Made by a program: the position numbers and the translations under genes. Shown one piece after another: positions 1 to 64,000 of a DNA stretch of 64,000 nucleotides. Source of the DNA: Candidatus Nomurabacteria bacterium (GTDB lineage: Bacteria > Patescibacteriota > Minisyncoccia > Phycocordibacterales > UBA9973); contig JBPOHU010000009.1 of the NCBI GenBank assembly GCA_052035195.1, positions 34,107-98,106 of the forward strand, read 5' to 3'. Under the pieces are notes generated by a model. That model was not told the DNA's origin, made no database searches, and saw only the letters and a list, made by a program, of their open reading frames with translations. Positions within the stretch are counted from its first letter, which is position 1, and each line of letters opens with the position of its first letter.

Positions 1-57
1 GAAATATCGCGCATGCCTCTTGGGCTACTTAGTTCTTGTCCACTTTTCTTTTTTTCG

Positions 58-651
58 TTAGGTATTTTGTTCATAATTTATTTTTCCTGGTAGATAATCT
101 ATTTCTGATAGAGGTAATAGTCGTAGCAATGCTCGTCCTCGAAGATTGGCTTTTGGTAATGTACCCCAACTTCTAGAATCAAAACTTCCAGCTCTGTTGT
201 CTCCCATAACGAAGTATTGATCTTCTGGAACTTTCACAGTCATTTCATTTGCGCTTTTATGGGTAATAAACTCTTCTTTTAGAGTGAAGCCTTTTGGAAA
301 TTCATCGTTAGTTATAGTGATAGTAGAGCCTTTGATAGAAACAGTGTCTCCAGGCAATCCTATGACACGCTTAATAAAAAACTTTGTCGGTTCAGGAGGT
401 GCTCGAAATACAACAACATCTCCACGCTCTGGTTCGCTAAAACGATAAGTAACTTCATCAATCAAAAGGTAGTCTTTTGTCTTGAGTGTTGGGTCCATAG
501 ACTCACCGTTAACAACAAAAGGTCTAATAATAAACTGTTGAATAATCATAGCTAAGACTATCGCTGTTGCTATGTAGAGTACATTTTCCCCAAAGATTCT
601 CAAACGAGACTTCCCTTGAGACTGCATTTGTACTGCCTGGTTTTCTTCCAT
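58..651 (-). CDS. lepB: Signal peptidase I (LepB); start placed at internal Met (MEENQ...), upstream part of the 298-aa ORF judged non-coding
   Basis: Translation has N-terminal TM anchor, catalytic Ser region GESMDPTL and the C-terminal GDNRxxSxDSRxWG box typical of S26 signal peptidases. Confidence 0.85.
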   Translation of the reverse strand: MEENQAVQMQSQGKSRLRIFGENVLYIATAIVLAMIIQQFIIRPFVVNGESMDPTLKTKDYLLIDEVTYRFSEPERGDVVVFRAPPEPTKFFIKRVIGLPGDTVSIKGSTITITNDEFPKGFTLKEEFITHKSANEMTVKVPEDQYFVMGDNRAGSFDSRSWGTLPKANLRGRALLRLLPLSEIDYLPGKINYEQNT

Positions 652-724
652 ATAAGTGCCCCTAGTATAAGCTATAAAAGGGTGGGCGACAAGAAAGCAT
701 TTTTGTAGTTTAATATAAGGATAT

Positions 725-1288
725 ATGGCAATAATTATTGGCCTTGGAAACCCAACGAAAAAGCATGAAGGAGACAGGCATAATGCCGGTTTTATGACTC
801 TCGACAGTTTTGCACAAAATAAAGATTTGTCTTTTGAAAATAAAAATATTTTTGATGCTTTGGTTTGTGAAGATGGAGATCTCTTGCTTGCGAAACCACA
901 AACATATATGAATGACTCTGGTCTCTCTGCGCAAAAATTATTTAAGCAATACAAAGAAATGCCGGTAGTTGTTTATGATGATATCGATATAAATATTGGT
1001 GAAGTGAAATGTTCTTTTGGTCGTGGTGCCGGAGGACATAACGGCGTGCAGAGCATTATCGATCACTTGGGTACCAAAGATTTCTTTCGTGTGCGTATCG
1101 GAGTGCGACCAGTACATGAAGAACTCAAGAGTCATATCTTGCCACCGGACGGATTTCAAAACTTCCTCCTCAAACCTTTTGCTCCATTTGAAACAGAGCT
1201 CAAAGAGCAGGGGATCAAAAAAGCAGTTGCTATCATCGAAGCTCTCAAAACCAAAACCTTTACTGAAATAATGACAGAGTTTAACTAA
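725..1288 (+). CDS. pth: Peptidyl-tRNA hydrolase
   Basis: IIGLGNP...RHNAGF N-terminal signature of Pth, length 187 aa. Confidence 0.9.
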   Translation: MAIIIGLGNPTKKHEGDRHNAGFMTLDSFAQNKDLSFENKNIFDALVCEDGDLLLAKPQTYMNDSGLSAQKLFKQYKEMPVVVYDDIDINIGEVKCSFGRGAGGHNGVQSIIDHLGTKDFFRVRIGVRPVHEELKSHILPPDGFQNFLLKPFAPFETELKEQGIKKAVAIIEALKTKTFTEIMTEFN

Positions 1289-1293
1289 AAATT

Positions 1294-1842
1294 ATGTCTA
1301 TAAAAATAACTTATTTTGTACACGGAACGACAGTTGATAATGAGAAAGAAATTTCTTCAGGCTGGTCTGATGTTGAGCTTTCTGATTTAGGAATAAAACA
1401 ATCTATTGAGCTAAAAGAAAAAACAAAAGATATGTATTTTGATGTTGTCTTTTGCTCTGATTTGCAACGAGCTGTAAAATCAGCCGAACTTACTTGGGAA
1501 GGTATATATCCAATTATTGTAGATGAAAGATTGAGAGAGTGTAATTACGGATATCTTAATGGTGCATCTTCTGCTATCGTAGAGCCAATGCAAGAAGAAG
1601 AGTGTCTTGAGAAACCATTTCCAAATGGAGAAAGCTATGAAGATGTGAAAAAGCGTATTGCTGATTTTCTTGAATTTCTTAAAAATAACTATGACGGTAA
1701 ACATGTAGCTATAGTTGCTCACAAAGCGCCACAAATAGCACTCGATGTATTACTGAAAGGAAAGACATGGCATGAAGCTCTCGCCTCTGATTGGAGAAAG
1801 ACAAAGTCCTGGCAACCAGGGTGGGAGTATGAAGTAGTGTAA
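1294..1842 (+). CDS. Histidine phosphatase (phosphoglycerate mutase-like) family protein
   Basis: Size and N-terminal FVHGTT..N motif resembling the RHG catalytic core of the histidine phosphatase superfamily; weak. Confidence 0.45.
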   Translation: MSIKITYFVHGTTVDNEKEISSGWSDVELSDLGIKQSIELKEKTKDMYFDVVFCSDLQRAVKSAELTWEGIYPIIVDERLRECNYGYLNGASSAIVEPMQEEECLEKPFPNGESYEDVKKRIADFLEFLKNNYDGKHVAIVAHKAPQIALDVLLKGKTWHEALASDWRKTKSWQPGWEYEVV

Positions 1843-1959
1843 CGGTCATTTGCACTTATCCACAAGGTAAAGTAATATATCGACCTACCGCAAGGTATAA
1901 TTAAAATAAGAAAAACACCGCTGATCTGAAATTTCAAACGGTGTTTCTCTGATTGGCTT

Positions 1960-1995
1960 AAATCTCGTCTTTTGGCGAGATTTTTGCTTTTTGTT
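1960..1995 (+). terminator. Rho-independent terminator-like hairpin (aaatctcg/cgagattt) followed by T-rich tract
   Basis: 8-bp perfect stem, 8-nt loop, then ttgctttttgttt. Confidence 0.5.
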
Positions 1996-2499
1996 TCGAT
2001 GGTTCACTTAATGGTAATGGTGGTATATATTTCCCATTTGGGAGTTGGCACCACATAAAACCATTAGATGGATAACATCTAATAAATTTTGACATATGTT
2101 TTTTGCACCTGTCTATTTATTATTCTATTCTTTCGACAAAGAACGCTTTCATGCCAAGTGTCACATGCAGGGTGGAACTTTTTGTTTAGCCCCACTATCA
2201 AATTACTAATAATATTTTTTACTGAATAAACTGATAATGAGGAGAAACTAAACCTGTTACAATTTTATCATTATAATTCGATTTATAAGAAATAAACGGC
2301 TCCATTTTTTGTCTCTTAAAATAAAACTAAAAAATGTAAATATACTATGTCAAGAAAGCCTTATATTAAATGATTTTTTGGAATTCAAAAATCAGTTTTT
2401 AGCAGAAGCTAAGTAATTGATTACCTCAAAAACCACCTATTGTGGAAAAAAGCAACAAAAAAACCTCCCTGTTGAGCGGTTTTTTTGTTTCAAGATAGC

Positions 2500-3024
2500 T
2501 TATTCAACTTTCAAATCTTTTAAAATCTTATCTGCCATCTCTTTTGTACTCATTTCTCCTGAATCAAAAGTCTCTGTAGCAGGGTAAGTATTTTCTTCGT
2601 AAATCTTTGAAAGGATATCCATAGTTTCTTGGCTCATCATTGGTTTGTTTACTCTTTCTTGGCGTTCTGCAATACGCGCAGTACGCACGTCGGGATGAGC
2701 TTCTATTTTGTATACAAAGAAATCAGCATGATGACTATCTGCGATTTGTTTTAATTTCTCTACTTGCTCATTATTCATGCCCTGGTCAACAATGGTGCTA
2801 ATACCATTTTTTAGATATTCAGCGATCATTGCATCCGTAACGTTTCTACTTACTTCATTGTGTGATTCTATTTCTCGGAATTGAGATACATATCTTTTGA
2901 TGTGGTCTGTAGATACGTGGGCAGTATTTACCAAATCATTTTTTAGCATTTCTGCTAGAGTACTTTTCCCAGCTCCCGCAGACCCAAGAATTGCAACTAC
3001 AAAAGGTTTTTGTGTTTTATACAT
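2500..3024 (-). CDS. P-loop NTPase / small kinase-like ATPase (AAA_33 / zeta-toxin-like fold candidate)
   Basis: Walker A GSAGAGKST near N-terminus, 174 aa; no further family assignment possible by eye. Confidence 0.5.
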   Translation of the reverse strand: MYKTQKPFVVAILGSAGAGKSTLAEMLKNDLVNTAHVSTDHIKRYVSQFREIESHNEVSRNVTDAMIAEYLKNGISTIVDQGMNNEQVEKLKQIADSHHADFFVYKIEAHPDVRTARIAERQERVNKPMMSQETMDILSKIYEENTYPATETFDSGEMSTKEMADKILKDLKVE

Positions 3025-3087
3025 GAAGCTATTATATCCTACTCAATAAAAATACCCCTCATATCGAGGGGTATTTTTATTGAGAGC

Positions 3088-4191
3088 TTATTCAGCTTTC
3101 TTTGTTTCTTCTTCCTTTGGAAGATCTTCTAGTTTTTGTTCACCGAAGACAAGAGTCATACGCTGTTCTTTTGGTTCGAACAAAGTCACAGTAAATGGAT
3201 AATTCTTGCCGAGTTGAAGAGCTTCTTTTAGTTTTTCTTCACCACCGAAAGTAGAGTTGTGGACTAGTCCAGCTACACCTTCTCGGATAGATACTAGAGC
3301 ACCATGCTTGTTGTATTTGATAACAACACCTTTGATAACATCTCCTTTCTTGAGAGTCTTTTCAAAAGCTTTCCAAGGATTATCTTTAAGAGCTTTGATA
3401 GAGAGAGAAATCTTTCCGTCTTTGATATCGATAATCTTTGCTTTTACTTTGTCCTTGAGTTTGAACATACTTCGAGGATCTTCTACAAGACCCCAGTCTA
3501 GTTCACTGATGTGTACGAGACCTTCTAGTCCGTCTTCAATCTTTAGAAATACTCCGAAGTCTACTACTCCTGTTACTTCACAAGATAGTTCGTCTCCTAC
3601 AGAGTATTTGCTGATCACTTCTTGTCGTTCTTCTGGGTTACCATCTTTTTCAGAGAAGATGAGTTTGCCATCTTTTGGATTTGCACTGATCATAGTCACT
3701 GCAATCTTTGTACCTACAAGTTTCTTGAGTTCTTTCAAGATTTTATCCTTGTCAGAGTCTTCTACACGAGGGTAGTGCTCAGGCTTGAGCTGTGATGCTG
3801 GTAGGAAACCAGATACACCTTGCCAGTCGATGATAAGACCACCTTTGTTGGCATCCTTGATAAGCAGGTCAAATACTGTTTTGTCTTTGATAGCAAATTC
3901 TGCTTCGCTCCAAATGAGGGCTTGCTTTGCTTCTTTAAGAGAGAGCTCTACATATCCGTCATCGTTTTCTACATCTACAACTTTCGCTTTGATGATGTCT
4001 CCAACGTTTGTTTTCTTTATAAGATCACGAACGGCGATATATTCTCGTCCATAAATAATACCTGTACCATATGGTGCTAGGTTTATATAAACAGCAGCTT
4101 TGTCGACTGCTATCACCGGTCCTTCTACAAGCTCGTCGAGAGCTGGTCGAACCTTCACTACTTCTTCTGTTGTTTTTGTTGTTTCTTCCAT
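3088..4191 (-). CDS. rpsA: S1 RNA-binding domain protein, probable short-form ribosomal protein S1; start placed at MEETTK
   Basis: Several repeated S1/OB-fold-like segments (GxV..I..fGaFV-type), acidic/Lys-rich C-terminus; antisense Ser-rich ORFs inside are low complexity. Confidence 0.7.
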   Translation of the reverse strand: MEETTKTTEEVVKVRPALDELVEGPVIAVDKAAVYINLAPYGTGIIYGREYIAVRDLIKKTNVGDIIKAKVVDVENDDGYVELSLKEAKQALIWSEAEFAIKDKTVFDLLIKDANKGGLIIDWQGVSGFLPASQLKPEHYPRVEDSDKDKILKELKKLVGTKIAVTMISANPKDGKLIFSEKDGNPEERQEVISKYSVGDELSCEVTGVVDFGVFLKIEDGLEGLVHISELDWGLVEDPRSMFKLKDKVKAKIIDIKDGKISLSIKALKDNPWKAFEKTLKKGDVIKGVVIKYNKHGALVSIREGVAGLVHNSTFGGEEKLKEALQLGKNYPFTVTLFEPKEQRMTLVFGEQKLEDLPKEEETKKAE

Positions 4192-4464
4192 AAAAATATC
4201 CTCTTTCGCCAAGGCTTCAGCGGGACAAGAAAAATGCCACGCAAAAGGTGGCGGTTCCCAAATCAATGGGGCCACCTTTTGGAGTTCTCTATTTGTTTCT
4301 GCAATCAGACTGACAAATGGAGGGTTAAATCCAAAAGGTTAATTGTTAATCACTCTCTATCAAGAGTGGGGGAACTATACCATGAAATAAGGGTTTTATC
4401 TACTTGACTTTTACCTATAAATATGCTATTATATAGATAATAAATCATTATGATTTAAACGTAT

Positions 4465-4845
4465 ATGAGGGATCGTAAGTCCTTAATTCTTTCAAAAATA
4501 AATATTGTCGTTATGGCACTAACATTTTTACCGACTGGAACTATTCAGGTCACAAATGGCCCGGGAAAATTTGACTTCATGAACAGTAATTTTGATTTTA
4601 AACAAATTGAATTTACTTGTGTAGAAAATGGAAGACAATTTAAGTTAGAAGGTCGTATCACTTTCTCTGGTCCAGAGGATGGATCAAAGGAAAGGTGGGT
4701 TGGTATGGCTTCTTTTTCAAACCCAAACAAGTCTCCAGGGGAAAGATTCTCCCCTAGAGAAGAAAGATCTTTTTATTACGATAGTAAAAAGAGGGCAGGG
4801 GTAATAATTGAAGCAGGTAAGGTATGGAAGATATGTAATTCTTAA
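4465..4845 (+). CDS. Hypothetical protein
   Basis: 126-aa ORF followed directly by a strong terminator; no recognisable motif. Confidence 0.4.
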   Translation: MRDRKSLILSKINIVVMALTFLPTGTIQVTNGPGKFDFMNSNFDFKQIEFTCVENGRQFKLEGRITFSGPEDGSKERWVGMASFSNPNKSPGERFSPREERSFYYDSKKRAGVIIEAGKVWKICNS

Positions 4846-4858
4846 ATAATTACTTATG

Positions 4859-4888
4859 GCCGCTATGTAGCAATAGCGGCTTTTTTGT
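4859..4888 (+). terminator. Rho-independent terminator (gccgctat-gtagca-atagcggc + tttttt)
   Basis: Perfect 8-bp GC-rich stem followed by T6. Confidence 0.8.
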
Positions 4889-4915
4889 TTTCCTCATTTT
4901 TGCTATAGTAGAGCC

Positions 4916-5551
4916 ATGGTTATTACATATTTCGGAAAACAATACTGCAAGCTGGTTTTGGGGGACCTGACTATCGCTATCAATCCTCCTTCAAAAGAAT
5001 CAAAAGCAATGCCAAAGCCTCCACGCTTTGGAGCTGATATCGCTCTTATTACTACTCGTTATCCAGACTATAACGGATCAGAGACTGTTGCTCTAGGAGA
5101 CAAGGAACCTTTTGTTATAGACGGACCAGGAAGTTATGAGATCAAAGGTATTTTTATTACAGGAGCTAAAAGTGCTGTAACTATAGCAGGTAAAGAATAT
5201 ATCAATACTGTTTATGGTTTTGAGCTCGATGGTATCAAGGTAGCGGTTATGGGAGCTATTTCTGACGTTGCTACTTTGTCTCCAGAAGCCAAAGAAATAG
5301 CCGGAGCTTCTGACATGTTATTTATCCCTGTTGGAGGAGGAGAGGTATTTGATAGTGCCAAGGCTTATAAAGCAGCTACAAGTTTTAGTCCAAACGTAAT
5401 CATTCCTCTTGAAGCTGATGAAGACAGTCTCAAGAAGTTTTTGAAAGAAGGTGGACAAGAAAAGAATGAAATGGCAGACAAGGCTACTCTCAAGAGAAAA
5501 GATCTAGAAGGTAAAGAGAACTATATTATTCCTCTTATTCCTCAAGCTTAA
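4916..5551 (+). CDS. Metal-dependent hydrolase, MBL-fold/UPF0173-like
   Basis: ~210 aa with Gly-rich beta-lactamase-fold-like segments; by-eye similarity only. Confidence 0.4.
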   Translation: MVITYFGKQYCKLVLGDLTIAINPPSKESKAMPKPPRFGADIALITTRYPDYNGSETVALGDKEPFVIDGPGSYEIKGIFITGAKSAVTIAGKEYINTVYGFELDGIKVAVMGAISDVATLSPEAKEIAGASDMLFIPVGGGEVFDSAKAYKAATSFSPNVIIPLEADEDSLKKFLKEGGQEKNEMADKATLKRKDLEGKENYIIPLIPQA

Positions 5552-5559
5552 ATATTTTT

Positions 5560-5787
5560 ATGCAATTCCTCGAACAAAAACCAATACATGTTCGAAAAAA
5601 AATAGCACTTAGTATAACGGTTGGTATAGGAGCTGTTTTGGTTTTAGTGATGGCTTTCATATATTTGACAGGATCACAAGACAAAACTCGCTCTAGTGGG
5701 GAGTCAGCTTTCTTGCGTTTTTATGCAACGATTTTGGAGAATGCGCAATCATTTTTTACCCCTGAACGTGCTATAATAAAAGAATAA
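5560..5787 (+). CDS. Small membrane protein, hypothetical
   Basis: 75-aa ORF with one clear hydrophobic helix, sits directly upstream of gyrA. Confidence 0.35.
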   Translation: MQFLEQKPIHVRKKIALSITVGIGAVLVLVMAFIYLTGSQDKTRSSGESAFLRFYATILENAQSFFTPERAIIKE

Positions 5788-5811
5788 TACACTGATAAAC
5801 CTAGTATAAAC

Positions 5812-8280
5812 ATGGCGAAAAAAGCAGAAACCCAGGAAACAATCCCAGAAGAACACGACAAAATTTTGTCGGTTAATATCGTTACCGAAATGCAAAAGTC
5901 ATATATTGACTATGCGATGAGTGTTATCACTGATCGAGCTTTGCCTGATGTTCGTGATGGTCTTAAACCTGTGCACCGAAGAATCTTGTATTCTATGTAT
6001 GAGAGTGGTTTTACTTCAAGTGCCAAGTTCGTAAAAAGTGCGCGTATTGTCGGAGATGTGCTCGGTAAATATCACCCTCACGGAGACACTAGTGTTTATG
6101 ACGCGATGGTAAACCTAGCCCAAGAATTCTCTACTCGTTATCAACTAGTACAAGGTCAAGGTAACTTTGGTTCTATTGATGGAGATGGCGCAGCAGCGAT
6201 GCGTTATACCGAGGCTCGCATGAGTAAGATAGCTAGTGACTTGGTTCGCGATATTGAAAAAAACACAGTTGATTTTCGTCCCAACTATGACGCTACTCGC
6301 AAAGAGCCTAGTGTTTTCCCGACTGCTATACCTAGTCTTTTATTAAATGGAACTCTCGGTATTGCTGTTGGTATGGCAAGTAACATTGCTCCGCACAATC
6401 TCTCTGAGATAGTGGATGCGTGTTTGCATTTGATTGAAAACGATGATGCTACAAATGAAGACTTGGCAGAAATAGTGAAAGGTCCAGACTTCCCAACAGG
6501 CGGACTCGCATTTAACAAAGCAGATATCGTACACGCTCTCTCTACTGGTCGCGGTGGAGTAGTATGTCGTGGTGAATCAGAAATAGCTGAACAAAAAAAC
6601 GGCTCATACCAAATCACTATCACATCACTTCCATATCGAGTTATACGAAGCAACTTCGTAGAATCTATCGCTACACTAGTTCAAGAAAAGAAACTCGAAG
6701 GTATCAAAGGGCTTGAAGATCATTCAGCCAAAGACATGCGTGTTGTGGTCACTTTGAAAAACGGTGTTAACCCACAAAAGGTTCTCAACTATCTATATAA
6801 ACACACACAACTCCAACAAACATTTCACTACAATATGGTGGCCCTAGTAGATGGAGTACCCGAGACTCTTTCTTTGAAGTCTATATTGAATGCTTTTATC
6901 GGTCACAGAGAAGTTGTAGTTAGACGAAGAACAGAATTTGATTTACAAAAAGCCAAAGACCGTGAGCATATATTGCTTGGTTTGAAAAAAGCACTCGACC
7001 ATATCGATCGTGTTATTACCATAATCCGTGAATCAAAAGATGCAGCACTTGCGAAGGTGAACTTGATGAAAGAGTTTAAATTCTCTGACTTACAAGCAAC
7101 TGCTATTTTGGAAATGCGACTTCAGAAGTTGGCTGGCCTTGAGCGAAAAGCTGTAGAACTCGAACTCAAAGAAAAACAAGAACTCATTGCAGAACTCGAA
7201 GCATTGCTCAAGAGTGCCAAGAAAATCTTTGCTGTTATCGCCAAAGAATTGGAAGAAGTAAAAGAAAAGTATGGTGATGAACGCAAAACCAAAATCATGA
7301 ATGGTGGTACAAACATGATCTCTGATGAGGACCTAGTTCCAGAAAAGGAAACAGTACTAGTGTTTACTGCAGGAGGATATGTAAAGCGTACCGATCCAAG
7401 TGAATACAAAGTACAACGCCGAGGAGGTGTAGGAGTGGTAGATTTGGAAACAAAAGAAGAAGACTTTGTTACTCAACTTCTCACCACTGACACTCACAGC
7501 GACTTGCTATTTTTCACCAACAAAGGAAAAGCATACCAAATCAAGATGTACGAACTTCCAGAAGGAAAGCGTGCCACAAAAGGTAAAAGCATCATGAACT
7601 ACCTCTCTCTTGCAGGAGATGAAAATGTTACTTCTATATTAGCTGTTCCAAAATCAGCAAAAGCTGAAAAGGCTTCGCTCATGCTTGTAACCAAAAAAGG
7701 TGTTGCAAAGAAAATCTCATATGAAAGCTTCAAAGACGTGCGTCGTAGTGGAATCATTGCTATTCGTCTTGATGCTGGAGATGAACTAGAAGCAGTACTA
7801 AGAGTACATAAAGGTCAAAGTATTATATTAGCAACATCAGAAGGTCAGTCTATACGTTTTGATGAATCTGATATCCGAGAAATGGGTCGCACTGCTGGAG
7901 GAGTTAGAGCTATGAAGCTTGGTAAACACGACAAACTAATCTGTGCTGATGTCGTAGAAAATGATAAGACTACGGAAGAAAAAAACTATATGCTGGTTAT
8001 GGGAGAAAATGGTATTGGTAAAAAGACTCCTATATCAGAATACAAAGTACAAAAACGTGGTGGCTCAGGTATAAAAACTGCCAAGATAACAACTAAGACA
8101 GGTAAGTTAATGGTTGGGAAAATAGTACAAGACGATATGGAGCTTGTTGCTATGAGTAAGAAAGGTCAAGTAATCAGGGTAGATTTAAATACTATTCCAG
8201 TAAGTGGCCGCCAAACTCAAGGTGTGACTATCATGAAGCTACGAGCAGGGGATACGTTGGCTTCGGTGACGTGTCTATAG
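5812..8280 (+). CDS. gyrA: DNA gyrase subunit A
   Basis: [18 protein letters not shown] motif, active-site Tyr region, C-terminal beta-pinwheel repeats (QxRGGxG), 822 aa. Confidence 0.95.
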
Positions 8281-8290
8281 GGAGGCGCTC

Positions 8291-8374
8291 GGAGATAGCA
8301 ATATCACTTTTTTGCTGCGGAACTCGCTAATCGCTCAGACATATCCTCGCTGCTAAAGTGATATTACTATCTCC
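8291..8374. repeat. Large imperfect inverted repeat (20-bp arms ggagatagcaatatcacttt / aaagtgatattactatctcc, ~44-nt spacer) just downstream of gyrA
   Basis: Arms are reverse complements with one mismatch. Confidence 0.6.
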
Positions 8375-8524
8375 TCGCTTGGGAAGTTAGAGCAGAGTCC
8401 TCGTTGTGTAAATAATATATATCCTCCTTGCTTTTAAAACTAAATAATTAAAAATGTAGTTTTGTTTGCAACTTTACAAACTTTCTACTTTATAACTTTC
8501 TACTTACTGCTATACTATTAATAT

Positions 8525-9049
8525 ATGTTCATGAATCCTGCAGTTATGCTTTCGGCATGCAATCTACAAGTAACAGACTCTGTTGCTGATTTTGGTGCAG
8601 GGAGCGGATTCATGGCTCGCGCTATTGCGGGTATTGTTACTAGAGGAGATGTTTTTGCTATTGAAATAAACCGTGACTTAGTAGCACGTATTACTCACGA
8701 AGCAGAGGAAAACAAAATAACAAATCTGCATCCACTATGGGGAGATGTTGAGATACCAGGCGGATCAAAGCTTGGAGATGCAAGTGTTGATGTTGTAGTT
8801 TTTTCAAATATTTTATTTCAACTAGATGATAAGGCTGGAGCTTTGAGAGAAGCATATAGGGTGCTTAAAAATGGAGGGCATTTGTTAGTTGTTGATTGGC
8901 AAGAGTCTTTCAGTGGGCTTGGTCCAGCACCACAACATGTTTTCAATCAAAAGATGGCAGAAGATCTTTTAACTAATTTAGGCTTTACAAAATTATCAGA
9001 TAACTTGCCAGCCGGAGAGCATCACTATGCTATACTTTTTAAGAAATAA
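8525..9049 (+). CDS. Class I SAM-dependent methyltransferase
   Basis: Motif I VADFGAGSGFMA, acidic motif II region, 174 aa. Confidence 0.7.
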   Translation: MFMNPAVMLSACNLQVTDSVADFGAGSGFMARAIAGIVTRGDVFAIEINRDLVARITHEAEENKITNLHPLWGDVEIPGGSKLGDASVDVVVFSNILFQLDDKAGALREAYRVLKNGGHLLVVDWQESFSGLGPAPQHVFNQKMAEDLLTNLGFTKLSDNLPAGEHHYAILFKK

Positions 9050-9077
9050 TCCGCCAACTGGCGGACAAAAATAAAAA

Positions 9078-10388
9078 ATGAAATCTTCATTTCAAACAAT
9101 TTTAATAGGATTATTTATTGCATCTTTTATTGGTGCTATTCTTATTTTTGCTGGTGTTATAAAAATAGGTGGATCATCTTCTTCTACCGCTGTCTCTGGT
9201 AATGTTCGAGTGTGGGGTATTTATTCTCAAGATATTATTCAGCCATATATAGAGCAACTAAATATTCAAAACAGAACAATAATCACTTCTTATCTACAGA
9301 AAAATCCAGAAACCCTAAGAACAGAAATGATTGAAGCTTTAGCAAATGGTACCGCACCAGACTTGGTGATTGCGGGATCTGGAGAGCTTTTCTCTTTTAG
9401 AGACAAGCTCTATACCATACCCTTTGCTACTTATAACGAAAGACTTTTCCGAGATTCTTTTGTTGATGGTGCTTCTATTTTCTTGACGAAAGAGGGTGTT
9501 TTAGCTTCTCCACTTTTAGTAGATCCTTTAGTTGTTTATTACAACAAAGATCTTTTGGCAGGGCAAAGATATGTAACACCTCCAAATACTTGGACAGACC
9601 TTGTGAAATCACTACCTTTGTTTTTGAAGAAAGATTCTCGTGGTGTCATCACTCAGACTTCTATTGCACTTGGAGAGTCTTCAAACATACCTCATTTCAA
9701 AGACATTCTTTCTGCTTTGTTTTTGCAAACTGGTAATCCTATAGTTTCTATAAATAACCAAACAGGCCTATATGAACAAAGACTAACGACTTCTTATTCA
9801 GAAAACGCAGACCAGATGCCCGTTTCTACTGCGCTTGATTTTTATACAAGCTTTGCCAATCAAGCAAACTCTTTATTCTCTTGGTCTAGGACACTACCTT
9901 CATCTCTCGATATGTTCCTATCTGGTAAAAGCGCTTTTTATATAGGGAAAGCTAGCGAGCTATTTACTATCCAATCCCAAAATCCAAACCTTAACTTTGA
10001 TGTAACAACAATGTTCCAAAACGATGGCGCTACACGACCTCTAACTTTTGGGGACTTCAGTGGTGTGGGTATAGTCAAATCAAGTCCTAACTTTACTGCT
10101 TCATATAATATTGTCGGAGCTCTCACAAGCAAAGAATTCATTCAGTATTTATCTAGCTCAGTATCTGTGCCTTCAGCTCGAAGAGACTTGCTTTTAGAAG
10201 CTCAACAAAGTCCTTATGTTCAAGTATTTTTCCAAGCAGTATTATCAGCTTTCGGTTGGCCTGATATCAGTTCTTCAGCTACAGATACTATCTTTCGTGA
10301 TATGATAAGAAATGTTAATAGTGGTGCCTTTAATCCAACACAAGCAATATATGAAGCGTCTCGCGATTTACAGTCTATTGTTCGTTAG
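9078..10388 (+). CDS. Membrane-anchored extracellular solute-binding-like protein (SBP family 1-like)
   Basis: N-terminal signal anchor; segment LVDPLVVYYNKDLLAG...PPNTWTDLV resembles the conserved core of sugar-type ABC substrate-binding proteins; no permease adjacent. Confidence 0.45.
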   Translation: MKSSFQTILIGLFIASFIGAILIFAGVIKIGGSSSSTAVSGNVRVWGIYSQDIIQPYIEQLNIQNRTIITSYLQKNPETLRTEMIEALANGTAPDLVIAGSGELFSFRDKLYTIPFATYNERLFRDSFVDGASIFLTKEGVLASPLLVDPLVVYYNKDLLAGQRYVTPPNTWTDLVKSLPLFLKKDSRGVITQTSIALGESSNIPHFKDILSALFLQTGNPIVSINNQTGLYEQRLTTSYSENADQMPVSTALDFYTSFANQANSLFSWSRTLPSSLDMFLSGKSAFYIGKASELFTIQSQNPNLNFDVTTMFQNDGATRPLTFGDFSGVGIVKSSPNFTASYNIVGALTSKEFIQYLSSSVSVPSARRDLLLEAQQSPYVQVFFQAVLSAFGWPDISSSATDTIFRDMIRNVNSGAFNPTQAIYEASRDLQSIVR

Positions 10389-10950
10389 TATTGCATTATT
10401 TAGCAGTATTGTTTTTTACAGTCCTATTTTTGCTCAATCGTCAAAAAATGACTATATTCCAGATATTTGTAAGAATATAGTATCTATAAAAGGTGCACCT
10501 TCATGTAGTGACGGGATAGACAATAGTAATCCACCAAACGGTAAAGCTGATTATTATGGTGTTGATTGTGATAAAAATGGCTCTCTTGATCTTGAGCCAG
10601 ACCCATCTTGTAAAAGTCTTGTTGATACAGAGAAGTCAGATGAATCTGCCGGGCAGTTTCTCTCTTGTTATAACTTTTGTACATTTTCAGATATTTTAAA
10701 GACTATCAATAATGCTATTACTTTCTTGATAACAGATCTTTTTGTTCCGACGCTAGTTATTATCTTCATGCTAGCCGGAGCTAAATACATATTGGCTCAA
10801 GGAAACTCCGCTAAGATAGCTAATATCAAGAAGATTTTGATCAATATAATAATAGGAGTTTTATTGATACTTTGTTCTTGGCTAATAGTGAAAGTACTGT
10901 TGGTTGTTTTGGTCAAAGATGATGCTAGTGCTCTACAGTTTTTAGAATAG
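10351..10950 (+). CDS. TrbC/VirB2-like pilin paralog 1 (signal peptide, Cys-rich variable region, C-terminal double-TM hairpin)
   Basis: C-terminus FMLAGAKYILAQGNSAKI..KKILINIIIGVLLILCSWLIV matches the TM-helix/charged-loop/TM-helix pattern of VirB2/TrbC-type pilins; start chosen at MKRLAIY (38-nt overlap with upstream gene). Confidence 0.6.
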   Translation: MKRLAIYSLLFVSIALFSSIVFYSPIFAQSSKNDYIPDICKNIVSIKGAPSCSDGIDNSNPPNGKADYYGVDCDKNGSLDLEPDPSCKSLVDTEKSDESAGQFLSCYNFCTFSDILKTINNAITFLITDLFVPTLVIIFMLAGAKYILAQGNSAKIANIKKILINIIIGVLLILCSWLIVKVLLVVLVKDDASALQFLE

Positions 10951-10966
10951 TGATATACTTGTTGTT

Positions 10967-11530
10967 ATGAAACTGAAAACAATCTTCCTCTCATTATTAA
11001 TAGCAACATTATTTTATTTACCAGTATTTGCTCAGCAAACAGGAACCGGTAGTAATGGAGAAATTAAACCTCCAGTTTCTCAGTGTGGAGATGGTTTTGA
11101 TAATGACGGCGATAAGCTTATAGATACTAAAGGGGGAGAAATAAATGGCAAAAAGGTAGAAAAAGATCCACAGTGTACTACTGGGGCTAAATGTGAAAAT
11201 GGAGCTACTACAGCAAATTGTTCTTCTGGAGAAAGTTCTGGCGCCACTGACTTTAACCTACAAGTCAAAATAAATAATCCTCTCAAGGTAGACACTATTT
11301 CAGGAGCTATAGCTCTATTTATGAATGCGGTACTACGCATAGCTTTGCCGTTTATAGTCATATTCTTTATTTGGAGTGGTGTTAGTTTTGTTCTAGCTCG
11401 TGGTAACCCTGAAAAGATAAAAACAGCCAAAAATATGTTTTGGTACACTATTATTGGTACCTTACTTATTTTGGGAGCTTGGGCTATTACAAATGCTATT
11501 ATTGGGACAGTTAACAGTATTACGAGTTAA
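10967..11530 (+). CDS. TrbC/VirB2-like pilin paralog 2
   Basis: Signal peptide, Cys/Gly/Asp-rich variable region, C-terminus FIWSGVSFVLARGNPEKIKTAKNMFWYTIIGTLLILGAWAI. Confidence 0.6.
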   Translation: MKLKTIFLSLLIATLFYLPVFAQQTGTGSNGEIKPPVSQCGDGFDNDGDKLIDTKGGEINGKKVEKDPQCTTGAKCENGATTANCSSGESSGATDFNLQVKINNPLKVDTISGAIALFMNAVLRIALPFIVIFFIWSGVSFVLARGNPEKIKTAKNMFWYTIIGTLLILGAWAITNAIIGTVNSITS

Positions 11531-11532
11531 AC

Positions 11533-12186
11533 ATGAAGAGAATATTTTTTAGTTTTTTAGTTTTAGCTTTTATAGGTTTTATTAGTCCGACAAATGCTCA
11601 ACAACAATGTTCCCAGATAACCAGTTCAAATGTTGGTGTTTGTTGCTCGGGTAGAGATGCTGCTATTAATCAAGATCTATGTATTGATTATGATCTAAGC
11701 CAACAACAAAACTCTGGGACAGGGTCTGCTGGAGGAGGTGTGGGTAATACTGGAGTACTTATAGGTGGTAGTGGTACACCAAATACAAATCCAACAAATT
11801 CTGGAACCAATAACTCTACTATTACTCCTACGCCTCAAGCCAGTTCACCAGCACTTTCTTCTTGTTCTGCTATAAAGTTCAACTCTATTTTAGATATACT
11901 TATCTGGCTCAAATGTATTATTGGTGCAGCTATTATTCCTCTTATATTCACACTGGCTTTCTTGTACTTCTTGTGGGGAATGGTGATGTTTATCAAGGGT
12001 GCAGATGATGTTAAAAAGAGAGAAGAGAGTAAAAAGTTTATATATTGGGGTATTATCGGACTCACTGTGATGATAGCCGTTTGGGGTATTGTACAAATAG
12101 TTACTAGCACATTTGGTTTTGGAAACACTGTTCCTAGACTTCAGACAGATTGTCTGACAACAGACAAAAATAACCCTTGTAAATAA
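11533..12186 (+). CDS. TrbC/VirB2-like pilin paralog 3 (with Gly/Thr/Asn/Ser low-complexity linker)
   Basis: Signal peptide; FLYFLWGMVMFIKGADDVKKREESKKFIYWGIIGLTVMIAVWGIV. Confidence 0.6.
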   Translation: MKRIFFSFLVLAFIGFISPTNAQQQCSQITSSNVGVCCSGRDAAINQDLCIDYDLSQQQNSGTGSAGGGVGNTGVLIGGSGTPNTNPTNSGTNNSTITPTPQASSPALSSCSAIKFNSILDILIWLKCIIGAAIIPLIFTLAFLYFLWGMVMFIKGADDVKKREESKKFIYWGIIGLTVMIAVWGIVQIVTSTFGFGNTVPRLQTDCLTTDKNNPCK

Positions 12187-12251
12187 ATACCTTATGGTAT
12201 ACTAAAAGGGTATTCGTATTAATAAAATAAGTAATAATTTCATTTGATTCT

Positions 12252-12662
12252 ATGAAAAAAATCGTTATGTCATTTATCGCTCTTATGGCTTTGCCAGCAA
12301 GCGCATTAGCACAGGTAACATTACAAGGGGTTCCAAATACAGCATATATTGATACTTGGATAGCAAAGCTTTTGGTCTTTGGTCAACAAGCAACAACATT
12401 CTTGATGATTGCTGCGACTTTGTACTTCATTTGGAGTGTTATTGGTTATATCCGTGAAAAGGATGCCAAAGCTGCAGCAGAAAAGAAAGGAGCAATGCTT
12501 CGAGGTATTATTGGACTTTTCGTTATTGTAGCTATTTGGGGAATAGTGAGACTTATTTCAACTACTCTAGGTATCGGTACAGGCTCTATCAATTCAAGTA
12601 ACGTTCCTTGTCCTCCAGGAATGGAATACTCTACAGTAGTAAACCCTCCTCGTTGTATCTAA
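12252..12662 (+). CDS. TrbC/VirB2-like pilin paralog 4
   Basis: Signal peptide ALPASALAQV; LYFIWSVIGYIREKDAKAAAEKKGAMLRGIIGLFVIVAIWGIV. Confidence 0.6.
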   Translation: MKKIVMSFIALMALPASALAQVTLQGVPNTAYIDTWIAKLLVFGQQATTFLMIAATLYFIWSVIGYIREKDAKAAAEKKGAMLRGIIGLFVIVAIWGIVRLISTTLGIGTGSINSSNVPCPPGMEYSTVVNPPRCI

Positions 12663-12674
12663 ATATAAATCTTT

Positions 12675-13013
12675 ATGTTTGAGTACGTAGCCTATGCAAA
12701 AAGTTTTGATCAAATAGTCTTTGATATAAATAGGACGATACTTAATCCGCTCATACAGTTTGCTTTTATAGTTGCTTTTGTAATCTTCATCTGGGGTGTG
12801 GCTGAGTTTATACGCAAAGCCAATAGTCCAGAAGGTAGAAAAAAGGGACAAGATCACATGATATGGGGTATTGTCGGACTAGTGATTATGGTAGGAGTTT
12901 ATGGCATCATCAACATCCTTATCAATACATTTGGTCTCGGTAGTGCTTCTATCAATAACGATCAGCAAACCTTCACTCCTCCTGTGATAAAAGAAATAAA
13001 GATTCCAAATTAG
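12675..13013 (+). CDS. TrbC/VirB2-like pilin paralog 5 (shortest, no obvious cleavable signal)
   Basis: FIWGVAEFIRKANSPEGRKKGQDHMIWGIVGLVIMVGVYGII. Confidence 0.55.
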   Translation: MFEYVAYAKSFDQIVFDINRTILNPLIQFAFIVAFVIFIWGVAEFIRKANSPEGRKKGQDHMIWGIVGLVIMVGVYGIINILINTFGLGSASINNDQQTFTPPVIKEIKIPN

Positions 13014-13028
13014 ATTCAAAATAAAAAA

Positions 13029-13055
13029 GCCCCGAACATTCGGGGCTTTTGGTTT
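13029..13055. terminator. Bidirectional Rho-independent terminator (gccccgaa-ca-ttcggggc flanked by A-tract and T-tract)
   Basis: Sits between convergent genes ending at 13013 (+) and 13065 (-). Confidence 0.8.
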
Positions 13056-13064
13056 AAAGAACAG

Positions 13065-13769
13065 TTATTTCCTTGAAACTACAACGTTAACAGAGCTTAT
13101 CTCTGACTTAACGTAGATCTTACCAATAAGGGCTTCAGCGATAGGTAAACGAGGTGAGAATAAATATTCTTTTCCCCCTTGTTCGTTTTTCCATAAAATC
13201 AGCCTCCACTTTCTTGTGCGATCTTCTGCTTTTTGGAAATACAGGATTACCTTTTCATCCGTCTCCGGATCAAAGGAAATACCAGGCTGGTCCCAATCTA
13301 CATCAAACTGGAAGAACTGACCCTTTTCCATGAAATTCTCTCCGTCCATTTTGAGGTACGGGGAGCCGATCAAGGGATCCTTTCTATCACTGTTGCCAAT
13401 GACAACGTTTGGTCTCCAGGCTATTTTTTTTGCCTTGTAGTCCTGCCATTCGTAGTAGGCGTAATAACCGATTAAGATTACGGCTATACCACCTAAAACT
13501 TTCCAAATTAACCCTCCTGTAATCTTCTCTGGTTTTTTGATACCAGGTATCTTTTTCCAGAAAATAATTAGAAGAGTTAATACGGCAATAGCTATCCAGA
13601 TCCAAGGATTAACTTCAGGAAAATTGTTTTTTGCAATTAGTCCAGAAATTAGGCTGAATGCTTTTAAAATAAGTAGTCTTACAAAGAAAACTATCGGGAT
13701 GATAACAGCTAATATTATTAACCAGTTTCTCCCGTTTTTGTTCGGTTTACTTCGGTTAGTTGTTTTCAT
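13065..13769 (-). CDS. NfeD-like membrane protein (N-terminal TM helices plus C-terminal soluble beta-rich domain)
   Basis: Three hydrophobic helices then a soluble domain; 14-nt overlap with the upstream SPFH gene, the usual NfeD-stomatin/flotillin pairing. Confidence 0.45.
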   Translation of the reverse strand: MKTTNRSKPNKNGRNWLIILAVIIPIVFFVRLLILKAFSLISGLIAKNNFPEVNPWIWIAIAVLTLLIIFWKKIPGIKKPEKITGGLIWKVLGGIAVILIGYYAYYEWQDYKAKKIAWRPNVVIGNSDRKDPLIGSPYLKMDGENFMEKGQFFQFDVDWDQPGISFDPETDEKVILYFQKAEDRTRKWRLILWKNEQGGKEYLFSPRLPIAEALIGKIYVKSEISSVNVVVSRK

Positions 13770-14874
13770 CTTTTAATTTTTTTTGATCTTGAATACTGTT
13801 TGCAATAAGCATTTCAACCAGATTACTTCCGCCGAGTGCACCTTTGTCAGTAATTAGTGTTCCGTCTAAATCCTTAAGGCTTTCTGCAATAGCAGCAGAG
13901 TTAGCATTCATAAGCTTTTGTAGAGGAGTGATAGCTTTAATTTTTTGCTTTAAAACATCAACCTCTGCCTTTCCAACCTCTGCCGTTCTTTTCTTGAGAA
14001 CGTCTGTCTGGGCGTTTCCTGTCTCAGTTGTTCTTTTTTTCTGAACTTCTGTTTCGGCGTTGCCTTTGATTTTTGTTGCGTCAGCTTCTCCTTCTGCTTT
14101 TGTTACCACAACCTTTTTGCCAAGCTTTGCAAGTTCTACTTCTTGAACTGCCTTCAAGCGCGCCGCTGCTTCAGGGGTTATTATCCAGTCTTCATGAATG
14201 ATGGTAAGAAATTTGAATCCGTATATGGTTTCAAATTCTTCCCGGTTTAGCTCATCCCTTATTTCATTAAGGTCATCTTGTAAGCCAACAGGAGAGCCGT
14301 CTTCTGAGGCAACTCCACGTATATCATCAAACTTTTTCCTTGGAAGCTTAGATCTTAGCTTTGCAATAACTGATTTCTCTGCATATTGCAGAAAGTTACC
14401 ACCGGGAAATTTTGCTAATAGTAACTTCATATCGAGTATTTGTATGGTAAAAAGGAAGATTAACTTCACATCTGTACCATCTATACTGGCGATATTGATT
14501 TCTATCGGGTGTACTTCACGGTCCAAGAGATAGTGCTGGTCGTCTACGGACCTTTGAACGATGCACATTTTTTGAGGAGCTACATCATCGTCAAGTGTTT
14601 CATTTGCACCTTTCATATTTACTTGATAAGTAACGAGAGGGCGTAGACCTCTTTTTTTTGCGTCTTGCTCCGGCATTAGTGATTTCCATGTAAAAGGGAA
14701 TCGAAAAATTTGCTCAAAGACAGGAATAAGTGGTGATATTGGTAATATCGGTGCACTCTCTTCCTCATCATAGAATATTTCTCTTGTCACAGTGTTACCA
14801 CGTGACACGAGATAGTGTTTTCCGCGGACTGGGCTAAAGTTTAGTGTGCCCTTGTCGCTGTACTTTATTGCCAT
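13756..14874 (-). CDS. SPFH/Band-7 domain protein, flotillin-like
   Basis: SPFH-like N-terminal half followed by Glu/Ala/Lys-rich coiled-coil repeats (AEGEADATKIKGNAETEVQKKR...) resembling flotillin EA repeats. Confidence 0.65.
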   Translation of the reverse strand: MAIKYSDKGTLNFSPVRGKHYLVSRGNTVTREIFYDEEESAPILPISPLIPVFEQIFRFPFTWKSLMPEQDAKKRGLRPLVTYQVNMKGANETLDDDVAPQKMCIVQRSVDDQHYLLDREVHPIEINIASIDGTDVKLIFLFTIQILDMKLLLAKFPGGNFLQYAEKSVIAKLRSKLPRKKFDDIRGVASEDGSPVGLQDDLNEIRDELNREEFETIYGFKFLTIIHEDWIITPEAAARLKAVQEVELAKLGKKVVVTKAEGEADATKIKGNAETEVQKKRTTETGNAQTDVLKKRTAEVGKAEVDVLKQKIKAITPLQKLMNANSAAIAESLKDLDGTLITDKGALGGSNLVEMLIANSIQDQKKLKDENN

Positions 14875-15008
14875 GTTTGTAGTTTTTATTTTTAAAAGAA
14901 AAATTGTTTTATTCTATAGTATTATAACACACAAATTGCTATTTTGTCAACTATATCTATATCTCCAAAAAAGGTATGATTTACCTATATAAATAATGCA
15001 TAAATAAC

Positions 15009-16082
15009 ATGTTAGAAGCATATCAAAAGGAAGTAGAGAAGAATGACCCTACAATAAAACCTAATCCTGAAGAGCCAACCTTAAAAGAGATTTTAAGCAA
15101 GAAGGAGGACAGTGATCTCTTTGGGGAATTACTTAAATCAGAGCAAGAAGTTGGCCTTACTGGCAGATTAGCTAAGGGAGAGCTTAAAGATGAGGATATA
15201 CAAAGTCTTGATAAATATAGAAAAGAATTTCTAGGCACAATGGAAAGAGTGAAAACAGTAAAAGAATCTATAAATGAGGATATTATAAATCTATATACAA
15301 AAAATAATCCTGAGTTGCAGAAAGTAGTTTCTCTTATTGGTCCATCAGCATATAAAGACATAGTTAAAGAAAAGATTGCAAAGTTAGCAATAACAGATCC
15401 TGGCGCTTTTAACTCACTATCTGAAGCAGTGGAGAGAAAAAATGAATTTAAAGATGGATACTTCAAAGAACTTGATGAAAAAGTTTCTAATCTTTGTAAG
15501 GAAAAAGGAATAAGTCCTGAAAAATATTCTAAAGCTTTAGCTATTGCAGATGATGGAGAGCGTAAAAAAGCTTTGAGGGGTACTATTAGAGAAGGTTATA
15601 ACTGGATGCAAAAAGCGGGAGACTGGATATCTATGGGGTCTTGGTCTAAAAATAGAATCAAGTTAATGGAGTCTCAAAAGCCAGAGATTGATTCAGCCTT
15701 AGAACAAATGCGATCTTATCAGTCAGGTGTCGGGGAATTTCTTGCTGGTATGACAGAGCACGATGAGATAAGATCTGTTTTGAGTAAGGAGTTAATTGGA
15801 GATAAAGAAGAAAAAGTTCCACTGCAAGGATTTAAAGAGTCAAAAGGAGGAATGCCTACAAAAGAAAGTCTACAAAAAAGCTGGGATGAATATAAGCAAA
15901 ATATGCAAAAGCCATGGGATGAATTAACACCTCTAAGACAAGAAAAAGAGAGGGAGGCTTTTGTTGAAGCTCAAAAAGAAGCATTAATTGAACAAAATAA
16001 GAAAAAGTCTGGTTTTTGGAGTAGTATTTTTGAGATATTTTCAGTATCATTTTTTAATAGCAATAAGGCTGAGTTAAACTAA
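15009..16082 (+). CDS. Hypothetical charged coiled-coil protein
   Basis: 357 aa, Lys/Glu-rich, C-terminal hydrophobic/aromatic tail; no motif recognised. Confidence 0.4.
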   Translation: MLEAYQKEVEKNDPTIKPNPEEPTLKEILSKKEDSDLFGELLKSEQEVGLTGRLAKGELKDEDIQSLDKYRKEFLGTMERVKTVKESINEDIINLYTKNNPELQKVVSLIGPSAYKDIVKEKIAKLAITDPGAFNSLSEAVERKNEFKDGYFKELDEKVSNLCKEKGISPEKYSKALAIADDGERKKALRGTIREGYNWMQKAGDWISMGSWSKNRIKLMESQKPEIDSALEQMRSYQSGVGEFLAGMTEHDEIRSVLSKELIGDKEEKVPLQGFKESKGGMPTKESLQKSWDEYKQNMQKPWDELTPLRQEKEREAFVEAQKEALIEQNKKKSGFWSSIFEIFSVSFFNSNKAELN

Positions 16083-16083
16083 T

Positions 16084-16356
16084 ATGAATCAAGAAGAATT
16101 GTACAATTCATTTATTGCACTAGTAGAAGAGGGTGATGAGGAGAAAGCCAGAGCTTTTCTGATTGATCACTTAAATGAATTTCCCGAAGAGACTAAAAAA
16201 GAAATAGCCTTTGCTTTCTTTGTTGATGCTATCAAAAAAGATACAGCTGTCTCTGAAGTTCAAAAGAGGGGATTAGAAATAATGAAAGACCTAGACGAAA
16301 TTAAAGTTATTCTAGAAGATGTTTCCAAGGCTGCATCTATAAAAGAACAGATTTAA
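16084..16356 (+). CDS. Hypothetical small acidic protein
   Basis: 90-aa ORF starting 2 nt after the upstream stop; followed by terminator. Confidence 0.4.
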   Translation: MNQEELYNSFIALVEEGDEEKARAFLIDHLNEFPEETKKEIAFAFFVDAIKKDTAVSEVQKRGLEIMKDLDEIKVILEDVSKAASIKEQI

Positions 16357-16374
16357 TAAAGTTTAAAAATTTCA

Positions 16375-16412
16375 AACAAAAAAACCGCTTCAGGAATGAA
16401 GCGGTTTGTGAA
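16375..16412. terminator. Bidirectional terminator (accgcttca-ggaa-tgaagcggt with flanking A- and T-runs)
   Basis: 9-bp stem, GNRA-like loop; between convergent genes. Confidence 0.75.
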
Positions 16413-16426
16413 AAATCTTTTACCTT

Positions 16427-16963
16427 TTAGGGAATTACCAATTTGTAATTCCTTGGTGATGTTTTTGCAACTCTTGCCATTATTGGTAGGGTTTTTACCC
16501 ATGTTCTGGGGTATTCGAAGGAACTTACCCAGGCGTAGGTATTCACAGGGTCCATCGGTATAGAAATTCCGTTGTGGAAACTAAAGGTTCCGTCTGCGAA
16601 AATTTCTACAAACCAACATTTACCATAGTTAGCAGAGAATCCTCCAGCAGAGTTGTAAACCATGCCTGAGGGTCGGTACTCGTTACCTTCAACAATCCAG
16701 TCCCATCCAGTAGGGAATACCGGTGCATCGACAACGATTGCGTCGCCACTCGGGTTTCCAGGTGTAATGCACTGAACTGATATTTGTCGGCTGCCTACCA
16801 GTACTGTTGCTATGCCACTTACCGGCACACCAACAATTACAGGGTTAAGCCAGGAGGGAGTATAGTCAAATTGCTTACTCTCTCCACGATAGATTTCTTT
16901 GTTTTTTACACAACTTGTGAAAACAAAGAGGGTGGTTGTCAGTAAAAAGATTATCTTTTTCAT
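16427..16963 (-). CDS. Putative lipoprotein, hypothetical
   Basis: Signal peptide ending in lipobox-like LFVFTSC. Confidence 0.5.
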   Translation of the reverse strand: MKKIIFLLTTTLFVFTSCVKNKEIYRGESKQFDYTPSWLNPVIVGVPVSGIATVLVGSRQISVQCITPGNPSGDAIVVDAPVFPTGWDWIVEGNEYRPSGMVYNSAGGFSANYGKCWFVEIFADGTFSFHNGISIPMDPVNTYAWVSSFEYPRTWVKTLPIMARVAKTSPRNYKLVIP

Positions 16964-17091
16964 TGTTTTTTATTTAAAATGAGCAAATGTGTGTTTTTGA
17001 TCTTCTATTAAATAATAGCATATTTAATGCTATTTGTCAAGTAAAAAAGCCCTCACTTATTGCTAAGTAGGGCTTGGTGTTATTGGGTTTT

Positions 17092-17622
17092 TTAAAGCCC
17101 AATAACGTAAGACTGTTCGTTTTCTGACCGGATTACCTTCAGTACACTTACTTTCCGGGAGTAGTTTTTGATCGGCTGTGGTTGAGCCACATACCATTTT
17201 ACTTCGGAATAAGGGTCCGGTGTATTAGCCCATTGACCCTCAACTTCCAGGACTTTGTAGTGCATAACATTGTCAGATCCCAGGCTACCTTCAATGTAAT
17301 AGGCTGTCGCCTTAAAAGCACTGAAACCGTTGTTGTAAAAGAATCCGATAGCCACATTTTTTCCTTGGCCGGGATCATATTCTACAGCTGCCGGTAAGAT
17401 AGGAATACTGAGAAGGATTCCATCTCCGGTCATTCTTCCGCGGCTGTTGCCGCTGGCATTGATTACAGCTTTAAGATTTTTTACTGTACCGCAGGGCAAC
17501 GTGACTTCCGCCACGCCATTCTCACTTACAGTATTAATAGATATGCCGTATCCATCTTCATATGTTTGCCCGAAAGCAAAAGATGAGGTAATCAGAAAAG
17601 CGAAAAAAAGTATTTTTTTCAT
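17092..17622 (-). CDS. Secreted hypothetical protein
   Basis: N-terminal signal peptide MKKILFFAFLITSSFAFGQ; beta-rich. Confidence 0.5.
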   Translation of the reverse strand: MKKILFFAFLITSSFAFGQTYEDGYGISINTVSENGVAEVTLPCGTVKNLKAVINASGNSRGRMTGDGILLSIPILPAAVEYDPGQGKNVAIGFFYNNGFSAFKATAYYIEGSLGSDNVMHYKVLEVEGQWANTPDPYSEVKWYVAQPQPIKNYSRKVSVLKVIRSENEQSYVIGL

Positions 17623-17718
17623 AAAATTTATTTAATTGTTACAAGATCAATTTCTAGTATATTATAGCAGATTATTAGTTTAATGTCAAGGTACTATAAG
17701 ACTATCTAGAAAATGAGC

Positions 17719-17747
17719 TTGAAAAGGGAAGCGGACTATTGTAGAAT
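17719..17747 (+). promoter_or_regulatory. Sigma-70-like promoter for the tRNA-Leu(TAG) gene (TTGAAA-17 nt-TAGAAT)
   Basis: Near-consensus -35/-10 with 17-nt spacer, ~20 nt upstream of the mature tRNA 5' end. Confidence 0.55.
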
Positions 17748-17768
17748 AAGGGGCATTCTGTACAGCGT

Positions 17769-17850
17769 GCCCGGGTGGCGAAATTGGTAGACGCACCAGT
17801 CTTAGGAACTGGTATCGTAAGATGTGAAGGTTCAAGTCCTTTCTCGGGCA
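17769..17850 (+). tRNA. tRNA-Leu (anticodon TAG), class II with long variable arm
   Basis: Acceptor gcccggg/ctcgggc, anticodon stem ccagt/actgg with loop cttagga, T-arm gaagg-ttcaagt-ccttt; no encoded CCA. Confidence 0.85.
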
Positions 17851-17881
17851 CAGTGTACAGAATGAGTTTTGTTTAAATTAC

Positions 17882-17905
17882 GCGCTTATAGCTTAGTTGT
17901 AGCGG
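17882..17905 (+). pseudogene. Degenerate fragment of the tRNA-Lys 5' half (acceptor + D-arm)
   Basis: gcgcttatagcTtagTtgGtagCGg compared with gcgcttatagctcagctggtagagc of the intact tRNA-Lys 50 nt downstream; cannot fold into a full tRNA. Confidence 0.5.
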
Positions 17906-17953
17906 TTCCACGTGCAATGAGTTCGAAGTTGTGAATTGTAAATTAAATATTAT

Positions 17954-18026
17954 GCGCTTATAGCTCAGCTGGTAGAGCAGCTCCCTTTTAAGGAGACGGT
18001 CGCAGGTTCGAATCCTGCTAAGCGCA
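17954..18026 (+). tRNA. tRNA-Lys (anticodon TTT)
   Basis: 73 nt; acceptor gcgctta/taagcgc, D-arm gctc-agctggta-gagc, anticodon loop cttttaa, T-arm gcagg-ttcgaat-cctgc. Confidence 0.85.
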
Positions 18027-18032
18027 CAAATA

Positions 18033-18062
18033 AAAATAACCCTATGTGGGTTATTTTTATTT
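18033..18062. terminator. Bidirectional terminator (aaataaccc-tatgt-gggttattt) at the centre of a larger inverted duplication
   Basis: Perfect 9-bp stem flanked by A-rich and T-rich tracts. Confidence 0.7.
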
Positions 18063-18390
18063 ATGCGCTTAAGTAAGCAAACTGCTTTGCTTACGTGCAG
18101 GATTCGAACAGCGGAGTCTTAATCCGCCAGCAGGCGGATAGACGAGCTGGTGCCTAGCCCGAGCTGTACGACTGGTACAGTGAGAGGCGAAGGAGAATCC
18201 TGCTTTTACTAATTTGTGGTCACACTATCTTTATTTATTGGTCACGAGTTACTAAGTCTACTCATCCTTCGGCAAGCTCAGGATTCCGTGGACTAAGTAC
18301 TCTCGACCCCGCCTCGCCTGTCTTACAGACATAGCTGTGGCCCACAAAGCTAGAAAAAGTGACGCAGGTTACTTTTTCTTTAACGCTTTG
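18063..18390 (-). ncRNA. ORF-free, highly structured region; candidate novel ncRNA(s) and/or tRNA-derived remnant (see findings)
   Basis: No credible ORF; multiple strong hairpins; contains an inverted partial copy of the tRNA-Lys 3' end, a tRNA-like 9-bp closing helix (gcaggattc...gaatcctgc) and blocks shared with 25121-25252. Confidence 0.35.
18345..18378 (-). terminator. Terminator of the tRNA-Cys/tRNA-Leu(TAA) minus-strand unit (gaaaaagt-aacctgcgtc-actttttc)
   Basis: 8-bp stem followed on the minus strand by U-rich tract. Confidence 0.55.
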
Positions 18391-18473
18391 TGCCCGAGGC
18401 GAGACTCGAACTCGCACGACATTACTGTCTGAGGATTTTAAGTCCTCTATGTCTACCATTCCATCACTCGGGC
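18391..18473 (-). tRNA. tRNA-Leu (anticodon TAA), class II
   Basis: Reverse complement gcccgag..gagga-cttaaaa-tcctc..long variable arm..gcgag-ttcgagt-ctcgc-ctcgggc-a. Confidence 0.85.
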
Positions 18474-18500
18474 AATATTTATATTTTATTGTACTTACAG

Positions 18501-18572
18501 AGGCCTGGGTGGGAATCGAACCCGCGTATAAAGATTTTGCAGATCTCTGCCTTACCACTTGGCTACCAGGCC
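18501..18572 (-). tRNA. tRNA-Cys (anticodon GCA)
   Basis: Reverse complement ggcctgg-ta-gcc-aagtggtaa-ggc..gagat-ctgcaaa-atctt..gcggg-ttcgatt-cccac-ccaggcc; one C:A mismatch in T-stem. Confidence 0.8.
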
Positions 18573-18593
18573 TTTTTTCCGCCAGCTGGCGGA

Positions 18594-18920
18594 TTATCCT
18601 TCTTTAAGGAGTGCGTCTATAGTGTGGCGGGCTTTCTCTCCTTTGTCAATTTCTACATCAATAAAAGGAATGTTTTGCATATTTATCCCTTTTTTGATTG
18701 CAGTGCGAAGTTCGTTTCTTTTTCTTTTTAAGAAATTAATAGCTGACTCTTCACCGCTCTCAGGAAGTACTGAGATATATATAATAGCACTTCGTCCTCG
18801 ATCTAGGACCTCGACACGAGTCACAGTTATTAGTGCTGTTTTATTGCTTTCTCTTTCAATAAAAAGAGCCGCAACTTGTGCTATTTGTCCTTCTATTTTT
18901 TCTTGTTTTCCTGTATCCAT
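18594..18920 (-). CDS. rbfA: Ribosome-binding factor A
   Basis: 108 aa, RbfA-like KH-domain pattern (RVxxxIxxxL..Lxxl..D...TVTRVEV), lies immediately downstream of infB. Confidence 0.8.
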   Translation of the reverse strand: MDTGKQEKIEGQIAQVAALFIERESNKTALITVTRVEVLDRGRSAIIYISVLPESGEESAINFLKRKRNELRTAIKKGINMQNIPFIDVEIDKGEKARHTIDALLKEG

Positions 18921-18932
18921 AAATTATTTGGT

Positions 18933-20423
18933 TTATTTTGTAACCATAATAAAAGCCTCTAGTACGTCTCCAGGAGCAATATCATTTTTACATTCAATCA
19001 TGAGCCCACATTCTCCTTCAGAAACTTCTTTCATTTTTTGACGAGCTTGTTGGAGTTCTACTATTTTACCTTCAGCAATAGGGAAGTCACGGCGTATTAC
19101 AGAGACTTTTGCACCAAGAGTAATCATACCGCTATCAACACGAGCTCCAAGAACTTGTTTTTCTTTTGTTTGAGAAAAAGTCTTTAGAACTTTTGCAGAA
19201 CCGATAACTTCTCTTGTCTCAACTCTTGGTCGACGCTTTTCTAGTTCTTCTGCTAGCCATTCTGAAAGTTTGTAAATAATATCGAAGATTTGTATTTGAG
19301 CTCCAACTTTCTCATTTATATCTTTTGCTGAACTATCCATATTGGTATTAAAACCAAGTATGATTGTATTTTTGTCAGACTGAGCAAGCTTGATATCGCT
19401 TTCTCCTATAGCTCCTATACCTTTACCAATAATTTTTATATAAAGGCCTTCAATTTTGATTTTATTTATTTCTTTTTCTATTGCTTCAAGAGTGCCATGA
19501 ACATCAGTCTTGATGATGATAGGCACTACTACAGAGCCTACAGCTATGTTTACAGCATCTTTTCCTCCATTTGGTTTTGATCCTAGATCTTCTATGAAGT
19601 CTTCAGCTTCACGCTTTTTATCAAAAACTACAATAGACGCACCTACTTCTGGAAGCTTATCGAACCCTACGAGTTGCACTGCTGTACCAGCTGGAGCAGA
19701 TTCTATAGTTTTACCTAAGAAGTTTTCCATGATTCTAGTTGTAGTGAAAGAGTCTCCCGCAACAACAAATTGACTTCTTTTGACTGTGCCATTTTTTATA
19801 ACAACAGTAGCAGCGATACCGCGCTTTGGTTCAAGATGGCTTTCTATAACTATTCCTTGTGCCAAAGCATTTGGTTCGTATGTAAATTCGGCCAGATCAG
19901 CAACTAGAAGTATTGTTTCTAGAAGTTCTGTTACACCGGTACCTTTCTTTGCAGAAATAGCATTCCAAGGAATATTTCCTCCATAACCTTCAACTAGAAC
20001 TTCGTGCTCTGCAAGAGAGAGTTTTGTTTTTTCTATATTTGATTCGGGTAGGTCTATCTTGTTGATAGCTACGACAAAAGGAATATTTGCACTTCGGATA
20101 GTGTTTAATGCTTCTAGCGTTTGAGCTTTTACTCCATCTTCAGCAGAGACTACAAGAATAGCAATATCAGCAGCGCTAGCACCTCGCTCTCTCATGCCAG
20201 TAAACGCAGCATGTCCAGGGGTGTCTAGAAAAGTAATAGTTCTGTCTGTTCCTTGATAGGGGATGCTTATTTCATAAGCACTTAAGTGTTGAGTTATACC
20301 ACCAGCTTCTCCATCAACAACATTTGATTTTCGTATGTAATCCAAAAGCGTGCTTTTACCATGGTCGATGTGTCCCATGATAGCTACGACAGGCGGGCGA
20401 GTTGTTAGTGTTGTTGTTTTCAT
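18933..20423 (-). CDS. infB: Translation initiation factor IF-2, short form
   Basis: G-domain motifs AIMGHIDHGKST, DTPGH, NKID; beta-barrel domains; C-terminus typical of IF2; only 496 aa. Confidence 0.9.
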   Translation of the reverse strand: MKTTTLTTRPPVVAIMGHIDHGKSTLLDYIRKSNVVDGEAGGITQHLSAYEISIPYQGTDRTITFLDTPGHAAFTGMRERGASAADIAILVVSAEDGVKAQTLEALNTIRSANIPFVVAINKIDLPESNIEKTKLSLAEHEVLVEGYGGNIPWNAISAKKGTGVTELLETILLVADLAEFTYEPNALAQGIVIESHLEPKRGIAATVVIKNGTVKRSQFVVAGDSFTTTRIMENFLGKTIESAPAGTAVQLVGFDKLPEVGASIVVFDKKREAEDFIEDLGSKPNGGKDAVNIAVGSVVVPIIIKTDVHGTLEAIEKEINKIKIEGLYIKIIGKGIGAIGESDIKLAQSDKNTIILGFNTNMDSSAKDINEKVGAQIQIFDIIYKLSEWLAEELEKRRPRVETREVIGSAKVLKTFSQTKEKQVLGARVDSGMITLGAKVSVIRRDFPIAEGKIVELQQARQKMKEVSEGECGLMIECKNDIAPGDVLEAFIMVTK

Positions 20424-20426
20424 TTT

Positions 20427-20903
20427 TTATATTCTTAAACTTTTTTTAGATGCTTCTAGAGCAGAGGCTTCCTCTGGAGTGAGAGATGCAAGAGATGTTC
20501 CTCGACTAACTGGCTTTGCATAAACACCAACATGATTTCTATTTGTAATAACAGAAAGTATAAATCCGTCAGCTTGTTCATCTATCAATCCTGTAGCAAA
20601 GCTTTGATTTCCTCCCGTGTCGTCGTATGCATCATATCTCACTATGGAGTAGCCGCGAATACTCTTTTTGATTCGAGAGTCTATCAATTCAAGAGCGTGT
20701 TTGTGGGCTTGAAGAGTATCGTCTACTTGAGCATTTTTTTCTGTTAACCACTCAAGTACTGCTTCAAGAGAAGCTCCATTTTTACCACGCATAAACGCCT
20801 TGAGGCGCTTGTGGAGAGATATAGATACTGCTATGAGAATAACACTACAGAGCGAAAGCCCGGCTAGAGCAATAACAAGCCATAGTGGTATACTTTGTAC
20901 CAT
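20427..20903 (-). CDS. DUF4446 family membrane-anchored protein
   Basis: N-terminal TM; conserved block VRYDAYDDTGGNQSF..G..D......G.ILS.I..R....VYAKPV..G.S...LT.EE typical of DUF4446. Confidence 0.6.
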   Translation of the reverse strand: MVQSIPLWLVIALAGLSLCSVILIAVSISLHKRLKAFMRGKNGASLEAVLEWLTEKNAQVDDTLQAHKHALELIDSRIKKSIRGYSIVRYDAYDDTGGNQSFATGLIDEQADGFILSVITNRNHVGVYAKPVSRGTSLASLTPEEASALEASKKSLRI

Positions 20904-20928
20904 AGTAGTGTATTATACTGATTTTACC

Positions 20929-22134
20929 GTGTTTTTCAAGCCTTTTTTAACTATATTCAAAAATAAGAGAATTTATCTTGACTATGCCTCAAGTACACCC
21001 GTTGATCAAAAAATGATCTCGTCTTTTCCTCGTATTTCAAAGAGTTTTGCTCATGCAAATCCAAGTGCTCTACATAAAGAGGGTGTAGGGCTATCAAAAG
21101 TTTTAAATGAAGCTAGAAATATAGTAGCCAAAGAACTTGGGGCGCATTCACAGGAAATTATTTTTACTAGTAATGCATCAGAGAGTGATAATTTGGCTAT
21201 ATTAGGGAGTGTTAATTATTTTCTTAAGAAAGGCATCTATCCAGAAGAGATAGGTGTTTATATTAGTCCGTTTGAACACTCTGCTATTAAAGAAGCTGTT
21301 AACTCTCTGGATAAAAATATTTTTATTTGTACTCTTTTGCAAGAAGACGGCTATGTAAAGACAGATAAAATAGTTTTTCCTGAAAACTTAAAAGTAGTAA
21401 TAGTTTCGGTTATCATGGTCCAAAACGAAATTGGAACTTTGCAAAATATAAAAGAAATAGCAAAGCATATTAGAAAGCTCAGAAAAGATAATCCAAATCT
21501 TGAGATAATTTTACACACGGACGCAACACAAGCTCCTCTTTTTTATGATTTAAATGTTGCTCGTTTGGGTGTAGATATGATGACTCTTGGTGCTACAAAG
21601 CTTTATTGCCCTAAAGGCGTGGGATTGTTGTATAAAAAAAGAGGAATAAATTTATTACCTATTTTTTATGGAGGAGGGCAAGAGATGGGACTAAGACCAG
21701 GTACAGAGCCAGTTGATTTGATTCATAAATTTGCACATGCTTTGAAATACGCTTCTTCAAACAGAGAAAAGTATTTTTTGAAGATTCAGTCTCTAAAAGA
21801 TTATTTTGAAAAAAAACTGAAAGAAAAGATTGGCAATATACGTATTACAGGAGAAGGGGATAGGTCTCCTCATATATCACACTTGGTGATACCCAACATA
21901 GATAGTGAGCTTTTTGTTTTGGAACTCGACGCTCGAGGTATAGCTGTTTCTTCAAAGAGCGCTTGTAAAAATGAAGAAGACGGAGAGTCTGAACTGCTTT
22001 CAATTCTTTATCCAAATGAGAAGGTTGGGGCAATCAGAGTTTCTTTTGGAAGGCTTACAAAACAAAAAGATTTAGATTTTTTGATAAAAGCAATATCTTC
22101 TATATTGAAAAAATATCAAAATATTAGTCTCTAG
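20929..22134 (+). CDS. Cysteine desulfurase / class V aminotransferase (IscS/NifS-like); GTG start proposed
   Basis: IYLDYASSTPVD N-terminal signature, PLP-Lys region GATKLYCPKGVG; the only ATG start (21012) would remove the conserved N-terminus, so in-frame GTG at 20929 is proposed. Confidence 0.7.
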   Translation: MFFKPFLTIFKNKRIYLDYASSTPVDQKMISSFPRISKSFAHANPSALHKEGVGLSKVLNEARNIVAKELGAHSQEIIFTSNASESDNLAILGSVNYFLKKGIYPEEIGVYISPFEHSAIKEAVNSLDKNIFICTLLQEDGYVKTDKIVFPENLKVVIVSVIMVQNEIGTLQNIKEIAKHIRKLRKDNPNLEIILHTDATQAPLFYDLNVARLGVDMMTLGATKLYCPKGVGLLYKKRGINLLPIFYGGGQEMGLRPGTEPVDLIHKFAHALKYASSNREKYFLKIQSLKDYFEKKLKEKIGNIRITGEGDRSPHISHLVIPNIDSELFVLELDARGIAVSSKSACKNEEDGESELLSILYPNEKVGAIRVSFGRLTKQKDLDFLIKAISSILKKYQNISL

Positions 22135-22250
22135 AAAAAAATACATTTTGTGATATAGTACAAATATACCGTAGCGTCTGATAGGCCTTATTTTCTCTGT
22201 ATTTCGGAATTCCTTTTAATCTTTATGAACCTTAAACTTTTTACCAATTT

Positions 22251-24953
22251 ATGCCACCACTAAGCCAATTCACCACAAAAGCGAAAGATGCTATTAAGAG
22301 AGCACATGAATTAGCTATCGAGAGAGGGCAAAACAATGTTAATACCATACATCTTCTTGCCGCTCTTTTGATTCAAGAAGAATCAAATATAGTTACGATA
22401 TTAGATCGTATGGATATTGATAGTACACACCTTACAGATTCAGTCCTGGAATCAATGGAGGGAACTGAAAATCAAAGCACTGTTGCTCCATCTTATCAGA
22501 TGTTTTTGACAGCTGATCTTGCTCAAGCTATAGAACAATCGCTCAAAGTCGCTACAGAAATAAAAGACACTTTTGTGTCCACTGAACATTTGTTCGTGGC
22601 TCTTTTAGACATTAATAATGATGCTTCTGAAATTTTAAATAAATTTAAAATCAGTCGAGACACAGTACTTGAAATAATTGCAGAATTTAGAACAAATAAA
22701 ACACCAGAGACTAGTATAAATAAAAAATTTAGACTAATTACAAAATTCACTCGCAATCTCACAAAACTTGCTAGGGAAGACAAACTTGATCCTGTTATTG
22801 GTAGAGACAGTGAAATAATGCGCATAATGCAGATACTTTCTCGTCGTACTAAAAATAACCCAGTTCTTCTTGGTGAACCAGGAACAGGTAAAACTGCTGT
22901 AGTAGAAGGCTTGGCTGTAAGAATAGTAAAGGGGGACGTAGCAGAGAGTCTAAAAGATAAAGAGATAGTTTCTCTTGATATTGGTAGCTTGCTTGCTGGT
23001 ACAAAATATAGAGGAGAATTTGAAGAGAGATTAAAAGGAATATTAAAAGAAGTTGAAAAAGCAGAAGGAAAAATAATTCTTTTTATTGATGAAATACACA
23101 CCATAGTTGGAGCAGGAAGCGCAGAGGGTTCTATGGATATGTCCAACATGCTAAAACCAGCACTTTCTCGTGGAGAGATAAGAGCGATAGGGGCAACAAC
23201 ACTTAAGGAGTATCAAAAGTACATTGAGAAAGACCCTGCTCTTGCGAGACGATTTCAACCAGTGATGATAGATGAGCCAACAGTTGAAGATACTGTTGCT
23301 ATTCTTCGTGGGCTTAAAGAAAAATACGAACTCTATCACGGTGTTCATATTACAGATGACGCTATTATCGCTGCAGTAGAGCTTTCAAATCGTTATATAA
23401 CCAACAGACAACTTCCTGATAAAGCAGTGGACCTTTTGGATGAAGCGAGCTCTGCTCTTCGAATGGAGCTTGAAAACAAGCCAGCTGTCTTGGAAGAAGC
23501 TCATCGAAAGATAATGCGTCTCGAAATAGAAAAAGAGGCTATTAGAAAAGATATTGATAAAGATTTTGCTGAAAAGCATGGATTAAAAACAGCCAAGAGT
23601 CGTCTCTCTGATATAGAAAAAGAAATAGCAAATATAGAAGAGAAGAACAAAGAACTCGAAATGAAATGGAAGAATGAAAAAGGTCTTCTTGCAGATATTG
23701 CAAAGATAAAGAAAGACTTAGAAACACTAAGACTCGAAGCTGAATCAGCAGAAATGAGAGCTGATCTTGGCCGTGCTGCTGAAATAAGATACGGGCACCT
23801 TCCACTTCTTCAAAAAGATCTTGAGACAAAACTAGCCAAGCTTAAAAAATTACAAAAAGTAAGACGCGTCTTAAAAGAAGAAATAACAGAAGAAGATATT
23901 GCTTCAGTTGTTGCTCGTTGGACAGGGATACCTGTAACTAAAATGCTTGAAGAAGAAAGAACAAAGCTTGCAGAAATGGAAGCAGTTCTTAAGAACCGAG
24001 TAGTAGGACAAGACCAAGCTATAGAGCGAGTAGCTCATGTGTTACGTAGAGCACGCGCAGGTATTAGTGACCCGCATAGACCAATAGGCTCTTTTATTTT
24101 CTTAGGTCCAACAGGAGTAGGAAAAACAGAACTTACAAAAGCCTTGGCACAGTTTATGTTTAATGATGACAAGGCTCTTATTCGAGTTGATATGAGTGAA
24201 TATATGGAGCGACATGCTGTATCAAAACTAGTAGGTTCTCCTCCTGGATATGTAGGGTATGAAGAAGCTGGTCAACTCACTGAAGCAGTAAGACATAAGC
24301 CTTACAGTGTTGTTCTCTTTGATGAAATAGAAAAAGCTCATCCTGAAGTTTTTAATATTTTACTTCAAGTATTAGATGACGGTGTTCTTACGGACGGAAA
24401 GGGTAGAAAAGTAAATTTCAAAAACACTATTATAATAATGACCAGCAACATTGGTTCTCAGTTTATTCAAAAAATGGAATCTATTGGTTTCCATAATAAT
24501 TCTGAAAAAGCTGAATACGGCCAAATGAAAGACAAGGTTGAGGGTGCTCTTAAGGATCATTTCAAACCAGAATTCTTAAATCGAATAGATGAGGTAGTTG
24601 TTTTCGATATTCTTTCAAAAGAAGCTATTAAAGAGATTGTTGGTATTCGTATCAACAATATCCTTGCTAGGCTTCAAGAAAAGGGTATCAGTGTATCTAT
24701 AAATGATGATGCGCTTTCATATCTTGCTCGTGTCGGATATAATCCTCAGTACGGGGCAAGACCCCTCAATCGTTTGATTCAAGCCAAAGTGCTTAATCCG
24801 ATTGCGGAACGTATTATTCGGCAGACTATTGTCTCCGGAGACGTTGTGACTGTTTCTGTGGTTAATGACGATATTGTTATTAATACAAATAATAAAAAGA
24901 AACAGATTAGTTCTTTAAGAAGCCAGAAAAAGGAAACTTCCGTTTCTAAATAA
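22251..24953 (+). CDS. clpB: ATP-dependent chaperone ClpB
   Basis: Two Clp_N repeats, two AAA+ modules (GEPGTGKT and GPTGVGKT Walker A), long coiled-coil M-domain (~120 aa) typical of ClpB rather than ClpA/C. Confidence 0.9.
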
Positions 24954-24995
24954 TTCTGGTATTATATACGTCTCTTACTTTTGTAAGGGACGCAT

Positions 24996-25078
24996 GCGTC
25001 GGTGGTAGAGTGGTCAATTACATCAGACTGTAAATCTGACGCCTTCGGGCTACGCAGGTTCAAATCCTGCCCGGCGCA
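24996..25078 (+). tRNA. tRNA-Tyr (anticodon GTA) with long variable arm
   Basis: Acceptor gcgtcgg/ccggcgc (one G:U), anticodon stem-loop catcag-actgtaaatct-gac, variable arm gccttcgggc, T-arm gcagg-ttcaaat-cctgc. Confidence 0.8.
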
Positions 25079-25082
25079 CAAA

Positions 25083-25124
25083 AACGAAAAAACCTAACTT
25101 TATTGTTAGGTTTTTTCGTTTTAT
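25083..25124 (+). terminator. Strong Rho-independent terminator (aacgaaaaaacctaac-tttatt-gttaggttttttcgtt)
   Basis: 16-bp perfect stem followed by tttta. Confidence 0.8.
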
Positions 25125-25252
25125 GTCTCGCCGAGGAGTAAGCCAACTGCTTGGTTTACGTCAGGATTTTGAAAGGCACAGCGATGCTGATAGGCGAGCG
25201 AGCCGGGGTCGAGAGTACTTATGAGCGAAGCGAATTAGTAACTCGTGACCAA
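25121..25252 (+). repeat. Two conserved sequence blocks (A: 9-bp hairpin + CAGGATT; B: ggcgag..cggggtcgagagtactta...ttagtaactcgtgaccaa) also present in 18063-18318
   Basis: Block A is the same orientation in both loci with a compensatory base change in the stem; block B is inverted relative to A in the other locus. Confidence 0.6.
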
Positions 25253-25321
25253 ATCCTGTTGCAAAAGACTCGAAGGAAAATCCTGCCCTCAAAAAAAACT
25301 AAATGCTATACTTATTTCATA

Positions 25322-26272
25322 ATGAAACGCATCGGTATTCTTCGTGGCGGAATAAGTCCTGAATATAGTATCTCTCTTAAGACTGGCGGAGCAGTTATGG
25401 AGGCTTTGCACGAAGCAGGGTTTGAGGCTATTGATATGCTACTCGATAAAGAAGGAGTGTTGCATATCAAAGGAATACCTTCTAACTTAGAGAAAGCCCA
25501 GTCAGCAGTAGATTATATTTGGAATGCTCTTCACGGAGAGTTTGGAGAAGATGGCAAGTTGCAACAAGTGTTAGACCAATACGGTATTTCTTATAGTGGC
25601 TCTGGTGTATCAGCTTCAGCCCAAGCTTTCAATAAAAATGTTGCTAAAGAAAGAGCGGAAAGTCTGGGTATCAAAACTCCAAAATCAATACTCGTTATGC
25701 CTGACGGCTCTGAATCAGTCGCTGAGGTTACAAATCGTATTTATAAAACGATGGCTCCTCCTTGGGTTGTTAAACCTCTCTCTGGCGGATCATCAGTAAA
25801 TACTTTCTTTGCCCTTACTCCTCTTGATTTGTCACAAGTTGTTGAAGAAGCTATTTCTCATGAGCAACCTCTTTTGATTGAGCAACATATTTCAGGTACC
25901 GAGGTAGCAGTAGGAGTGATAGATGAATTTAGAAATAAAAAAGAATACGTTTTACCAGTAATAGATATAGATTCTCCAAATATGGGAGTTCTTTCTCACG
26001 AAAGAAGATATGAATCTCATAGTAAAGACGCTTCAAGACTTCGAACAGATGAAAGGCAAAAACTTAGTGAATTAGCTCAGTCTCTTCATCGGTCCCTTGG
26101 AGCTAAAGATTATTCACAAAGCGAGTTTGTGGTTGATAGATTCGGCAAGATATGGTTTTTAGAGATAGATACTCATCCTGCTCTTCATAAAGATGCACCT
26201 TTTTATAAGGCTCTGGAAGCAGTAGGGGCAACACTAACAGAATTTGTTCAAAGTGTTATATCAAAACAATAG
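25322..26272 (+). CDS. ddl: D-alanine--D-alanine ligase; start moved to MKRIGILRGG
   Basis: N-terminal IGILRGGISPEYSISLKTG, ATP-grasp motifs; the 171-nt upstream extension of the ORF is in a structured leader and lacks Ddl homology. Confidence 0.85.
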   Translation: MKRIGILRGGISPEYSISLKTGGAVMEALHEAGFEAIDMLLDKEGVLHIKGIPSNLEKAQSAVDYIWNALHGEFGEDGKLQQVLDQYGISYSGSGVSASAQAFNKNVAKERAESLGIKTPKSILVMPDGSESVAEVTNRIYKTMAPPWVVKPLSGGSSVNTFFALTPLDLSQVVEEAISHEQPLLIEQHISGTEVAVGVIDEFRNKKEYVLPVIDIDSPNMGVLSHERRYESHSKDASRLRTDERQKLSELAQSLHRSLGAKDYSQSEFVVDRFGKIWFLEIDTHPALHKDAPFYKALEAVGATLTEFVQSVISKQ

Positions 26273-26327
26273 AAAAATCAAATTTTGATGTTGTGGTATA
26301 ATTATTATTATTATAAATAAAGACTTT

Positions 26328-27452
26328 ATGAACTTAAAACCACAAAAACCATCTTTTATTACCGAAGAAGAGAGTCTGTCATTAAAAAAAGATAACTCTT
26401 TGATTGTTGAAATTGATGCTTTTTCAAGTGCTGTAGAAGAATTATTTTTTATAGAAAATCCACAATATAAAAAGCCTCAACCGGGTGTTATTGATCTTCT
26501 TGATAAGTATTTAGCATCTTCTACTATTACTCCAGTTTTTATTTATTATCCATGGAAAGCAGTTGTTGTAAAAACTGTTCCAGAAGATATTTATTTTATG
26601 CTTCGCACTGCTCGTAATCGTTTTATAATAAGTCATGAAGAACAAAATGATTACCGAAATCTCCACGTCGCTATTGCAGGTCTTTCTGTAGGTTCAGCTA
26701 TCCTCTCATCAATAGTTGTAAATGGTGGTTCAAAAAAAATGAAAATTGCTGATTTTGACACGGCAGAAATTACTAATTTAAATCGAATGAGAGCAAAACT
26801 TACTGATATTGGAGAAAATAAAGCTTTTATTGCCGCTAAAGAGGTATGGGAACTCGATCCTTACGCAGAGCTTGATCTTTGGAGTGAGGGTATTTCAAAA
26901 GATAGTTTAAATAAGTTTCTTCTTGACCCAAAAGTGGATGTATTTGTAGATGAAATGGATAGTCTTGATTTAAAAATTGCTGCACGTTTTGTTTGCAGAG
27001 AAGCTGGAATACCTGTAGTTATGGCAACAGACAATGGAGATGGGGTCATTCTTGATGTTGAAAGATTTGATCTTGATAAAAAACAAGAAATTTTTCACGG
27101 TCTTCTTGGTGCTGTAACACCAAAAGATTTTGAAAATATTGATTATAAGATGTGGTTACAGCTTGCGACAAAAATTGTTGGACCAACATATCTTACACCT
27201 AGGATGCAGGAGTCTTTATCTGTGATAGGAAAAAATATTCCGTCTGTGCCTCAACTTGGAACAACGGCCAACATAGCAGGTGCGGCAGTATCATTTTGCC
27301 TTAGACGACTTGCTTCAAAACTTCCACTTAATTCAGGTAGATATACAGTTGGCCTTGAAGAAAAAATAATACCGGAATATATGAGTGATGAAGCAGTTAA
27401 AGAAAGAGAAAAAAACACAGAATTTTTTATTAGTCAATTTGGAAAAAAGTAG
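26328..27452 (+). CDS. E1-like/ThiF-MoeB-MccB family adenylyltransferase with ~85-aa N-terminal extension
   Basis: Gly-rich nucleotide loop VAIAGLSVGSAI preceded by RTARNRFIISHEEQ (ThiF-type Rossmann start) at residue ~113 rather than ~35; no C-terminal rhodanese or CxxC pair obvious. Confidence 0.6.
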   Translation: MNLKPQKPSFITEEESLSLKKDNSLIVEIDAFSSAVEELFFIENPQYKKPQPGVIDLLDKYLASSTITPVFIYYPWKAVVVKTVPEDIYFMLRTARNRFIISHEEQNDYRNLHVAIAGLSVGSAILSSIVVNGGSKKMKIADFDTAEITNLNRMRAKLTDIGENKAFIAAKEVWELDPYAELDLWSEGISKDSLNKFLLDPKVDVFVDEMDSLDLKIAARFVCREAGIPVVMATDNGDGVILDVERFDLDKKQEIFHGLLGAVTPKDFENIDYKMWLQLATKIVGPTYLTPRMQESLSVIGKNIPSVPQLGTTANIAGAAVSFCLRRLASKLPLNSGRYTVGLEEKIIPEYMSDEAVKEREKNTEFFISQFGKK

Positions 27453-27465
27453 TAATTTTTGTTTT

Positions 27466-28899
27466 ATGTTTAGATTTATAGGACAAAAAAAACAACTACC
27501 TCTTGATGTTTTTTATACGACCATTCGTGATGTTCCTGCTTACAAAAAATTTATAGAAAAAAACGGTGTAAATTATCATGATATTAAAAGTATTGATGAT
27601 TTTACAAAATATGTTCCGGTAATGAATAAAGATAATTATTTGAAAAGCTATCCTTTCATAGATCTTGTTAAAAAAGGTATTGTTCCTCCTATGGTGTCAG
27701 CAAGCTCAGGATCTTCAGGAAAACCTTTTTACTGGCCACGTGGAGATGAGCAAGAAATTCGCGGAGGAAAACTTCATGAAAAAATTTTTCGAGATATTTT
27801 TAATATCGAAGGACAAAGAACTCTTGTGATAGTTTGTTTTTCTATGGGGAACTGGATAGCAGGGACATTTACAGCCGCATCTTGTCGTTATGTAGCAAAA
27901 CAAAAAAGAATGAATCTTTCTATTATTACTCCGGGAATTGAAAAGGAAGATATTCTCGCCGTCCTTCGTGATCTTGCACCAGAGTTTGAAACAGTTGTTC
28001 TTGCAGGCTATCCACCATTTTTGATGGACGTTATCACTGAATCAAAATCAAGAGGGATACCGCTAGATGTTTTTAAAATAAAATTTCTTTTTGCTGGTGA
28101 GGGGTTTTCTGAACCATGGAGAGAGCTTATTTGTAGCGCTGTAAATATAAACAATAGTCTTTTGGATACAGTTAGCGTTTATGGAACAGCAGACGCTGGA
28201 GCTCTTGGTCATGAAAATCCGCTTACAATTTTTTTACGTAAAAAAGCAACAGAAAATTTAAATTTCAGAGATGAGCTTTTTGGGGATATTGGTTTTGTTC
28301 CAAGTCTTGTTCAGTTTGATCCAGATGCTATTTATTTTGAGCTTATTAATGAGCAGCTTGCTTTTACAACAGATTCAGGTATTCCTCTTATTAGATACGA
28401 TATAAAAGATAAAGGGTCTGTTATAAATCAGACAAAAATAGTTTCAGTTCTAAAAAAATTTAATTTATATGATGAAGCAGAGCATTTTTTAAAGAAATGG
28501 CCTTACCCCATGGTAGCTCTTTTCGGAAGGTCTGATGTTGCGGTAACTTTCTATGCACTTAATATTTATCCAGAAAATATAAAAGCAGCTGTTGAACAAA
28601 GCGGTCTATTGTCAAAGCTTACCGGTAAGTTTATTGCTCGTGTTGAGTCTAACGAAGATCAAACAGTTCAAAAGCTTATTATTAATTTTGAAACATTAGA
28701 AAATATCATTGTAAATGACAATCTCATCGAGGAGACAAAAAGTTCCGTATTTGAAAATCTAACACATCTTAATACAGAATACAGAAAACTCCATAACGCT
28801 ATTGGGGACAGAGCCTTACCAGATATTGAGTTTAGTAATTTTGGTCATGAATTATTTAAATTAAGAAAAAATAAACAATCATGGATAAAGAAACAATAA
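27466..28899 (+). CDS. PaaK-like (phenylacetate-CoA ligase / coenzyme F390 synthetase family) adenylate-forming enzyme
   Basis: P-loop-like SSGSSGKPFYWP matching the (S/T)SGTTGKP box of the PaaK/F390-synthetase branch of the ANL superfamily; length 477 aa; start at MFRFIGQ. Confidence 0.6.
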   Translation: MFRFIGQKKQLPLDVFYTTIRDVPAYKKFIEKNGVNYHDIKSIDDFTKYVPVMNKDNYLKSYPFIDLVKKGIVPPMVSASSGSSGKPFYWPRGDEQEIRGGKLHEKIFRDIFNIEGQRTLVIVCFSMGNWIAGTFTAASCRYVAKQKRMNLSIITPGIEKEDILAVLRDLAPEFETVVLAGYPPFLMDVITESKSRGIPLDVFKIKFLFAGEGFSEPWRELICSAVNINNSLLDTVSVYGTADAGALGHENPLTIFLRKKATENLNFRDELFGDIGFVPSLVQFDPDAIYFELINEQLAFTTDSGIPLIRYDIKDKGSVINQTKIVSVLKKFNLYDEAEHFLKKWPYPMVALFGRSDVAVTFYALNIYPENIKAAVEQSGLLSKLTGKFIARVESNEDQTVQKLIINFETLENIIVNDNLIEETKSSVFENLTHLNTEYRKLHNAIGDRALPDIEFSNFGHELFKLRKNKQSWIKKQ

Positions 28900-29960
28900 A
28901 TAGTGAGTTTGTTATAAAGAAAATTGTTTCTGAGAGTATGAATACTCCTTCGGGGGACAACTGTCAGCCTTGGTATTTTTCTATAAAAAATTCAACTCTT
29001 TTTGTTTATAAAAAAGATGAAGGTAATAATAACTACTTAGATTTTGAATCAAGGGGGACACTTTTGGCCCATGGTGCTTTAGTTGAAAATATATCTTTAG
29101 TCGCAAGACATTATGGTTATAGTATAGAAAGTACTTTTTTTCCAGAAAAAGATAAAAAAGACTTAGTAACAACAATTAGTTTTTTAGAAAATAATTCTTT
29201 AAATAAAGAAGAAGATGATCTTTTTGAGTTTTTACCAAAGAGGTCTACAAATAGAAAACAATACTTTAAGAAAGCTATTTTAGAAAAAGATAAAGAATAC
29301 CTATTAAGTAATCTAGGTCAGAACAATGTAACTCTTGATTTTATAGGAGATGATTCGGATAAAAAAAATATCTTTATTTCAACAACTCAAATGGAAAGAG
29401 TAGCTCTACAAAACAAGTTTTTACATAAACTCTTTTTCAGTAGCATCGTTTGGTCACAAAAGGAAGAACAAGAAAAAAAACAAGGACTTTATTTAAAAAC
29501 TATGGAGTTACCACCACCAGTTGCTGTTTTCTTTAGATTACTTAAATTTTGGCCGATTGCTAAGTTTTTGTCAAAAATCAGCTTTTCAAAAAAAGTCGCC
29601 GAGAACAACGCATCTTCATATCAGTCTTCTTATCCCGTTATTTTTTCTATAAAAAATACAGACCCTATTTCTTATATTGAACTAGGTATGGCTGTAGAGC
29701 GTTTTTGGCTTAGAGCAACAAAATTAGATATTGCTGTTCAGCCACTAGCTGGAGTATTATATATGTATCAGCGATTACATGAAGAGGGTAATAAAGATGC
29801 TGTTTTATCAAAAGAAGAAGTTCGTCTAATAGAAAATAGTTATCAAAAAATTAAAAATTTTACTTCGGATAGTGATGCTATAGTTTCTATGATCTTAAGA
29901 GTAGGGTATTCAAAAAAAGCTTCAGCAATATCTTCAAAAAAAGAACCTGAATTCTTATAG
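28881..29960 (+). CDS. Nitroreductase-fold protein, double-lobed (SagB/McbC-type dehydrogenase-like or Acg-like)
   Basis: N-terminal PSGDNCQPW box (nitroreductase FMN-binding start) and a second nitroreductase-like half near the C-terminus; 19-nt overlap with the upstream gene. Confidence 0.55.
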   Translation: MDKETINSEFVIKKIVSESMNTPSGDNCQPWYFSIKNSTLFVYKKDEGNNNYLDFESRGTLLAHGALVENISLVARHYGYSIESTFFPEKDKKDLVTTISFLENNSLNKEEDDLFEFLPKRSTNRKQYFKKAILEKDKEYLLSNLGQNNVTLDFIGDDSDKKNIFISTTQMERVALQNKFLHKLFFSSIVWSQKEEQEKKQGLYLKTMELPPPVAVFFRLLKFWPIAKFLSKISFSKKVAENNASSYQSSYPVIFSIKNTDPISYIELGMAVERFWLRATKLDIAVQPLAGVLYMYQRLHEEGNKDAVLSKEEVRLIENSYQKIKNFTSDSDAIVSMILRVGYSKKASAISSKKEPEFL

Positions 29961-29970
29961 TTTAAACAAT

Positions 29971-31599
29971 ATGGATATTATAAAAAATATAGATTTACTT
30001 TCGGTTGGGCTTGCTATTGCTGGTACAGGAGTACTTGGTTTCTTAGTCTTTTTTAGTAATAAAAAAAGCATTACTAATAAATCTTTTCTTTATTTTTCAC
30101 TTATTACTATTTGTTGGAGCACTATAAACTATTTAAATTATCAGTCTGTTAATCCTTCTTACGGTTTCCTTTTGATAAGACTTACTATTTTTTTTGGTAT
30201 TTTCCATGCTTTTTCTTTTTATAATCTTTTTACTGTTTTTCCTAATGAAAGTTATATTTTTTCAAGGTTACATCGTTTTATCTTAATACCTTGGGTTTTT
30301 ATTGTTGGATTGCTTACACTGACTCCGTATGTTTTTTCAGGTATAGAAGAAATGCAGGAGGGTAGAATAGTAGAAGTTACTAACGGTCCATTATTACCTC
30401 TCTATGGGATAACAACAATAGTTTTAATATTAGTTGGAATAGTTAAACTTATTAAGAAAGTTTTGGTTTCTAAAGATATCTTACGTAAACAAGTAAAAGC
30501 TATATTGCTTGGTACTGTTATAACATTTTCTCTTCTTATTGTTTTTAATTTAGTTTTACCTGCTTTTTTTAATAACCCTAAGTTCGTGCCACTTGGTGCA
30601 CTTTTCCTTTTTCCGTTCATTGCTTTTACTTCTTATGCAATTTTGAAACAAAAGTTATTTCGTGTAAAAGTTGTATCAACAGGGTTTATTGTTTTTGTTT
30701 TATCCGTTGTTCTTTTTTTTGAGATTATTTATGCAGATACTACAAGCTTAATAATTTTTAGAAGTAGTGTTTTTATACTCTCTCTTATATTTGGGATAAA
30801 CCTAATAAGATCAGTTTTGCGAGAAGTTGAGCAGCGTGAAAAAATTGAGACTTTGGCTAAACAATTGCAAGATGCAAATGAAAAACTAAAAGGTTTAGAT
30901 AAACTAAAAACAGAATTCCTTTCTCTTGCCTCACACCAACTCCGTAGCCCTCTTACCGCTATCAAGGGGTATGCTTCCATGCTTTCTGAAGGAGCATTTG
31001 GTAAATTGGATGCAAAAAAATCTGAAGCAGTAAATCGTATTTATACTTCAGCACAGGGACTGGTTAACATCGTTGAAGACCTTTTGAATATTTCAAAAAT
31101 TGAGCAAGGAGGTATGAAATATGAGTTTATGCCAACAAGTCTTTCTTCTGTTGTAGATACTTTATTCAACGAAATGAAAGTTCCAGCTGAGAGTAAACAT
31201 CTTGAATTTAGTTTAGATATGGATAAGCACGATAAGTTTATCGTTAGTGCTGACCCTGTTAAGCTTAAGCAAGTTTTCTTAAACTTAGTAGACAATAGTA
31301 TCAAGTACACCCAAAAAGGTTTTGTAAAAATAGCACTAAAAAGAGTTGAAGATAAAATAGTTTTCTCAGTATCTGACAATGGTATGGGAATTTCCCCAGA
31401 AACTAAATCTAAACTTTTTGAAAAGTTTAGTCGTGGCGAAGGTGGTAAAACAAATACAGGGGGAAGTGGATTAGGCTTATACTTAGCGCAACAAATAGCG
31501 AAAGCTCACAAAGGAGATATTGTTATTGAATCAGAAGGTCTTGGAAAAGGATCAGTCTTTACAGTAGCCATTCCTTCTAGTGGAAAATACCCTAACTAA
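29971..31599 (+). CDS. Sensor histidine kinase with ~7 N-terminal TM helices (orphan, no adjacent response regulator)
   Basis: H-box LASHQLRSPLTAIKGY, N-box LVDNSIKYT, G-boxes DNGMGIS and GGSGLGL; ~270-aa polytopic N-terminus. Confidence 0.85.
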   Translation: MDIIKNIDLLSVGLAIAGTGVLGFLVFFSNKKSITNKSFLYFSLITICWSTINYLNYQSVNPSYGFLLIRLTIFFGIFHAFSFYNLFTVFPNESYIFSRLHRFILIPWVFIVGLLTLTPYVFSGIEEMQEGRIVEVTNGPLLPLYGITTIVLILVGIVKLIKKVLVSKDILRKQVKAILLGTVITFSLLIVFNLVLPAFFNNPKFVPLGALFLFPFIAFTSYAILKQKLFRVKVVSTGFIVFVLSVVLFFEIIYADTTSLIIFRSSVFILSLIFGINLIRSVLREVEQREKIETLAKQLQDANEKLKGLDKLKTEFLSLASHQLRSPLTAIKGYASMLSEGAFGKLDAKKSEAVNRIYTSAQGLVNIVEDLLNISKIEQGGMKYEFMPTSLSSVVDTLFNEMKVPAESKHLEFSLDMDKHDKFIVSADPVKLKQVFLNLVDNSIKYTQKGFVKIALKRVEDKIVFSVSDNGMGISPETKSKLFEKFSRGEGGKTNTGGSGLGLYLAQQIAKAHKGDIVIESEGLGKGSVFTVAIPSSGKYPN

Positions 31600-32971
31600 G
31601 GGATATACCCTGAGCATTTTGCTCAACTTTATATCCTAGTGCTTCAAGTTCAGACCTGATTGCATCAGATGTTGCATAGTCTTTATTTTCTCTAGCTAAT
31701 TTCATTTTTTCTAATAGTATTGTTGCTTCTTCGCTAATAGAAAATTCTGGAGTTGAAACTAAGTCCAAACCTAACACTTCATCAAAAGATAGTAGGGTAG
31801 CGTATTTATCTTGCCTAGAGATATTTTCATCTGCAAGCATTTTCCAAACAACAGCAAGAGCTTTGGCTGTATTGATGTCTTCAGATATAGATTCGACAAA
31901 ATCTTGTTTGTAAGAATCTATTATATTGCCACCAGACTCTTTTATTGATGCAAAATTTTGAAGTTTTTTAAGTTGTGCATTGGCAGAAGAAAGTGCTTCC
32001 CATGTAAAGTTTAGTGGCTTGCGATAGCTTGTTTGCATGGCCAAAAGGCGTATAGATAGTGGGTTTATGTTGTGTCCTTCTATATCAGAGATAGTATAAA
32101 AATTGTGTTTACTTTTACTCATTTTTTCTCCGTCTACATTTAGAAAAGCATGGTGAACCCAAAATCTAACAAAGTCATGTCCTGTAGAACATTCACTCTG
32201 AGCTATCTCATTTTCATGGTGTACAGGGATATGGTCTATTCCTCCGGTGTGAATATCAATAGTTTCTCCTAAGTAGTGCATACTCATAGCAGAGCACTCT
32301 ATGTGCCAACCAGGGAAGCCTTCACCCCAAGGACTAGGCCAGTACATACTATGCTCTGCAAATCTTCCAACTCTTTTAAACCAGAGAACAAAATCAGCAG
32401 GATGCTTTTTTTCTTCATCAACTATAACGTCATCACGAGCGCCAATTTCTTTGTCGGATATTTTTTGTCCAGATAAAGATCCGTAATCTTTGAATGTTTG
32501 AGTATCAAAATAAATACCGGTTTCTGTTTCGTAAGCGTGTCCTTTTTGAATTAGAGTTTCAACCAAAGAAATCATTTCAGGTATATGCTCTGTCGCTTTT
32601 GCTTCGGCTGTGTTTGGCGACAGTACATTTATTGCCTTCATACTTTCGTGGAAATAATCAGTATAAAGTTTGGCAATATCCCATACGCTTTTACCTTCTG
32701 ATTTTGCTTTACCTTCAAATTTGTCGTCACCTTGGTCGCTGTCATTTGTAAGGTGTCCTACATCGGTAATATTCATTACGTGTTTTACATCATAACCAAG
32801 ATATGAAAGTGTTCTACGTAAAATATCGTCCCCGATATATTTGCGCATATGGCCGATGTGGGTGTAATCATAAACAGTTGGTCCACAAGCATAAAGAGTC
32901 ACAACGGTTCCATTAAGAGGAGAGAACACTTCGATTGATTTTGATTTTGTATTGTATAGATTTAGAGCCAT
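31592..32971 (-). CDS. cysS: Cysteine--tRNA ligase
   Basis: YACGPTVYDYTHIGH (HIGH region) and KMSKSKHNF. Confidence 0.9.
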   Translation of the reverse strand: MALNLYNTKSKSIEVFSPLNGTVVTLYACGPTVYDYTHIGHMRKYIGDDILRRTLSYLGYDVKHVMNITDVGHLTNDSDQGDDKFEGKAKSEGKSVWDIAKLYTDYFHESMKAINVLSPNTAEAKATEHIPEMISLVETLIQKGHAYETETGIYFDTQTFKDYGSLSGQKISDKEIGARDDVIVDEEKKHPADFVLWFKRVGRFAEHSMYWPSPWGEGFPGWHIECSAMSMHYLGETIDIHTGGIDHIPVHHENEIAQSECSTGHDFVRFWVHHAFLNVDGEKMSKSKHNFYTISDIEGHNINPLSIRLLAMQTSYRKPLNFTWEALSSANAQLKKLQNFASIKESGGNIIDSYKQDFVESISEDINTAKALAVVWKMLADENISRQDKYATLLSFDEVLGLDLVSTPEFSISEEATILLEKMKLARENKDYATSDAIRSELEALGYKVEQNAQGISLS

Positions 32972-33879
32972 TTTCGTAATTTAAAGAATAAAAACATAGT
33001 TAACCCAGTGATAACCATGGCGCCCAAAACAAAGAAGAAGTCAGCTTTATTGTTAATAAAAATCAGGCTATCTGCTGTATTCATACCAAAAATACCACTA
33101 ATCAACATAAGAGGAGTTAGAACAAAGGTCAGTATAGTAAAGGTACGCATTGTGTCATTTGTTTTTGCAGATAGCAGAGAGTCGTTTGTTCTTTGTAGTT
33201 CAGCCAGAGCGTCTCTGTTGCTCTCTAATAGAGAGTTAACTTTGTTAAATTCAGAAGTTACAACCTCTGCATAATATCGATAATCAGTATCAAAAAGTTT
33301 AACACTAGCATTTTCATAAGATCGGAGTATGTCTTGATGAAAACGGAGAGCTTGTTTGAAGTCTAGGAGTTTTTTACCTGTATCAGAAATCTTCTTAACC
33401 ATCATATTTTCTTGATTGTTAAAAATATAATATTCAATCTCTCTTACTACTTTTGTGATCTCATCGAGTTTATGCAAAGAGTGTTCGTAAAATTGCTTCA
33501 TCATTTCAACAAAAAGAAATCCTCCATGAAAGTTTTTCTTTTCTTGGCCAAAAGCATTTCTAAGTTCAAAAAGTTTGGAGAATTGTTCAATAGGATATAT
33601 AGATTCATAGTGAGTAGTGATAAGAAAGTTTTTTCCTATCATGAAATCTATCTCTTGTTCTGTTGTCTTATCACTAGCTTTTTTAGAAGGTGGAAAATGC
33701 AGTATCATGTATATAAGAGAGTCATATAGTTCTACTTTTGCGTGGAGGGTATTTGAAATAGCTTCTTCAGTAACCAAAGAGGGAATAGAAAATTCCTCCA
33801 TTATATGAGCCATCTCCTCCTTTGAGGGGTTTTCCATGTCTACCCAGGTGACATCATGGTATGTATAGCGGGAAATCAT
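32962..33879 (-). CDS. corA: Magnesium/cobalt transporter CorA; start placed at MISRYTYHD
   Basis: C-terminal two TM helices with GMN motif (ISGIFGMNTADS). Confidence 0.8.
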   Translation of the reverse strand: MISRYTYHDVTWVDMENPSKEEMAHIMEEFSIPSLVTEEAISNTLHAKVELYDSLIYMILHFPPSKKASDKTTEQEIDFMIGKNFLITTHYESIYPIEQFSKLFELRNAFGQEKKNFHGGFLFVEMMKQFYEHSLHKLDEITKVVREIEYYIFNNQENMMVKKISDTGKKLLDFKQALRFHQDILRSYENASVKLFDTDYRYYAEVVTSEFNKVNSLLESNRDALAELQRTNDSLLSAKTNDTMRTFTILTFVLTPLMLISGIFGMNTADSLIFINNKADFFFVLGAMVITGLTMFLFFKLRKWL

Positions 33880-33907
33880 TGCTGTTATTGTACCATTTTT
33901 GACACTG

Positions 33908-33935
33908 TTGCAAAATATTGCTATTTGGGTATAAT
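33908..33935 (+). promoter_or_regulatory. Sigma-70-like promoter for rplU (TTGCAA-16 nt-TATAAT)
   Basis: Consensus -10, good -35, ~20 nt upstream of the rplU start. Confidence 0.55.
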
Positions 33936-33956
33936 AGTCCGACAACACAAAATCTT

Positions 33957-34310
33957 ATGGCAACAGCAAAGAAAACAACAAAAAAAGACGGTTCTGAAGG
34001 TTTCGCAGTTATTAAGACTGGGGGCAAGCAATATCGTGTAGCAGTAGGAGACTCTATAAAAATAGAGAAAATGAAAGGGGAATTCAAAAAGGGTGACAGT
34101 GTTACTTTTTCTGAAGTTCTTCTTACTGACGATGGTAAAAATACAGTTATCGGTACTCCTTTTATCACAAATGCAAAAGTTACAGCTACTGTTGATATGG
34201 TAGGCAGACTTCCAAAGGTTCTAGTTATCAAGTACAAGCAAAAGTCTCGATACATGAAGAAAAATGGCCACCGACAGCCATACATCAAAGTAACTATTAA
34301 TACTATATAA
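33957..34310 (+). CDS. rplU: 50S ribosomal protein L21 with Lys-rich N-terminal extension
   Basis: FAVIKTGGKQYRVAVGDSIKIEKM core motif of bL21; start at MATAKK. Confidence 0.85.
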   Translation: MATAKKTTKKDGSEGFAVIKTGGKQYRVAVGDSIKIEKMKGEFKKGDSVTFSEVLLTDDGKNTVIGTPFITNAKVTATVDMVGRLPKVLVIKYKQKSRYMKKNGHRQPYIKVTINTI

Positions 34311-34312
34311 AT

Positions 34313-34343
34313 AAAACCCTCCTTATGGAGGGTTTTATTTATT
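34313..34343 (+). terminator. Rho-independent terminator (aaaaccctcc-ttat-ggagggtttt + T-run)
   Basis: 10-bp perfect stem. Confidence 0.8.
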
Positions 34344-34360
34344 CTAAGTTTATCGAAGCA

Positions 34361-34951
34361 CTACTCTCTCTTTTTTAGTGAAGCTTCGAGAGATGCTGGA
34401 TCAGCGTATTCTAGTTCTGTTCCAGTAGAGAGACCTCTTCCAAGACTTGAAATCTTAATATTTAAATTAGATAGCAAATCTCTAATAACAAAATCAGTGT
34501 GGTCCCCGTTTGGAGTCAAAGGGAAGGCCAGGATAATTTCTTTTACAGCAGAATCATTTTTTATTCTTTCGATAAGTTTTGATGCATTAGTACCATCTAT
34601 AATACTTTTTTTAGTGATAGGAATAAGTGACCCTAAAATAAAGAAAAGACCATGGTAATCAGTTTTTAAAAACACATCGATGTCGGCACTTTTTTCGACT
34701 ACCACAATAGTATTTTGATCTCGACTAGTATCACTACAGATATTACAAGACCCAGCTGAGCCCTCATAAATACGATGACAACGGGTACAGGTTTGAGCAA
34801 AACTTCGAGCGGTAAGCAAGCTAGAAGAGAGATTTTTTACATAGCTTTCTTGTTGACTTAGTATGAAGTAAGCAAAGCGTTTAGCTTGCCGAGCTCCAAT
34901 ACCAGGGAACTTTAAAAATAATTTTGCTAGTTGTTCTATATGGTCATCCAT
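34361..34951 (-). CDS. recR: Recombination protein RecR
   Basis: N-terminal HhH (LAKLFLKFPGIGARQAKRFAY), C4 zinc finger CTRCHRIYEGSAGSCNIC, Toprim. Confidence 0.9.
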   Translation of the reverse strand: MDDHIEQLAKLFLKFPGIGARQAKRFAYFILSQQESYVKNLSSSLLTARSFAQTCTRCHRIYEGSAGSCNICSDTSRDQNTIVVVEKSADIDVFLKTDYHGLFFILGSLIPITKKSIIDGTNASKLIERIKNDSAVKEIILAFPLTPNGDHTDFVIRDLLSNLNIKISSLGRGLSTGTELEYADPASLEASLKKRE

Positions 34952-34953
34952 GT

Positions 34954-36336
34954 TTAAAAGTCATCGAGAGACTTGGCTTTAGGTGTTGGCATGTGAGACT
35001 TGTCGATAGTTAGAAGTGTTGTAGTTTTTGCATCAAAGAGTAGGTCTACTTTTCCAACGGCACCGTTACGGTGTTTTTCTATTAGTACTTCCACGATGTT
35101 ATCTTTTTCGGCTTGCTCTTTATATCTGTCTTCTCTGTGTAGGAACATAACAACATCGGCATCTTGCTCAATACTACCTGAATCTCGAAGGTCAGAAAGA
35201 CGAGGCTTTCCACCACGAGCTTCCACGGCACGAGATAGCTGTGAGAGAGCTAGTACTGGAACATCGAGCTCACGAGCTAGTTGTTTGAGGGCGCGTGAAA
35301 TTTCGGTGATTTGGTTAACCATGTTGTCATAGTTTTTACTTGCATGAATGAGCTGTAGATAGTCGATAACTATGAGTGCCAAGCCATGTTCACTTTTTAG
35401 TCTTCGCGCTACGGCACGCATTTTGACTATTGAGTTTCCAGCTTGGTCATCGATATAGATAGGAGCTTTCTGTAGTCTACTTGCTGCATCTTGAAGTGTA
35501 GAGAAATGCTGAGAGGAGAGTCCGTGACCTGTACGAATAGCCCATGCGTCCACACGACTCTCAGCAGAGAGCATTCTTTGTACTAGTTGACCCGCACTCA
35601 TTTCAAGAGAGAAAATACCAACAGCCCTACCTGAGAGAGCCACATTGCGAGCAATATCAAGAGCAAATGTTGTTTTACCAATACTTGGTCGAGCAGCAAG
35701 AATGATCAGGTCTGACTTTTGTAGTCCCGCTAGGAGATTGTCGATATCTGGGAAGCCTGTAGGTACACCGCGCACTTCGTCCTTATGTTCACGTAAGTAT
35801 TCTATTTGTTCAACAGTTTCCATCAATCCTTGTTTGATAGATACGAAACCATTTTTAACATTCATGTTTGATGACACACGGAAAATACTTTTCTCGGCAG
35901 AGTCTAGTATGTCAGCTACATCTTGGTCCGCTTCAGCATAAGCTTGGGTAGCGATTTGCTCTGATGCATCTATAAGACTTCTTAAAATATGTTTTTTGTA
36001 AACGATGTCAGCGTAGTGACGAATGTTTACAGTTGATGGGACATTGCCCATAACTTCATTTAGATAACTATTTCCACCTATTTCATTTATTTGTTTTTTC
36101 TCTTTGAGCTTAGAGGCTACAGAGAGTACGTCTATTGGTTCGCTTTTGGCTGAGAGCTCAAGCATTGTTTGAAAAATAGTTGTGTGTTTGCGAGCATAAA
36201 ACATCTCTGGAGACAAAAGATCAGTAATCTCATGTATTGCTGATGGGCGAAGCATTAAGGCACCCAAGACAGCCTGCTCACTTTCAAGAGAATGTGGGGG
36301 AATACGGAGCTCTGAGAGATTGTTGTTCTTTACCAT
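34954..36336 (-). CDS. dnaB: Replicative DNA helicase DnaB
   Basis: N-terminal PPHSLESEQAVLGALML, Walker A ARPSIGKT, RecA-like C-terminal domain. Confidence 0.9.
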   Translation of the reverse strand: MVKNNNLSELRIPPHSLESEQAVLGALMLRPSAIHEITDLLSPEMFYARKHTTIFQTMLELSAKSEPIDVLSVASKLKEKKQINEIGGNSYLNEVMGNVPSTVNIRHYADIVYKKHILRSLIDASEQIATQAYAEADQDVADILDSAEKSIFRVSSNMNVKNGFVSIKQGLMETVEQIEYLREHKDEVRGVPTGFPDIDNLLAGLQKSDLIILAARPSIGKTTFALDIARNVALSGRAVGIFSLEMSAGQLVQRMLSAESRVDAWAIRTGHGLSSQHFSTLQDAASRLQKAPIYIDDQAGNSIVKMRAVARRLKSEHGLALIVIDYLQLIHASKNYDNMVNQITEISRALKQLARELDVPVLALSQLSRAVEARGGKPRLSDLRDSGSIEQDADVVMFLHREDRYKEQAEKDNIVEVLIEKHRNGAVGKVDLLFDAKTTTLLTIDKSHMPTPKAKSLDDF

Positions 36337-36391
36337 GAGAACATTGTAGCACCTAAGGCAACTGTTCTAAATCCACGATTTTTGGTACTAT

Positions 36392-37378
36392 ATGCACATG
36401 ATATCCCCTAAAAATGGCTCAAAAAAGCGCTTGCTCTCAGGTGTAAAACCAACAGGTCGCCCTCATATAGGTAACTACTTTGGTGCCATGAAGCAATTTG
36501 TAGATTTGCAGGGGGAATACGAATCCTTTGTTTTTATTGCTGATTTGCACGCTCTAAACTTCATTCAAGACAAGAAAGAGATGCAACAGCTAACAAAAGA
36601 CTTGATATTAGACTATCTAGGTATAGGTCTTGATCCAAAGCACTGCACTATTTTCAAACAATCTGCGGTTACAGCACACACTAGCCTTACTTGGATTTTT
36701 GATACTTTGGTAACAGTGCCTTTTATGATGCGTGCACATGCCTACAAAGATGCTATCGCTAAAGATATAGAGCCTAGTATGGGACTCTTCAACTATCCAG
36801 TACTTATGGCATCTGACATTTTGATTTATGAGCCAGATGTTGTTCCAGTAGGCAAAGATCAAAAGCAACACATAGAGTATGCTCGTGATATAGCAGGGAA
36901 GTTCAACAATCAATATGAAGAACTTTTTAAACTTCCAAATGGTTTGATATTAGAAGAAGTAGAAACTGTTCCAGGTACTGACGGACAAAAGATGAGCAAG
37001 AGCTATGGAAATACTATCCCGCTTTTTGGTAGTGATGAAGAAATACAAAAAGCTGTTATGAGTATTGCGACAGACTCTCGAGGCAAAGATGAAGAGAAAA
37101 ATCCAGATGACATGGTTCTCTATCAAATACACAAACTCTTCAATCATTCAGCAGAACTCAAGGCACAATATACACAAGGCCTAGGTTATGGCGATGCCAA
37201 GAAAATGTTAATCAAAGACATTATAGACTTTGTAAAGCCTATGAGAGAGCGAAGAAAGAAGTATGAAGATGATCCAAAGCTTGTAGAAGAGATACTCTTG
37301 CAAGGTGCAATCAAAGCAAATGAAGTAGCGATGAATAAATTACAACAAGTCTATGAAGCTGTAGGGCTCACTAGTTAG
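36392..37378 (+). CDS. trpS: Tryptophan--tRNA ligase
   Basis: SGVKPTGRPHIGNYFGA and KMSKSYGN class I motifs. Confidence 0.9.
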   Translation: MHMISPKNGSKKRLLSGVKPTGRPHIGNYFGAMKQFVDLQGEYESFVFIADLHALNFIQDKKEMQQLTKDLILDYLGIGLDPKHCTIFKQSAVTAHTSLTWIFDTLVTVPFMMRAHAYKDAIAKDIEPSMGLFNYPVLMASDILIYEPDVVPVGKDQKQHIEYARDIAGKFNNQYEELFKLPNGLILEEVETVPGTDGQKMSKSYGNTIPLFGSDEEIQKAVMSIATDSRGKDEEKNPDDMVLYQIHKLFNHSAELKAQYTQGLGYGDAKKMLIKDIIDFVKPMRERRKKYEDDPKLVEEILLQGAIKANEVAMNKLQQVYEAVGLTS

Positions 37379-37379
37379 T

Positions 37380-39203
37380 ATGGAAGAAACAATAGAAGAA
37401 AAAGATAAATTTAGGGATATTTTTAGCACGTCAAAACGTGCGATTGCTTTAACCTTTAAAAAAGAGCCTAAGTTATTCGTATTAAACATACTATTTGGAA
37501 TACTTTTAACTATTTTAGTATATGTACAATTATCTTCGTTTTCTAATATTGTTAATGAAATAATTCGCATGCAAAAATTAGGTCTTGGAATCACTTCTAT
37601 CCTTATTAAGCAATCTATAATTTTAGGAGGATCTTTTCTTATTCCTGCAGTATTACAGAATCTTTCTTCTCGATACTCAGACGCATTGAGTATTCGGATG
37701 GGTACCCACAATCAACTAATGCAGATTGATTCATATGCCTCTCTTGATATCGGGACTATACAGAGCACCGAATTTCAGACAAAACTTGATAGAGCTCAAA
37801 AATGGGGGACAGGATCTATTAATAATGTCGTGTATCATTCGCAGGCAATTATTCGAGATATTACTGGTTTTATTACTTCCGGGTTTATTTTGTATACCAT
37901 TAATCCCTATCTGATACTATTAGCTATTCTTGGTTCAGTTTCTTATTATTTTGTAGAAAAAAAATATGGAAAAAAGTTATTTTTTGCTTACTATGTTTCG
38001 ACTGATGAAGTACGAATTGAGGCCGAAAAAACTCGGCATTTTAGAGATATGAAGAGACTTATAGAAACAGTACTTTTTAATTTAAAAAATTTATTTCGTA
38101 CACAGATCAACAAGATCAATGAGGAGTATGATAATAAAATTATTGCTTTAAAAGGTAAGGAATCTTTGGCCATGCTTGGTGCTGATGTGATTCAGATTGT
38201 GTGTTTACTTGTTGCGGTATTTTTTGTTACAGAACAAACTCTCTCAGGCAAGCTTCTCATCGGGTCGTTATTATTAGCATTCGGTGTATATAGAAGTTTT
38301 GTTTCGGTTAGCCAGAGTTTTTTTCGAGATTTTTCACGACTTGAAGAACAGTCACGATTTGCAAAGCGATGGTTTGACCTTTTTGATACGAAATCAAAAA
38401 TAGTAAGCAAACCAAATGCTGTAAAACCAGAATGGGCTGTTCCTCCTCGAATTGAATTTAAAAATGTTTCTTTCACATACCCTGAAGGGGAAGTATCTGT
38501 ATTAAAAAATATTTCATTTGTATTAGAGAGTGGAGAAAAGATGGCGATGGTTGGTCTCAATGGCGCAGGAAAGACAACACTCATAAAGCTTTTATGTCGA
38601 GTCTATGACCCAACTGAGGGTGCTGTTTTGATTGACGGTATTGATCTTCGTGATATCGATGTAGAGTATTGGCATAGCAACCTCGGTGTTCTGTTCCAAG
38701 ATTTTACCAACTATCAAATGACCGCTCGAGAGGCTATCGCTGTTTCTCGCCCCGATGAACCTATAGATGATGAAAGGGTGAGGTGGGCTGCTGATATGTC
38801 TGGAGCAAAAGACTTTATTGAAGAGCTACCAAAGAAGTATGACCATTTATTGTGGAAAGGGTTTGGTGATGGGGTAGAGCTCTCAAAAGGTCAATATCAA
38901 CGTATGGCGGTTGCGCGTATCTTTTATCGTGACGCATTTATTTCAATTCTAGATGAACCGACTTCGGCTATTGATGCGGTAGCAGAAGAGAAAATCTTTG
39001 AAGTGCTAGAGACTAAAATGGAAGGTAAGACAGGAATACTGATATCACATAGATTCTCCACAGTAAAGAATGCTGACAAAATTGTGGTTGTAGAACATGG
39101 AGAGATTAAAGAACTTGGTAGTCACAAAGAACTTATGGCAAAGAAGGGGAGATACGAAGAGCTTTATACTATGCAAGCAAGCAGATATTTAGAGAGTGAA
39201 TAA
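37380..39203 (+). CDS. ABC transporter permease/ATP-binding fusion protein (exporter type)
   Basis: Six-TM N-terminal domain, Walker A GLNGAGKTT, ABC signature LSKGQYQRMAVAR, Walker B ILDEPTSA. Confidence 0.85.
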   Translation: MEETIEEKDKFRDIFSTSKRAIALTFKKEPKLFVLNILFGILLTILVYVQLSSFSNIVNEIIRMQKLGLGITSILIKQSIILGGSFLIPAVLQNLSSRYSDALSIRMGTHNQLMQIDSYASLDIGTIQSTEFQTKLDRAQKWGTGSINNVVYHSQAIIRDITGFITSGFILYTINPYLILLAILGSVSYYFVEKKYGKKLFFAYYVSTDEVRIEAEKTRHFRDMKRLIETVLFNLKNLFRTQINKINEEYDNKIIALKGKESLAMLGADVIQIVCLLVAVFFVTEQTLSGKLLIGSLLLAFGVYRSFVSVSQSFFRDFSRLEEQSRFAKRWFDLFDTKSKIVSKPNAVKPEWAVPPRIEFKNVSFTYPEGEVSVLKNISFVLESGEKMAMVGLNGAGKTTLIKLLCRVYDPTEGAVLIDGIDLRDIDVEYWHSNLGVLFQDFTNYQMTAREAIAVSRPDEPIDDERVRWAADMSGAKDFIEELPKKYDHLLWKGFGDGVELSKGQYQRMAVARIFYRDAFISILDEPTSAIDAVAEEKIFEVLETKMEGKTGILISHRFSTVKNADKIVVVEHGEIKELGSHKELMAKKGRYEELYTMQASRYLESE

Positions 39204-39852
39204 TATGGAGAATTCACCAGAAGAAAATAATAAAAATAAACCCTGGGATTGGAAAGAGTATTATGAACTTATTGGAGAAAAAGGGTATACAAAAAATCTT
39301 GAAGAATCAATAAATTATTGTGAAGAAAAAGATTTTGCTCTTGATATTGGTGCGGGGAATTTAAGAGATACAAAGTTTTTACTCGAAAAAGGTTTTACTG
39401 TAACAGCTATTGATACTTCTTCAGAATCAGAGCGGCTGGCCAAAGAATTAAATAATTCTTCATTAAAAATGTTCACTGGCAGAATCGGGGAATTTGATTT
39501 TCCTGATAGTCACTTTTCTTTGGTGAACGCCCAAGGGATACTATTTCATATTCATAAAGATAGGTTTGATATTGTCTTTAATAAAATTAAAAAGTCTATT
39601 AAATCCGGAGGTGTATTATGCGCAGATTTTATAGGAGAAAATGATGACTGGAATCTTGAAGGGGGAATTAAATATATTTTAACTAAAGAAAACTTAGATA
39701 AAATACAACAAGATTTTGAAATAAAATCTTTGCATGATTATGAGGTAGACGAATCAGAAGAAACCAGAGAGATGAAAGCAAAGTATCGAGATAACCCAGA
39801 TTATAAACCAAAACACTGGCATCATATAGATATAATTGCTATAAAGAAATAA
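39196..39852 (+). CDS. Class I SAM-dependent methyltransferase
   Basis: Motif I LDIGAGNLRDTKFLLEKGFTVTAIDTS; 8-nt overlap with the ABC gene. Confidence 0.65.
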   Translation: MNNMENSPEENNKNKPWDWKEYYELIGEKGYTKNLEESINYCEEKDFALDIGAGNLRDTKFLLEKGFTVTAIDTSSESERLAKELNNSSLKMFTGRIGEFDFPDSHFSLVNAQGILFHIHKDRFDIVFNKIKKSIKSGGVLCADFIGENDDWNLEGGIKYILTKENLDKIQQDFEIKSLHDYEVDESEETREMKAKYRDNPDYKPKHWHHIDIIAIKK

Positions 39853-39915
39853 CTTGCTTTTTATAAAAAATTATGTTATAATATATTAGATAACAATTTT
39901 GTAAAACTTTAAAAA

Positions 39916-40425
39916 TTGAATTATATGGTTCTTCAAAAATTAATAAAATTAGTTTCAAGTGGAGATACTATTCTTCATGGAAGTCCTAATTATTTCAATG
40001 AAATAATACCAAGGCTAACTGATGGAGAAATAGCTATTTGTGCGTCTGTTGTTCCAGAAATTACTTTGTACCATGCACTTTTAAAAGGTTCTCCTGGAAG
40101 AAAGATTGGAGGTGGTGCTTGGAGTTTTAATAAAAAACGCTTTGAAAGAGCAACCATTACATTTCGTCTTACTAAAGAGATGTTAAATTTTCTTTTATCA
40201 AAACCTAAATTAACTGGTTATGTGTACCCGATGGACACCTATGATTTTGATAGAAGAGGGTTAGCTGAATGTCGTTTATATAAATCAAGATTTTTGAGAA
40301 CAAAAATTTTGGTTACAGAAGATGATTTGCCATTTAATCCAGCAGTAGGTCAGCTTGAATATAAGATTGAATTACCTTACAAGTTTAAAAACCATTTTGC
40401 TATTGAATTAAATGTAACTAATTAA
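39916..40425 (+). CDS. Hypothetical protein
   Basis: 169-aa ORF with terminator immediately downstream. Confidence 0.4.
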   Translation: MNYMVLQKLIKLVSSGDTILHGSPNYFNEIIPRLTDGEIAICASVVPEITLYHALLKGSPGRKIGGGAWSFNKKRFERATITFRLTKEMLNFLLSKPKLTGYVYPMDTYDFDRRGLAECRLYKSRFLRTKILVTEDDLPFNPAVGQLEYKIELPYKFKNHFAIELNVTN

Positions 40426-40430
40426 TTTTA

Positions 40431-40456
40431 AGCCCCTAAATAGGGGCTTTTTTTAT
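40431..40456 (+). terminator. Rho-independent terminator (agcccct-aaat-aggggct + T7)
   Basis: 7-bp GC stem and long T-run. Confidence 0.8.
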
Positions 40457-40485
40457 TGGTTTTTTTGGAGTAGAATAGGGTCATT

Positions 40486-41910
40486 ATGGATAGAACATAC
40501 ATCGGAGAGTTGGGTATAAAAACAGGTCAAAACGTGCTTATTAAGGGTTGGGTAGACGTACGTCGTGACCAAGGTAAAATGGTCTTTTTTGATTTTCGTG
40601 ATATGTCTGGGACTATCCAAGGGGTAGTACTACCAAATCGTGCCGATGTGATAGAGATTGCCAAGACTTGTAGACCAGAGAGTGTACTTGCTGTTGAAGG
40701 TATCGTGAATGCTCGACCAGAGAGAAATGTTGTTGCTGGTAAATTAAATGGGGATATAGAGCTCGAAGTTACAAGTATCACAGTGCTTAACAATGCAGAA
40801 CCACTTCCATTTGAAATTAATGTTGATACAAAAGATGTAGGAGAAGAAACACGATTGAAATATCGATACCTAGATCTTCGAAGCGCTCGAATGCAAAGAA
40901 ATATTCGTACTCGTGATGCTGTTATACATCATGTTCGCAATTATTTGCACAATGAAAAATTTATTGAAGTAGAAACTCCTATTCTTACCAAGAGTACTCC
41001 AGAAGGTGCGCGCGACTATGTTGTACCATCTAGACTTTATCCAGGTCACTTTTATGCGCTTCCACAATCTCCGCAACAATACAAACAACTCCTTATGACA
41101 GGAGGTGTAGAGAGGTATTTTCAAATAGCAAAATGTATGCGAGATGAGGACGGTCGCGGGGATAGACAACCAGAATTCACTCAGCTTGATATGGAAATGT
41201 CTTTTGTGAAGCGTGATGATGTCATGGCTATCAACGAAGCTCTTATTATAGATATCGTAACAAAACTTTTCCCAGAGAAGCGTATTCAAGAGATTCCATT
41301 TCCTCGTATCTCTTATAAAGAATCAATGGAAAAATATGGCAATGATCGACCAGACATCCGTACTGACAAAGAAGATTCAAACTTATTAGCGTTTTGCTGG
41401 ATTATAGATTTTCCATTCTTTGAACGCACCGACAAGAGTGATAACCCACAAGCAGAAGGTGAGTGGACATTTACTCACAATCCATTTTCTCGACCTATCG
41501 AAGATCATATGGAGGCATTGATGGAGAAAAAAGATCTCGCAAGTATCCTAACTACACAGTATGATATTTGTCTCAATGGCTACGAAATAGGTGGTGGTTC
41601 AATACGTAACCATACATATGAAGCGCTAGCAAAAGTATTTGAAATACTAGGTCACAAACAAGAAGATATAGAAAACAACTTCGGTCATATGCTTCATGCA
41701 TTTAAAACAGGTACTCCTCCTCATGGAGGAATAGCCTGGGGGCTCGATCGTTTCCTAATGCTTCTTTTGAACGAACCAAATATTCGCGAAGTCATGGCCT
41801 TTCCAAAGACAGGAGAGAGCAAAGATCCTATGATGCAGGCACCATCTGAGGTTTCTAACAAACAACTCGACGAACTTCATCTTGTGCTCAAGAAAATAGA
41901 TAAGAAATAA
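40486..41910 (+). CDS. aspS: Aspartate--tRNA ligase, short (archaeal/eukaryal-like) form lacking the bacterial GAD insertion; possibly non-discriminating
   Basis: FYALPQSPQQYKQLLM, QIAKCMRDEDGRGDRQPEFTQLDMEMSF, GGSIRNH, GLDRFLML class II motifs; 474 aa. Confidence 0.75.
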   Translation: MDRTYIGELGIKTGQNVLIKGWVDVRRDQGKMVFFDFRDMSGTIQGVVLPNRADVIEIAKTCRPESVLAVEGIVNARPERNVVAGKLNGDIELEVTSITVLNNAEPLPFEINVDTKDVGEETRLKYRYLDLRSARMQRNIRTRDAVIHHVRNYLHNEKFIEVETPILTKSTPEGARDYVVPSRLYPGHFYALPQSPQQYKQLLMTGGVERYFQIAKCMRDEDGRGDRQPEFTQLDMEMSFVKRDDVMAINEALIIDIVTKLFPEKRIQEIPFPRISYKESMEKYGNDRPDIRTDKEDSNLLAFCWIIDFPFFERTDKSDNPQAEGEWTFTHNPFSRPIEDHMEALMEKKDLASILTTQYDICLNGYEIGGGSIRNHTYEALAKVFEILGHKQEDIENNFGHMLHAFKTGTPPHGGIAWGLDRFLMLLLNEPNIREVMAFPKTGESKDPMMQAPSEVSNKQLDELHLVLKKIDKK

Positions 41911-42259
41911 AAAAAAGTTAATCAAAAAAGCAGGTCCCAGGGGCTTGCTTTTTTGTTATTAAAATGGTATAAAATAAGTGTAAGGAATTATTTTCATTCT
42001 TTACAACAGTTCTTATACAAAAAGGAACAGCAAAAACATTTTGGGGAGCCAGACTTCTTTGAAGTTTAACTCACGGCACTACAGGCCCTCAAATTGGCGT
42101 GATCATAATGTATAACCTGACTTTGTCAGCGCCATCGATCATATTTTTTTTACGGTATATATTTTATATACCTTCACGATTCCTTTTTAACAAATACACT
42201 TGTTCTTTATTCTCAATATTTTTAGTTCTTTTTTTCACAATTTCATACCCTCGTCTACA

Positions 42260-42298
42260 CGGGCAGTTTTCTTTCGAAAACTGCCCGGAATCTTTTTT
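42260..42298 (+). terminator. Perfect 11-bp hairpin (cgggcagtttt-ctttcg-aaaactgcccg) followed by T6, inside a 440-nt ORF-free region
   Basis: No protein gene upstream within 350 nt on this strand; may terminate an unannotated small RNA. Confidence 0.45.
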
Positions 42299-42308
42299 AG
42301 GGTATAAA

Positions 42309-42336
42309 TAAAAAAGCCCCACATTGTTGCGGGGCT
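42309..42336 (-). terminator. Terminator for the 42355-42723 gene (gccccgc-aacaat-gtggggc + U-run on minus strand)
   Basis: Stem with one G:U, followed by tttttt on the minus strand. Confidence 0.7.
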
Positions 42337-42354
42337 GAGAAAAGGGGGTATTTT

Positions 42355-42723
42355 TTATTTTTTATCCTTTTCCTTTTTAGGAGCGAGACTCTGCAGGTTT
42401 TTATACAGCTCCCTCATATCAGGGAACAGCTCCTGTTTTTCAATCATAAAATCAATTAAAGCCCCGTAGGCGGTATTCATTTTTTCGATGTTTATTTCCA
42501 AAGCTTTCGTGAACATTTCTTTCTTTTCTTTTGAGTTGATATCGCTCAAAATGATATTGGGAAATAACTTCTCATTCAGCATCTGAAGTGCTGCCTCTGC
42601 TTTTAATTCATTACTTTCTACAAAAGAAGAGTTGTTGTGCAGAGGAAACGAGGAAAAAATTCGCCTCCCGATTTCATTTGTGAGGGTGCTTTGGAGCGCC
42701 GCAGCATAAGGATTTTGTGACAT
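42355..42723 (-). CDS. Hypothetical protein
   Basis: 122-aa ORF with own terminator. Confidence 0.45.
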   Translation of the reverse strand: MSQNPYAAALQSTLTNEIGRRIFSSFPLHNNSSFVESNELKAEAALQMLNEKLFPNIILSDINSKEKKEMFTKALEINIEKMNTAYGALIDFMIEKQELFPDMRELYKNLQSLAPKKEKDKK

Positions 42724-42873
42724 AAATAAATGATTTAAAGAACAAAGTATCTCTTACTAGAATTGGATACTTCAGATTTGTTGTATCTAGTATGAGTATA
42801 TTATACCATACTTTTTTGTAGAAAGCAAACAGCTTCAAAATAGGCCTATTTTTAGGTATAATTACCATATCTA

Positions 42874-43647
42874 ATGACTACTGAAGCTCAGCAATTTCAT
42901 ATAAAACACGAGCAGTTTGAAGGGCCGGTGGAGGTCCTACTTGAGCTTATAGAAAAAAGAAAGCTTTTTGTAAACGATATTTCTTTGGCATCTGTTACAG
43001 ATGATTTTATTTTATATATTCAAGAAAAGGGGATGCAACCAGAGCACGTAGCATCATTTCTCTCTGTTGCTGCAACACTACTTCTCATCAAGGCGCGATC
43101 ACTACTTCCAAACCTAGAGCTCACTACAGAAGAATCAGAATCCATCACTGAGCTTGAGCGTCGTGTTGCTTTATACCAAATAATCACTGAAGTATCTAAA
43201 AGTATTACTTCTTTGTACGGCAAAAAGATTTCTTTTGAAGGGGTACCCCGCTCTGGTGGAGTTGTATTTGCGCCAGACCCATCTTTGACTGCCGATATGC
43301 TGCCATCCCTTATAGAAATGGTAGCAGTGAGAGTACCACCTCCTGCTCCAAAGCGTGTAGAAGCTAGGGTTTTTAAAACTATTTCTATTAGAGAGGTGCT
43401 CGATACTTTGCATGAGCGTATACAAAGAGCCATGTCAGTGAACTTCAGTGACATTATTGTTCACGCCCCCGAAGGTGATTCAAAAGAGCAAAAAGTCTAT
43501 GTGATAGTCTCATTTCTTGGTATGCTAGAGCTAGTTAGAAGGGGTTTTGTTGAGGCAGAGCAAGAAGAAAATTTCCAAAATATTCGTCTCCAAAAACAAG
43601 AACAAAAAGAGCCTCTCTCTACAGAGAAAACAGGATATGAAGAATAA
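42874..43647 (+). CDS. scpA: Segregation and condensation protein A
   Basis: N-terminal FEGPVEVLLELIEKRKL...DISLASVTDDF typical of ScpA. Confidence 0.8.
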   Translation: MTTEAQQFHIKHEQFEGPVEVLLELIEKRKLFVNDISLASVTDDFILYIQEKGMQPEHVASFLSVAATLLLIKARSLLPNLELTTEESESITELERRVALYQIITEVSKSITSLYGKKISFEGVPRSGGVVFAPDPSLTADMLPSLIEMVAVRVPPPAPKRVEARVFKTISIREVLDTLHERIQRAMSVNFSDIIVHAPEGDSKEQKVYVIVSFLGMLELVRRGFVEAEQEENFQNIRLQKQEQKEPLSTEKTGYEE

Positions 43648-44170
43648 TATTTCACAACAAATCGAAAGTTTACTTTTTGCTACGGCTGATCCTCAGAGTT
43701 TTAAGTCTTTGGCAAATAGACTCAGTGTTTCTGTAGAAGAAATAAAAGAAGCTATTTCAATATTGGAAAGTTCTTTGGAAGGTCATGCAATGATGATAGT
43801 ACGAGAAGGAGAAGAGATAGTTATGGTTACTAGACCAGAACATAGTGCTCTCATAGAAACTATCAGAAAAGAAGAACTTTCTAAAGAACTCTCTAAATCA
43901 AGCGCAGAAACTCTCTCTATTATTGTTTACCATCAAGGAGTTTCTAAGGCTCAGATTGAATTTATAAGAGGGGTTAATGCCTCTTATGCTATTCGCGCCC
44001 TTTCTATGAGAGGCTTGATTGAAGCTCGTGGTGCTGGTAGAAGTGTTCTTTATTATCCGACTCTAGTTATGCTGGAGCACTTCGGTGTCTCTAGGGTAGA
44101 GGATTTGCCGGAGTACGCCGCTACTTCTGAAAAAATTAAAAAATTATTAAACCAAGAAGAATCGCAATAA
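43637..44170 (+). CDS. scpB: Segregation and condensation protein B; start at MKNNISQQIESLLFAT
   Basis: ESLLFA..DP N-terminal motif and twin winged-helix pattern; overlaps scpA by 11 nt. Confidence 0.75.
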   Translation: MKNNISQQIESLLFATADPQSFKSLANRLSVSVEEIKEAISILESSLEGHAMMIVREGEEIVMVTRPEHSALIETIRKEELSKELSKSSAETLSIIVYHQGVSKAQIEFIRGVNASYAIRALSMRGLIEARGAGRSVLYYPTLVMLEHFGVSRVEDLPEYAATSEKIKKLLNQEESQ

Positions 44171-44174
44171 AACT

Positions 44175-45224
44175 ATGATGTTAAATGTTATTAAAATTTT
44201 CTTACCAACAGCTCTTACTTTTGCTATCGGTATTTTGCTTACTCCTCGTCTTACCGGATACATGTATAAATACAAGCTTTGGAAAAAGCGCAAAAGAGTA
44301 GATGATGCAGAAATAACAAATGAACATATGGCAAAAATATCTAATGCCGAAGCAGAAGTCTCAACTCCTCGTGTGGGCGGGATTATTATCTGGCTTTCAG
44401 TGACTCTCTCTATTGTTATCATGTGGCTTATTTCAAAAGCCTTTCCTTCTGACCTCTCTAGTAAGCTCGATTTCTTAAGTCGCGGACAAACCCTTGTCCC
44501 TCTGGCTTCTCTTCTACTAGGAGCTTTTATTGGTCTTGTGGATGATATAGCTCAGATTCGCGGAGCACTTGATCAGATTTCACACCGCTATAAAAAGATC
44601 GCGGTAGTAATTTTCTTAGGAGCTCTTATTGGTGCTTGGTTTTATTTTAAACTCGGAGTTCAATCAATAGCGATACCTTTTACTGGAAATGAATTTTCTT
44701 TGGGATTGCTTTTCATACCATTTTTCATTGTTGTACTTTTAGCTGTTTTTTCTGGAAGTGTTATAGATGGTATGGATGGTTTGGCTGGGGGAGTACTCGC
44801 TATTATTTTTGCTTCTTATTCAATAATAGCTTTCGAGAAAAACCTGATAGATATAGCAGCTTTCTCTGGAGTTATTTCAGGAGGGATCTTGGCTTTCCTT
44901 TGGTTTAATATTCCACCTGCTAGATTTTATATGGGAGAAAATGGCATCTTAGGTTTGTTAGTTGTTTTGACGGTTATAGCCTTCCTTACAGATACAGTAT
45001 TACTTCTACCTATCATTGCTCTTCCGCTCGCTGCAACTACTGCTTCAAATATCATACAAATAACTAGCTATAAATATTTTGGAAAGCGTCGAGTATTTAA
45101 AATCGCTCCTCTTCATCATCACTTCCATGCTTTAGGTTGGCCAAGAGAAAAAGTAGTAATGCGTTATTGGGTAGTATCTGTTATTTGTGCTGTTGTTGGG
45201 GTAGTTGTTGCTCTTATTAGTTAA
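44175..45224 (+). CDS. mraY: Phospho-N-acetylmuramoyl-pentapeptide transferase
   Basis: Polytopic; DD..D Mg site (VDDIAQ), NxxNxxDGxDGL-like loop (VIDGMDGLAGG), PLHHHF box. Confidence 0.9.
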   Translation: MMLNVIKIFLPTALTFAIGILLTPRLTGYMYKYKLWKKRKRVDDAEITNEHMAKISNAEAEVSTPRVGGIIIWLSVTLSIVIMWLISKAFPSDLSSKLDFLSRGQTLVPLASLLLGAFIGLVDDIAQIRGALDQISHRYKKIAVVIFLGALIGAWFYFKLGVQSIAIPFTGNEFSLGLLFIPFFIVVLLAVFSGSVIDGMDGLAGGVLAIIFASYSIIAFEKNLIDIAAFSGVISGGILAFLWFNIPPARFYMGENGILGLLVVLTVIAFLTDTVLLLPIIALPLAATTASNIIQITSYKYFGKRRVFKIAPLHHHFHALGWPREKVVMRYWVVSVICAVVGVVVALIS

Positions 45225-45235
45225 AATTTAAAAAA

Positions 45236-46369
45236 ATGAATCGCATCAAAGAATTTTTTCTTGAAAAACAAAAACCATTTGACGCGTACTTTTTTTGGAT
45301 TGTTATTTTAATAGCTGGTTTAGGATTGCTGTTTTTTATTTCTGCTTCTCTTGGAATACTCGCTCGTAGTGAGACCAAGTTTTATGGGGTTCTTTTTAAC
45401 CAAATAGTTTTTGGTTTTGTTGGAGGACTGATAGCCTTATGGTTTTGTGCTCGAGTACCTTATACATTTTGGCGGAAATACGCTTTCTATATTTTTCTAG
45501 GAGCTCTTGCTTTGACTGTTTCTGTTTTTATAAATGGTTTTGGCTTTGAGCATGGAGGAGCAAGAAGATGGGTTTCTATTTTTGGTGTTTCTCTTCAGCC
45601 TGCAGAATTTTTGAAAATAGCTTTTGTTATTTATTTTTCTGCATGGTTGGCTTGGACTCGTAAAAAACAAGAAGATATCAAGTTTCGTATTTTGCCATTA
45701 CTTGTTCTTTTAGGAATAGTAGCTTTGGCTCTTTTGCGACAACCAGATACCAAGAGTTTGATACTTATTATTGCAGCTGCTTCCGGCATGCTTTTCACTT
45801 CTGGTGTCTCTTGGAAAAAAGTAGTCGGCATAGTAGTTCTCGGTATTGGGGCTGTAGTTGTACTAGCTTTTGTCCGGCCTTATGTTATGGATCGTATCAA
45901 GACCTTTATAAACCCTGCTAGTGACCCTAGAGGAGCTTCTTATCAGCTTCAGCAGTCTTTGATAGCCATAGGCTCAGGAGGAACATTTGGACGAGGTCTT
46001 GGTCAAAGTGTTCAGAAGTTTAACTATTTGCCAGAACCACAAGGGGACTCAATCTTTGCCGTTATTGGCGAAGAATTCGGTTTTGTTGGGACAACACTAC
46101 TTTTAGTTTTGTATATTTTCTTTGCAATTCGTGGCTTCAAAATAGCCCTTCGTGCGCCGGATACATTTTCTAGGTATCTAGTTGTAGGACTGATCACTCT
46201 TTTGACAGCTCAATCATTTTTAAATATTGCTTCTTTGGTAGGACTATTTCCTCTAACTGGAGTACCTCTTGTTTTTATCAGTCACGGAGGGACAAGTTTG
46301 ATGATTGCTCTGGGGGCTGTCGGTATTATTCTTAATGTTTCTCGGCAACAAAAGAAGCCTGTAGTATAA
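45236..46369 (+). CDS. ftsW: SEDS-family peptidoglycan polymerase FtsW/RodA
   Basis: 10-TM SEDS pattern with conserved PEPQGDSIF and GGTS blocks; lies between mraY and murG. Confidence 0.85.
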   Translation: MNRIKEFFLEKQKPFDAYFFWIVILIAGLGLLFFISASLGILARSETKFYGVLFNQIVFGFVGGLIALWFCARVPYTFWRKYAFYIFLGALALTVSVFINGFGFEHGGARRWVSIFGVSLQPAEFLKIAFVIYFSAWLAWTRKKQEDIKFRILPLLVLLGIVALALLRQPDTKSLILIIAAASGMLFTSGVSWKKVVGIVVLGIGAVVVLAFVRPYVMDRIKTFINPASDPRGASYQLQQSLIAIGSGGTFGRGLGQSVQKFNYLPEPQGDSIFAVIGEEFGFVGTTLLLVLYIFFAIRGFKIALRAPDTFSRYLVVGLITLLTAQSFLNIASLVGLFPLTGVPLVFISHGGTSLMIALGAVGIILNVSRQQKKPVV

Positions 46370-46377
46370 TAAAGATT

Positions 46378-47505
46378 ATGCGTATTTTACTGACAGGAGG
46401 AGGAACAGGAGGGCATGTGTACCCTTTGATTGCTATTGCAGAGGAGCTCAATCGTATTGCTGACGAAGAGAGAATATTAAACTTCAAGCTTTATTACGCT
46501 TCGAACTCTCCTTATGACAAAGAAGCTCTAGAGCGACAATTCATCACTTTTGTTCCAATAACAGCAGGGAAGCTCAGAGTTTATTTTTCATTTAAAAATT
46601 TTATAGACATTTTCAAAACTTTTTACGGAGTTTTTCGAGCTATATTTACTATCTTTCGTATTTATCCAGATGTTGTTATTAGTAAGGGTGGTTATGTGGC
46701 ATTTCCTGTTTTATTTGCCGCTAGAGTTTTGAGAATACCAGTTGTTATACATGAGTCAGATACTGTTCCAGGAAGAGTGAGTCTTTGGTCAGGCAAGTTT
46801 GCAAAACGTATCGCAGTGTCTTTCCCGGAAGCTGCTAGTTATTTTGATTCAGCTCGTGTTGCTGTTACCGGTCAGCCAGTTCGAACTTCTATCATCTCTG
46901 CAGCCAAAGAAGGTGCTAATGCATTTTTTGATATGAGTGATACTGTTCCAACTATTGGTATTTTTGCAGGAAGCCAAGGAGCAGAAGTTATCAACGATAC
47001 AATACTACGCATCCTTCCAGAACTTCTTCAGTCTTATCAAGTCATACACCAAACAGGAGAAAAGAATTTTGAAAACATCAAAAGTGATGTAAGTATTATG
47101 CTCGGGGATGATACTCATAGAACTCGTTATAAACCATTTCCTTTTCTAAATGATTTACAAACCAAAATGTTTGGTGGGGCAGTGGATGTGATTGTCGGTC
47201 GCTCCGGAAGCTCTCTTTTTGAAATGGCGGCTTGGGGCAAACCTTCTATACTTATTCCTTATGCTATTGCTCACGGAGATCACCAAAGAAAAAATGCATA
47301 TCACTATGCTCGTAGTGGCGCTTGTGTTGTTATTGAAGAATCAAACCTCACTCCTTCAGTTTTGAAAAATGAAATAGAGTCAGTCTTAACTCACAAAGAT
47401 AAACAAGAAGCCATGTCTCGTCATGCCAAAGAATTCTTCAAGTCTACTGCCGCTAGAGAAATAGCAATAGAAGCAGTTAAAATAGCTCTCGAACACGAAA
47501 AATAA
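46378..47505 (+). CDS. murG: UDP-GlcNAc:undecaprenyl-PP-MurNAc-pentapeptide GlcNAc transferase
   Basis: N-terminal ILLTGGGTGGHVYPLIAIAEEL. Confidence 0.9.
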   Translation: MRILLTGGGTGGHVYPLIAIAEELNRIADEERILNFKLYYASNSPYDKEALERQFITFVPITAGKLRVYFSFKNFIDIFKTFYGVFRAIFTIFRIYPDVVISKGGYVAFPVLFAARVLRIPVVIHESDTVPGRVSLWSGKFAKRIAVSFPEAASYFDSARVAVTGQPVRTSIISAAKEGANAFFDMSDTVPTIGIFAGSQGAEVINDTILRILPELLQSYQVIHQTGEKNFENIKSDVSIMLGDDTHRTRYKPFPFLNDLQTKMFGGAVDVIVGRSGSSLFEMAAWGKPSILIPYAIAHGDHQRKNAYHYARSGACVVIEESNLTPSVLKNEIESVLTHKDKQEAMSRHAKEFFKSTAAREIAIEAVKIALEHEK

Positions 47506-47508
47506 AAA

Positions 47509-47547
47509 AGCCTCAAAAATTCTAAATTAGACTTTTTGAGGCTTTAA
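47509..47547. terminator. Hairpin terminator after murG (agcctcaaaaa-13 nt-tttttgaggct)
   Basis: 11-bp stem; overlaps the 3' end of the minus-strand gene at 47527. Confidence 0.55.
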
Positions 47548-47859
47548 TCTTTTTGGTAAAAACCATCCCTGAATCCAAAAAAATATCGGTATTGAAAATT
47601 TTAACAAAAAAGACCCAAATATATAGACGCCTAGGTCTTCATTGATTAAGAATGCCGTAAAGAACAAGATTAATACAATGATTGCAAGGAAAGCTATAAA
47701 TTTTGAGTATCTCTTGATTTCTGTTCTTCTGATACCTGTTGGATGCTTGAAATGTTTTACCAAATATCCATGATGCGAAATTACAAGTAGATTAAAAATA
47801 TTTAACAATATTGCAAGAGCAAATATTGCCCAAGACAGGATTTCTAATAATTTTTCCAA
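47527..47859 (-). CDS. Small membrane protein (3 TM), hypothetical
   Basis: 110-aa ORF with three hydrophobic helices; preceded by terminator-promoter module 1. Confidence 0.45.
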   Translation of the reverse strand: MEKLLEILSWAIFALAILLNIFNLLVISHHGYLVKHFKHPTGIRRTEIKRYSKFIAFLAIIVLILFFTAFLINEDLGVYIFGSFLLKFSIPIFFWIQGWFLPKRLKPQKV

Positions 47860-47891
47860 GGTGTTATTTTTGTTTAATTTACACTTTTTAA

Positions 47892-47930
47892 AATTTTTGT
47901 CAAAAAAAACTCTCCCTGGACAAGGAGAGT
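47892..47930 (-). promoter_or_regulatory. Terminator-promoter module 1 (hairpin + U-run merging into TTTTTGACAAAAATT -35-like box)
   Basis: Same architecture as modules at 48342 and 48848. Confidence 0.5.
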
Positions 47931-47966
47931 TGTTATGTAAAAACTAAAACGAGAAACTTTTATAAC

Positions 47967-48326
47967 CTAGTTATTATATAGACGCCGCCTTGCTTTTATG
48001 CGGGCTTTTGTCACCATCTTTCCAATCGTATAGATTGTCACGCACAGGATGCTGGTGATAGAAAATATGGTTATTATCTTCAGGAAGAAGCCGATTTCCC
48101 AATTAGTTTTTTCATCTGTTGATATAGCAAAAAAAACAGACAAAAGAAAAATAAGTGAAAAAATTATCCAGAAGTACACACTCCACATTTTTAACAGTGA
48201 AGGAGGGAGCATTCTGTGGGATCCGGTCCATAGCCCGAAAATAAAAGAGCAGATCAAAAGCGTAATTGCTATTAAGATAGAAATTAACAAATAAGTTTCC
48301 ATGGTTAACAAGTTTTGTTTGCTCAT
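47967..48326 (-). CDS. Small membrane protein (3 TM), hypothetical
   Basis: 119-aa ORF; possibly paralogous to 47527-47859. Confidence 0.45.
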   Translation of the reverse strand: MSKQNLLTMETYLLISILIAITLLICSFIFGLWTGSHRMLPPSLLKMWSVYFWIIFSLIFLLSVFFAISTDEKTNWEIGFFLKIITIFSITSILCVTIYTIGKMVTKARIKARRRLYNN

Positions 48327-48341
48327 ATAGTACTAGAATTT

Positions 48342-48387
48342 AAATTTTTGTCAAAAAAATACCCCGCAGATTTTATTTTGCGGGGTA
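48342..48387 (-). promoter_or_regulatory. Terminator-promoter module 2 (taccccgc hairpin + TTTTTTTGACAAAAATTT)
   Basis: GC stem 8 bp, then U-run containing TTGACA, 17 nt, TACTAT. Confidence 0.5.
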
Positions 48388-48393
48388 TAGCAT

Positions 48394-48810
48394 TTAAGCT
48401 GTTTGTTTCAGTGCCAGATTATCTTTTTTGAACTTCACACTTTGAAGTTCTTTGGTTACTTCACTTTCGGCGATTTCTGTCAAAATATCCCAATCAACGA
48501 GGTGGCTGATCCTCTCTATCTCTATGTCATATCCAGGGAATGACACAAATTTGAAAACCTTGCCACCTCCTAGACCTTCATATCTTGCAGATATGAGGTT
48601 CTCAGCCAATCTCTTTTGCCAGGGTTTTGCCATGGCAATATGCTCCTGAGAAGCTTTGAAATTCTCATGAGAAAAGCGGGGTACAACAGGGTCTTTTTCA
48701 TCAAAAAAAGACAACATAAGAGGAACAGATAAAGGTTTAAAAACCCTCTTTAAGATTGCTTTGTTAGGTGTTTCTTTGGGGAATACCCACAGAAATTTCT
48801 TTTTTGCCAT
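48394..48810 (-). CDS. Hypothetical protein
   Basis: 138-aa ORF. Confidence 0.45.
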   Translation of the reverse strand: MAKKKFLWVFPKETPNKAILKRVFKPLSVPLMLSFFDEKDPVVPRFSHENFKASQEHIAMAKPWQKRLAENLISARYEGLGGGKVFKFVSFPGYDIEIERISHLVDWDILTEIAESEVTKELQSVKFKKDNLALKQTA

Positions 48811-48847
48811 AATTGGATTAGTTTTTTGTTATTCTAATACAAAAATA

Positions 48848-48890
48848 ATTTTTGTCAAAAAAAACCCTTCTTTCACGAAGAAAGTAAGGG
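48848..48890 (-). promoter_or_regulatory. Terminator-promoter module 3
   Basis: cccttctttc/gaaagtaaggg bulged hairpin + TTTTTTTTGACAAAAATTA. Confidence 0.5.
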
Positions 48891-49304
48891 TCTGTGATTT
48901 CTTGGCTTCTCTGGAAGGTTTATTGTTATAACCTCCGTTTTTAAAACATAAGAAAGCATGGGGTTTATAGCTTCTGCTATTATCCACCAATCAATAGTCG
49001 GGCCATATCTTTGCAAGCGGACACACCCTTTTTCAAATGTAATTGTTTTAAAAGGTGCCCTTTTGCCAAAACCGTCATTTATCAGCATCCCTACAAGTAG
49101 TTCTTTTATAAAATCTTTTTGCAGTTGCGTCATAAGGTCAGTATCATGGCTAAACTCGATGTAGTTGATATGGGTGACCATTATTTTTGGTTGGTTTCTT
49201 GTACCAGGAAAAATCTCCTGGTTGTGAGCAGGAACCAAAAAGGCGGTTTCAGAGCTTTTTTTACTTGGTCTCCAGGTGATTGTTAAGGTGTTACTATTTT
49301 CCAT
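48873..49304 (-). CDS. Hypothetical protein
   Basis: 143-aa ORF; its 3' end overlaps module 3. Confidence 0.45.
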   Translation of the reverse strand: MENSNTLTITWRPSKKSSETAFLVPAHNQEIFPGTRNQPKIMVTHINYIEFSHDTDLMTQLQKDFIKELLVGMLINDGFGKRAPFKTITFEKGCVRLQRYGPTIDWWIIAEAINPMLSYVLKTEVITINLPEKPRNHRPLLSS

Positions 49305-49339
49305 GAAATCAGTTTTTCATCACTTTACTAGAAAATCCG

Positions 49340-49372
49340 TTTTTGTCAAAAGTCATTTTTCTTGCTAAAGTA
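49340..49372. promoter_or_regulatory. Module 4: palindromic TTTTTGTCAAAAG core, usable as TTGACA for the minus gene at 49304 and as TTGTCA-17 nt-TAAAGT for gltX on plus
   Basis: Divergent intergenic region of 73 nt. Confidence 0.4.
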
Positions 49373-49377
49373 AACAC

Positions 49378-50826
49378 ATGGAAAATACTCAAAAAGTCGT
49401 CACTCGCTTCGCCCCGAGCCCAACAGGTTTTGTTCACATAGGAGGTATACGTACAGCTCTCTTTGCTTATCTTTTAGCTCGTAAATATGGTGGAAAATTT
49501 ATTCTTAGAATAGAAGACACGGACCGTGCTCGTGTGGTTGATGGTTCACTTGAACATATTCAAGAGTCTTTAAAATGGCTTGGTCTTAATTGGGATTTTG
49601 GACCTGACAAACCAGGATCATTTGGTTCTACTATTCAATCAGAACGTCGTGACACTTATATTCCTTGGGCACAAAAACTTATTGAAAAAGGTTTGGCTTA
49701 TCCTGACCCTTATACACCAGAAGAAGTAGAAGCATTTAGACAAAAAGCTCAAGAAGAAAAAAGAGCATTCTTATATAGAGAACATAGACCAGAAACATTT
49801 GGTGTTTGGGATGGAAAAACTGCGCTTAGATATAAGGTTCCAGAAATCAAGCGTTATGATTGGTATGATGAAGCTCGAGGAAGATTGTCAGCTGGCCCAG
49901 AAGCATTAGACGATATCATTATCATGAAAGCTGATGGCTATCCTGTTTATGCTTTTGCTCATATTATTGATGATTACAATATGGGAGTTACTCATATATT
50001 GCGCTCTGATGAATGGATATCAAGTGTTCCTCGTTTTTTGAGTTTGTATGAATCATTAGAAATACCACCTCCAATACAAGCTACTTTGCCACCGATATTG
50101 CGAGATGATCGTACAAAAAAGCTCGGAAAAAGAGATGGCGCAAAAGATGTTCTTGATTATAAAAAGGAAGGATATTTGCCGGCCGCTATACTTAACTATC
50201 TTGCGCTTATTGGATGGAATCCAGGAACAGACCAGGAGTTATTTACTCTCGAAGAGTTGATACAAGCATTTTCTCTTGATCGTATTCAAAAAGCCGGAGG
50301 AGCATTTAATGAAGAGAAACTTGATTGGTTCAACAGAGAATATATTAAGAAGCTCTCAACAGAAGAGTTTTGGGATTATGCCAAGCCTTGGATACCAGAT
50401 AATTACAAAAATACTGAGCTTGCCGAAGTATTGAAAAAACTAGAATCAATTATTCGCGACAGAATAGAGAAGTTTGCAGATGTAAAAACTTTGTTTGAAG
50501 GGGCTAGTCCTGAGCTTGCCGAAGGAGAGATGGATTACTTTTTCAAAGCTCCAAAGGTAGATGATGCGATGTTATTTTGGAAAGACTCAACTCTTGAAAA
50601 AGCTCATGAATTTCTTAAGGAAATAAAATCTATTTTGAAAGATTTAGAATCTTGGGATTATGAAAGTATCAAAGGCGCTATTTGGCCTTATGCAGACAAA
50701 GAGGGTAGAGGAGCAGTGTTGTGGCCTATGCGGGTAGCTCTTTCAGGGAAAGAGAAGTCACCAGACCCATTTGAGATAGCAAGTATTTTGGGCAAAGAAG
50801 AGACTTTGAAAAGGTTGACTTTTTAA
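49378..50826 (+). CDS. gltX: Glutamate--tRNA ligase
   Basis: VVTRFAPSPTGFVHIGGIRTALFAY N-terminus, class I catalytic core, 482 aa. Confidence 0.9.
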   Translation: MENTQKVVTRFAPSPTGFVHIGGIRTALFAYLLARKYGGKFILRIEDTDRARVVDGSLEHIQESLKWLGLNWDFGPDKPGSFGSTIQSERRDTYIPWAQKLIEKGLAYPDPYTPEEVEAFRQKAQEEKRAFLYREHRPETFGVWDGKTALRYKVPEIKRYDWYDEARGRLSAGPEALDDIIIMKADGYPVYAFAHIIDDYNMGVTHILRSDEWISSVPRFLSLYESLEIPPPIQATLPPILRDDRTKKLGKRDGAKDVLDYKKEGYLPAAILNYLALIGWNPGTDQELFTLEELIQAFSLDRIQKAGGAFNEEKLDWFNREYIKKLSTEEFWDYAKPWIPDNYKNTELAEVLKKLESIIRDRIEKFADVKTLFEGASPELAEGEMDYFFKAPKVDDAMLFWKDSTLEKAHEFLKEIKSILKDLESWDYESIKGAIWPYADKEGRGAVLWPMRVALSGKEKSPDPFEIASILGKEETLKRLTF

Positions 50827-50841
50827 ATCAAAAATGCTATA

Positions 50842-51300
50842 ATGCTAGTCGATAAACCCATTTGTTCTAAAAAAATTAAATTTATTCTTATGAGCCCTTT
50901 TGCAACTATTTCTGATATGCCTTTTTCAAAGGAAGATCGACTTGGACTGTTCTTGATCCTTATTGAATGCAGGACAGCTACAAAGGTCAATATTGATAAA
51001 GAGACAGCAGAACTTGGCCTCATCAAGATACTTTTGATGAGGATAGGTTTTTTCTTTTCAGAAATAAAAACACCAGAAGATTCAAAAACCATTTGCATGG
51101 CCGTATCAAAAACAAAAAGCTGCGCAGATGAGCTTAAGAAAGCTGTTGAAACAAAAGACCAGGTAAAATTTAAGGAATTATCAGGCTACCAACCCGTATT
51201 CCCCTTAGAAAAAAACCACGAATCACTTATTAAAATGCTAAGAGAAAAGGCTCCTAGTCTTTATAAAGATTTCGCTCCAACAGTCCTTAGGGTGGCATAG
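50842..51300 (+). CDS. Hypothetical protein
   Basis: 152-aa ORF followed by a terminator. Confidence 0.4.
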   Translation: MLVDKPICSKKIKFILMSPFATISDMPFSKEDRLGLFLILIECRTATKVNIDKETAELGLIKILLMRIGFFFSEIKTPEDSKTICMAVSKTKSCADELKKAVETKDQVKFKELSGYQPVFPLEKNHESLIKMLREKAPSLYKDFAPTVLRVA

Positions 51301-51318
51301 TGCCACAAAGAAATTACG

Positions 51319-51352
51319 GAAGCCGTTTGATATCAAACGGCTTTTTTGTTTC
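51319..51352 (+). terminator. Rho-independent terminator (aagccgtttga-tat-tcaaacggctt + T6)
   Basis: 11-bp stem. Confidence 0.8.
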
Positions 51353-51360
51353 TTGAAAAT

Positions 51361-51391
51361 AAAAATTGCACCGATTTTGCGGTGCAATTTA
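51361..51391 (-). terminator. Terminator for the 51394-51846 gene (ttgcaccg-caaaat-cggtgcaa + U-run on minus)
   Basis: 8-bp stem; forms a convergent terminator pair with 51319-51352. Confidence 0.75.
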
Positions 51392-51393
51392 CT

Positions 51394-51846
51394 TTAGTTA
51401 AGTTGGGCGTTGAAGTCTTGTTCAGTTTCGTCCTCTTTCTTCAAAGAGTACGTTGCCATATCAAACTTCAAAGATAATAAAATAATAATTTGAATAGGTT
51501 TTCCTCCTTGGATAGTACCAAAAATAACCCAGCAATCCGGAAACACTACTTTTTCAAAGAAGTAAGCCCCAGCCCTTAGTATCCCGGATGTGCTACTTTT
51601 AGAAAAAACACTTTGAGTATTTAGTTTTGAGTCAGTTGTTATCTTTGTTTTTAAAAGTTTCGGAGGAAAAGCATTTTCAATGATCAATCTCAACTTTCTT
51701 TTGCCAAATTCTGGATTATCAGGATGAGAAACTATAGCTTCCATAGGAAAAGATCTTATCAGTCCCTTTGAGAGCAGTTCGAGTTGTTCTATTTGAGACT
51801 CGAAAGATATCATGCCTGTAGAGGGGAAGGTGCCTTTTTGTATCAT
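51394..51846 (-). CDS. Hypothetical protein
   Basis: 150-aa ORF. Confidence 0.45.
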   Translation of the reverse strand: MIQKGTFPSTGMISFESQIEQLELLSKGLIRSFPMEAIVSHPDNPEFGKRKLRLIIENAFPPKLLKTKITTDSKLNTQSVFSKSSTSGILRAGAYFFEKVVFPDCWVIFGTIQGGKPIQIIILLSLKFDMATYSLKKEDETEQDFNAQLN

Positions 51847-51932
51847 TACTATAAATTTTAATGTGGTTTAAAGATATAATACAGTAAATATATAAAATGT
51901 CAAATAAAAAGAATTGTAAAAGGTTTTGAAAT

Positions 51933-52202
51933 GTGGGAGTATATAGAAATATGAAACAAGAAATTTTTCCACAAAACAACGAAGGGGTATCACTAGAAGA
52001 AGCTCTAGCAGCTATTTCAGCTGTTAACTCTGAGCTTATTGGTTTCCAAGCTAGTCAAGAAGCTTTCAATGAAGTGGCTTTACTCAAGGAGCGCCTAGAA
52101 GGAGGTGAGTCTCCAACTCTTATTATGAAAGAAGCAGAAGACCTCAGAGACCTTGCGCAGCTAGCTCATAACTCATCAGAGAGTCTAGACGTAGCTGCTT
52201 AA
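51933..52202 (+). CDS. Hypothetical small acidic protein
   Basis: 89-aa ORF with own terminator. Confidence 0.4.
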   Translation: MGVYRNMKQEIFPQNNEGVSLEEALAAISAVNSELIGFQASQEAFNEVALLKERLEGGESPTLIMKEAEDLRDLAQLAHNSSESLDVAA

Positions 52203-52220
52203 ATACATCTATTTTAAAAA

Positions 52221-52256
52221 AGCGGTTTTGACTAAAGCCAAAACCGCTTTTTTGTA
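52221..52256 (+). terminator. Rho-independent terminator (agcggttttg-actaaagc-caaaaccgct + T6)
   Basis: 10-bp stem. Confidence 0.8.
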
Positions 52257-52331
52257 TTCCAAAACATCTCTTAATCTAGCAATCTCAAAGCTTATTTTTT
52301 GGCTTGGAAAAACCCCTAAAATGTGGGATAG

Positions 52332-54746
52332 TTGTTAGATACTATGAGTCTTTACGAAAAGCTTACAAGTGCAAAAAGCGAAGAGGACGTAAAGGATGCT
52401 TACATAAAAGCTATAGGACTTAAAGACGTAAATAAAGGTCTTATTGATATTCGAACAGATCGTGTATGGTTTGAAGCCAAAGATAAAGGGAATACTACTA
52501 CTTATGAGATGTTTACTCAGCTATTACACTATGTGCAAATGGCTCGAGATAAAGGAGAAAAGATACCTGCTATTTTGTGCGTCATTGATACCAAAAAAGC
52601 AGCAATAATGAAAACAGAAGATGCTCTGCCGTTACTTGAAAAAAAAGAAATTAAATGGGGTAAATCAGCAAGTAATTATACACAAGAAGCACTTGAGATG
52701 GTTTCTACATATATTGGTACTTATTTTGTTTCATACAATATTGCAACTCACGAAAAAGAATTTATTGAAGCTATTCGTAGCGCTATTAAAACAGGAGAGA
52801 TTATTCGTACTCAGATAACCCCAGACAATCTTAAACAAGTATTTGATAAATGGATTGATATGATTGGTAAAGAGATCAAAGATGTTGATGCTGAAAAATA
52901 CTCTTTACTGTTTTTTGCTGACATTATGCACGATGGTACAGTTTCTACTCATAAGGATTTACCAGCAAGTCTTATATATAAAGACGGGGTTCCTGCATTT
53001 GCGCTTGGAGGTACCATTTATGAACTTGGTAGTAAAGAAGGTTATAGAAAGTTTTGGGCTATTTATGACAAACCACCAAAACAAGAACATAGAGATTATC
53101 TTCTCGAGAGACGTGACAGCTTGATCCCCATTGATGAGCGTAGTTTCAAAGGTGCTTATTACACACCGCTTCACGTTGTAGATAAGGCTTATGATAAATT
53201 AACCGAAACACTAGGGGATAATTGGCAACAAGAATATATTGTTTGGGATATGTGTTGTGGGGTTGGAAATTTAGAGGTAAAACATTCAAACCCTCGTAAT
53301 ATTTATATGAGTACTCTCGATGCTCCTGATATAGACGTGATGCGTGCTACAAAAACATGTGTTGCTGCTACAAAGTTTCAATATAATTACCTAAACGACG
53401 ATATCGCTGATGATGGTAAGATTGACTATAATCTTACAAACAAAGTTCCTGAAAGTTTGCGTAAGGCCATTAAAGACGGAAAGAAAATTTTAGTTTTGAT
53501 TAATCCACCATATGCAGAAGCAACTAATGCAGATAATACCTCTAAGGGTAGTGATGCTGAAAATAAAACCGGAGTAGCAAAAACAAAATTTGCCAAAACA
53601 GCAATGGGTGAATATGGAAAGGCAAGTAATGAACTCTTTACACAATTTATTGTTCGAATCGCACAAGAAATACCAACAGCAACTTTAGCAATTTTTAGTA
53701 AACTTAAATATATTAACTCTCAAACACTTGATGTTTTTAGAGATAAATGGAACTCTAGTTATTTAGGAGGTTTTATAGTTCACAGTAAAGCATTCGATGG
53801 TTTAAAAGGGGAGTTTCCAATCGGCTTTCTTATTTGGAAAACATATTCAAGTATAGACGGCAAGACACCTATAATTAAAATTACTACAGAAGTTTTAGAT
53901 AAGAATGCAAGACCAATCGGAGAGAAAACTTTTTATAATTTATCCAGCGACCAATTGTTAACTAATTGGGTAGTAAGACCAAAAGCAAATAAAATAGATA
54001 CTGTTCCTTTAAAAAATACTATAACACCAGCTACTTCTGATAAGGATTTACGTGGTACAAAGTGGTCTGATAATGCGATTGCTTGGTTAAATTGTCCTGG
54101 TAATGAAACACAACAAACAAATTCAATAGCACTACTATCTTCAGGTTTTAGTAGCGGTAGAGGATTCTTTCTTAATAAAAATAATTTATGGCAGGCATCA
54201 ATTATTTTTACTGTTCGTCGTATTATAAAACCGACTTGGCAAAATGATCGGGATCAATTTTTGCAACCAACAGGTGAGCTTAGTGAAGAATTTAAAAATG
54301 ATTGTTTAGTCTGGATGCTTTTTAATGGAAGTAATCTCACCGCAAGTGCAAATGACCTTGAGTGGAATGGAAAAAAGTGGAGTATTGTAAATCACTTCAT
54401 ACCTTTTACTGAAGAAGAAGTTATAGCTACTGGTCGTTTTGAATCTAATTTCATGGTTGAGTATATGAAAGGGAAGGAATTTTCATCAGAGGCTCGTGCT
54501 GTAATCGAAGAAGGTAAGAAGTTGTGGCAAGCATATTTTTCACACACAGATGAGAGAAATGTAAGAGACGAACTTAAACTCAATCGTCCTGATGTAGGAT
54601 GGTATCAAATAAGAAACGCCTTAAAGAAACGTAATGAAAGCGCTGATTTGCCACCAGTGAGTTTTTCTAGTTTTGAAAAAGCATACAAAGAACTTTCACA
54701 AAAATTAGAACCACAAGTCTACGAATTAGGTTTTCTTAAAAAATAG
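52332..54746 (+). CDS. Type IIL (MmeI-family) restriction-modification enzyme: N-terminal PD-(D/E)xK nuclease, gamma-class N6-adenine methyltransferase, C-terminal target-recognition domain
   Basis: D..x..WFEAKDKG nuclease motif near residue 40-55; AYYTPLHVV (motif X), DMCCGVGNLE (motif I), LINPPYAEAT (motif IV NPPY); order and spacing mirror MmeI. Confidence 0.75.
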   Translation: MLDTMSLYEKLTSAKSEEDVKDAYIKAIGLKDVNKGLIDIRTDRVWFEAKDKGNTTTYEMFTQLLHYVQMARDKGEKIPAILCVIDTKKAAIMKTEDALPLLEKKEIKWGKSASNYTQEALEMVSTYIGTYFVSYNIATHEKEFIEAIRSAIKTGEIIRTQITPDNLKQVFDKWIDMIGKEIKDVDAEKYSLLFFADIMHDGTVSTHKDLPASLIYKDGVPAFALGGTIYELGSKEGYRKFWAIYDKPPKQEHRDYLLERRDSLIPIDERSFKGAYYTPLHVVDKAYDKLTETLGDNWQQEYIVWDMCCGVGNLEVKHSNPRNIYMSTLDAPDIDVMRATKTCVAATKFQYNYLNDDIADDGKIDYNLTNKVPESLRKAIKDGKKILVLINPPYAEATNADNTSKGSDAENKTGVAKTKFAKTAMGEYGKASNELFTQFIVRIAQEIPTATLAIFSKLKYINSQTLDVFRDKWNSSYLGGFIVHSKAFDGLKGEFPIGFLIWKTYSSIDGKTPIIKITTEVLDKNARPIGEKTFYNLSSDQLLTNWVVRPKANKIDTVPLKNTITPATSDKDLRGTKWSDNAIAWLNCPGNETQQTNSIALLSSGFSSGRGFFLNKNNLWQASIIFTVRRIIKPTWQNDRDQFLQPTGELSEEFKNDCLVWMLFNGSNLTASANDLEWNGKKWSIVNHFIPFTEEEVIATGRFESNFMVEYMKGKEFSSEARAVIEEGKKLWQAYFSHTDERNVRDELKLNRPDVGWYQIRNALKKRNESADLPPVSFSSFEKAYKELSQKLEPQVYELGFLKK

Positions 54747-54751
54747 TTTTT

Positions 54752-55555
54752 ATGACTAAGCATTATTATTTATATATTGATGATTCAGGATCAAGGTTTC
54801 CGGATAAAAATTCTGAAAAAAGAAATGATGGAATGGATCATTTTGCTTTAGGTGGAATTTTAGTTGAGAGTAATAATAGAGATGTTTTAAAGAAAAAATA
54901 TATTGAATTTTGTCAAAAATGGCAAATTCATTACCCTTTACATTCAACTGAAATTAGAGGAATGAGAAGAAGTTTTTCTTGGCTTGAAAAAAGCTCAAAA
55001 CAAAAAGATAAATTTTTAGAAGAACTAACTAATTTTTTAGTAGAGATTCCAGTTATAGGTTTTGCCGCAGTTATTCATAGGCCCGGGTATAATTTTCGCT
55101 ATAAATATAAATACGGAGATAAAAGATGGTGGATGTGTAAAACAACTTATTCAATTTTAATTGAAAGAGTTTCAAGGTATGTCAAAGATAATAATGGAAC
55201 TTTTGAGATTAGATTTGAGGGCGTTGGACCGAAAGAAGATAAGGCTATTATTCAGTATGCAAAAGATCTAAAAAATATAGGATCACCTTTTGATCCTTTT
55301 ACTTCTAATAAGTATAATCCTTTAAAAAAAGAAGATTATAAAAAAATTATTTTAGGAGAACCAAGGCAACGTTTTAAAGAAAATTTATTTATACAAATAG
55401 CAGATTTATATTTATATCCTATGGTAAAAAGAAAATATGACCCGTCATATAAATCATGGAATATTTTATTTGATAATAAAAAAGTGATAGATTCTTTTGT
55501 AGAAGAAATAGATTTAAATGATAAAGGAATTAAATATAGTTGTTTTGACTTTTAG
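54752..55555 (+). CDS. DUF3800 family protein
   Basis: N-terminal YLYIDDSGS plus conserved His/Asp positions characteristic of DUF3800; 5 nt downstream of the RM gene. Confidence 0.6.
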   Translation: MTKHYYLYIDDSGSRFPDKNSEKRNDGMDHFALGGILVESNNRDVLKKKYIEFCQKWQIHYPLHSTEIRGMRRSFSWLEKSSKQKDKFLEELTNFLVEIPVIGFAAVIHRPGYNFRYKYKYGDKRWWMCKTTYSILIERVSRYVKDNNGTFEIRFEGVGPKEDKAIIQYAKDLKNIGSPFDPFTSNKYNPLKKEDYKKIILGEPRQRFKENLFIQIADLYLYPMVKRKYDPSYKSWNILFDNKKVIDSFVEEIDLNDKGIKYSCFDF

Positions 55556-55563
55556 GTATAAAG

Positions 55564-55594
55564 CAAAAATCCTGAGTTTCCTCAGGATTTTTTG
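55564..55594 (+). terminator. Rho-independent terminator (aaaatcctgag-tttc-ctcaggatttt + T-run)
   Basis: 11-bp stem. Confidence 0.8.
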
Positions 55595-55735
55595 CCGGCT
55601 CGCAAACGCGAACCCCCGGGCAATGCCCATGTCTACATATTAACAGAATATGTAAAAAAATCAATAGCTGTGTGGATAACTTAATTATCTCTAAAACCAT
55701 GGTATTAGTCATATTCTTTTATATACTAAATAAGT

Positions 55736-56233
55736 ATGAATAAATTATTTTTTATTTTCTTAGTAATAGCTATTGGTGGAGTAATCTTGAAAGATCTTCT
55801 TGAGAGTAAACCAGAAAACAAAAAGAAAAAACTATTATATCAATATAAGAAAAAAGATTTTTTGATCACGCGAGCAGAGCACGAGTTTTTTGATATTTTG
55901 GTTGAAATATTTGGAGATAAATATCATGTGTTTACCCAAGTCCATCTTCCAACAATTCTTGAACACAAAATAAATGGGCAAAATTGGAAAGGATCTTTCA
56001 GCCATATAAATGGCAAGTCAGTAGACTTTGTTATTTGTGATAAGGAATATATAAAGCCGCTTGTAGCTATAGAACTAGACGACAAAAGTCATGAAAGGTT
56101 AGATAGGATAGAGCGCGATAGTGAAGTAGAAAGAATGCTTAAAGAAGCAGTAATGCCATTGATAAGATTCGAAAATCACGGGTCTTTTGATAAGGAAGAA
56201 ATAAATAAAACAATTTCTGAATTTTTGAAATAA
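55736..56233 (+). CDS. DUF2726 family protein (NERD/PD-(D/E)xK nuclease-like), N-terminal TM anchor
   Basis: ITRAEHEFFDIL...VDFVICDK...PLVAIELDDKSH...ERMLKEAVMPLIRF matches the DUF2726 core. Confidence 0.6.
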   Translation: MNKLFFIFLVIAIGGVILKDLLESKPENKKKKLLYQYKKKDFLITRAEHEFFDILVEIFGDKYHVFTQVHLPTILEHKINGQNWKGSFSHINGKSVDFVICDKEYIKPLVAIELDDKSHERLDRIERDSEVERMLKEAVMPLIRFENHGSFDKEEINKTISEFLK

Positions 56234-56235
56234 AA

Positions 56236-56268
56236 AAGAGATAGTTTTGAGCTATCTCTTTCGTTTTT
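56236..56268. terminator. Bidirectional terminator (aagagatag-ttttgag-ctatctctt)
   Basis: 9-bp stem between convergent genes. Confidence 0.75.
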
Positions 56269-56278
56269 ATAAATTATT

Positions 56279-56746
56279 TTATTTAGTCTGCACGTTGGGT
56301 GCATCGTCTCCAGAGAACACTTGCGTGTCTGTATCCGGATGTTTTGCAAAAAGCTGGAAACAGAACCATGGGTGTCCGCTATTTTTAACACCACCAAGGA
56401 TCCTGAATCCTGTGTAAGAAGATCTTTCAACCTGCATAATTTCACAGACAAAATCAAAGACCTTTTGGTCACTCATTTCTCTGATTTTAGAATCAACACC
56501 GAAACCGGCGAGCCCATATTTCTTCAGACAATTCTGAGCTTCTTCCATACGCCAGCCTTCGATGCGATCCAGAAAAGCGACATTAATTTTGTCTTTTTCA
56601 GATTCAAAGGTAAGAGGGAATTTGAATTGTTTGATCAACATTCCGCTAGCATTGCCGAAGGTGCCCATTGCTGTACAGCTATAAGGTTGAGCCTTATCTA
56701 CTTCAAGTAAGTTTTTATTACCTGGTAACAAAGTACTATTTTCCAT
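56279..56746 (-). CDS. Hypothetical protein, convergent with the DUF2726 gene
   Basis: 155-aa ORF, no recognisable motif. Confidence 0.45.
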   Translation of the reverse strand: MENSTLLPGNKNLLEVDKAQPYSCTAMGTFGNASGMLIKQFKFPLTFESEKDKINVAFLDRIEGWRMEEAQNCLKKYGLAGFGVDSKIREMSDQKVFDFVCEIMQVERSSYTGFRILGGVKNSGHPWFCFQLFAKHPDTDTQVFSGDDAPNVQTK

Positions 56747-56828
56747 ATTTAATGTTTTTTACTATTATACATAGTATTATTAGTTTGTCAAATAAATAAG
56801 ATTTGAGTTTCTGTTATACTACGCGCAC

Positions 56829-57980
56829 ATGAAAACAAAGTTTCTACTTCTTACCACTATCTTTATCGATGTCATCGGTCTTGGGATTATCATCCCGGTA
56901 CTGCCTTTCTATGTCCAAGGCTTTGGGGTCTCGGATGCTGTAGTTACAATACTTTTTGCTATATATGCACTTTTATCATTTCTCTCAGCTCCACTTCTAG
57001 GTTCTCTGTCAGATCGTATAGGTAGGCGTCCAGTGCTTGTGATCAGTATTGCTAGTAGTGCTATAGGCTGGTTGGTTTTTGCTTCAGCTAAGGCTGTCTG
57101 GGTGCTTTTCTTGGGGCGTATTATCGACGGACTTGCAGCGGGTAATATCACAAGTGCCCAAAGTGCGCTTGCTGACATCGCCAAGACCGACAAAGAGCGT
57201 ACAGTAAATATGGGACTCTTTGGTGCGCTCTTTGGTATAGGATTTATTGTAGGGCCAGCGATAGGGGGAGCATTGTCACATATCAGTACTACTGCACCAT
57301 TTTATTTTGTTGGAATACTAGCGACACTTAATGCTATCTTTGCTTTCTTTTTCCTTCCAGAGACACATCATGCCAAAAAAGTGGGAGCACCACTATCTTT
57401 CAATCCATTTATTCCTATTCGAGACGGACTTGCTCTTCCAGAAATGCGCAAGATATTTGTGACTTGGTTTATTTTCGGTATTGCGCTTTCGCTTCAACAA
57501 GGAAGTTTCTCTCTATACCTCGCACGAGTCTTTGATATGTCGGCTGGAAATATAGGATTGCTTTTTGCTGGTATAGGGATACTGATACTTATCAATCAAC
57601 TTTTCTTGCTTCGCAAAGTTTGGTTCAAACTCGGATCTACTAGAGCAGTAGGGCAAGTGATGTTTGTAGTCTTTGGTATAGGTATGGTGCTTCAAGCAGT
57701 GCCTTTGATACTAGCTCTTATTATCGGACTTGTAGCTACAACCTTTGGACAAGGAACACTCCGTGCTGTTTATGGTGGGCTTATTGCCAATGCTGCTCCA
57801 GAGAAGCGTGGTGAATATATAGGTATATCATCGTCCCTCATGTCTCTCTCAATGGTTATAGGGCCATTTATTGCTACGTTTTTAGTAGCGAAGCATCCAA
57901 GCTTTTCTTTTGTGATTGCTGGAATACTTGGCTTTATTGCTTACTCTATTAATATCAACTGGAAGAAACGTCATTTATAG
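56829..57980 (+). CDS. MFS transporter (drug/H+ antiporter-like)
   Basis: 12 predicted TM helices; motif A GSLSDRIGRRPVL between TM2 and TM3. Confidence 0.85.
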   Translation: MKTKFLLLTTIFIDVIGLGIIIPVLPFYVQGFGVSDAVVTILFAIYALLSFLSAPLLGSLSDRIGRRPVLVISIASSAIGWLVFASAKAVWVLFLGRIIDGLAAGNITSAQSALADIAKTDKERTVNMGLFGALFGIGFIVGPAIGGALSHISTTAPFYFVGILATLNAIFAFFFLPETHHAKKVGAPLSFNPFIPIRDGLALPEMRKIFVTWFIFGIALSLQQGSFSLYLARVFDMSAGNIGLLFAGIGILILINQLFLLRKVWFKLGSTRAVGQVMFVVFGIGMVLQAVPLILALIIGLVATTFGQGTLRAVYGGLIANAAPEKRGEYIGISSSLMSLSMVIGPFIATFLVAKHPSFSFVIAGILGFIAYSININWKKRHL

Positions 57981-58006
57981 ATTTTCTGTAGTGGTATAAT
58001 TGGGGT

Positions 58007-58405
58007 ATGAATTACTACACAAATTATAGTGAGCTTTTGAAACCTTCTTGGGCACCACCAAGCTGGATATTTGGGCCTGTTTGGAGCGTGCTTTATTTAC
58101 TGATCGCTATTTCTTTTGGATCAGTAGTGAAAATGTTTTTTAGTAAACAAGTGCCATTTGTTGTACTATTACCATTTCTTTTGAATATTATTTTTAACAT
58201 TCTGTTTACTTGGATACAGTTTGGTTTGAAAAATCTTCCTCTTGCAAGTATAGACATACTACTCGTGCTCGGGACTTTAGTTTGGGCAATGATTGCCATA
58301 TTTCCATATGCGAAATGGATCACTTATATGCAAATACCGTATGTACTGTGGGTAGCTTTTGCAACTGCGGTACAAATCACAATTACTTTTTTAAATTATA
58401 AATAA
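58007..58405 (+). CDS. TspO/MBR (tryptophan-rich sensory protein) family membrane protein, short
   Basis: KPSWAPPSWIFGPVWSVLYLLIA N-terminal signature. Confidence 0.6.
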   Translation: MNYYTNYSELLKPSWAPPSWIFGPVWSVLYLLIAISFGSVVKMFFSKQVPFVVLLPFLLNIIFNILFTWIQFGLKNLPLASIDILLVLGTLVWAMIAIFPYAKWITYMQIPYVLWVAFATAVQITITFLNYK

Positions 58406-58614
58406 TGCTTATAAAGGTCAAAGTTTTTCCGGAGAGTAGGGAAGATAAAATAGTAGAGATAGATAAAGAAAACTACCAAGCTTTTGTTCGGGCTGGAGCT
58501 CAAAATGGTCATGCTAATAAGGAAGTCATATATTTACTTTCCAAGCATTTTGCTAAAGGGGTGAAAATGGTCTCAGGCGGCACTCGTCAAAATAAAATAT
58601 TTGAAGTGTTATAA
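58405..58614 (+). CDS. DUF167 (YggU/UPF0235) family protein
   Basis: VKVFPESRED...VRAGAQNGHANKEVIYLLSKHFAKGVKMVSGGTRQNKIFEV matches the YggU pattern. Confidence 0.6.
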   Translation: MLIKVKVFPESREDKIVEIDKENYQAFVRAGAQNGHANKEVIYLLSKHFAKGVKMVSGGTRQNKIFEVL

Positions 58615-58622
58615 TCACAAGC

Positions 58623-58970
58623 ATGAATCCTTTTAAGATTTTACATTTTAGAAAAATGGTAAATGAGGCTAGAAGTAATCCTAGTGGTTTGGCAGGCGAA
58701 CAAGTACGAGAAGTGCTTTGGGGTATAGTGATGATACCTTTGGTTATAGCTATCTTGATAGTCGGAGTATTTTTTATTATTGGATATACGGATATCTTGG
58801 GTTTTCAATTTGGCTTTTTCAAGTTTTTGTTTTGGGTGGCTTTGATAGTAGGGGCAACTATCTTTTCTCTTATTCGTAAAATCATTTTCTCTATCGGTCG
58901 CGGAGCTAGCCGTGGAACAAAAAGGGTGATAGACGCTGTTGTAGTAGAGGACAAAGATAGTAGTTATTAG
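58623..58970 (+). CDS. Membrane protein, hypothetical (2 TM)
   Basis: Two long hydrophobic helices. Confidence 0.45.
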   Translation: MNPFKILHFRKMVNEARSNPSGLAGEQVREVLWGIVMIPLVIAILIVGVFFIIGYTDILGFQFGFFKFLFWVALIVGATIFSLIRKIIFSIGRGASRGTKRVIDAVVVEDKDSSY

Positions 58971-59009
58971 TTTTTAAAAAAGGCCTTTTGGCGTGTTAAA
59001 ATAAGTATT

Positions 59010-59243
59010 ATGACAAAACAAAAAACAATCTTTCTTTTTATTGTTATTATCGCTATTGTTGGATTTTTCCTTTGGAAAAATATGGATAAAAAGGCTCCGG
59101 CAGTCGAAACTCCGACTCAAGTTGTAGAACAAGATACCACATCTGACCCCACTGCTTCTTTAGAGGCTGAACTAAATGCTATAGATACAGAATTTAAACT
59201 AGATTCAGAAACTAGTGAAAACCAAAAAATCGAAAGACTATAA
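59010..59243 (+). CDS. Small membrane-anchored hypothetical protein
   Basis: N-terminal TM, acidic C-terminus. Confidence 0.4.
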   Translation: MTKQKTIFLFIVIIAIVGFFLWKNMDKKAPAVETPTQVVEQDTTSDPTASLEAELNAIDTEFKLDSETSENQKIERL

Positions 59244-59246
59244 TAA

Positions 59247-59534
59247 ATGGCACTAAAACAAAAATTTAAAGTCGAGGCAAAGGTATGGCTTTATCCTGGA
59301 TTGGCAGGCTGGCATTTTGTGACTTTGGACAAAACTCTTTCTTCTGAAATAAAAAAGAAGTATCCAAAAGGTTTTGTAAAAGTAGAAGTGACACTAAGTG
59401 AGAGCTCTTGGCAGACTTCACTTTTCCCGCATTCACAATCAAAGAGTTATTTGATCTGTATTAAGAATGCTATTCGCAAAAAGGAGGGCATTTTCGAAGG
59501 GGATGAGATTAGCTTGTCTGTCAAAATTTTGTAG
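59247..59534 (+). CDS. DUF1905 domain protein
   Basis: KVWLYPGLAGWHFVTL....WQTSLFPHSQSKSYLICIKNAIRKKEGIFEGDEISLSV matches the DUF1905 pattern. Confidence 0.55.
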   Translation: MALKQKFKVEAKVWLYPGLAGWHFVTLDKTLSSEIKKKYPKGFVKVEVTLSESSWQTSLFPHSQSKSYLICIKNAIRKKEGIFEGDEISLSVKIL

Positions 59535-59556
59535 AGCTATGCTACAATGTATCCCT

Positions 59557-60081
59557 ATGGAAGAAAAAAACCACACAAAAAGACGCGTCGGAGTATTTGT
59601 TGTATTAATAGCTTTATTTGTTGTTCTTTTGTTTGTGATACTTGCTACTAAAGATGTTCCAACACCAAATACAGCAACATTTGAAACTCCAACTGTGGTT
59701 TCTAAACAATGCTATATCTGGAATACAGAAGCAGGAGATAGTGCAACTCTCATACTCTCTACTATAGATACAAATGTAGAAGGAAGCTTTACATTTTTGC
59801 CAGCAGAAAAGGATAGCAAGCGCGGTATCTTGACTGGGACTTTATCAGCTCTATCAGGAGATAGTAGCGTGCGAACTGTTTATGGTTGGTGGAATGTTCT
59901 AGCAGAGGGTATGAATTCAAAAGAAGAAATAATAATCACTCTTTCTGGAAAAACAGCCGCAGTTGGCTTTGGTGAAATGAAAGAAAAAGAAGATGGTTCT
60001 TATGTTTATGCTGATGTTAACAATCTCTCTTATGAGCCAGTACTTCAAGAAACTTCTTGTGACGATCCCGCTATAAAATAA
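59557..60081 (+). CDS. Membrane-anchored hypothetical protein; start at MEEKNH
   Basis: N-terminal TM then soluble domain; ORF upstream of 59557 overlaps DUF1905 and is likely non-coding. Confidence 0.45.
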   Translation: MEEKNHTKRRVGVFVVLIALFVVLLFVILATKDVPTPNTATFETPTVVSKQCYIWNTEAGDSATLILSTIDTNVEGSFTFLPAEKDSKRGILTGTLSALSGDSSVRTVYGWWNVLAEGMNSKEEIIITLSGKTAAVGFGEMKEKEDGSYVYADVNNLSYEPVLQETSCDDPAIK

Positions 60082-60100
60082 TCTTTTAAAGAAACAAAAC

Positions 60101-60754
60101 ATGCTCTCTTTTTCTAAAGAAGAATTAGCACTATTTAAAAAGTTAAATACTCCTATAAAGGTGCAGGACTTTTTAAATAGTATTCCTTTTAATCATGAGC
60201 TTGACGGTGTGGGTACTGCCAAAAGTCCTATAATGGTTCTCCGTAAAAATAATGCTCACTGTATTGAAGGAGCTATGCTCGGAGCTTATATTTTGTCTTT
60301 GCATGGTTTTGAACCATTGCTTCTTCATTTGAAAACTACCAAAGAAGACTTTGAGCACGTGATAACACCTTTTTGTGTTAATGGTTTGTGGGGAGCTCTT
60401 TCAAAAACAAATCACGCTGTACTTCGATATCGAGATCCGCTCTATGGCAGTGTGCATGAATTAGTTATGTCTTATTTCCATGAGTACACAGTAGATGATG
60501 GGACTAAGACATTACGGAGTTATTCAGAAACCTTGGATTTGAAAGATTTTGGACCAGATTGGATGCTGGAAGAGAGGGATTTGTGGGGGATAGATGAAGA
60601 GCTCGGCAAGATAAAGCACTACGATATCGTGCCCAAGGGCTTTAGATTGCGCCAGGCGGACCCTATTGAAAGAAGCTTTGGTATGGTCACGGAATGGAAG
60701 AAACGTAAGAGAAAAGCTGGTAATTATGGCAAAAAATATAAAAGTGTGGTATAA
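60101..60754 (+). CDS. Hypothetical protein, possible Cys/His hydrolase fold (transglutaminase/papain-like candidate)
   Basis: AHCIEGAMLGAYIL with downstream conserved His residues; speculative. Confidence 0.35.
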   Translation: MLSFSKEELALFKKLNTPIKVQDFLNSIPFNHELDGVGTAKSPIMVLRKNNAHCIEGAMLGAYILSLHGFEPLLLHLKTTKEDFEHVITPFCVNGLWGALSKTNHAVLRYRDPLYGSVHELVMSYFHEYTVDDGTKTLRSYSETLDLKDFGPDWMLEERDLWGIDEELGKIKHYDIVPKGFRLRQADPIERSFGMVTEWKKRKRKAGNYGKKYKSVV

Positions 60755-60797
60755 TGTATTGGTACTAGTATTTTAAGTTAATTCTCAATAAAAAAGT

Positions 60798-60983
60798 ATG
60801 CCAGAAATCAAAGCATTGTGTATGAAGTGTCGTGACGCTAATAACAAGCCAACGATGCAAGTTATGAAAGATATAAAGGTAGAGGAAAAGAACAACCGCT
60901 ATTCTGCAAAAGGACAATGTTCAAATTGTGGAGGAAATATGTTCAAGTTCATGAACAAAGAAACCGCTGATAGTTTGAAATAA
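60798..60983 (+). CDS. Small zinc-ribbon protein
   Basis: CxxC ... CxxC (CMKCR...CSNCG) in 61 aa. Confidence 0.5.
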   Translation: MPEIKALCMKCRDANNKPTMQVMKDIKVEEKNNRYSAKGQCSNCGGNMFKFMNKETADSLK

Positions 60984-60995
60984 TACACTATGACA

Positions 60996-61026
60996 AAATA
61001 CCCTTTTAAAGGGTATTTTTGTTTGG
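60996..61026 (+). terminator. Rho-independent terminator (aaataccctt-ttaa-aagggtattt + T-run)
   Basis: 10-bp stem. Confidence 0.8.
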
Positions 61027-61065
61027 GAATTCGTCAGAAAGGGCTTTTCCTGTTAGTATTTCGTT

Positions 61066-61632
61066 ATGATAATAAAAAGTGCTGTTTTTAAAAAAGGGAG
61101 CCCTAGCATTGATGGGGTTTTTGATGACGGCTTGCCACACGTAGCTTTCATAGGTAGATCAAATGTTGGCAAGAGTAGTACTATCAATGCTCTAACCAAG
61201 GTTAAAGGTTTGGCCAAAACCAGTGGTACTCCTGGGGCTACTAAACATATAAATATGTTTCTTATAAACAATAAGTTTTATATTGTTGATCTTCCTGGTT
61301 ATGGTTTCGTATCTGGATCTTCTGGCAAGAGAGACGCACTCCACTCTTTAATAGAATCTTATGTTTTTAGTGATAGCGAAAATGCAAAAAAGTTTGTGAT
61401 TATAGTTGATGCCAAGGTTGGTCCAAGCAAAGATGATTTGGCGATGATTGAAAGCCTGGAGTCTTTTGGTAGAGAGATAATAGTTGCTGTTAATAAGATA
61501 GATAAATTAAAATCTGGAGAACTCAAAAAGCAATTACAAGAAATCAAAGACCTTGTTGGCCCTCATACTATCGTGCCTTATTCCGCAGAGAAGAAAACAG
61601 GTTTAGGTTTACTACTTGAAGCTATTAGTTAG
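61066..61632 (+). CDS. engB: Ribosome biogenesis GTPase EngB/YsxC
   Basis: G1 GRSNVGKSS, G3 DLPGYGF, G4 NKID. Confidence 0.85.
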   Translation: MIIKSAVFKKGSPSIDGVFDDGLPHVAFIGRSNVGKSSTINALTKVKGLAKTSGTPGATKHINMFLINNKFYIVDLPGYGFVSGSSGKRDALHSLIESYVFSDSENAKKFVIIVDAKVGPSKDDLAMIESLESFGREIIVAVNKIDKLKSGELKKQLQEIKDLVGPHTIVPYSAEKKTGLGLLLEAIS

Positions 61633-61634
61633 GC

Positions 61635-62414
61635 TTACTTTTTTAGAAGTTCAATATCTTTTGTAGGGATACGCTTAACGAAGCCAGGCTTCATTGATCC
61701 TGCTTTGAGGTGTCCTATTCTGATTCGTACCAAAGATTCAATAGTTAGTCTACAAGCATCACACATACGACGGATTTGGTGTTTGCGTCCTTCTTGGAGA
61801 ATTATAGTGAAAGAAGACTTTGAAACCTTTTTTGTTTTAGCAGGTTTAGTCATTACTTTGTCGAGCATAATACCTGTGCTTAGTCTCGTTAATGCTTCAG
61901 GGGTAACTATTTCTCGAACTGTAACTAAGTATTCTTTTTCTATATTTGAATTTTCTTTTGTAAGAGAGCGAGCCAAAGTGCCGTCATTTGAAAGAATGAT
62001 CAAACCCTCAGAGTCTTTGTCGAGTCGGCCAATAGGGGCTAAATGAGAAAGTGCTGGCAAGCGATCATGAATGTCTTTGTTCTCAGGTGATGTTTTACTT
62101 GTCTCTATACCTCTAGGTTTGTAAACCAATATAGCTTCTTTGGGAGTGTTAGAGATATTTTTAACAGCAATAACATCTTTCTCTGGCAAAATACCAAAAC
62201 CTGTTTCTTTGACTATCTTGCCATTAACTGTAACAGAGCCATTTTTAATGAGTTCTTTTGCTTCTCTTCGTGAGGCTAAGCCTTTGTATGCTATAGCACG
62301 CTCAAGACGCTCATAACCGTCTGGAAGGGTAGATGAGTCTTTTGGCTTTTGTTTAGAAAGCGGTTTTGGACCCTTGGGGGTCTTGTAGAAGATTCTTTTT
62401 TTAGGCTTTGCCAT
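61635..62414 (-). CDS. Pseudouridine synthase, RsuA/RluB family, with N-terminal Lys-rich tail and S4 domain; start at MAKPKK
   Basis: S4 motif LASRREAKELIKNGSVTVNG and catalytic PIGRLDKDSEGLIILSNDG; the upstream 70 codons of the ORF overlap the next gene and lack homology. Confidence 0.8.
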   Translation of the reverse strand: MAKPKKRIFYKTPKGPKPLSKQKPKDSSTLPDGYERLERAIAYKGLASRREAKELIKNGSVTVNGKIVKETGFGILPEKDVIAVKNISNTPKEAILVYKPRGIETSKTSPENKDIHDRLPALSHLAPIGRLDKDSEGLIILSNDGTLARSLTKENSNIEKEYLVTVREIVTPEALTRLSTGIMLDKVMTKPAKTKKVSKSSFTIILQEGRKHQIRRMCDACRLTIESLVRIRIGHLKAGSMKPGFVKRIPTKDIELLKK

Positions 62415-62471
62415 ATTGGTCGTGATTATAGCACAACAAAAGAAGCTCTGTTGTAGTATTATATAAGCTGT

Positions 62472-63140
62472 ATGAAGCAAATTATCTATTTTGTCAGACA
62501 TGGAGAAACAGAGCTTAATGCTCAAGGTATAAGACAAGGCCCTGACGGACCACTCTCTCCAAAAGGTGTTGAGCAAGTCAAAGAAGTATCTAAGCGTTTT
62601 CCAGCAAAAAAGGGTAAGCCTCAAGCACTTATTTCAAGTCCTTTTCAAAGAACAAAAGAAACGGCAGCTATCATAGGGCAAGCTTTGAATATGCCGATAG
62701 AATATTGTGATTTACTTGTAGAGAGAAGAAACCCTACAGAGATAGTAGGTCACTCAGGAAAAGAAGAGCAAGTACAAAAAATAGTTGATCGAATAGATAA
62801 GAGTTTTCATGATGATACTTTGCGCTATTCAAATGAAGAGAACTTTGTTGACTTGAAAGACCGTGCTAAAGCTTTGCTTAAATATATTTCCAAAAGAAAG
62901 GAGCGCCAGATTATAATGGTTACGCACGGCATATTTTTGAAAATGGTAGTTTCTTATATGCTTTTGGGTGACAAACTAACAGCTTCAGAATATAACAAGC
63001 TTAGTTATCTAAATCCTATGGACAATGCCGCTCTTACTATTTGTACTAGAACACCGAGATTTCTCAGGAAGGCTAAATGGGAGCTCTTGGTTTGGAACAA
63101 TATCCCTGTAATAGAAGATAGTGGGGATAACGATCAATAA
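62472..63140 (+). CDS. Histidine phosphatase family protein
   Basis: IYFVRHGETELN (RHGE catalytic motif). Confidence 0.7.
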   Translation: MKQIIYFVRHGETELNAQGIRQGPDGPLSPKGVEQVKEVSKRFPAKKGKPQALISSPFQRTKETAAIIGQALNMPIEYCDLLVERRNPTEIVGHSGKEEQVQKIVDRIDKSFHDDTLRYSNEENFVDLKDRAKALLKYISKRKERQIIMVTHGIFLKMVVSYMLLGDKLTASEYNKLSYLNPMDNAALTICTRTPRFLRKAKWELLVWNNIPVIEDSGDNDQ

Positions 63141-63183
63141 AATTTTGCTACAATAAGAGTATAAAAGAATAATTTATATTTTT

Positions 63184-63249
63184 ATGGCAAAAGGAAATGA
63201 CAGTCGCAAGAAGGAGACAAAGAAACCAAAAAAGGTTGTTGTTAAATAA
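63184..63249 (+). CDS. Candidate 21-aa Lys-rich micro-ORF (MAKGNDSRKKETKKPKKVVVK) with its own terminator
   Basis: ATG start, TAA stop, followed 3 nt later by terminator aaagcccc-tattatat-ggggcttt + T-run (63253-63286); no obvious SD. Confidence 0.25.
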   Translation: MAKGNDSRKKETKKPKKVVVK

Positions 63250-63252
63250 TAA

Positions 63253-63286
63253 AAAGCCCCTATTATATGGGGCTTTTTATTATTTT
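63253..63286 (+). terminator. Rho-independent terminator
   Basis: 8-bp GC-rich stem plus T-run. Confidence 0.75.
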
Positions 63287-63373
63287 GCCTCGAAAAAAGC
63301 CTCTAGCGGCAAGCTTAAAACAGGAGTACACTATAAAATGTAATTATTCAAAACCAAAAGAGAGACTATAACT

Positions 63374-64000
63374 ATGACAGTAAATATTTCAAATAGAGAA
63401 TCGATAGCTCAAACACAGCTCAGAGACCATGCACTTCGTATCGTAGAATCCGCATATAAAGCCATAGATACAGACTCTTGTATCAAAGATATCGTCAAAC
63501 TAGAAGGAGATAATCTCTTAATCGGTGGTAATACTTTTGACATAAATAAATACAAAAGTATTTCTGTTATTGGTTTTGGAAAGGCTTCTTCAAAAGCAGC
63601 ACAAGCACTAGAGAATATTTTAGGGGAACATATAACAGGTGGAATTATCTTGGATAAAAATCCACTTATTTGTTCTCGAGTACAAGTTTTCCAAGGTTCT
63701 CATCCTCAGCCTACTACCCAGAACGTTGAAGCTTCAGAGAAAATAGCCAACCTTTCAAAATCTTTAACAGAAGAAGATCTAGCTATAGTTATAGTTTCAG
63801 GCGGAGGTTCATCTCTTTTGTGTTGGCCACAATCTGAATCAGATCAAGGTTCTAGACTTTATGGAGATTTCTTAAAAAGCGGTGGAACTATAAATGAACT
63901 TAATATTATTCGAAAACATCTTTCAGGTATGAAAGGTGGTGGTTTGGCAAAACTTCTTTTCCCGGCTACTGTTGTTGGTTTGATACTTTGTGATGTACCA
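63374..64000 (+). CDS. Glycerate 2-kinase (MOFRL/DUF4147 family), 5' partial, continues beyond window
   Basis: VIGFGKASSKAAQALENILGEHITGGIIL and VSGGGSSLL blocks resemble the DUF4147 N-domain of MOFRL glycerate kinases. Confidence 0.5.
   Translation, partial: MTVNISNRESIAQTQLRDHALRIVESAYKAIDTDSCIKDIVKLEGDNLLIGGNTFDINKYKSISVIGFGKASSKAAQALENILGEHITGGIILDKNPLICSRVQVFQGSHPQPTTQNVEASEKIANLSKSLTEEDLAIVIVSGGGSSLLCWPQSESDQGSRLYGDFLKSGGTINELNIIRKHLSGMKGGGLAKLLFPATVVGLILCDVP

Follow-up and report, generated by a model that had tools for sequence, protein, structure and literature searches.

Five tandem small genes (P1–P5) and the gene directly upstream of them probably constitute a chromosomal Patescibacteria operon encoding a membrane-anchored solute-binding-like protein (SBP) and five non-interchangeable VirB2-like proteins, which would form a fibre or conduit by means of a remote VirB4-type T4SS. 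The operon lies in a 64 kb stretch of DNA (the window), for which a tandem array of TrbC/VirB2-like pilin paralogs had been proposed from the sequence alone (the original prediction). The features are listed in Table 1.

Table 1. Genes and terminator of the array and its immediate surroundings (positions in the window).
Feature	Position	Strand	Length	Remarks
SBP, membrane-anchored, sugar-type solute-binding-like protein	9078–10388	+	436 aa	Pfam SBP_bac_8, SBP_bac_1
Paralog 1 (P1)	10351–10950	+	199 aa	
Paralog 2 (P2)	10967–11530	+	187 aa	
Paralog 3 (P3)	11533–12186	+	217 aa	
Paralog 4 (P4)	12252–12662	+	136 aa	
Paralog 5 (P5)	12675–13013	+	112 aa	
Predicted bidirectional intrinsic terminator hairpin, AAAAGCCCCGAACATTCGGGGCTTTT	13025–13050	.		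Terminator scan; T-runs on both strands
Multi-pass membrane protein, beta-rich C-domain	13065–13769	-		Partner in convergent two-gene operon
SPFH (stomatin/prohibitin/flotillin-fold) protein, divergent	13756–14874	-		AlphaFold2 model and fold search

The coordinates and spacers originally given for the five consecutive genes (10351–13013; 2–65 nt) were reproduced; the genes are co-oriented, and the spacers read from the sequence are 16, 2, 65 and 12 nt in order. If translation began at the upstream ATG (10312), P1 would be 212 aa long; public gene calls have 199 aa. By hydropathy, a hydrophobic signal-like N-terminal segment with an Ala-Gln end is present in P1–P4 and absent from P5, and the signal peptides of P1–P4 are of the Sec type, ending at an Ala/Gln junction. 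Two strongly hydrophobic 19-mers, with a short Lys/Arg/Gly/Asn-rich loop between them, are common to P1–P5. This matches the previous description of four signal peptides, which P5 alone lacks, and of a two-helix C-terminal module in all five proteins, and every C-terminal peptide string quoted at that time was found in the translations. A module HMM built from orthologues matched only P1–P5 among the 386 window ORFs of at least 50 aa. The Cys counts from P1 to P5 are 7, 4, 8, 2 and 0, in agreement with the description of P1–P3 as Cys-rich, and the Gly/Thr/Asn/Ser tract of P3 was located at approximately residues 58–100. However, the statement that the N-terminal parts differ completely has to be abandoned: P1 and P2 can be aligned over ∼185 residues with 30% identity (E = 5e-15), and a single copy of a Cys/Asp-rich 'C-x-DG-x-DN...DP-x-C' module is common to both. 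A second subgroup comprises P3–P5, with a module identity of 32–38% and a T-[FL]-G-x-G tail in common; identity between the paralogs of the array as a whole is 15–38%.

Profile searches place P1–P5 in the T4SS_pilin (VirB2-like) family, as had been predicted. The gathering score of Pfam PF18895 (26.6 bits) was passed by all five proteins, at 36.0 (E = 7.7e-9), 38.3, 27.8, 27.0 and 27.8 bits for P1–P5, respectively. Among the P2 orthologues, PF18895 was matched by 99/99, TrbC/VirB2 PF04956 by 62/99 (E ≤ 0.001) and NF045849 (Mycoplasma ICE pilin-like) by 88/99 (E ≤ 0.001, best 8.6e-8). The relation to canonical TrbC/VirB2 appears to be remote. In the window, PF04956 was touched by P1 only, at 18.3 bits against a cut-off of 27.9, and NF033662 was matched by P2 at E = 5.9e-5, also under its cut-off. 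A profile–profile comparison with six alphaproteobacterial VirB2/TrbC proteins (Agrobacterium-type) was not significant (probability 0.5%, E = 0.11), a fold search of the predicted hairpin gave no pilin or other match at E < 1, and PDB sequence searches with the pilin-like proteins gave no match. The NF045849 profile was matched by P2–P5 at E ≤ 0.001, with window scores of 18.8–34.7 bits (the highest for P5) that are all under the 40-bit cut-off; these matches and those of the P2 orthologues fit the placement of Patescibacteria VirB4 in the monoderm MPF-FATA class (PMC12102498). The abundance originally stated for this pilin family in CPR/Patescibacteria was upheld. To our knowledge, a pilus has not yet been seen in any Patescibacteria, and 'pilin' is therefore a name by homology.

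Each paralog has its own layout. In P1, the signal peptide is followed by a Cys/Asp-rich outer domain (6 Cys) and then by the two-helix T4SS_pilin module, and 'SALQFLE' is conserved at the C-terminus; its orthologues are 176–432 aa in length, and across nine lineages identity is 58% in the module and 21% in the N-region. The P1 outer domain reaches ∼330 residues in one relative (L014), which is far bigger than on known conjugative pilins and may preclude polymerisation. P2 consists of a signal peptide, one acidic double-disulfide-type module and the pilin module, and terminates just past helix 2. It has the most conserved pilin module of the five (79% identity across nine lineages), its AlphaFold2 model contains helices 111–143 and 148–186 with pLDDT >90, and it is a candidate for the core (major) subunit. 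In P3, a signal peptide, a Cys-rich segment, a Gly/Thr/Asn/Ser low-complexity linker and the pilin module precede a C-terminal tail with two Cys, and 'APTPQASS' and 'TFGFGNTVP.LQTD' are kept in orthologues of 197–309 aa. In P4, a signal peptide and a short N-region precede the pilin module, and the C-terminal tail carries a disulfide-type loop ('CPPG...C') that is conserved. P5 comprises the pilin module followed by a C-terminal tail rich in Pro; the lengths of the P4 and P5 orthologues are steady, at 125–136 and 111–116 aa, respectively.

To characterize conservation, ∼40 related loci were compared, with sources comprising nine lineages from exact-protein look-ups, ten GTDB species representatives (some truncated) and 24 metagenome loci of at least 7 kb. 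The order GyrA, methyltransferase, SBP and five pilins is kept at one chromosomal site in these loci, and five pilin-like genes also follow the SBP in a distant clade (61% identity in GyrA and 33% in the SBP). In cross-genome comparisons, the best match was the same-position paralog in 450 of 450 cases. P1–P5 are ancient paralogs; across many lineages, each has a one-to-one orthologue, with gene order and chromosomal site unchanged, and the five genes are under purifying selection (dN/dS of 0.02–0.17). Between strains with 92–96% DNA identity, the P1–P5 proteins are 99.0, 100, 100, 97.1 and 98.2% identical, a comparison that is biased because the loci were retrieved through exact identity to P2; the proteins thus come close to being invariant across strains, the outcome named in the original prediction as speaking against it. 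P2 and P3 have 100% DNA identity to one locus (L001), a pattern suggestive of a recombination block. No DNA repeats of >25 nt were found between the paralogs, leaving no substrate for gene conversion. The N-regions of P1–P3 are 21–26% identical across nine lineages, versus 58–79% for the modules. The 'hypervariable' N-terminal regions of the original prediction are confined to the P1–P3 outer domains, whose length and domain content turn over only between distant lineages; gene number stays constant at five. The individual conserved signatures (SALQFLE in P1, the CPPG loop in P4 and the missing signal peptide in P5) fit distinct roles.

The upstream gene was correctly predicted to encode a secreted solute-binding-like protein, which was further found to be membrane-anchored and of the sugar type. 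Its scores for SBP_bac_8 (44.3 bits) and SBP_bac_1 (36.9 bits) are each over the cut-off, and among proteins of solved structure it is closest to carbohydrate-binding ones (best 4r9f MBP1, E = 1.8e-8). The last 38 nt of the SBP gene overlap the P1 start codon, and co-transcription and translational coupling of the SBP gene with the pilin genes are probable. An SBP homologue lies directly 5' of the array in every related locus having upstream sequence, including the distant clade. In Pfam scans of the window, no ABC permease or ATPase was found to adjoin the SBP. A single strong terminator follows P5 (11-bp stem, 6 GC pairs) and is predicted to end both the SBP–pilin unit and the convergent SPFH operon, and the hairpin located between the genes for the methyltransferase and the SBP lacks a + strand T-run.

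The convergent operon downstream of the array is probably outside the pilin system and provides context only. In a fold search, the AlphaFold2 model of its SPFH protein matched HflK/C, prohibitin, stomatin, QmcA and flotillin (E = 3e-8 to 1e-4), and a homologue (P0247) is over the Pfam Band_7 cut-off (30.2 versus 23.6 bits); the flotillin half of the 'NfeD–flotillin pair' proposed originally was thus confirmed as an SPFH fold, but the NfeD partner is unsupported. This operon has a perfect sigma-70-like promoter at 14950–14921, and the pair is fast-evolving (17–36% identity between lineages). In one relative (L024) it was not detected, and a homologue of the gene at 15009–16082 lies directly after P5; other genes are found downstream of the array in the distant clade. 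The truly hypervariable gene of this neighbourhood is that at 15009–16082. As predicted, VirB4, VirB6 and VirD4 are not in view: the scanned window ORFs of at least 110 aa gave no match to any T4SS Pfam family, and in the related loci inspected no T4SS genes were found within the ∼10 kb fetched on either side of the array. An 804-aa ORF without a Pfam match carries an NPPY methyltransferase-type motif. Pfam scans of the window gave no bacteriocin, lysis or phage genes near the array.

Divergent VirB2-like pilin arrays in Patescibacteria are of an already published kind. A survey identified 441 arrays of 2–11 such pilins, many distant from virB4, with a mean within-array identity of 25% and a maximum of 54%, and antigenic variation or host-range versatility was the favoured reading, with Bartonella and Anaplasma cited as precedents (Quiñonero-Coronel et al., 2025; PMC12102498). 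VirB4 was found in 2,417 of 3,035 Patescibacteria assemblies (∼80%), and a pilin gene lies near virB4 in 1,135 of the 1,948 VirB4-containing assemblies having VirB2-like pilins (PMC12102498). In Southlakia epibionticum ML1, the T4SS cluster contains a pilin array that is essential, as is VirB4 (Wang et al., 2023; PMC10633639), and these arrays have been reviewed (PMC12857230). The present array resembles the published ones in its tandem PF18895/PF04956-type genes, low identity, monoderm ultra-small host, size and possible remoteness from virB4. However, it is neither in nor beside a T4SS cluster, unlike that of ML1, and it occupies a fixed housekeeping site near gyrA, always with a sugar-type SBP on its 5' side. 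Whereas these papers describe arrays as commonest in Microgenomatia and Saccharimonadia, the source names of the relatives here point to a Paceibacteria type.

Canonical VirB2 (Agrobacterium Ti plasmid) and TrbC (RP4) likewise have a signal peptide followed by two hydrophobic helices and a short loop. The predicted Ala/Gln signal-peptidase junction is also comparable, with A47 and Q48 invariant in six aligned VirB2/TrbC proteins and Q23 present in at least 90% of P2 orthologues. However, canonical virB2 is a single gene between virB1 and virB3 in the T4SS operon of a diderm host, with a mature product of ∼70 residues, whereas here there are five paralogs in a monoderm host, with outer domains of 20–330 residues, C-terminal tails and no adjoining T4SS genes. 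The Mbov_0395 family of pilin-like conjugal transfer proteins (Mycoplasma ICE, NCBIfam NF045849) is similar as a small two-helix protein of a wall-less/monoderm host; unlike P1–P5, its members have ∼80 residues and are carried on mobile elements, with no arrays known. In organisation only, type IV pili and type II secretion pseudopili are alike, with divergent paralogs encoded together that have one hydrophobic assembly module, each of which is conserved as a separate orthologue and keeps one role (core versus low-abundance/tip subunits). The fold and export signal of type IV pilins are unrelated: they have one N-terminal helix and a class III signal peptide that is cut by prepilin peptidase, features absent from P1–P5.

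The diversification or exchange of a variable domain envisaged in the original prediction, and favoured in the published discussion, would make the paralogs alternative versions of one pilin that arose by duplication and are exchanged or differentially expressed for antigenic or host-range change. Despite the Bartonella and Anaplasma precedents, an identity as low as in the published arrays, and P1–P3 outer domains that outpace the modules between lineages and shift in length by domain gain or loss, such cassettes are quite unlikely here: the five genes form a stable one-to-one set in constant order under purifying selection, nearly identical between strains and free of gene-conversion repeats, conserved signatures specific to P1, P4 and P5 are kept, and the truly hypervariable gene nearby is another one (15009–16082).

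It is also unlikely that the SBP and the five two-helix proteins make up a surface apparatus independent of any T4SS, serving for adhesion or as an unconventional uptake channel of 5 × 2 = 10 helices supplied by the sugar-binding protein, in which the VirB2-like hairpin would merely be an anchor or channel element. The large outer domains unlike those of known pilins, the SBP–array linkage retained through deep divergence with its start/stop overlap, and the lack of T4SS genes near the array and of a permease or ATPase next to the SBP in the loci and window inspected are in keeping with such an apparatus; however, SBP adjacency does not prove physical interaction. Furthermore, the family is defined by, and recurrent in, Patescibacteria T4SS clusters, where it is essential with VirB4 (PMC10633639), VirB4 is widespread and VirB2-like genes are often distant from it (PMC12102498), and P2 orthologues match both the TrbC/VirB2 and the Mycoplasma ICE pilin-like profiles. 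That P1–P5 are instead small holin-, bacteriocin- or immunity-like membrane proteins, matching the profile through hydrophobic composition, is highly improbable. P3–P5 are just over the PF18895 cut-off, the two-helix hairpin has no specific fold match, and Holin_SPP1, DUF350 and an immunity protein gave weak stray matches, but the stray matches are all well under their own cut-offs, whereas the curated PF18895 cut-off is passed by all five proteins (P1 and P2 at E ∼1e-9), and PF18895 is matched by all 99 P2 orthologues and TrbC by 62 of them. Moreover, bacteriocin, lysis and phage genes were not found nearby, and the conserved housekeeping-like chromosomal site is unlike that of lysis or toxin cassettes.

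In the preferred reading of an SBP–pilin operon served by a remote T4SS, the hairpins would insert in the membrane so that the basic loop is cytoplasmic, and the N-terminal domains and the P3–P5 C-terminal tails would face outside. The subunits would be extracted from the membrane by a VirB4-type T4SS with its genes at another place in the genome, and would be assembled into a mixed fibre or an envelope-spanning conduit. Its core would be P2, which is the best conserved of the paralogs and the most similar to TrbC, with P4 and P5 as small accessory subunits. P1 and P3, with fast-evolving disulfide-rich or low-complexity outer domains, may touch the host cell, and the co-translated SBP may act in the same surface process through glycan recognition or nutrient capture. 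Variation would then be a slow, lineage-level remodelling of the outer domains, with no switching or exchange among the five genes. What is new here relative to the published arrays is the fixed orthologous set of five genes and its invariable, probably translationally coupled link to a membrane-anchored, sugar-type SBP.

The array consists of five co-oriented ORFs, P1–P5, separated by spacers of 16, 2, 65 and 12 nt. The N-termini of P1–P4 carry a hydrophobic signal-like segment ending in Ala-Gln, with the cleavage site between these two residues placed by the −3/−1 rule and not by a dedicated signal-peptide predictor. According to hydropathy and the loop sequences, each of the five proteins contains two strongly hydrophobic stretches with a short Lys/Arg/Gly/Asn-rich loop between them. 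The VirB2-like architecture, comprising a signal peptide, two hydrophobic helices and a short positively charged loop, is found in P1–P4; P5 has the hairpin without the signal peptide. The five genes, their spacers, the signal segments and the shared C-terminal two-helix module are thus as originally predicted, and all of the peptide strings quoted in that prediction are present in the sequence. However, the N-terminal parts do not 'differ completely', as had been stated: P1 and P2 have a common Cys/Asp-rich N-terminal module and form one subgroup (30% identity over ∼185 residues), with P3, P4 and P5 forming another (32–38% identity in the pilin module and a common tail motif). A search with an HMM built from the pilin module detected no sixth copy among the 386 window ORFs of at least 50 residues.

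Positions of P1–P5 and of the other features discussed, in window coordinates unless a related locus is named; module and N-region identities were computed across nine lineages
Feature	Position	Strand	PF18895 (bits)	NF045849 (bits)	Module identity (%)	N-region identity (%)	Length (aa)
Methyltransferase	8525–9049						174
Solute-binding-like protein (SBP)	9078–10388	+					
P1	10351–10950	+	36.0		58	21	176–432
P2	10967–11530	+	38.3	27.4	79	23	140–259
P3	11533–12186	+	27.8	31.3	66	26	197–309
P4	12252–12662	+	27.0	18.8	52	40	125–136
P5	12675–13013	+	27.8	34.7	64	55	111–116
Bidirectional terminator	13025–13050						
Membrane protein, SPFH partner	13065–13769						
SPFH-fold protein	13756–14874						
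Hypervariable protein	15009–16082						357
Strain-variable region	15009–17100						
Secreted/lipoprotein-like gene pair	16427–17622	−					178, 176
Low-GC cluster	26328–29960						
ThiF-like half of Rv1355c-family protein	26328–27452						
PaaK-like adenylate-forming ligase	27385–28899						
Nitroreductase/Acg-like half of Rv1355c-family protein	28881–29960						
Low-GC stretch	52332–56233						
DUF3800 gene	54752–55555						
DUF2726 gene	55736–56233						
L074, conserved locus of distant clade	8526–12041						
L014, integrase and T4CP-like genes	15385–20441						
L026, archaeal secreted protein	3193–5034						
L027, pilin-module ORF	1874–4423						849

All five proteins score above the gathering cut-off of Pfam PF18895, T4SS_pilin ('Type IV secretion system pilin'; 26.6 bits, whole protein), P3–P5 by a narrow margin, and the same family is matched at E ≤ 0.001 by 99 of 99 P2 orthologues, which confirms the proposed membership in this pilin family. 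None of P1–P5 reaches the cut-off of Pfam PF04956, TrbC/VirB2 (27.9 bits, whole protein), P1 being the only match in the window (18.3 bits, E = 0.0028) and P2–P5 giving none; indirect support comes from 62 of the 99 P2 orthologues, which match it at E ≤ 0.001 (best 1.9e-8), and from several that bear a precomputed PF04956 assignment. The scores of P2–P5 against NCBIfam NF045849 (Mbov_0395 pilin-like conjugal transfer protein, Mycoplasma ICE) all lie below its cut-off of 40 bits, and 88 of the 99 P2 orthologues match this model when an E value of ≤ 0.001, and not the 40-bit cut-off, is taken as the threshold. Alignment of the P2 orthologues against six plasmid VirB2/TrbC proteins using hhalign gave a probability of 0.5% (E = 0.11) with helix 2 alone aligned, a weak negative owing to the small and narrow reference set; the corresponding profile comparison of the five window paralogs with this same set gave a probability of 0.2%. 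Since the comparison with the recovered plasmid proteins was non-significant, direct homology to Agrobacterium VirB2 is not claimed, and from these sequence profiles the tie to canonical VirB2/TrbC appears to be remote. Alignments show an Ala-Gln junction at the predicted signal-peptidase site that is conserved in the P2 orthologues and in the VirB2/TrbC set alike; Agrobacterium VirB2 is processed at this junction. A profile of P1–P5 retrieved 31,010 representatives of 50%-identity clusters at E ≤ 0.001, so that the family is very large. P1–P5 are a real feature, and their pilin family was correctly identified at first reading.

Approximately 40 informative loci from relatives were obtained by looking up exact protein matches and by scanning GTDB species genomes and metagenomes once each, from sources named as Candidatus Nomurabacteria, Pacebacteria, Paceibacterota and Patescibacteria group. 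Assemblies GCA_964367675.1, GCA_036405895.1 and GCA_964474435.1 and the sample of run SRR34217545 are among those in which the operon occurs. In every locus that is long enough, GyrA, a methyltransferase, the SBP and five pilin-like genes follow one another in the same order, and the turnover in gene number for which a cross-genome comparison had been suggested is absent, as all complete loci contain five genes. Across ten lineages, 450 of 450 cross-genome best BLAST hits fell on the paralog at the same position, and each of P1–P5 has conserved signatures of its own. The N-region and the module are conserved to sharply different degrees; in P1–P3, the outer domains change through the gain or loss of the Cys/Asp-rich module, Thr-rich β-type domains and low-complexity linkers. 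The gene order is kept in a distant high-GC clade (L065–L086), in which the identity of GyrA is only 61% and that of the SBP only 33%, and in which the third pilin-like gene matches PF18895 weakly (22.6 bits). This clade is without a P1-type gene, its order being P2-like, P3/4-like, a divergent 141-residue pilin-like protein with extra hydrophobic segments, P3/4-like and P5-like.

The window is ordinary chromosome, encoding GyrA, ClpB, IF-2, DnaB, several aminoacyl-tRNA synthetases, MraY/FtsW/MurG and ScpA/B. The gene directly upstream of P1 encodes a membrane-anchored, sugar-type SBP (Pfam SBP_bac_8, 44.3 bits, and SBP_bac_1, 36.9 bits, both at or above the cut-off), for which the nearest solved structures are sugar-binding proteins. 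The start codon of P1 lies inside the end of this gene, overlapping its last 38 nt; furthermore, the hairpin in the gap that separates the methyltransferase from the SBP lacks a + strand T-run, and a strong bidirectional terminator is located 3′ of P5. Owing to these features, the transcription unit is likely to be (methyltransferase)–SBP–P1…P5. The methyltransferase, a class I SAM-dependent enzyme, is as strictly syntenic with the SBP–pilin unit as the SBP is, and no + strand terminator is present between the two genes. The convergent operon downstream had been described as a flotillin–NfeD pair. An SPFH fold is supported for the first protein by Foldseek matches to HflK/C, prohibitin, stomatin, QmcA and flotillin (E down to 3e-8, with a model of mean pLDDT of only 54) and by its homologue P0247, which passes Pfam Band_7; the window protein itself gave no Band_7 match. 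The NfeD assignment is unsupported, as the partner membrane protein matched no Pfam or NCBIfam family, NfeD included. This operon was rejected as a part of the system because it evolves fast, was not detected in locus L024, gives way to different genes in the distant clade and has the bidirectional terminator between it and the array.

Arrays of this kind have been described previously. A search of 3,035 Patescibacteria genomes with PF18895, PF04956 and other profiles detected VirB4 in 2,417 assemblies, together with 441 arrays of 2–11 pilin genes each (Quiñonero-Coronel et al., 2025; PMC12102498). An array was defined in that study as at least two VirB2-like genes, in tandem or one gene apart, with low within-array identity; antigenic variation or adaptation to different hosts was proposed, and neither gyrA nor a binding protein is mentioned. 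In Southlakia epibionticum, Tn-seq showed that the predicted pilin series within the T4SS cluster is essential, which is the sole genetic evidence on pilin function in the phylum (Wang et al., 2023; PMC10633639), and this series was called unique among monoderm T4SSs in a 2025 review (PMC12857230). The five tandem genes of the window, with pairwise identities of 15–38% compared with a mean of 25% and a maximum of 54% in the published arrays, fall within the above definition. In view of these reports the window array belongs to a known kind, and arrays with no visible T4SS nearby are common among Patescibacteria.

The original prediction interpreted the array in terms of antigenic variation or exchange of the variable domain, i.e. 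as a variation cassette. Four public contigs have 89–96% DNA identity to the window, and the protein identities of P1–P5 to those strains are 99.0, 100, 100, 97.1 and 98.2%, similar to those of GyrA and IF-2; a caveat is that the strains were retrieved via exact P2 identity, and that a block of 100% DNA identity, resembling a tract of recent recombination, spans P2 and P3, with another such block at 6600–9000. The dN/dS values are 0.02–0.17 in comparisons with two relatives, one close and one more distant, and repeats of more than 25 nt between paralogs are absent. In comparison with the strain locus L001, DNA blocks of 100% identity alternate with blocks of 92–97% at 6600–9000 and 11100–12300, one of the former covering exactly P2 and P3, which suggests that strains have recently exchanged DNA by homologous recombination. 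On the basis of the positional best hits and the lack of repeats, recent duplication of the paralogs, or gene conversion among them, was rejected. An antigenic-variation array of the Bartonella/Anaplasma type would be expected to differ in paralog number or sequence between close strains, with recombination or positive selection among the copies, and the window array does not show this behaviour. The constant gene number, strain identities, dN/dS values and lack of repeats speak against the variation hypothesis, which is not supported for this clade, and a variation cassette is considered to be quite improbable.

The scanned window ORFs of at least 110 residues gave no match to a T4SS Pfam family, in agreement with the initial impression that no such machinery is in view, and none was found in the inspected related loci, for which ∼10 kb to either side of the array was retrieved. 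These flanks contain no VirB4-like gene, their large ORFs being housekeeping genes, and linkage of the array to VirB4 or mating-pair-formation genes was found neither there nor in the window. The assembly accessions of the relatives, sought for VirB4 status, are absent from the supplementary tables of PMC12102498. P1–P5 are five ancient, differentiated VirB2-like hairpin proteins that are co-encoded with a binding protein and are under purifying selection. In the most likely mechanism, P1–P4 would undergo Sec export and signal-peptidase cleavage, and the hairpins would reside in the membrane, the basic loop facing the cytoplasm and the N-domains and C-tails the exterior. P1–P5 would then be assembled into a mixed fibre or conduit by a VirB4-type machine whose genes lie elsewhere, with P2 as the core, P4 and P5 as small accessory subunits, and P1 and P3 carrying host-facing domains. 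Alternatively, the proteins could form a device that is coupled to the binding protein and works without a T4SS; this reading accommodates the constant SBP linkage and the lack of T4SS families nearby, sits less easily with the matches of P2 orthologues to TrbC/VirB2 and Mycoplasma ICE pilin-like profiles, and is considered to be unlikely. The most novel proposal, also unlikely, is that in Paceibacteria-type bacteria the SBP and five-hairpin operon encodes an envelope device that is self-contained and conserved over deep divergence. Its five non-interchangeable subunits would form a mixed fibre or channel coupled to the SBP, either VirB4-independent or acting as the unrecognized substrate-receiving end of a VirB4 machine, and the coupling might serve the capture or import of host-derived material. 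That P1–P5 are not pilins at all is exceedingly improbable, given PF18895 scores above the cut-off for all five proteins. Sequence searches of the PDB with P2 and with a 99-sequence profile found nothing, and a fold search of the PDB was empty. P2 is modelled with confidence as a helical hairpin, a predicted structure that is compatible with a pilin, though not specific to one.

Several other regions were noted. A truly hypervariable neighbour is found beyond the SPFH gene, where the strain-variable region has 60–68% DNA identity to L001 between flanks of 95–100%. Its 357-residue protein, which has no family match, is closer to the allele of L006, the more distant locus (92% identity), than to that of L001 (57%), and the SPFH protein shows the opposite pattern (98% to L001 and 26% to L006); the region looks like allele replacement by recombination. 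The two adjacent secreted/lipoprotein-like genes in this zone are kept as a pair in close relatives and have no family match. A low-GC (0.31–0.34) cluster, in which an Rv1355c-family protein is split over two genes with a PaaK-like ligase between the halves, may be a small modification or biosynthetic cassette. A second low-GC (0.30) stretch, in which an 804-residue NPPY-motif protein without a family match is followed by DUF3800 and DUF2726 genes, may be a restriction or defence islet; the 804-residue ORF was rejected as a hidden VirB4 because of its NPPY methyltransferase-type motif and the lack of any P-loop family match. T4CP-like genes near the array occur in the L014 lineage only, inside an integrase-bearing insertion: a few kilobases downstream of the array, an integrase gene is followed by two such genes (TraG-D_C, DUF87 and TrwB matches), probably a mobile element that has integrated there and has no relation to the conserved operon.

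Related modules were also observed in other proteins. In a secreted archaeal protein from a Methanobacteriota MAG (L026; see also L025, from a Woesearchaeota MAG), QC-x-DGFDNDGD-x-x-TDYPADPGC is repeated five times in tandem; the outer domains of P1 and P2 each have a single copy of this acidic double-disulfide module. NCBIfam NF033662 is matched by 37 of the 99 P2 orthologues, and shuffling seems to have spread the module among the surface proteins of bacteria and archaea of ultra-small size. Three library proteins, P0279, P0271 and P0384, have many pilin modules per polypeptide (16 matched stretches in 1,775 residues, 11 in 1,147 and 11 in 1,382, respectively) and are either fused pilin arrays or gene-calling artefacts. 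In a Falkowbacteria MAG (L027), a T4SS_pilin-like module lies near the N-terminus of an 849-residue ORF adjoining a 1,853-residue ORF, an architecture unlike that of the small pilins.

These results refine a known picture and do not define a new kind of system. Two aspects are modestly new, namely the fixed orthologous set of five subunits and the unvarying association of this set, with translational coupling, with a sugar-type binding protein beside gyrA. Few systems have been shown to be essential for the host-dependent way of life of Patescibacteria, the T4SS with its pilin series among them, and the literature has discussed multi-pilin arrays as a possible means of antigenic variation or of versatility in host range. 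In one large clade, the array is a fixed set of five specialized subunits that is under purifying selection, always coupled to an SBP and encoded away from the secretion ATPase. Taken together, these properties point to a structure built from several subunits, a core plus accessory or tip components, and not to a stock of alternative versions, and the binding protein is a candidate partner of the pilin set.

Follow-up and report, generated by a model that had tools for sequence, protein, structure and literature searches.

The spacer between tRNA-Lys and tRNA-Leu(UAA) in a patescibacterial genome consists of two convergent members of a structured-RNA family whose closing stems copy the neighbouring gene end

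Small RNAs freed from the spacers of tRNA precursors are known from E. coli, where 3'ETS-leuZ and ITS-metZW have such an origin. Multi-copy intergenic elements with stable stems and terminal inverted repeats of their own form another well-described group, which includes REP/BIME/REPIN, ERIC and the Correia elements of Neisseria. Tandem inversion duplications and template switching of the quasipalindrome type have been characterized in Salmonella and E. coli, and the single-stranded attP of the CTX phage imitates dif. For integrative elements at tRNA genes, the block from the T-loop to the 3' end is reportedly the classical identity block of the T-loop class of integration sites. Among RNAs with tRNA-like ends, the acceptor stem of tmRNA requires a G3·U70 pair. 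The spacer analysed here can be compared with all of these systems, and we are confident that it is made of two convergent members, one intact (element A) and one decayed (element B), of a single structured-RNA family, designated E. We found no description of such elements in the literature, and one could exist in work beyond our search.

The window, i.e., the whole stretch of 64 kb that was analysed, comes from a low-GC (~37%) genome of the Patescibacteria. The genes flanking the spacer region encode a short IF2 (496 aa), RbfA, DUF4446 and ClpB, and the closest relatives of the IF2 belong to metagenome-assembled Paceibacteria/Parcubacteria genomes. Converging on the spacer are tRNA-Leu(UAG) and tRNA-Lys(UUU) on the plus strand (the latter at 17954-18027, called by ARAGORN and by the Rfam tRNA model with 72.8 bits) and, on the minus strand, tRNA-Leu(UAA) (18390-18473, ARAGORN and Rfam) with tRNA-Cys upstream of it (18500-18572). 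A preliminary description of the spacer had seen no credible ORF in it, and indeed, apart from a 98-aa GTG ORF (18262-18558, minus strand) spanning both minus-strand tRNA genes, no ORF of 60 aa or more reaches into it. The strong structure described there was likewise recovered, with the minus strand of the 362-nt spacer predicted to fold at -140.5 kcal/mol (z = -7.76 against shuffles). The inverted duplication around the terminator resolved into two parts. The first is an AT-rich, bidirectional-terminator-like palindrome (18019-18042/18048-18071; 24-nt arms, 96% complementary, 5-nt loop), not called by a simple terminator scan, whose left arm consists of the 3' acceptor strand of tRNA-Lys with the trailer and whose right arm is the inverted copy of the left. 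The second is a 13-nt inverted block (18006-18018/18097-18109, 100% complementary), with a 22-nt hairpin (18073-18094) separating the two blocks. The 9-bp helix reported to have an alternative partner, GCAGGATTC/GAATCCTGC, is present, and a direct copy, GAATCCTGCT, lies at 18195-18204. The degenerate 5' fragment of tRNA-Lys is real as well: a decayed duplicate of the tRNA-Lys 5' part (18 nt plus leader) occupies 17877-17948 on the plus strand; its first part, 17877-17899, is 87% identical to 17949-17971, and the ~50 nt behind it contain a T-loop-like GTTCGAA. These repeats and the fold exceed chance. No promoter-like site was found ahead of element A or B.

Members of family E follow one layout, in the order O_up, a hairpin (terminator-like or the one termed H1), O', core and O_down. 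O_up stands for the last 8-25 nt of the upstream gene with its trailer, O' for an inverted and O_down for a direct copy of it, and the closing stem is O' paired with O_down. The type-1 core, ~80-125 nt long, is a three-way junction (AGCCGGAG - hairpin - CGAGGCGGGGUCG - hairpin - GUGACC); in type 2, the arms and the hairpin are as in type 1 and the order of hairpins is different. Long-arm copies, in which O extends from the T-loop to the discriminator, have a stem that reproduces the acceptor/T-stem stack with the core in place of the T-loop. Short-arm copies, such as element A, take their arms from the discriminator and trailer only. A core of the form GCGAGGYGGGGTCGAGAGTAC ... TAACTCGTGACC recurs behind tRNA-Tyr, both in the window (25163-25258, plus strand) and in locus L002, and behind tRNA-Leu(UAG) or tRNA-Leu(UAA) in L065 and L037. 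The recurring cores are preceded by the antisense of the upstream tRNA 3' end, followed by a sense copy of the same end, and often carry a GCAAACUGCUUUGC-type hairpin inserted at the acceptor/T-stem boundary. As to the origin of O', the few informative positions, read by eye, favour the antisense of the 3' strand at tRNA-Tyr of L002, and the tRNA 5' leader at the -2 base of element B.

The covariance model R1 was derived from an alignment of 12 cores and its RNAalifold structure, with compensatory changes at 13 of the 18 pairs. It recovered 49 copies in the window and 82 related loci, and within the 64-kb window it matched only A, B and C, the last being an element behind tRNA-Tyr (see below). 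In a metagenome set of at least 120 stretches, obtained by a pattern scan on the core and not chosen by locus, at least 95 copies in 80 loci were present among the matches listed. In alignment A2, made of 49 sequences, 96.6% of the cells were paired (70.4% in shuffles), double changes occurred at 17 of the 18 pairs, and the covariation score reached 0.576 compared with 0.16 in shuffles and at most 0.08 with slid partners, the pair counts leaning towards structure by virtue of the fitting of the alignment to R1. A conserved G·U pair is listed 36 times, and 14 sequences have G·U at another pair as well; owing to the conserved G·U pair, the structure is strand-specific. The copies A, B and C are each 7-13 kcal/mol more stable on the strand of the upstream tRNA. 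Both this energy asymmetry and the G·U pair are independent of the alignment fitting. Within the arms, a crude method counted 17 G·U against 15 A·C, with no bias towards either strand. A kissing interaction between the loop of H1 (CUGC) and that of the long hairpin (GCAG) showed no consistent co-occurrence when inspected by eye.

Element A follows tRNA-Leu(UAA) on the minus strand. Its first hairpin (18345-18390) pairs the tRNA-Leu trailer CAAAGC with GCUUUG and encloses an AU-rich stem with the loop AACCUGCGUC. The core (18353-18232) is an intact type 1, scoring 69.4 bits with R1 (E ~1e-19), and forms a three-way junction of AGCC-ACAG, a GUAA-loop hairpin, CGAGGCGGGGUCGAGAG, a long hairpin and CUCGUGACC. 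In the MFE structure, the 3' strand of the closing stem, CCACAAA (18213-18219), pairs with UUUGUGG (18348-18342), and it copies the end of tRNA-Leu together with its trailer (CACAAAG; ...GCA-CAAAG); similar trailer-based arms occur in L019, L041 and L052. The fold energy is -51.8 kcal/mol on the minus strand vs -43.7 on the plus strand. Element A is kept in L001, L082 and L084, with orthologues scoring 78.8 bits in L001 and 73.5 bits in L082 and with the hairpin tip replaced in L082 and L084. In L001, the closest relative (IF2 82% identical), only the first ~160 nt of the minus strand are kept behind tRNA-Leu(UAA); there the element ends in its own terminator, and the 3' half of the spacer is absent. 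Conservation in close relatives therefore divides the spacer, A being kept while B is absent or replaced. The idea of a minus-strand structured RNA survives as element A, with covariation support, and is not supported for a single unit of 330 nt. By eye, a 28-codon ORF within element A is not conserved in L001 or L002.

Element B follows tRNA-Lys on the plus strand (18064-18203) and is degenerate, the source of its arms (O_up) being the last ~22 nt of tRNA-Lys plus trailer. The first part of its 5' arm (18064-18072) complements the tRNA-Lys acceptor 3' strand and discriminator (TGCGCTTAA), and the second part (18097-18109) complements the T-loop and the T-stem 3' strand. Between them stands the hairpin H1 (18073-18094, GTAAGCAAACTGCTTTGCTTAC), which also occurs in L001, L002, L011, L070, L067, L029 and L081; its loop AACUGCUU, found in other copies of the family, is in the family orientation only on the plus strand. 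The degenerate type-1 core (18098-18202) gave 20.9-21 bits with R1 (E = 2.3e-6, local search), and the same search returned no minus-strand match at element B. Its 5' half is intact (AGCGGAG - hairpin - CGAG), and the second helix has decayed and contains non-canonical pairs. The 3' arm (18193-18203) is a direct copy of the 3' part of the tRNA-Lys T-loop/T-stem, comprising the T part only (10-11 nt), with the acceptor part missing. Element B folds at -67.4 kcal/mol on the plus strand vs -60.4 on the minus strand. Since R1 matches the plus strand only, the mirrored tRNA-Lys end, previously taken for the 3' end of a minus-strand RNA, is instead the 5' strand of the closing stem of element B on the plus strand. 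That this mirrored copy is no tRNA agrees with ARAGORN and Rfam, neither of which calls an extra tRNA.

Element C is located behind tRNA-Tyr (24996-25079, plus strand), at 25123-25290 of the same strand, or 25080-25290 with the terminator, and scores 74.2 bits with R1. It comprises the terminator (25080-25122), the 5' arm (25127-25136), H1 (25138-25159), the complement of the T-arm region (T-complement, 25162-25173), the core (25163-25258), and a proximal (25250-25258) and a distal (25277-25290) 3' arm. Thus, A and C belong to type 1 by their R1 scores and B only in degenerate form, and all three carry inverted and direct arm copies of the upstream gene end. An orthologue of C stands in L002, likewise behind tRNA-Tyr, and the element is absent behind tRNA-Tyr in L001 and L003; in L003, the tRNA-Tyr is followed by a terminator stem of 27 bp that extends into the end of the tRNA without any core. 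A derived 4-U/4-A state, absent from the tRNA itself, is common to O' and the distal O_down of element C, which suggests that the stem is maintained.

The two sides of the spacer differ among relatives. L082 and L084 are strain-level relatives, ~95% identical, in which 18037-18155 (the terminator and the 5' half of element B) are replaced by a cassette with a good type-1 core. The 3' half of B is kept, with the compensatory change CUGUAC/GUACAG to CUGUGC/GCACAG, and 17900-17948 are missing from both. The tRNA-Lys side of the spacer is recombinationally unstable. The suspected recombination scar is borne out to that extent, and the mirror itself is the regular layout of the family and no one-off scar. 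Elsewhere, tandem arrays with near-identical cores were found in L144 (five copies), L081/L148 and L050. The mean identity of cores was 0.45 behind the same tRNA, 0.46 behind different tRNAs and 0.52 within a genome; nearest-neighbour cores usually stand behind different tRNAs, and no clustering or co-inheritance of cores by tRNA type was seen.

Among the matches listed, a co-oriented tRNA lies upstream of 60 of the 78 assessable metagenome copies, at most 300 nt away and at a median distance of 55 nt, and none of the 78 has one on the opposite strand within those 300 nt. At least 25 anticodons are represented upstream of the metagenome copies. Two copies among the matches listed stand behind tmRNA genes, the one in L136 with 22 nt perfectly antisense to the tmRNA 3' end. 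Further copies start at the stop codons of protein genes, namely rpsI (twice), rplL, an AhcY-like and a LexA-like gene, and their arms are drawn from the last codons. Where a tRNA lies no more than 130 nt away (90 copies), the 3' flank matches the end and trailer of that tRNA exactly over a median of 10 nt, as against 5.1 for other tRNAs, and over at least 15 nt in 36 of the 90; the 5' flank is antisense to that tRNA over a median of 9.5 nt (control 5.5). An exact copy of at least 13 nt that starts in the T-loop lies 70-300 nt downstream of 34 tRNAs, and the duplicated length varies between sites from 7 to ~60 nt. In L019, L041, L027 and L023, copies lie between co-oriented tRNAs, and the 3-18 nt that separate them from the following tRNA are too few for a promoter; the copy in L153 lies between two ORFs, with the next ATG 11 nt away. 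The neighbours of the window copies are housekeeping genes. The inserts, ~100-250 nt long, contain no ORF. A pattern scan of viral contigs gave one match (L081), and the genes next to the element in L148 (metagenome contig Ga0310690_10002005) look cellular. The family occurs across Paceibacteria (Patescibacteria/CPR), is typical of them and is abundant in metagenomes, which speaks against the earlier notion of a lineage-specific RNA.

The reading to which we give a probability of roughly 0.55 is that family E is a co-transcribed, processed RNA module standing behind its upstream gene. The strand-specific covarying structure, the strict orientation and the placement of copies where transcription is unavoidable make an RNA-level explanation the most likely one. 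The element would be transcribed with the upstream gene, either in the tRNA precursor or by read-through, and might fold after the 3' end of the upstream RNA itself has become engaged. The trimming enzymes of the flanking tRNAs (RNase P, RNase Z or exonucleases) could then free a compact RNA. The closing stem would join the ends of this RNA, and in long-arm copies it may offer RNase P and the 3' trimmers handles resembling those of a pre-tRNA. At the DNA level, direct and inverted repeats lying so close together would favour tandem duplication, deletion and replacement of the cassette, which would explain the arrays and the strain-level variation. The data show family membership, strand, conserved structure, genomic association, the derivation of the arms and variability, whereas transcription, processing and any role of the core in trans are inferred. 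In many loci, B and C among them, the tRNA is separated from the element by a strong terminator-like hairpin, which would limit co-transcription. A role in processing also fails to explain why the arms copy the neighbour's end exactly, trailer bases included. Mimicry of tRNA cannot be the general principle, because neither the trailer-based copies nor those behind protein genes have a tRNA-like closing stem.

According to the main rival explanation, possible if rather unlikely, the elements are a non-autonomous mobile cassette that homes to the 3' ends of genes, those for tRNA and tmRNA among them, either by site-specific recombination at the T-loop or by template-switch copying. O_up and O_down would then be a duplication of the attL/attR type, the folded O':O_down might imitate the target site, and the RNA-like core would serve propagation and not the host. 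The direct repeats indeed begin in the T-loop (positions ~54-57) and reach the tRNA end, taking in 0-8 nt of trailer, tmRNA genes are used too, and the tandem arrays, the replacement at tRNA-Lys in L082/L084 relative to the window, the patchy occurrence at tRNA-Tyr (window and L002, not L001 and L003) and the lack of core clustering by tRNA type would all follow. Gene conversion among dispersed copies can explain the clustering pattern as well, however, and the neighbours of the arrays examined are housekeeping genes, with no integrase, transposase or reverse transcriptase adjoining. Both arms are site-specific and would need re-templating at every move, for which we know of no mechanism. Moreover, the covariation and the conserved G·U pair fit a single-stranded molecule rather than a double-stranded att site, and the coreless terminator stem of L003 already reaches the tRNA 3' end.

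In a bolder version, which we hold to be unlikely, family E would be a new kind of self-propagating RNA-gene cassette that re-templates its closing stem from the 3' end of each target gene. Its targets would be tRNA, tmRNA and other genes, and the conserved three-way junction of the core would be its active part, as a recognition scaffold or a new ribozyme. Speculative routes would be snap-back/template switching or the mimicry of a recombinase target site by a folded single strand.

It is very unlikely that passive template switching at hairpins during replication, of the quasipalindrome-correction or tandem-inversion-duplication type and with the T-arm and the terminator as snap-back points, produced the arms and the entire element B, the arms themselves being under no selection. 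Both sense-antisense-sense junctions do coincide with natural hairpins, the T-loop TTCGAA forms a palindrome of its own, and in L070 (61 nt), L022 and L050 the third copy runs through the terminator; B is degenerate, is missing or replaced in close relatives, and adjoins the decayed tRNA-Lys duplicate. Yet such events leave unexplained why a conserved covarying core always lies between the antisense and the second sense copy, as well as the conserved linkers (AG ... CGU around H1) and the strict co-orientation, and the 4-U/4-A state shared in element C suggests a maintained stem.

A single minus-strand ncRNA of ~330 nt, running from tRNA-Leu(UAA) to the terminator at 18033-18062 with a tRNA-Lys-like 3' domain, as a divergent tmRNA-like or other tRNA-ended RNA, has next to no likelihood, even though the strand folds strongly and a 5-bp helix GCGUU (18386-18382)/AGCGC (18070-18066) is possible, as the L001 element stops after ~160 nt at its own terminator, L082/L084 carry another cassette in its 3' half, and this half matches R1 on the plus strand only.

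Several known identities were considered as well. In a search of 17700-18700, Rfam 15 gave no match in the spacer at E <= 10, and ARAGORN found no tmRNA, so that the absence of tmRNA, RNase P and SRP RNA noted in the preliminary description, which had called for such a search, stands, and we exclude these three with confidence. For tmRNA, neither RF00023 nor the permuted families matched, and Rfam detects tmRNA normally in loci with the core pattern, at 100-138 bits in L136 and L085. The only terminal helix has 5 bp (G-C, C-G, G-C, U-G, U-A) without a G·U third pair, the T-stem 5' strand is missing beside the T-loop, and by eye there is neither a plausible tag frame nor an alanine-resume tag. 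RNase P, SRP and 6S RNA had no Rfam match at E <= 10, and family E is multi-copy; class A RNase P RNA was detected at 110 bits in the related locus L057, and hence the RNase P RNA of this clade is detectable. In 26 related loci, Rfam 15 at gathering score contained no family matching the elements. A functional, intron-containing or split tRNA is rejected since the D and anticodon arms have given way to a single hairpin with a 4-nt loop, and the T-loop to the core. A primer-binding site pairing with mature tRNA does not fit, as O' pairs with the discriminator and the gene-encoded trailer, not with CCA; nor does a retro-copy of mature tRNA, as the sense copy has trailer bases, and CCA only where it is gene-encoded. 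A MITE- or REP-like repeat was discarded because the arms differ per site, match the local upstream gene and have a varying duplicated length.

The spacer is, then, explained by copies of family E and is not a unique new RNA gene. If the preferred reading of a co-transcribed RNA module is true, Paceibacteria, with their very small genomes, would carry many copies of a structured RNA fused to tRNA gene ends (in the 64-kb window, three copies beside five tRNAs), and family E would be a new, abundant RNA class to characterise. It would also explain the long GC-rich spacers in CPR tRNA clusters, which are easily misannotated as tmRNA-like or as integration scars. Should the mobile reading be true instead, the acquisition of inverted and direct copies of the target would be an undescribed mechanism.

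Compared with the sRNAs of tRNA-precursor spacers, family E is likewise a non-tRNA segment behind or between tRNAs, presumably co-transcribed and freed by end-processing. Unlike 3'ETS-leuZ and ITS-metZW, it has a large conserved three-way junction, many copies per genome, positions behind tmRNA and protein genes as well, and inverted and direct copies of gene ends, and it is not known to pair as a sponge or with a target. With REP/BIME/REPIN, ERIC and Correia elements, it shares its many intergenic copies, its location at gene 3' ends or inside operons, stable stems, strain variability, arrays and, probably, transcription with the neighbouring genes. It differs from them in that its closing stem is specific to each site and derives from the neighbouring gene, in its branched, covarying core and in its association of ~77% with tRNA genes, and no RAYT-like transposase was seen. 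As in integrative elements at tRNA/tmRNA 3' ends, there is a direct repeat from the T-loop to the 3' end, the tRNA is left intact and tandem arrays occur, whereas the insert of ~100-250 nt, the lack of an adjoining integrase, the extra inverted copy of the target and the positions behind protein genes, with arms from the last codons, set family E apart. Tandem inversion duplications have the same sense-antisense-sense triplication with junctions at hairpins, but not a conserved structured core always at the second junction, nor recurrence at well over 100 sites. The long-arm copies resemble tmRNA, YrlA/Y RNA and viral tRNA-like structures in their acceptor and T-stem stack ending in the discriminator and in a single hairpin at the place from which the D and anticodon arms would branch. 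In contrast to RNAs with such tRNA-like ends, they have no T-loop, G3·U70, tag frame or Rfam/ARAGORN match and exist in many copies, and the trailer-based copies have no tRNA likeness. Overall, the feature that is unusual among repetitive structured extragenic elements and tRNA-spacer RNAs is the closing stem templated by the neighbouring gene.

Elements of the family also trail genes other than those of tRNAs. Type-1 elements, which have the three-way-junction core, lie about 60 nt downstream of tmRNA genes in the metagenome loci L136 (3400-3928) and L085 (3681-3106, minus strand), and in both the arms, i.e., the copies of the upstream gene's end that together form the closing stem, are antisense to the 3' end of the tmRNA. 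The L136 element is directly followed by one of type 2. In two different genomes, elements are located downstream of the ribosomal protein gene rpsI (S9), at 4938-5041 in L102 and at 577-471 on the minus strand in L093, and in L093 a second copy of the ORF's final ~14 nt precedes the hairpin. The type-2 core shares with type 1 the arms and the H1 hairpin in the 5' arm; its order is a long hairpin, a (G)UACUG-type motif and, directly before the sense copy, a small hairpin whose loop is of the UGUAA type. It was found in L004, L011, L025, L026, L028, L031, L043, L050, L064 and L070.

Element C, the copy behind tRNA-Tyr in the window, carries its 3' arm twice (25250-25290). The proximal arm has three A's, as in tRNA-Tyr, and the distal arm has four, corresponding to four U's in the element's own 5' arm; this agreement is possibly a compensatory indel. 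In the relative L003, a perfect 27-bp terminator stem begins inside the tRNA-Tyr acceptor 3' strand (~395-310, minus strand), with no element after it. Antisense matches of 9-18 nt occur 20-80 nt downstream of many other tRNAs in the loci compared.

A small hairpin, TAATCCGCC-NNNN-GGCGGA, is repeated in the window at 9048-9066, 18120-18140 and 18576-18596 (three occurrences vs. 0.01 expected). Two of the three copies are immediately preceded by stop codons, one of them that of rbfA, and the remaining copy is the first hairpin of element B, the degenerate plus-strand copy behind tRNA-Lys. A decayed tandem duplicate of tRNA-Lys itself is present at 17877-17948, consisting of the 5' 18 nt with the leader, followed by a T-loop-like GTTCGAA; its part at 17900-17948 is absent from the ~95% identical strain L082.

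In L003, an inverted duplication within the tRNA cluster (6842-7495) places two copies each of tRNA-Cys and tRNA-Leu(UAA) in opposite orientation around tRNA-Lys and tRNA-Leu(UAG). In L001, a run of N between two partial tRNA-Cys copies (6924-7023) probably reflects a repeat-associated gap in the assembly. In L002, an ORF at ~7020-7500 between tRNA-Cys and tRNA-Leu(UAA) has the motifs ...DHINGN...CPNCH... and, by eye, looks like a candidate HNH-type endonuclease. Across the genomes of the window and the loci, many tRNA genes do not encode CCA, and many trailers start with CAAA or CAAG.

In the window, a 12/12 perfect sigma-70-type promoter match on the minus strand (17689-17661) is directed at a 176-aa ORF (17092-17622), and a 10/12 match on the plus strand (17719-17747) lies immediately upstream of tRNA-Leu(UAG). 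A 20-nt inverted repeat (17754-17773 and 17845-17864; 90% complementary) encloses this tRNA. Pairing of the tRNA's leader and trailer would add more than 11 bp to its acceptor stem, a predicted extension that resembles an rRNA-type processing stalk.

Follow-up and report, generated by a model that had tools for sequence, protein, structure and literature searches.

Gene content and layout of the locus

The window, a 64,000-nt stretch of Candidatus Nomurabacteria DNA, contains a four-gene unit at 26328-31599 that follows ddl and includes a sensor kinase as its fourth member. The features are:

26294..26302, plus strand: extended -10-like box TGGTATAAT in the 55-nt spacer between ddl and gene 1; candidate operon promoter
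26328..27452, plus strand: gene 1, 374 aa; by homology, a stand-alone ThiF-like adenylating cyclase of the TrzS/OxzB type, with a family-specific N-terminal domain (aa ~16-96), a ThiF Rossmann core (aa 97-286) and C-terminal helices
27466..28899, plus strand: gene 2, 477 aa; PaaK-fold acyl/aryl-adenylate-forming ligase with P-loop SSGSSGKP and an invariant C-terminal Lys470
28881..29960, plus strand: gene 3, 359 aa; FMN oxidase, proposed C-alpha/C-beta desaturase
29971..31599, plus strand: gene 4, 542 aa; 7-TM sensor histidine kinase
31611..31625, plus strand: terminator-like hairpin from a pattern scan, 12 nt 3′ of the kinase stop codon; possible operon end

The sequence-only reading had described genes 1 to 3 as a co-oriented, tightly packed cassette starting 55 nt after ddl behind an extended -10, and all of this holds: the genes lie where it placed them, ddl ends at 26272, and the box is present, as are the four motifs it quoted (RTARNRF, AIAGLSVGSAI, SSGSSGKP and PSGDNCQPW). 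Its 19-nt overlap between genes 2 and 3 also stands, whereas genes 1 and 2 lie 13 nt apart instead of 14. Between gene 3 and the kinase there are only 10 nt, which places the latter in the same transcription unit. The ATG start of gene 2 is supported by homologue alignment; longer readings are possible from TTG 27439 or GTG 27385. This AT-rich region shows no excess of promoter-like sites (19 against 24.4 expected), so the -10 box alone is weak evidence; terminator-like sites showed no enrichment either (5 found, 3.5 expected). The hairpin falls inside the 3′ end of a convergent cysS.

Relation of the enzymes to oxazolone synthetases

TrzS, OxzB and TyzB/TyzC are oxazolone synthetases that combine ThiF and flavin oxidase activities and take small N-acyl amino acids as their substrates (PMC10404671, PMC12856293, bioRxiv 10.1101/2020.06.11.147165). 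Biochemical work on Rv1355c (TrzS) showed that it cyclises N-acyl-Trp in an ATP-dependent reaction and desaturates it in an O2-dependent one (PMC12856293), and the split pair of TyzB and TyzC performs the same chemistry (PMC10404671). Genes 1 and 3 match, as separate proteins, the N-terminal and the C-terminal half of the ‘Rv1355c family’ model NF005901: gene 1 at model positions 28-349 (274 bits, E = 2.5e-81) and gene 3 at positions 371-712 (159 bits, E = 1.3e-46). For these two genes, the earlier view that the cassette fits no described system was thus mistaken. Both score under the curated NF005901 cut-off of 476 bits, so their equivalence to TrzS is not established. Of the 150 top-ranking cluster representatives, 41 have at least 600 aa; most of these are fusions of ThiF and oxidase whose alignment covers gene 1 residues ~15-370. 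ThiF genes from all three gene orders reach 290-300 bits on the same model; the oxidase in orders B and C is an Acg-type paralogue that may act as a desaturase.

The N-terminal extension earlier ascribed to the E1-like protein is real, as the Pfam ThiF match begins at aa 97 (to 286) and leaves ~95 aa ahead of it. Searched alone, the extension matched NF005901 at positions 27-101 (E = 9.6e-8). Against Pfam it gave no match with E ≤ 10, which means that no domain of the PqqD/RRE type for peptide recognition is detected in it. Judged by these matches, it is part of the NF005901 family and not a detectable RiPP peptide-binding domain. ATP-site residues are invariant across the gene 1 family, in which no conserved Cys or CxxC was found. 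Gene 3, rightly called double-lobed before, scored 119 bits on the Acg/Rv3131 family of double-lobed FMN oxidoreductases and 150 bits on PRK14851, matched the Acg structure 2ymv in the PDB (E = 8e-4), and gave a weak Pfam nitroreductase match. Neither its PSGxNxQPW motif (aa 23-31) nor its RxTNR motif (aa 121-125) varies among 19 module oxidases.

Gene 2 had no Pfam match and scored weakly against TIGR02155 (PaaK; 45.9 bits, cut-off 646) and FlxY (E = 0.008). Foldseek searches with its AF2 model (pLDDT 84) returned PaaK1/2 first (best E = 1.6e-19), followed by the CoA-independent ligases NatL2, AjiA1 and ClxA (E 1e-14 to 1e-16); the nearest solved structures are phenylacetate-CoA ligases, which are genuine CoA ligases. 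Conservation across the family is high: its alignment has 66 invariant columns. Homologues adjoin a ThiF gene in 45/47 Patescibacteria-type loci, stand alone at ~39% identity in ~32 Nostoc-type genomes (Nostoc, Desmonostoc) and occur without the pathway in some Patescibacteria (L001, L016); given these lone homologues, the family is not exclusive to the pathway. We propose gene 2 to be a CoA-independent N-acyl-amino-acid-forming enzyme, which would fill the place of the N-acyl-amino-acid synthase present in every described oxazolone cluster. Its sequence and fold fit either direct amide formation or a CoA thioester and cannot tell the two apart.

Conservation with a 7-TM kinase and putative acid-supplying genes

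Searches with gene 2 and with the kinase sensor domain (nt 29971-30825) yielded 90 partnered loci, 47 and 43, respectively. A ThiF gene, ligase, oxidase and kinase with the same 7-TM domain were all present in 40 of the 47 Patescibacteria-type loci from the gene 2 search; reciprocally, the oxidase adjoins the kinase in 36/43 metagenome loci. In total, 58 loci carry all four genes (median span 5.7 kb; 51 co-oriented), and across loci at least six gene orders occur. Conservation in dozens of distant relatives implies that the arrangement is more than chance. The sequence-only reading had named a scenario that would count against it, namely an ordinary MoeB/ThiF in a group of genes that do not travel together; what we found is that gene 1 is neither, that its extension is conserved, and that the genes are strongly co-conserved. 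A shared ddl-E1-PaaK-nitroreductase neighbourhood had been envisaged too, of which the enzyme trio, together with the kinase, is conserved. The ddl adjacency, once taken as a clue to function, is common to the window and its closest relative L004 only, and is therefore not a property of the module.

Three fusion proteins were recovered: PaaK-ThiF (P0380), ELFV dehydrogenase-PaaK-ThiF (P0346; two NCBI accessions, Patescibacteria) and ThiF-lyase (P0297). Two of these are singletons, for which an artefact of assembly or gene calling is conceivable. The neighbourhoods of the ~90 loci contain no conserved N-acyltransferase family, whereas the ligase is nearly always present; nor did we find an E2 or JAB gene among conserved neighbours, conserved downstream catabolic genes, or a conserved small ORF in the relatives. 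In L009 and L085, the module encloses a Peptidase_M19 (dehydropeptidase-family) gene.

Many loci carry a potential source of acid in addition. A tyrosine-ammonia-lyase-like gene is present in 26 loci (best match the flexirubin tyrosine ammonia-lyase FlxA, 614 bits) and a tryptophan-dehydrogenase-like gene in 13 (best match ScyB, 293 bits), with both together in none; 39 of the 90 partnered loci thus carry their own lyase or dehydrogenase. The window operon is the minimal version, with neither: no aromatic lyase, ELFV-type (Glu/Leu/Phe/Val family) dehydrogenase, response regulator or PilB gene was found in the 64-kb window, which bears out the remark that the kinase has no regulator nearby.

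The kinase comprises HisKA_7TM (PF16927, aa 15-232, 46.9 bits), HisKA (PF00512, aa 313-380, 67 bits) and HATPase_c (PF02518, aa 428-536, 96 bits) domains. Its 7-TM domain is conserved in every kinase adjoining biosynthetic genes (E 1e-14 to 1e-123) and travels with these genes in nearly every relative. By this sequence comparison, the kinase is a member of the module, not the orphan bystander it was taken for. Many carriers come from dark groundwater metagenomes, according to the locus titles.

Proposed pathway and competing explanations

On balance, and with slightly better than even confidence, we read the locus as a four-gene operon that makes a small molecule of the oxazolone type and pairs this pathway with a membrane sensor of its own. 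The enzymes look like a split version of a recently discovered oxazolone synthetase in which an ATP-dependent acid ligase replaces the usual acyltransferase; the earlier reading was right in its overall scheme, in which a carboxylate is activated and a flavin enzyme carries out an oxidation. The gene 2 ligase would adenylate a carboxylic acid, probably aromatic, and couple the resulting acyl-AMP directly to an amino acid at its amino group, yielding an N-acyl amino acid. Homology to characterised enzymes suggests the next two steps: gene 1 would adenylate the amino-acid carboxylate, the amide oxygen closing the ring to an oxazol-5(4H)-one, and the gene 3 FMN oxidase would desaturate C-alpha/C-beta. 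The outcome would be an oxazolone of the 4-alkylidene or 4-arylidene kind, or the N-acyl dehydro-amino acid that its hydrolysis gives. The best reading of the product is accordingly an aryl-acyl amino-acid oxazolone or a dehydro-amino acid. The TrzS and TyzC oxidases require O2, whereas many Patescibacteria live without oxygen. In many relatives, the acid may be made in cis by the mutually exclusive tyrosine-ammonia-lyase-like enzyme or ScyB-like aromatic amino-acid dehydrogenase; lacking both, the window operon would need acid from the host or environment.

That dependence also suits a different explanation, in which the compound detected by the kinase comes from outside, for example an aromatic acid or N-acyl amino acid from the host, and the enzymes convert it, inactivate it or turn it into something usable, with no self-made signal: without an acid-making enzyme in the window operon, the substrate must be external. 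PaaK relatives are classically catabolic, and the Peptidase_M19 gene in two modules fits such a role, as does the host dependence of Patescibacteria (PMC11665869). However, pairs of ThiF cyclase and flavin oxidase are known from biosynthesis only (PMC10404671, PMC12856293, PMC12479983), the lyases and dehydrogenases in 39/90 loci, making acid from an amino acid, point to production, and downstream catabolic genes are not conserved; we consider scavenging unlikely. Decidedly unlikely is that gene 2 is an ordinary aryl/acyl-CoA ligase, with N-acylation left to an acyltransferase encoded at an unlinked site and the rest as in TyzACB. Its closest solved structures would agree with this, and flexirubin biosynthesis pairs a tyrosine ammonia-lyase with a putative CoA ligase, FlxY, to which gene 2 is weakly similar. 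Yet the neighbourhoods hold a ligase and no conserved acyltransferase, CoA-free condensing enzymes exist within the PaaK family (NatL2, AjiA1, ClxA), and the fusions PaaK-ThiF and ELFV dehydrogenase-PaaK-ThiF suggest that the ligase passes its product directly to the cyclase. Moreover, many Patescibacteria are not known to synthesise CoA.

We rejected RiPP, MoeB and defence readings of the operon. Tailoring of a RiPP-like peptide or cell-wall precursor by an MccB/TOMM-like E1 and a SagB/McbC-like dehydrogenase, as first suspected from supposed RiPP hallmarks, is very unlikely: the gene 1 extension belongs with the N-terminal region of the TrzS family, alignment to MccB and PaaA is limited to ~232 core residues, gene 3 scores far under the SagB cut-off of 78 bits, there is no YcaO and no conserved small ORF, and gaps of 13 and 10 nt are too small for a precursor ORF; the ddl adjacency stops at the nearest relative. 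Sulfur-carrier or ubiquitin-like chemistry (MoeB, ThiF, Cap2-type E1) with a generic NAD(P)H nitroreductase, including an anti-phage E1/E2-type system, could draw on the Pfam ThiF match and on weak matches to MoeB, ThiF and Cap2-like models (16-53 bits), but these lie far under cut-offs and 4 to 10 times below the Rv1355c-family score of gene 1. PADLOC detected Rossmann-core similarity alone (≤ 29 bits), no Cys/CxxC is conserved, E2 and JAB genes are absent from the conserved neighbours, and, in line with the earlier statement that there is no ThiS-like carrier, the sole GG-ending ORF in 64 kb lies antisense inside gene 2, making this explanation barely conceivable. Finally, a conjugated arylidene-oxazolone chromophore bound by the 7-TM kinase could form a light or redox sensor, paralleling the tyrosine ammonia-lyase and coumarate ligase that supply photoactive yellow protein. 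Arylidene oxazolones resemble the GFP chromophore, the lyase-like gene and aryl-acid ligase co-occur, and synthase and membrane kinase are strictly co-inherited. The dark origin of many carriers speaks against it and a signal with its receptor explains the same data more simply, so we hold it highly improbable.

Under the favoured reading of an oxazolone-type signal, co-inheritance suggests a functional tie between the 7-TM kinase and the pathway, most simply with the kinase as a receptor for the product or a precursor. This points to a small-molecule signalling system in ultrasmall Patescibacteria, which are considered to synthesise next to nothing themselves. No DNA-binding regulator linked to the kinase was found in the relatives' loci; there, the kinase would signal to stand-alone receivers and, in certain lineages, also to a type IV pilus ATPase of receiver-PilB make-up; such genes follow some of the kinases. 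L023 and L029 share the order kinase, receiver, receiver-PilB, PilC and a pilin-like gene.

Operon layout and the ThiF-oxidase pair

The operon consists of genes 1-3 and the kinase gene only. Consensus promoter and terminator matches were not enriched in the region, and the operon structure is therefore based on spacing instead: gene 1 (ThiF-like, E1-like) begins after a 55-nt spacer behind the end of ddl at 26272, as checked on the sequence, and the kinase gene starts 10 nt from gene 3 (FMN oxidase, FDO). The open reading frames of the trio are as a sequence-only reading had described them, and the peptide motifs quoted there were all found; its 19-nt overlap between genes 2 and 3 was likewise recovered, whereas its 14-nt gap between genes 1 and 2 measures 13 nt on the sequence.

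Features of the operon and its surroundings (window positions)
17769-18572, four-tRNA cluster (Leu-TAG, Lys-TTT, Leu-TAA, Cys-GCA), divergent orientation
24996-25079, tRNA-Tyr (GTA), between clpB and ddl
26294-26302, TGGTATAAT, inside the 55-nt spacer after ddl
26328-27452, gene 1, ThiF-like protein, 374 aa
27466-28899, gene 2, PaaK-fold ligase, 477 aa from the ATG favoured by homologues
28881-29960, gene 3, FMN oxidase, 359 aa
29971-31599, gene 4, 7-TM sensor histidine kinase, 542 aa

Rfam returned five tRNAs and nothing else across the whole window, hence no riboswitch or further structured RNA beside the operon. The mechanical ORF start of ddl (TTG at 25151) probably lies too far upstream, with a conserved MKRIGILRGG start near 25319. 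G+C content falls to 0.31-0.33 at 28001-32000 (gene 3 and kinase) and is 0.30 at 54001-56000, the rest of the window ranging from 0.36 to 0.40.

Pfam places a ThiF domain at residues 97-286 of gene 1. Among NCBIfam models, NF005901 (Rv1355c family; 722 positions) aligns with gene 1 over positions 28-349 at 273.9 bits, the runner-up family scoring 69 bits, and over positions 371-712 at 159.2 bits with gene 3, whose Pfam nitroreductase match is marginal. Both scores, and even their sum of 433 bits from two polypeptides, fall below the curated whole-protein cut-off (476 bits), so genes 1 and 3 are best described as a subfamily related to NF005901, short of established equivalence. Rv1355c of Mycobacterium tuberculosis is TrzS, which converts N-acyl-tryptophan to an oxazolone by cyclising it with ATP and desaturating it with O2 (PMC12856293). 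OxzB of Pseudoalteromonas rubra, a fused protein, has this chemistry too (bioRxiv 10.1101/2020.06.11.147165; review PMC12596934), as do TyzB and TyzC, in which it is split over two proteins (PMC10404671). Given the two NF005901 halves and the occurrence of this chemistry in both fused and split form, genes 1 and 3 are a split pair of the oxazolone-synthetase type, interrupted by gene 2.

The N-terminal extension noticed earlier on gene 1 proved real: residues 1-105 align with NF005901 positions 27-101 (E = 9.6e-8), as is typical of that family. The same residues match zero Pfam families even at E <= 10; neither a peptide clamp nor another peptide-recognition domain is detectable in the extension, and such a reading was rejected. 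Across 24 homologues of gene 1, R96, N97, G118, G122, D142, N150-R153, K165 and D208/D211 of the nucleotide site are invariant, D211 being likened to TrzS D217 by motif position rather than by direct alignment to TrzS; no Cys is conserved, the two of gene 1 included. Gene 1 thus combines the N-terminal region of a TrzS-type ThiF protein with an intact ATP site. Its top structural neighbour is AclA (9egb), on which a literature search found nothing. An exhaustive comparison of gene 1 with 1.84 billion cluster representatives returned 865 clusters at E <= 1e-30; among the best 150 of these, 41 representatives are at least 600 aa long. By local domain mapping, most long representatives are ThiF-oxidase fusions of 730-770 aa, which align with gene 1 residues ~15-370 at 35-40% identity. 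The likeness of gene 1 to TrzS is thereby based on NF005901 together with the length and architecture of these representatives. As for gene 3, the FMN motifs PSGxNxQPW and RxTNR are invariant across 19 module oxidases, Acg is its sole solved relative by sequence, and the gene adjoins the ThiF gene with gene 2 alone between.

A ThiF fold, a nitroreductase-fold flavoprotein and carboxylate adenylation are also common to MccB, PaaA and the TOMM C-protein with SagB/McbC, and RiPP-like tailoring had been proposed for the trio from such E1 hallmarks. We give this idea little support: neither a peptide-recognition domain nor a precursor peptide nor YcaO was detected, and homology to TrzS predicts a small molecule as the substrate class, unlike in those systems. 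Similarly little speaks for E1 chemistry of the MoeB, ubiquitin-like or defence type. On gene 1, the ThiF and MoeB models reach 27-53 bits against cut-offs of 152-376, and the protein has no CxxC zinc site, GG-ended carrier or curated-level score that would place it among sulfur-carrier or Cap2-type proteins. The only GG-ending ORF in the 64 kb, a candidate ThiS/MoaD-like partner, is antisense and spurious. PADLOC E1-E2 models reach at most 29 bits, reflecting Rossmann-core similarity only, and a role in anti-phage defence was rejected.

The gene 2 ligase family and the supply of acids

Neither Pfam nor NCBIfam holds a model of its own for the gene 2 family, and no Pfam model matches it. Relatives of gene 2 number more than 3,000 matches, the top ones all from Patescibacteria. 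The family alignment contains 66 invariant columns; both SSGSSGKP (P-loop) and K470 (C-terminal catalytic Lys) are invariant in the family. Sequence profiles reach PaaK weakly (45.9 bits against TIGR02155, below its equivalog cut-off of 646). The AF2 model (pLDDT 84) displays a clear PaaK fold by Foldseek, with PaaK1/2 and BT_0428 at E ~1e-19 (PaaK1 2y27 at 1.6e-19), NatL2, AjiA1 and ClxA at 1e-14 to 1e-16 and GH3 amido synthetases at ~1e-9; gene 2 accordingly has the PaaK/ANL (adenylate-forming) fold.

Going by their structure titles, NatL2, AjiA1 and ClxA are PaaK-family structures with aromatic acids or their adenylates. In these benzoxazole pathways, the aromatic-acid adenylate is condensed with a second small molecule in a CoA-free reaction, which provides a precedent for direct N-acyl-amino-acid formation as proposed for gene 2. 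Gene 2 shares the fold of these enzymes but differs from them in sequence (14-16% identity), belongs to a family of its own and has an amino acid as its proposed acceptor.

Candidate acid-supply genes accompany the module in many of the related loci. An aromatic amino-acid ammonia-lyase (Pfam PF00221) occurs in 26 of 90 partnered loci, its best NCBIfam match being the flexirubin tyrosine ammonia-lyase FlxA (614-616 bits), and one lyase is nearer to histidine ammonia-lyase. An ELFV-type (Glu/Leu/Phe/Val family) dehydrogenase, best matched by the tryptophan dehydrogenase ScyB (293 bits), is found in 13/90; the two enzymes occur together in none of the 90 loci, and neither was found in the window. 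Both would take the amino group off an aromatic amino acid to give a carboxylic acid, a natural substrate of a PaaK-type ligase, and these accessory genes point to aromatic acids as the likely acyl donors. The pairing of lyase and ligase has a parallel in flexirubin biosynthesis, with FlxA (tyrosine ammonia-lyase) and FlxY (ligase). No N-acyltransferase family appeared among the conserved neighbours of 48 loci.

Other accessory genes are sporadic. SAM methyltransferases are a rare addition (six partnered loci), and radical-SAM proteins occur in L108 and L117. A Peptidase_M19 gene (membrane dipeptidase/dehydropeptidase family) lies within the module in two loci (L009:9517-10458 and L085:4831-5838); as this family hydrolyses dehydropeptides, such a placement would fit products that are dehydro-amino-acid amides. 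Two further loci (L012:10570-11115 and L099:1373-1909) encode a conserved protein of ~180 aa between the ThiF and oxidase genes, with the motif PLPFPDKGHRLF, an N-terminal hydrophobic stretch resembling a membrane anchor and zero Pfam matches. Directly upstream of the module in a Yanofskybacteria locus (L003:2237-4897) are indoleamine 2,3-dioxygenase-like and pterin-4a-carbinolamine dehydratase genes, putatively additional aromatic amino-acid enzymes.

Conservation of the module and its 7-TM kinase

Scanning species-representative genomes from gene 2 and surveying the hits by phmmer gave 80 loci. At least one partner gene was present in 47, all of Patescibacteria type, with a TrzS-type ThiF in 45, the oxidase in 41, a kinase sharing the 7-TM domain in 43 and all four genes in 40; several of the incomplete loci end at a contig edge. 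The ligase stood alone in the other 33 loci, comprising 32 Nostoc-type cyanobacteria (Nostoc, Desmonostoc) and L016. A reciprocal search with the 7-TM domain, for which an 8-sequence subset was used since the 18-sequence alignment was too divergent for a collection scan, recovered 43 metagenome loci by that domain alone. The oxidase gene adjoins the kinase gene in 36 of these and all four genes are present in 17, many contigs being short. Both scans together yielded 58 loci with all four genes (median span 5.7 kb), 51 of them fully co-oriented.

Besides the ThiF-ligase-FDO-kinase order of the window, we observed FDO-ThiF-ligase-kinase, ligase-ThiF-FDO-kinase and arrangements that include an additional gene, implying that linkage was kept through repeated rearrangement. 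ThiF genes from every gene order match NF005901 at 290-300 bits, and two kinds of oxidase occur, one of the Rv1355c/PRK14851 type and, in the orders labelled B and C, an Acg/Rv3131-type paralogue. Pathway steps are also linked by natural fusions, as judged from domain content: P0346 (1242 aa; two NCBI accessions on two Patescibacteria contigs) reads ELFV dehydrogenase-ligase-ThiF, while a ligase-ThiF (P0380) and a ThiF-lyase fusion (P0297) are singletons and candidates only. Source labels of the relatives include Nomurabacteria, Yanofskybacteria, Doudnabacteria, Magasanikbacteria, Niyogibacteria, Jorgensenbacteria and Saccharimonadales. The ddl adjacency, previously taken as a functional clue, is common to the window and its closest relative (L004) only, which also share cysS and corA downstream; other relatives differ upstream. 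Low G+C, patchy distribution and shuffled gene orders would fit a horizontal movement of the module within Patescibacteria.

The solitary cyanobacterial homologues come from ~32 Nostoc-type genomes (L044, L047, L048 and L050-L083 except L053, L055, L057, L059 and L072) and are ~39% identical to gene 2; neither ThiF nor oxidase nor 7-TM kinase lies within 8 kb of them, arguing that the ligase family has some function apart from the pathway. In Nostoc linckia NIES-25 (L048:7815-9419), the homologue is surrounded by genes for two Ser/Thr kinases, a hexapeptide transferase, DUF3352 and HrcA, a context that offers no hint of the chemistry.

The kinase is a HisKA_7TM sensor kinase, with Pfam matches to HisKA_7TM (PF16927; 46.9 bits), HisKA (67 bits) and HATPase_c (96 bits) above the respective cut-offs of 28.6, 26.9 and 26.4. 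All linked kinases have a homologue of its sensor (aa 1-285), with E from 1e-14 to 1e-123. We concur with the sequence-only reading that a cognate regulator is missing beside the kinase; there is no response regulator anywhere in the window. Elsewhere, a receiver-type regulator lies nearby in 20/90 partnered loci. Those inspected are stand-alone receivers of ~125-150 aa, and the two that were scanned contained no DNA-binding domain. Six loci (L019, L023, L024, L028, L029 and L098) encode a fusion of a receiver to a PilB-type ATPase; no PilB was found in the window. Two of these loci are arranged as follows.

Genes following the kinase in two receiver-PilB loci
L023:10526-17344, stand-alone receiver, receiver-PilB (T2SSE), PilC (T2SSF), large pilin-like protein with N-terminal methylation motif
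L029:12119-17181, stand-alone receiver, receiver-PilB (T2SSE), PilC (T2SSF)

This arrangement suggests that the kinase may exert direct phospho-control over the type IV pilus in some Patescibacteria. Another locus (L089:5252-8572) carries two tandem 7-TM kinases after an Acg-type oxidase, which may represent a duplicated receptor.

Proposed pathway, signalling potential and known relatives

By homology, an N-acyl amino acid would be adenylated and cyclised by the ThiF-type enzyme and then desaturated by the flavin-dependent oxidase; the ligase is proposed to make this N-acyl amino acid from an aromatic acid via the acyl-adenylate, free of CoA. The kinase would sense the product or its precursor and pass the signal to receivers and, in a subset of lineages, to the pilus ATPase. 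The window operon would then be a minimal form that needs an external acid. What ties kinase and synthase together is their co-inheritance, which makes the kinase a candidate receptor for the product.

Taken furthest, the module would give Patescibacteria a self-contained means of chemical signalling. Ligase, ThiF cyclase and oxidase would make an aromatic oxazolone or dehydro-amino acid that serves as autoinducer, and the co-inherited 7-TM kinase would sense it and phosphorylate receivers and receiver-PilB to switch type IV pili and thereby host attachment or motility. We put this full scheme forward tentatively and consider it rather unlikely to hold in every part; the module as a signalling system is nonetheless a substantial, unexplored possibility. 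A less likely rival explanation is a scavenging or signal-conversion role, which the predicted need of the window operon for external acid would favour, whereas the lyase or dehydrogenase genes of other partnered loci point to production. Alternatively, though with lower probability, gene 2 might be a conventional CoA ligase that depends on an unlinked acyltransferase. PaaK1/2 are indeed among its closest structural neighbours, and set against this are the lack of a conserved acyltransferase near the loci, the ligase-ThiF fusions and the CoA-free precedents. A chromophore-bearing kinase is a further alternative with little support.

Pathways built on a ThiF-oxidase pair are already known. OxzAB (P. 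rubra), TyzACB and TrzAS (Rv1355c-Rv1356c) all combine a ThiF-like ATP-dependent cyclase with a nitroreductase-superfamily flavin oxidase, fused or adjacent, as in the module. Genes 1 and 3 each cover one half of the Rv1355c model, the N-terminal domain of the model being matched as well, and TyzB/TyzC provide an earlier example of such a split (PMC10404671). Unlike these systems, the module has no N-acyltransferase of the OxzA/TyzA/TrzA kind but a PaaK-fold adenylating ligase in that position; in place of fatty acyl-CoAs, it probably draws on aromatic acids produced by a lyase or dehydrogenase; and it adds a dedicated 7-TM histidine kinase. The hosts here are Patescibacteria, whereas producers described so far come from Pseudomonadota, Actinomycetota and Planctomycetota (PMC12479983). 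The ThiF-nitroreductase pair is also common to the N-acyl dehydrotyrosine clusters (stieleriacines, thalassotalic and kyonggic acids), which consist of NasY, ThiF and nitroreductase with or without a methyltransferase, an occasional component of stieleriacine-type clusters and module loci alike; their end product may be a ring-opened N-acyl dehydro-amino acid rather than an oxazolone (PMC12479983). Their hallmark is an N-acyl amino acid synthase acting on activated fatty acids, in contrast to the ATP-dependent ligase and linked sensor kinase of the module.

In CqsA-CqsS, LuxM-LuxN and LqsA-LqsS, an autoinducer synthase lies beside, and is co-inherited with, a polytopic membrane histidine kinase without a large periplasmic domain. 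The module has the same synthase-kinase layout, but its synthases are unrelated in sequence, its kinase is a putative receptor, and its outputs would be stand-alone receivers and receiver-PilB instead of a phosphorelay that ends in a transcription factor.

To judge by the searchable literature, three elements are new: a PaaK-fold ligase family in place of the acyltransferase, the aromatic acid-supply enzymes, and the obligatory partnership with one 7-TM kinase family together with its spread over Patescibacteria. Nothing in that literature links oxazolones, a gene 2-type ligase or the 7-TM kinase to this group. Patescibacteria have tiny genomes with scant biosynthesis, so a small-molecule pathway of 4-6 genes in many lineages, beside one sensor kinase and in some also beside a putatively phospho-regulated pilus ATPase, is unexpected. 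Bacterial N-acyl oxazolones were found in 2020-2025 and are without an established function; their discoverers suspect signalling, with no receptor (PMC12856293). The module offers a candidate receptor for oxazolone-type molecules, a proposed CoA-independent route to N-acyl amino acids via a new PaaK-fold ligase family, and a clonable handle on how ultrasmall episymbionts, to whose lifestyle type IV pili are central (PMC12206443), might perceive one another or their hosts and regulate these pili. If true, the signalling reading would provide the first synthase-receptor signalling system in the Patescibacteria radiation, along with the first physiological role and receptor for bacterial oxazolones.

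Two Gordonia proteins (P0316, 781 aa; P0361, 820 aa) join a TrzS-type ThiF domain to an N-terminal region of ~420-460 aa, and NCBI names both 'diguanylate cyclase'. Going by these names, they may constitute a second link between an oxazolone-type cyclase and signalling, echoing the c-di-GMP genes that adjoin trzAS in M. tuberculosis (PMC12856293).
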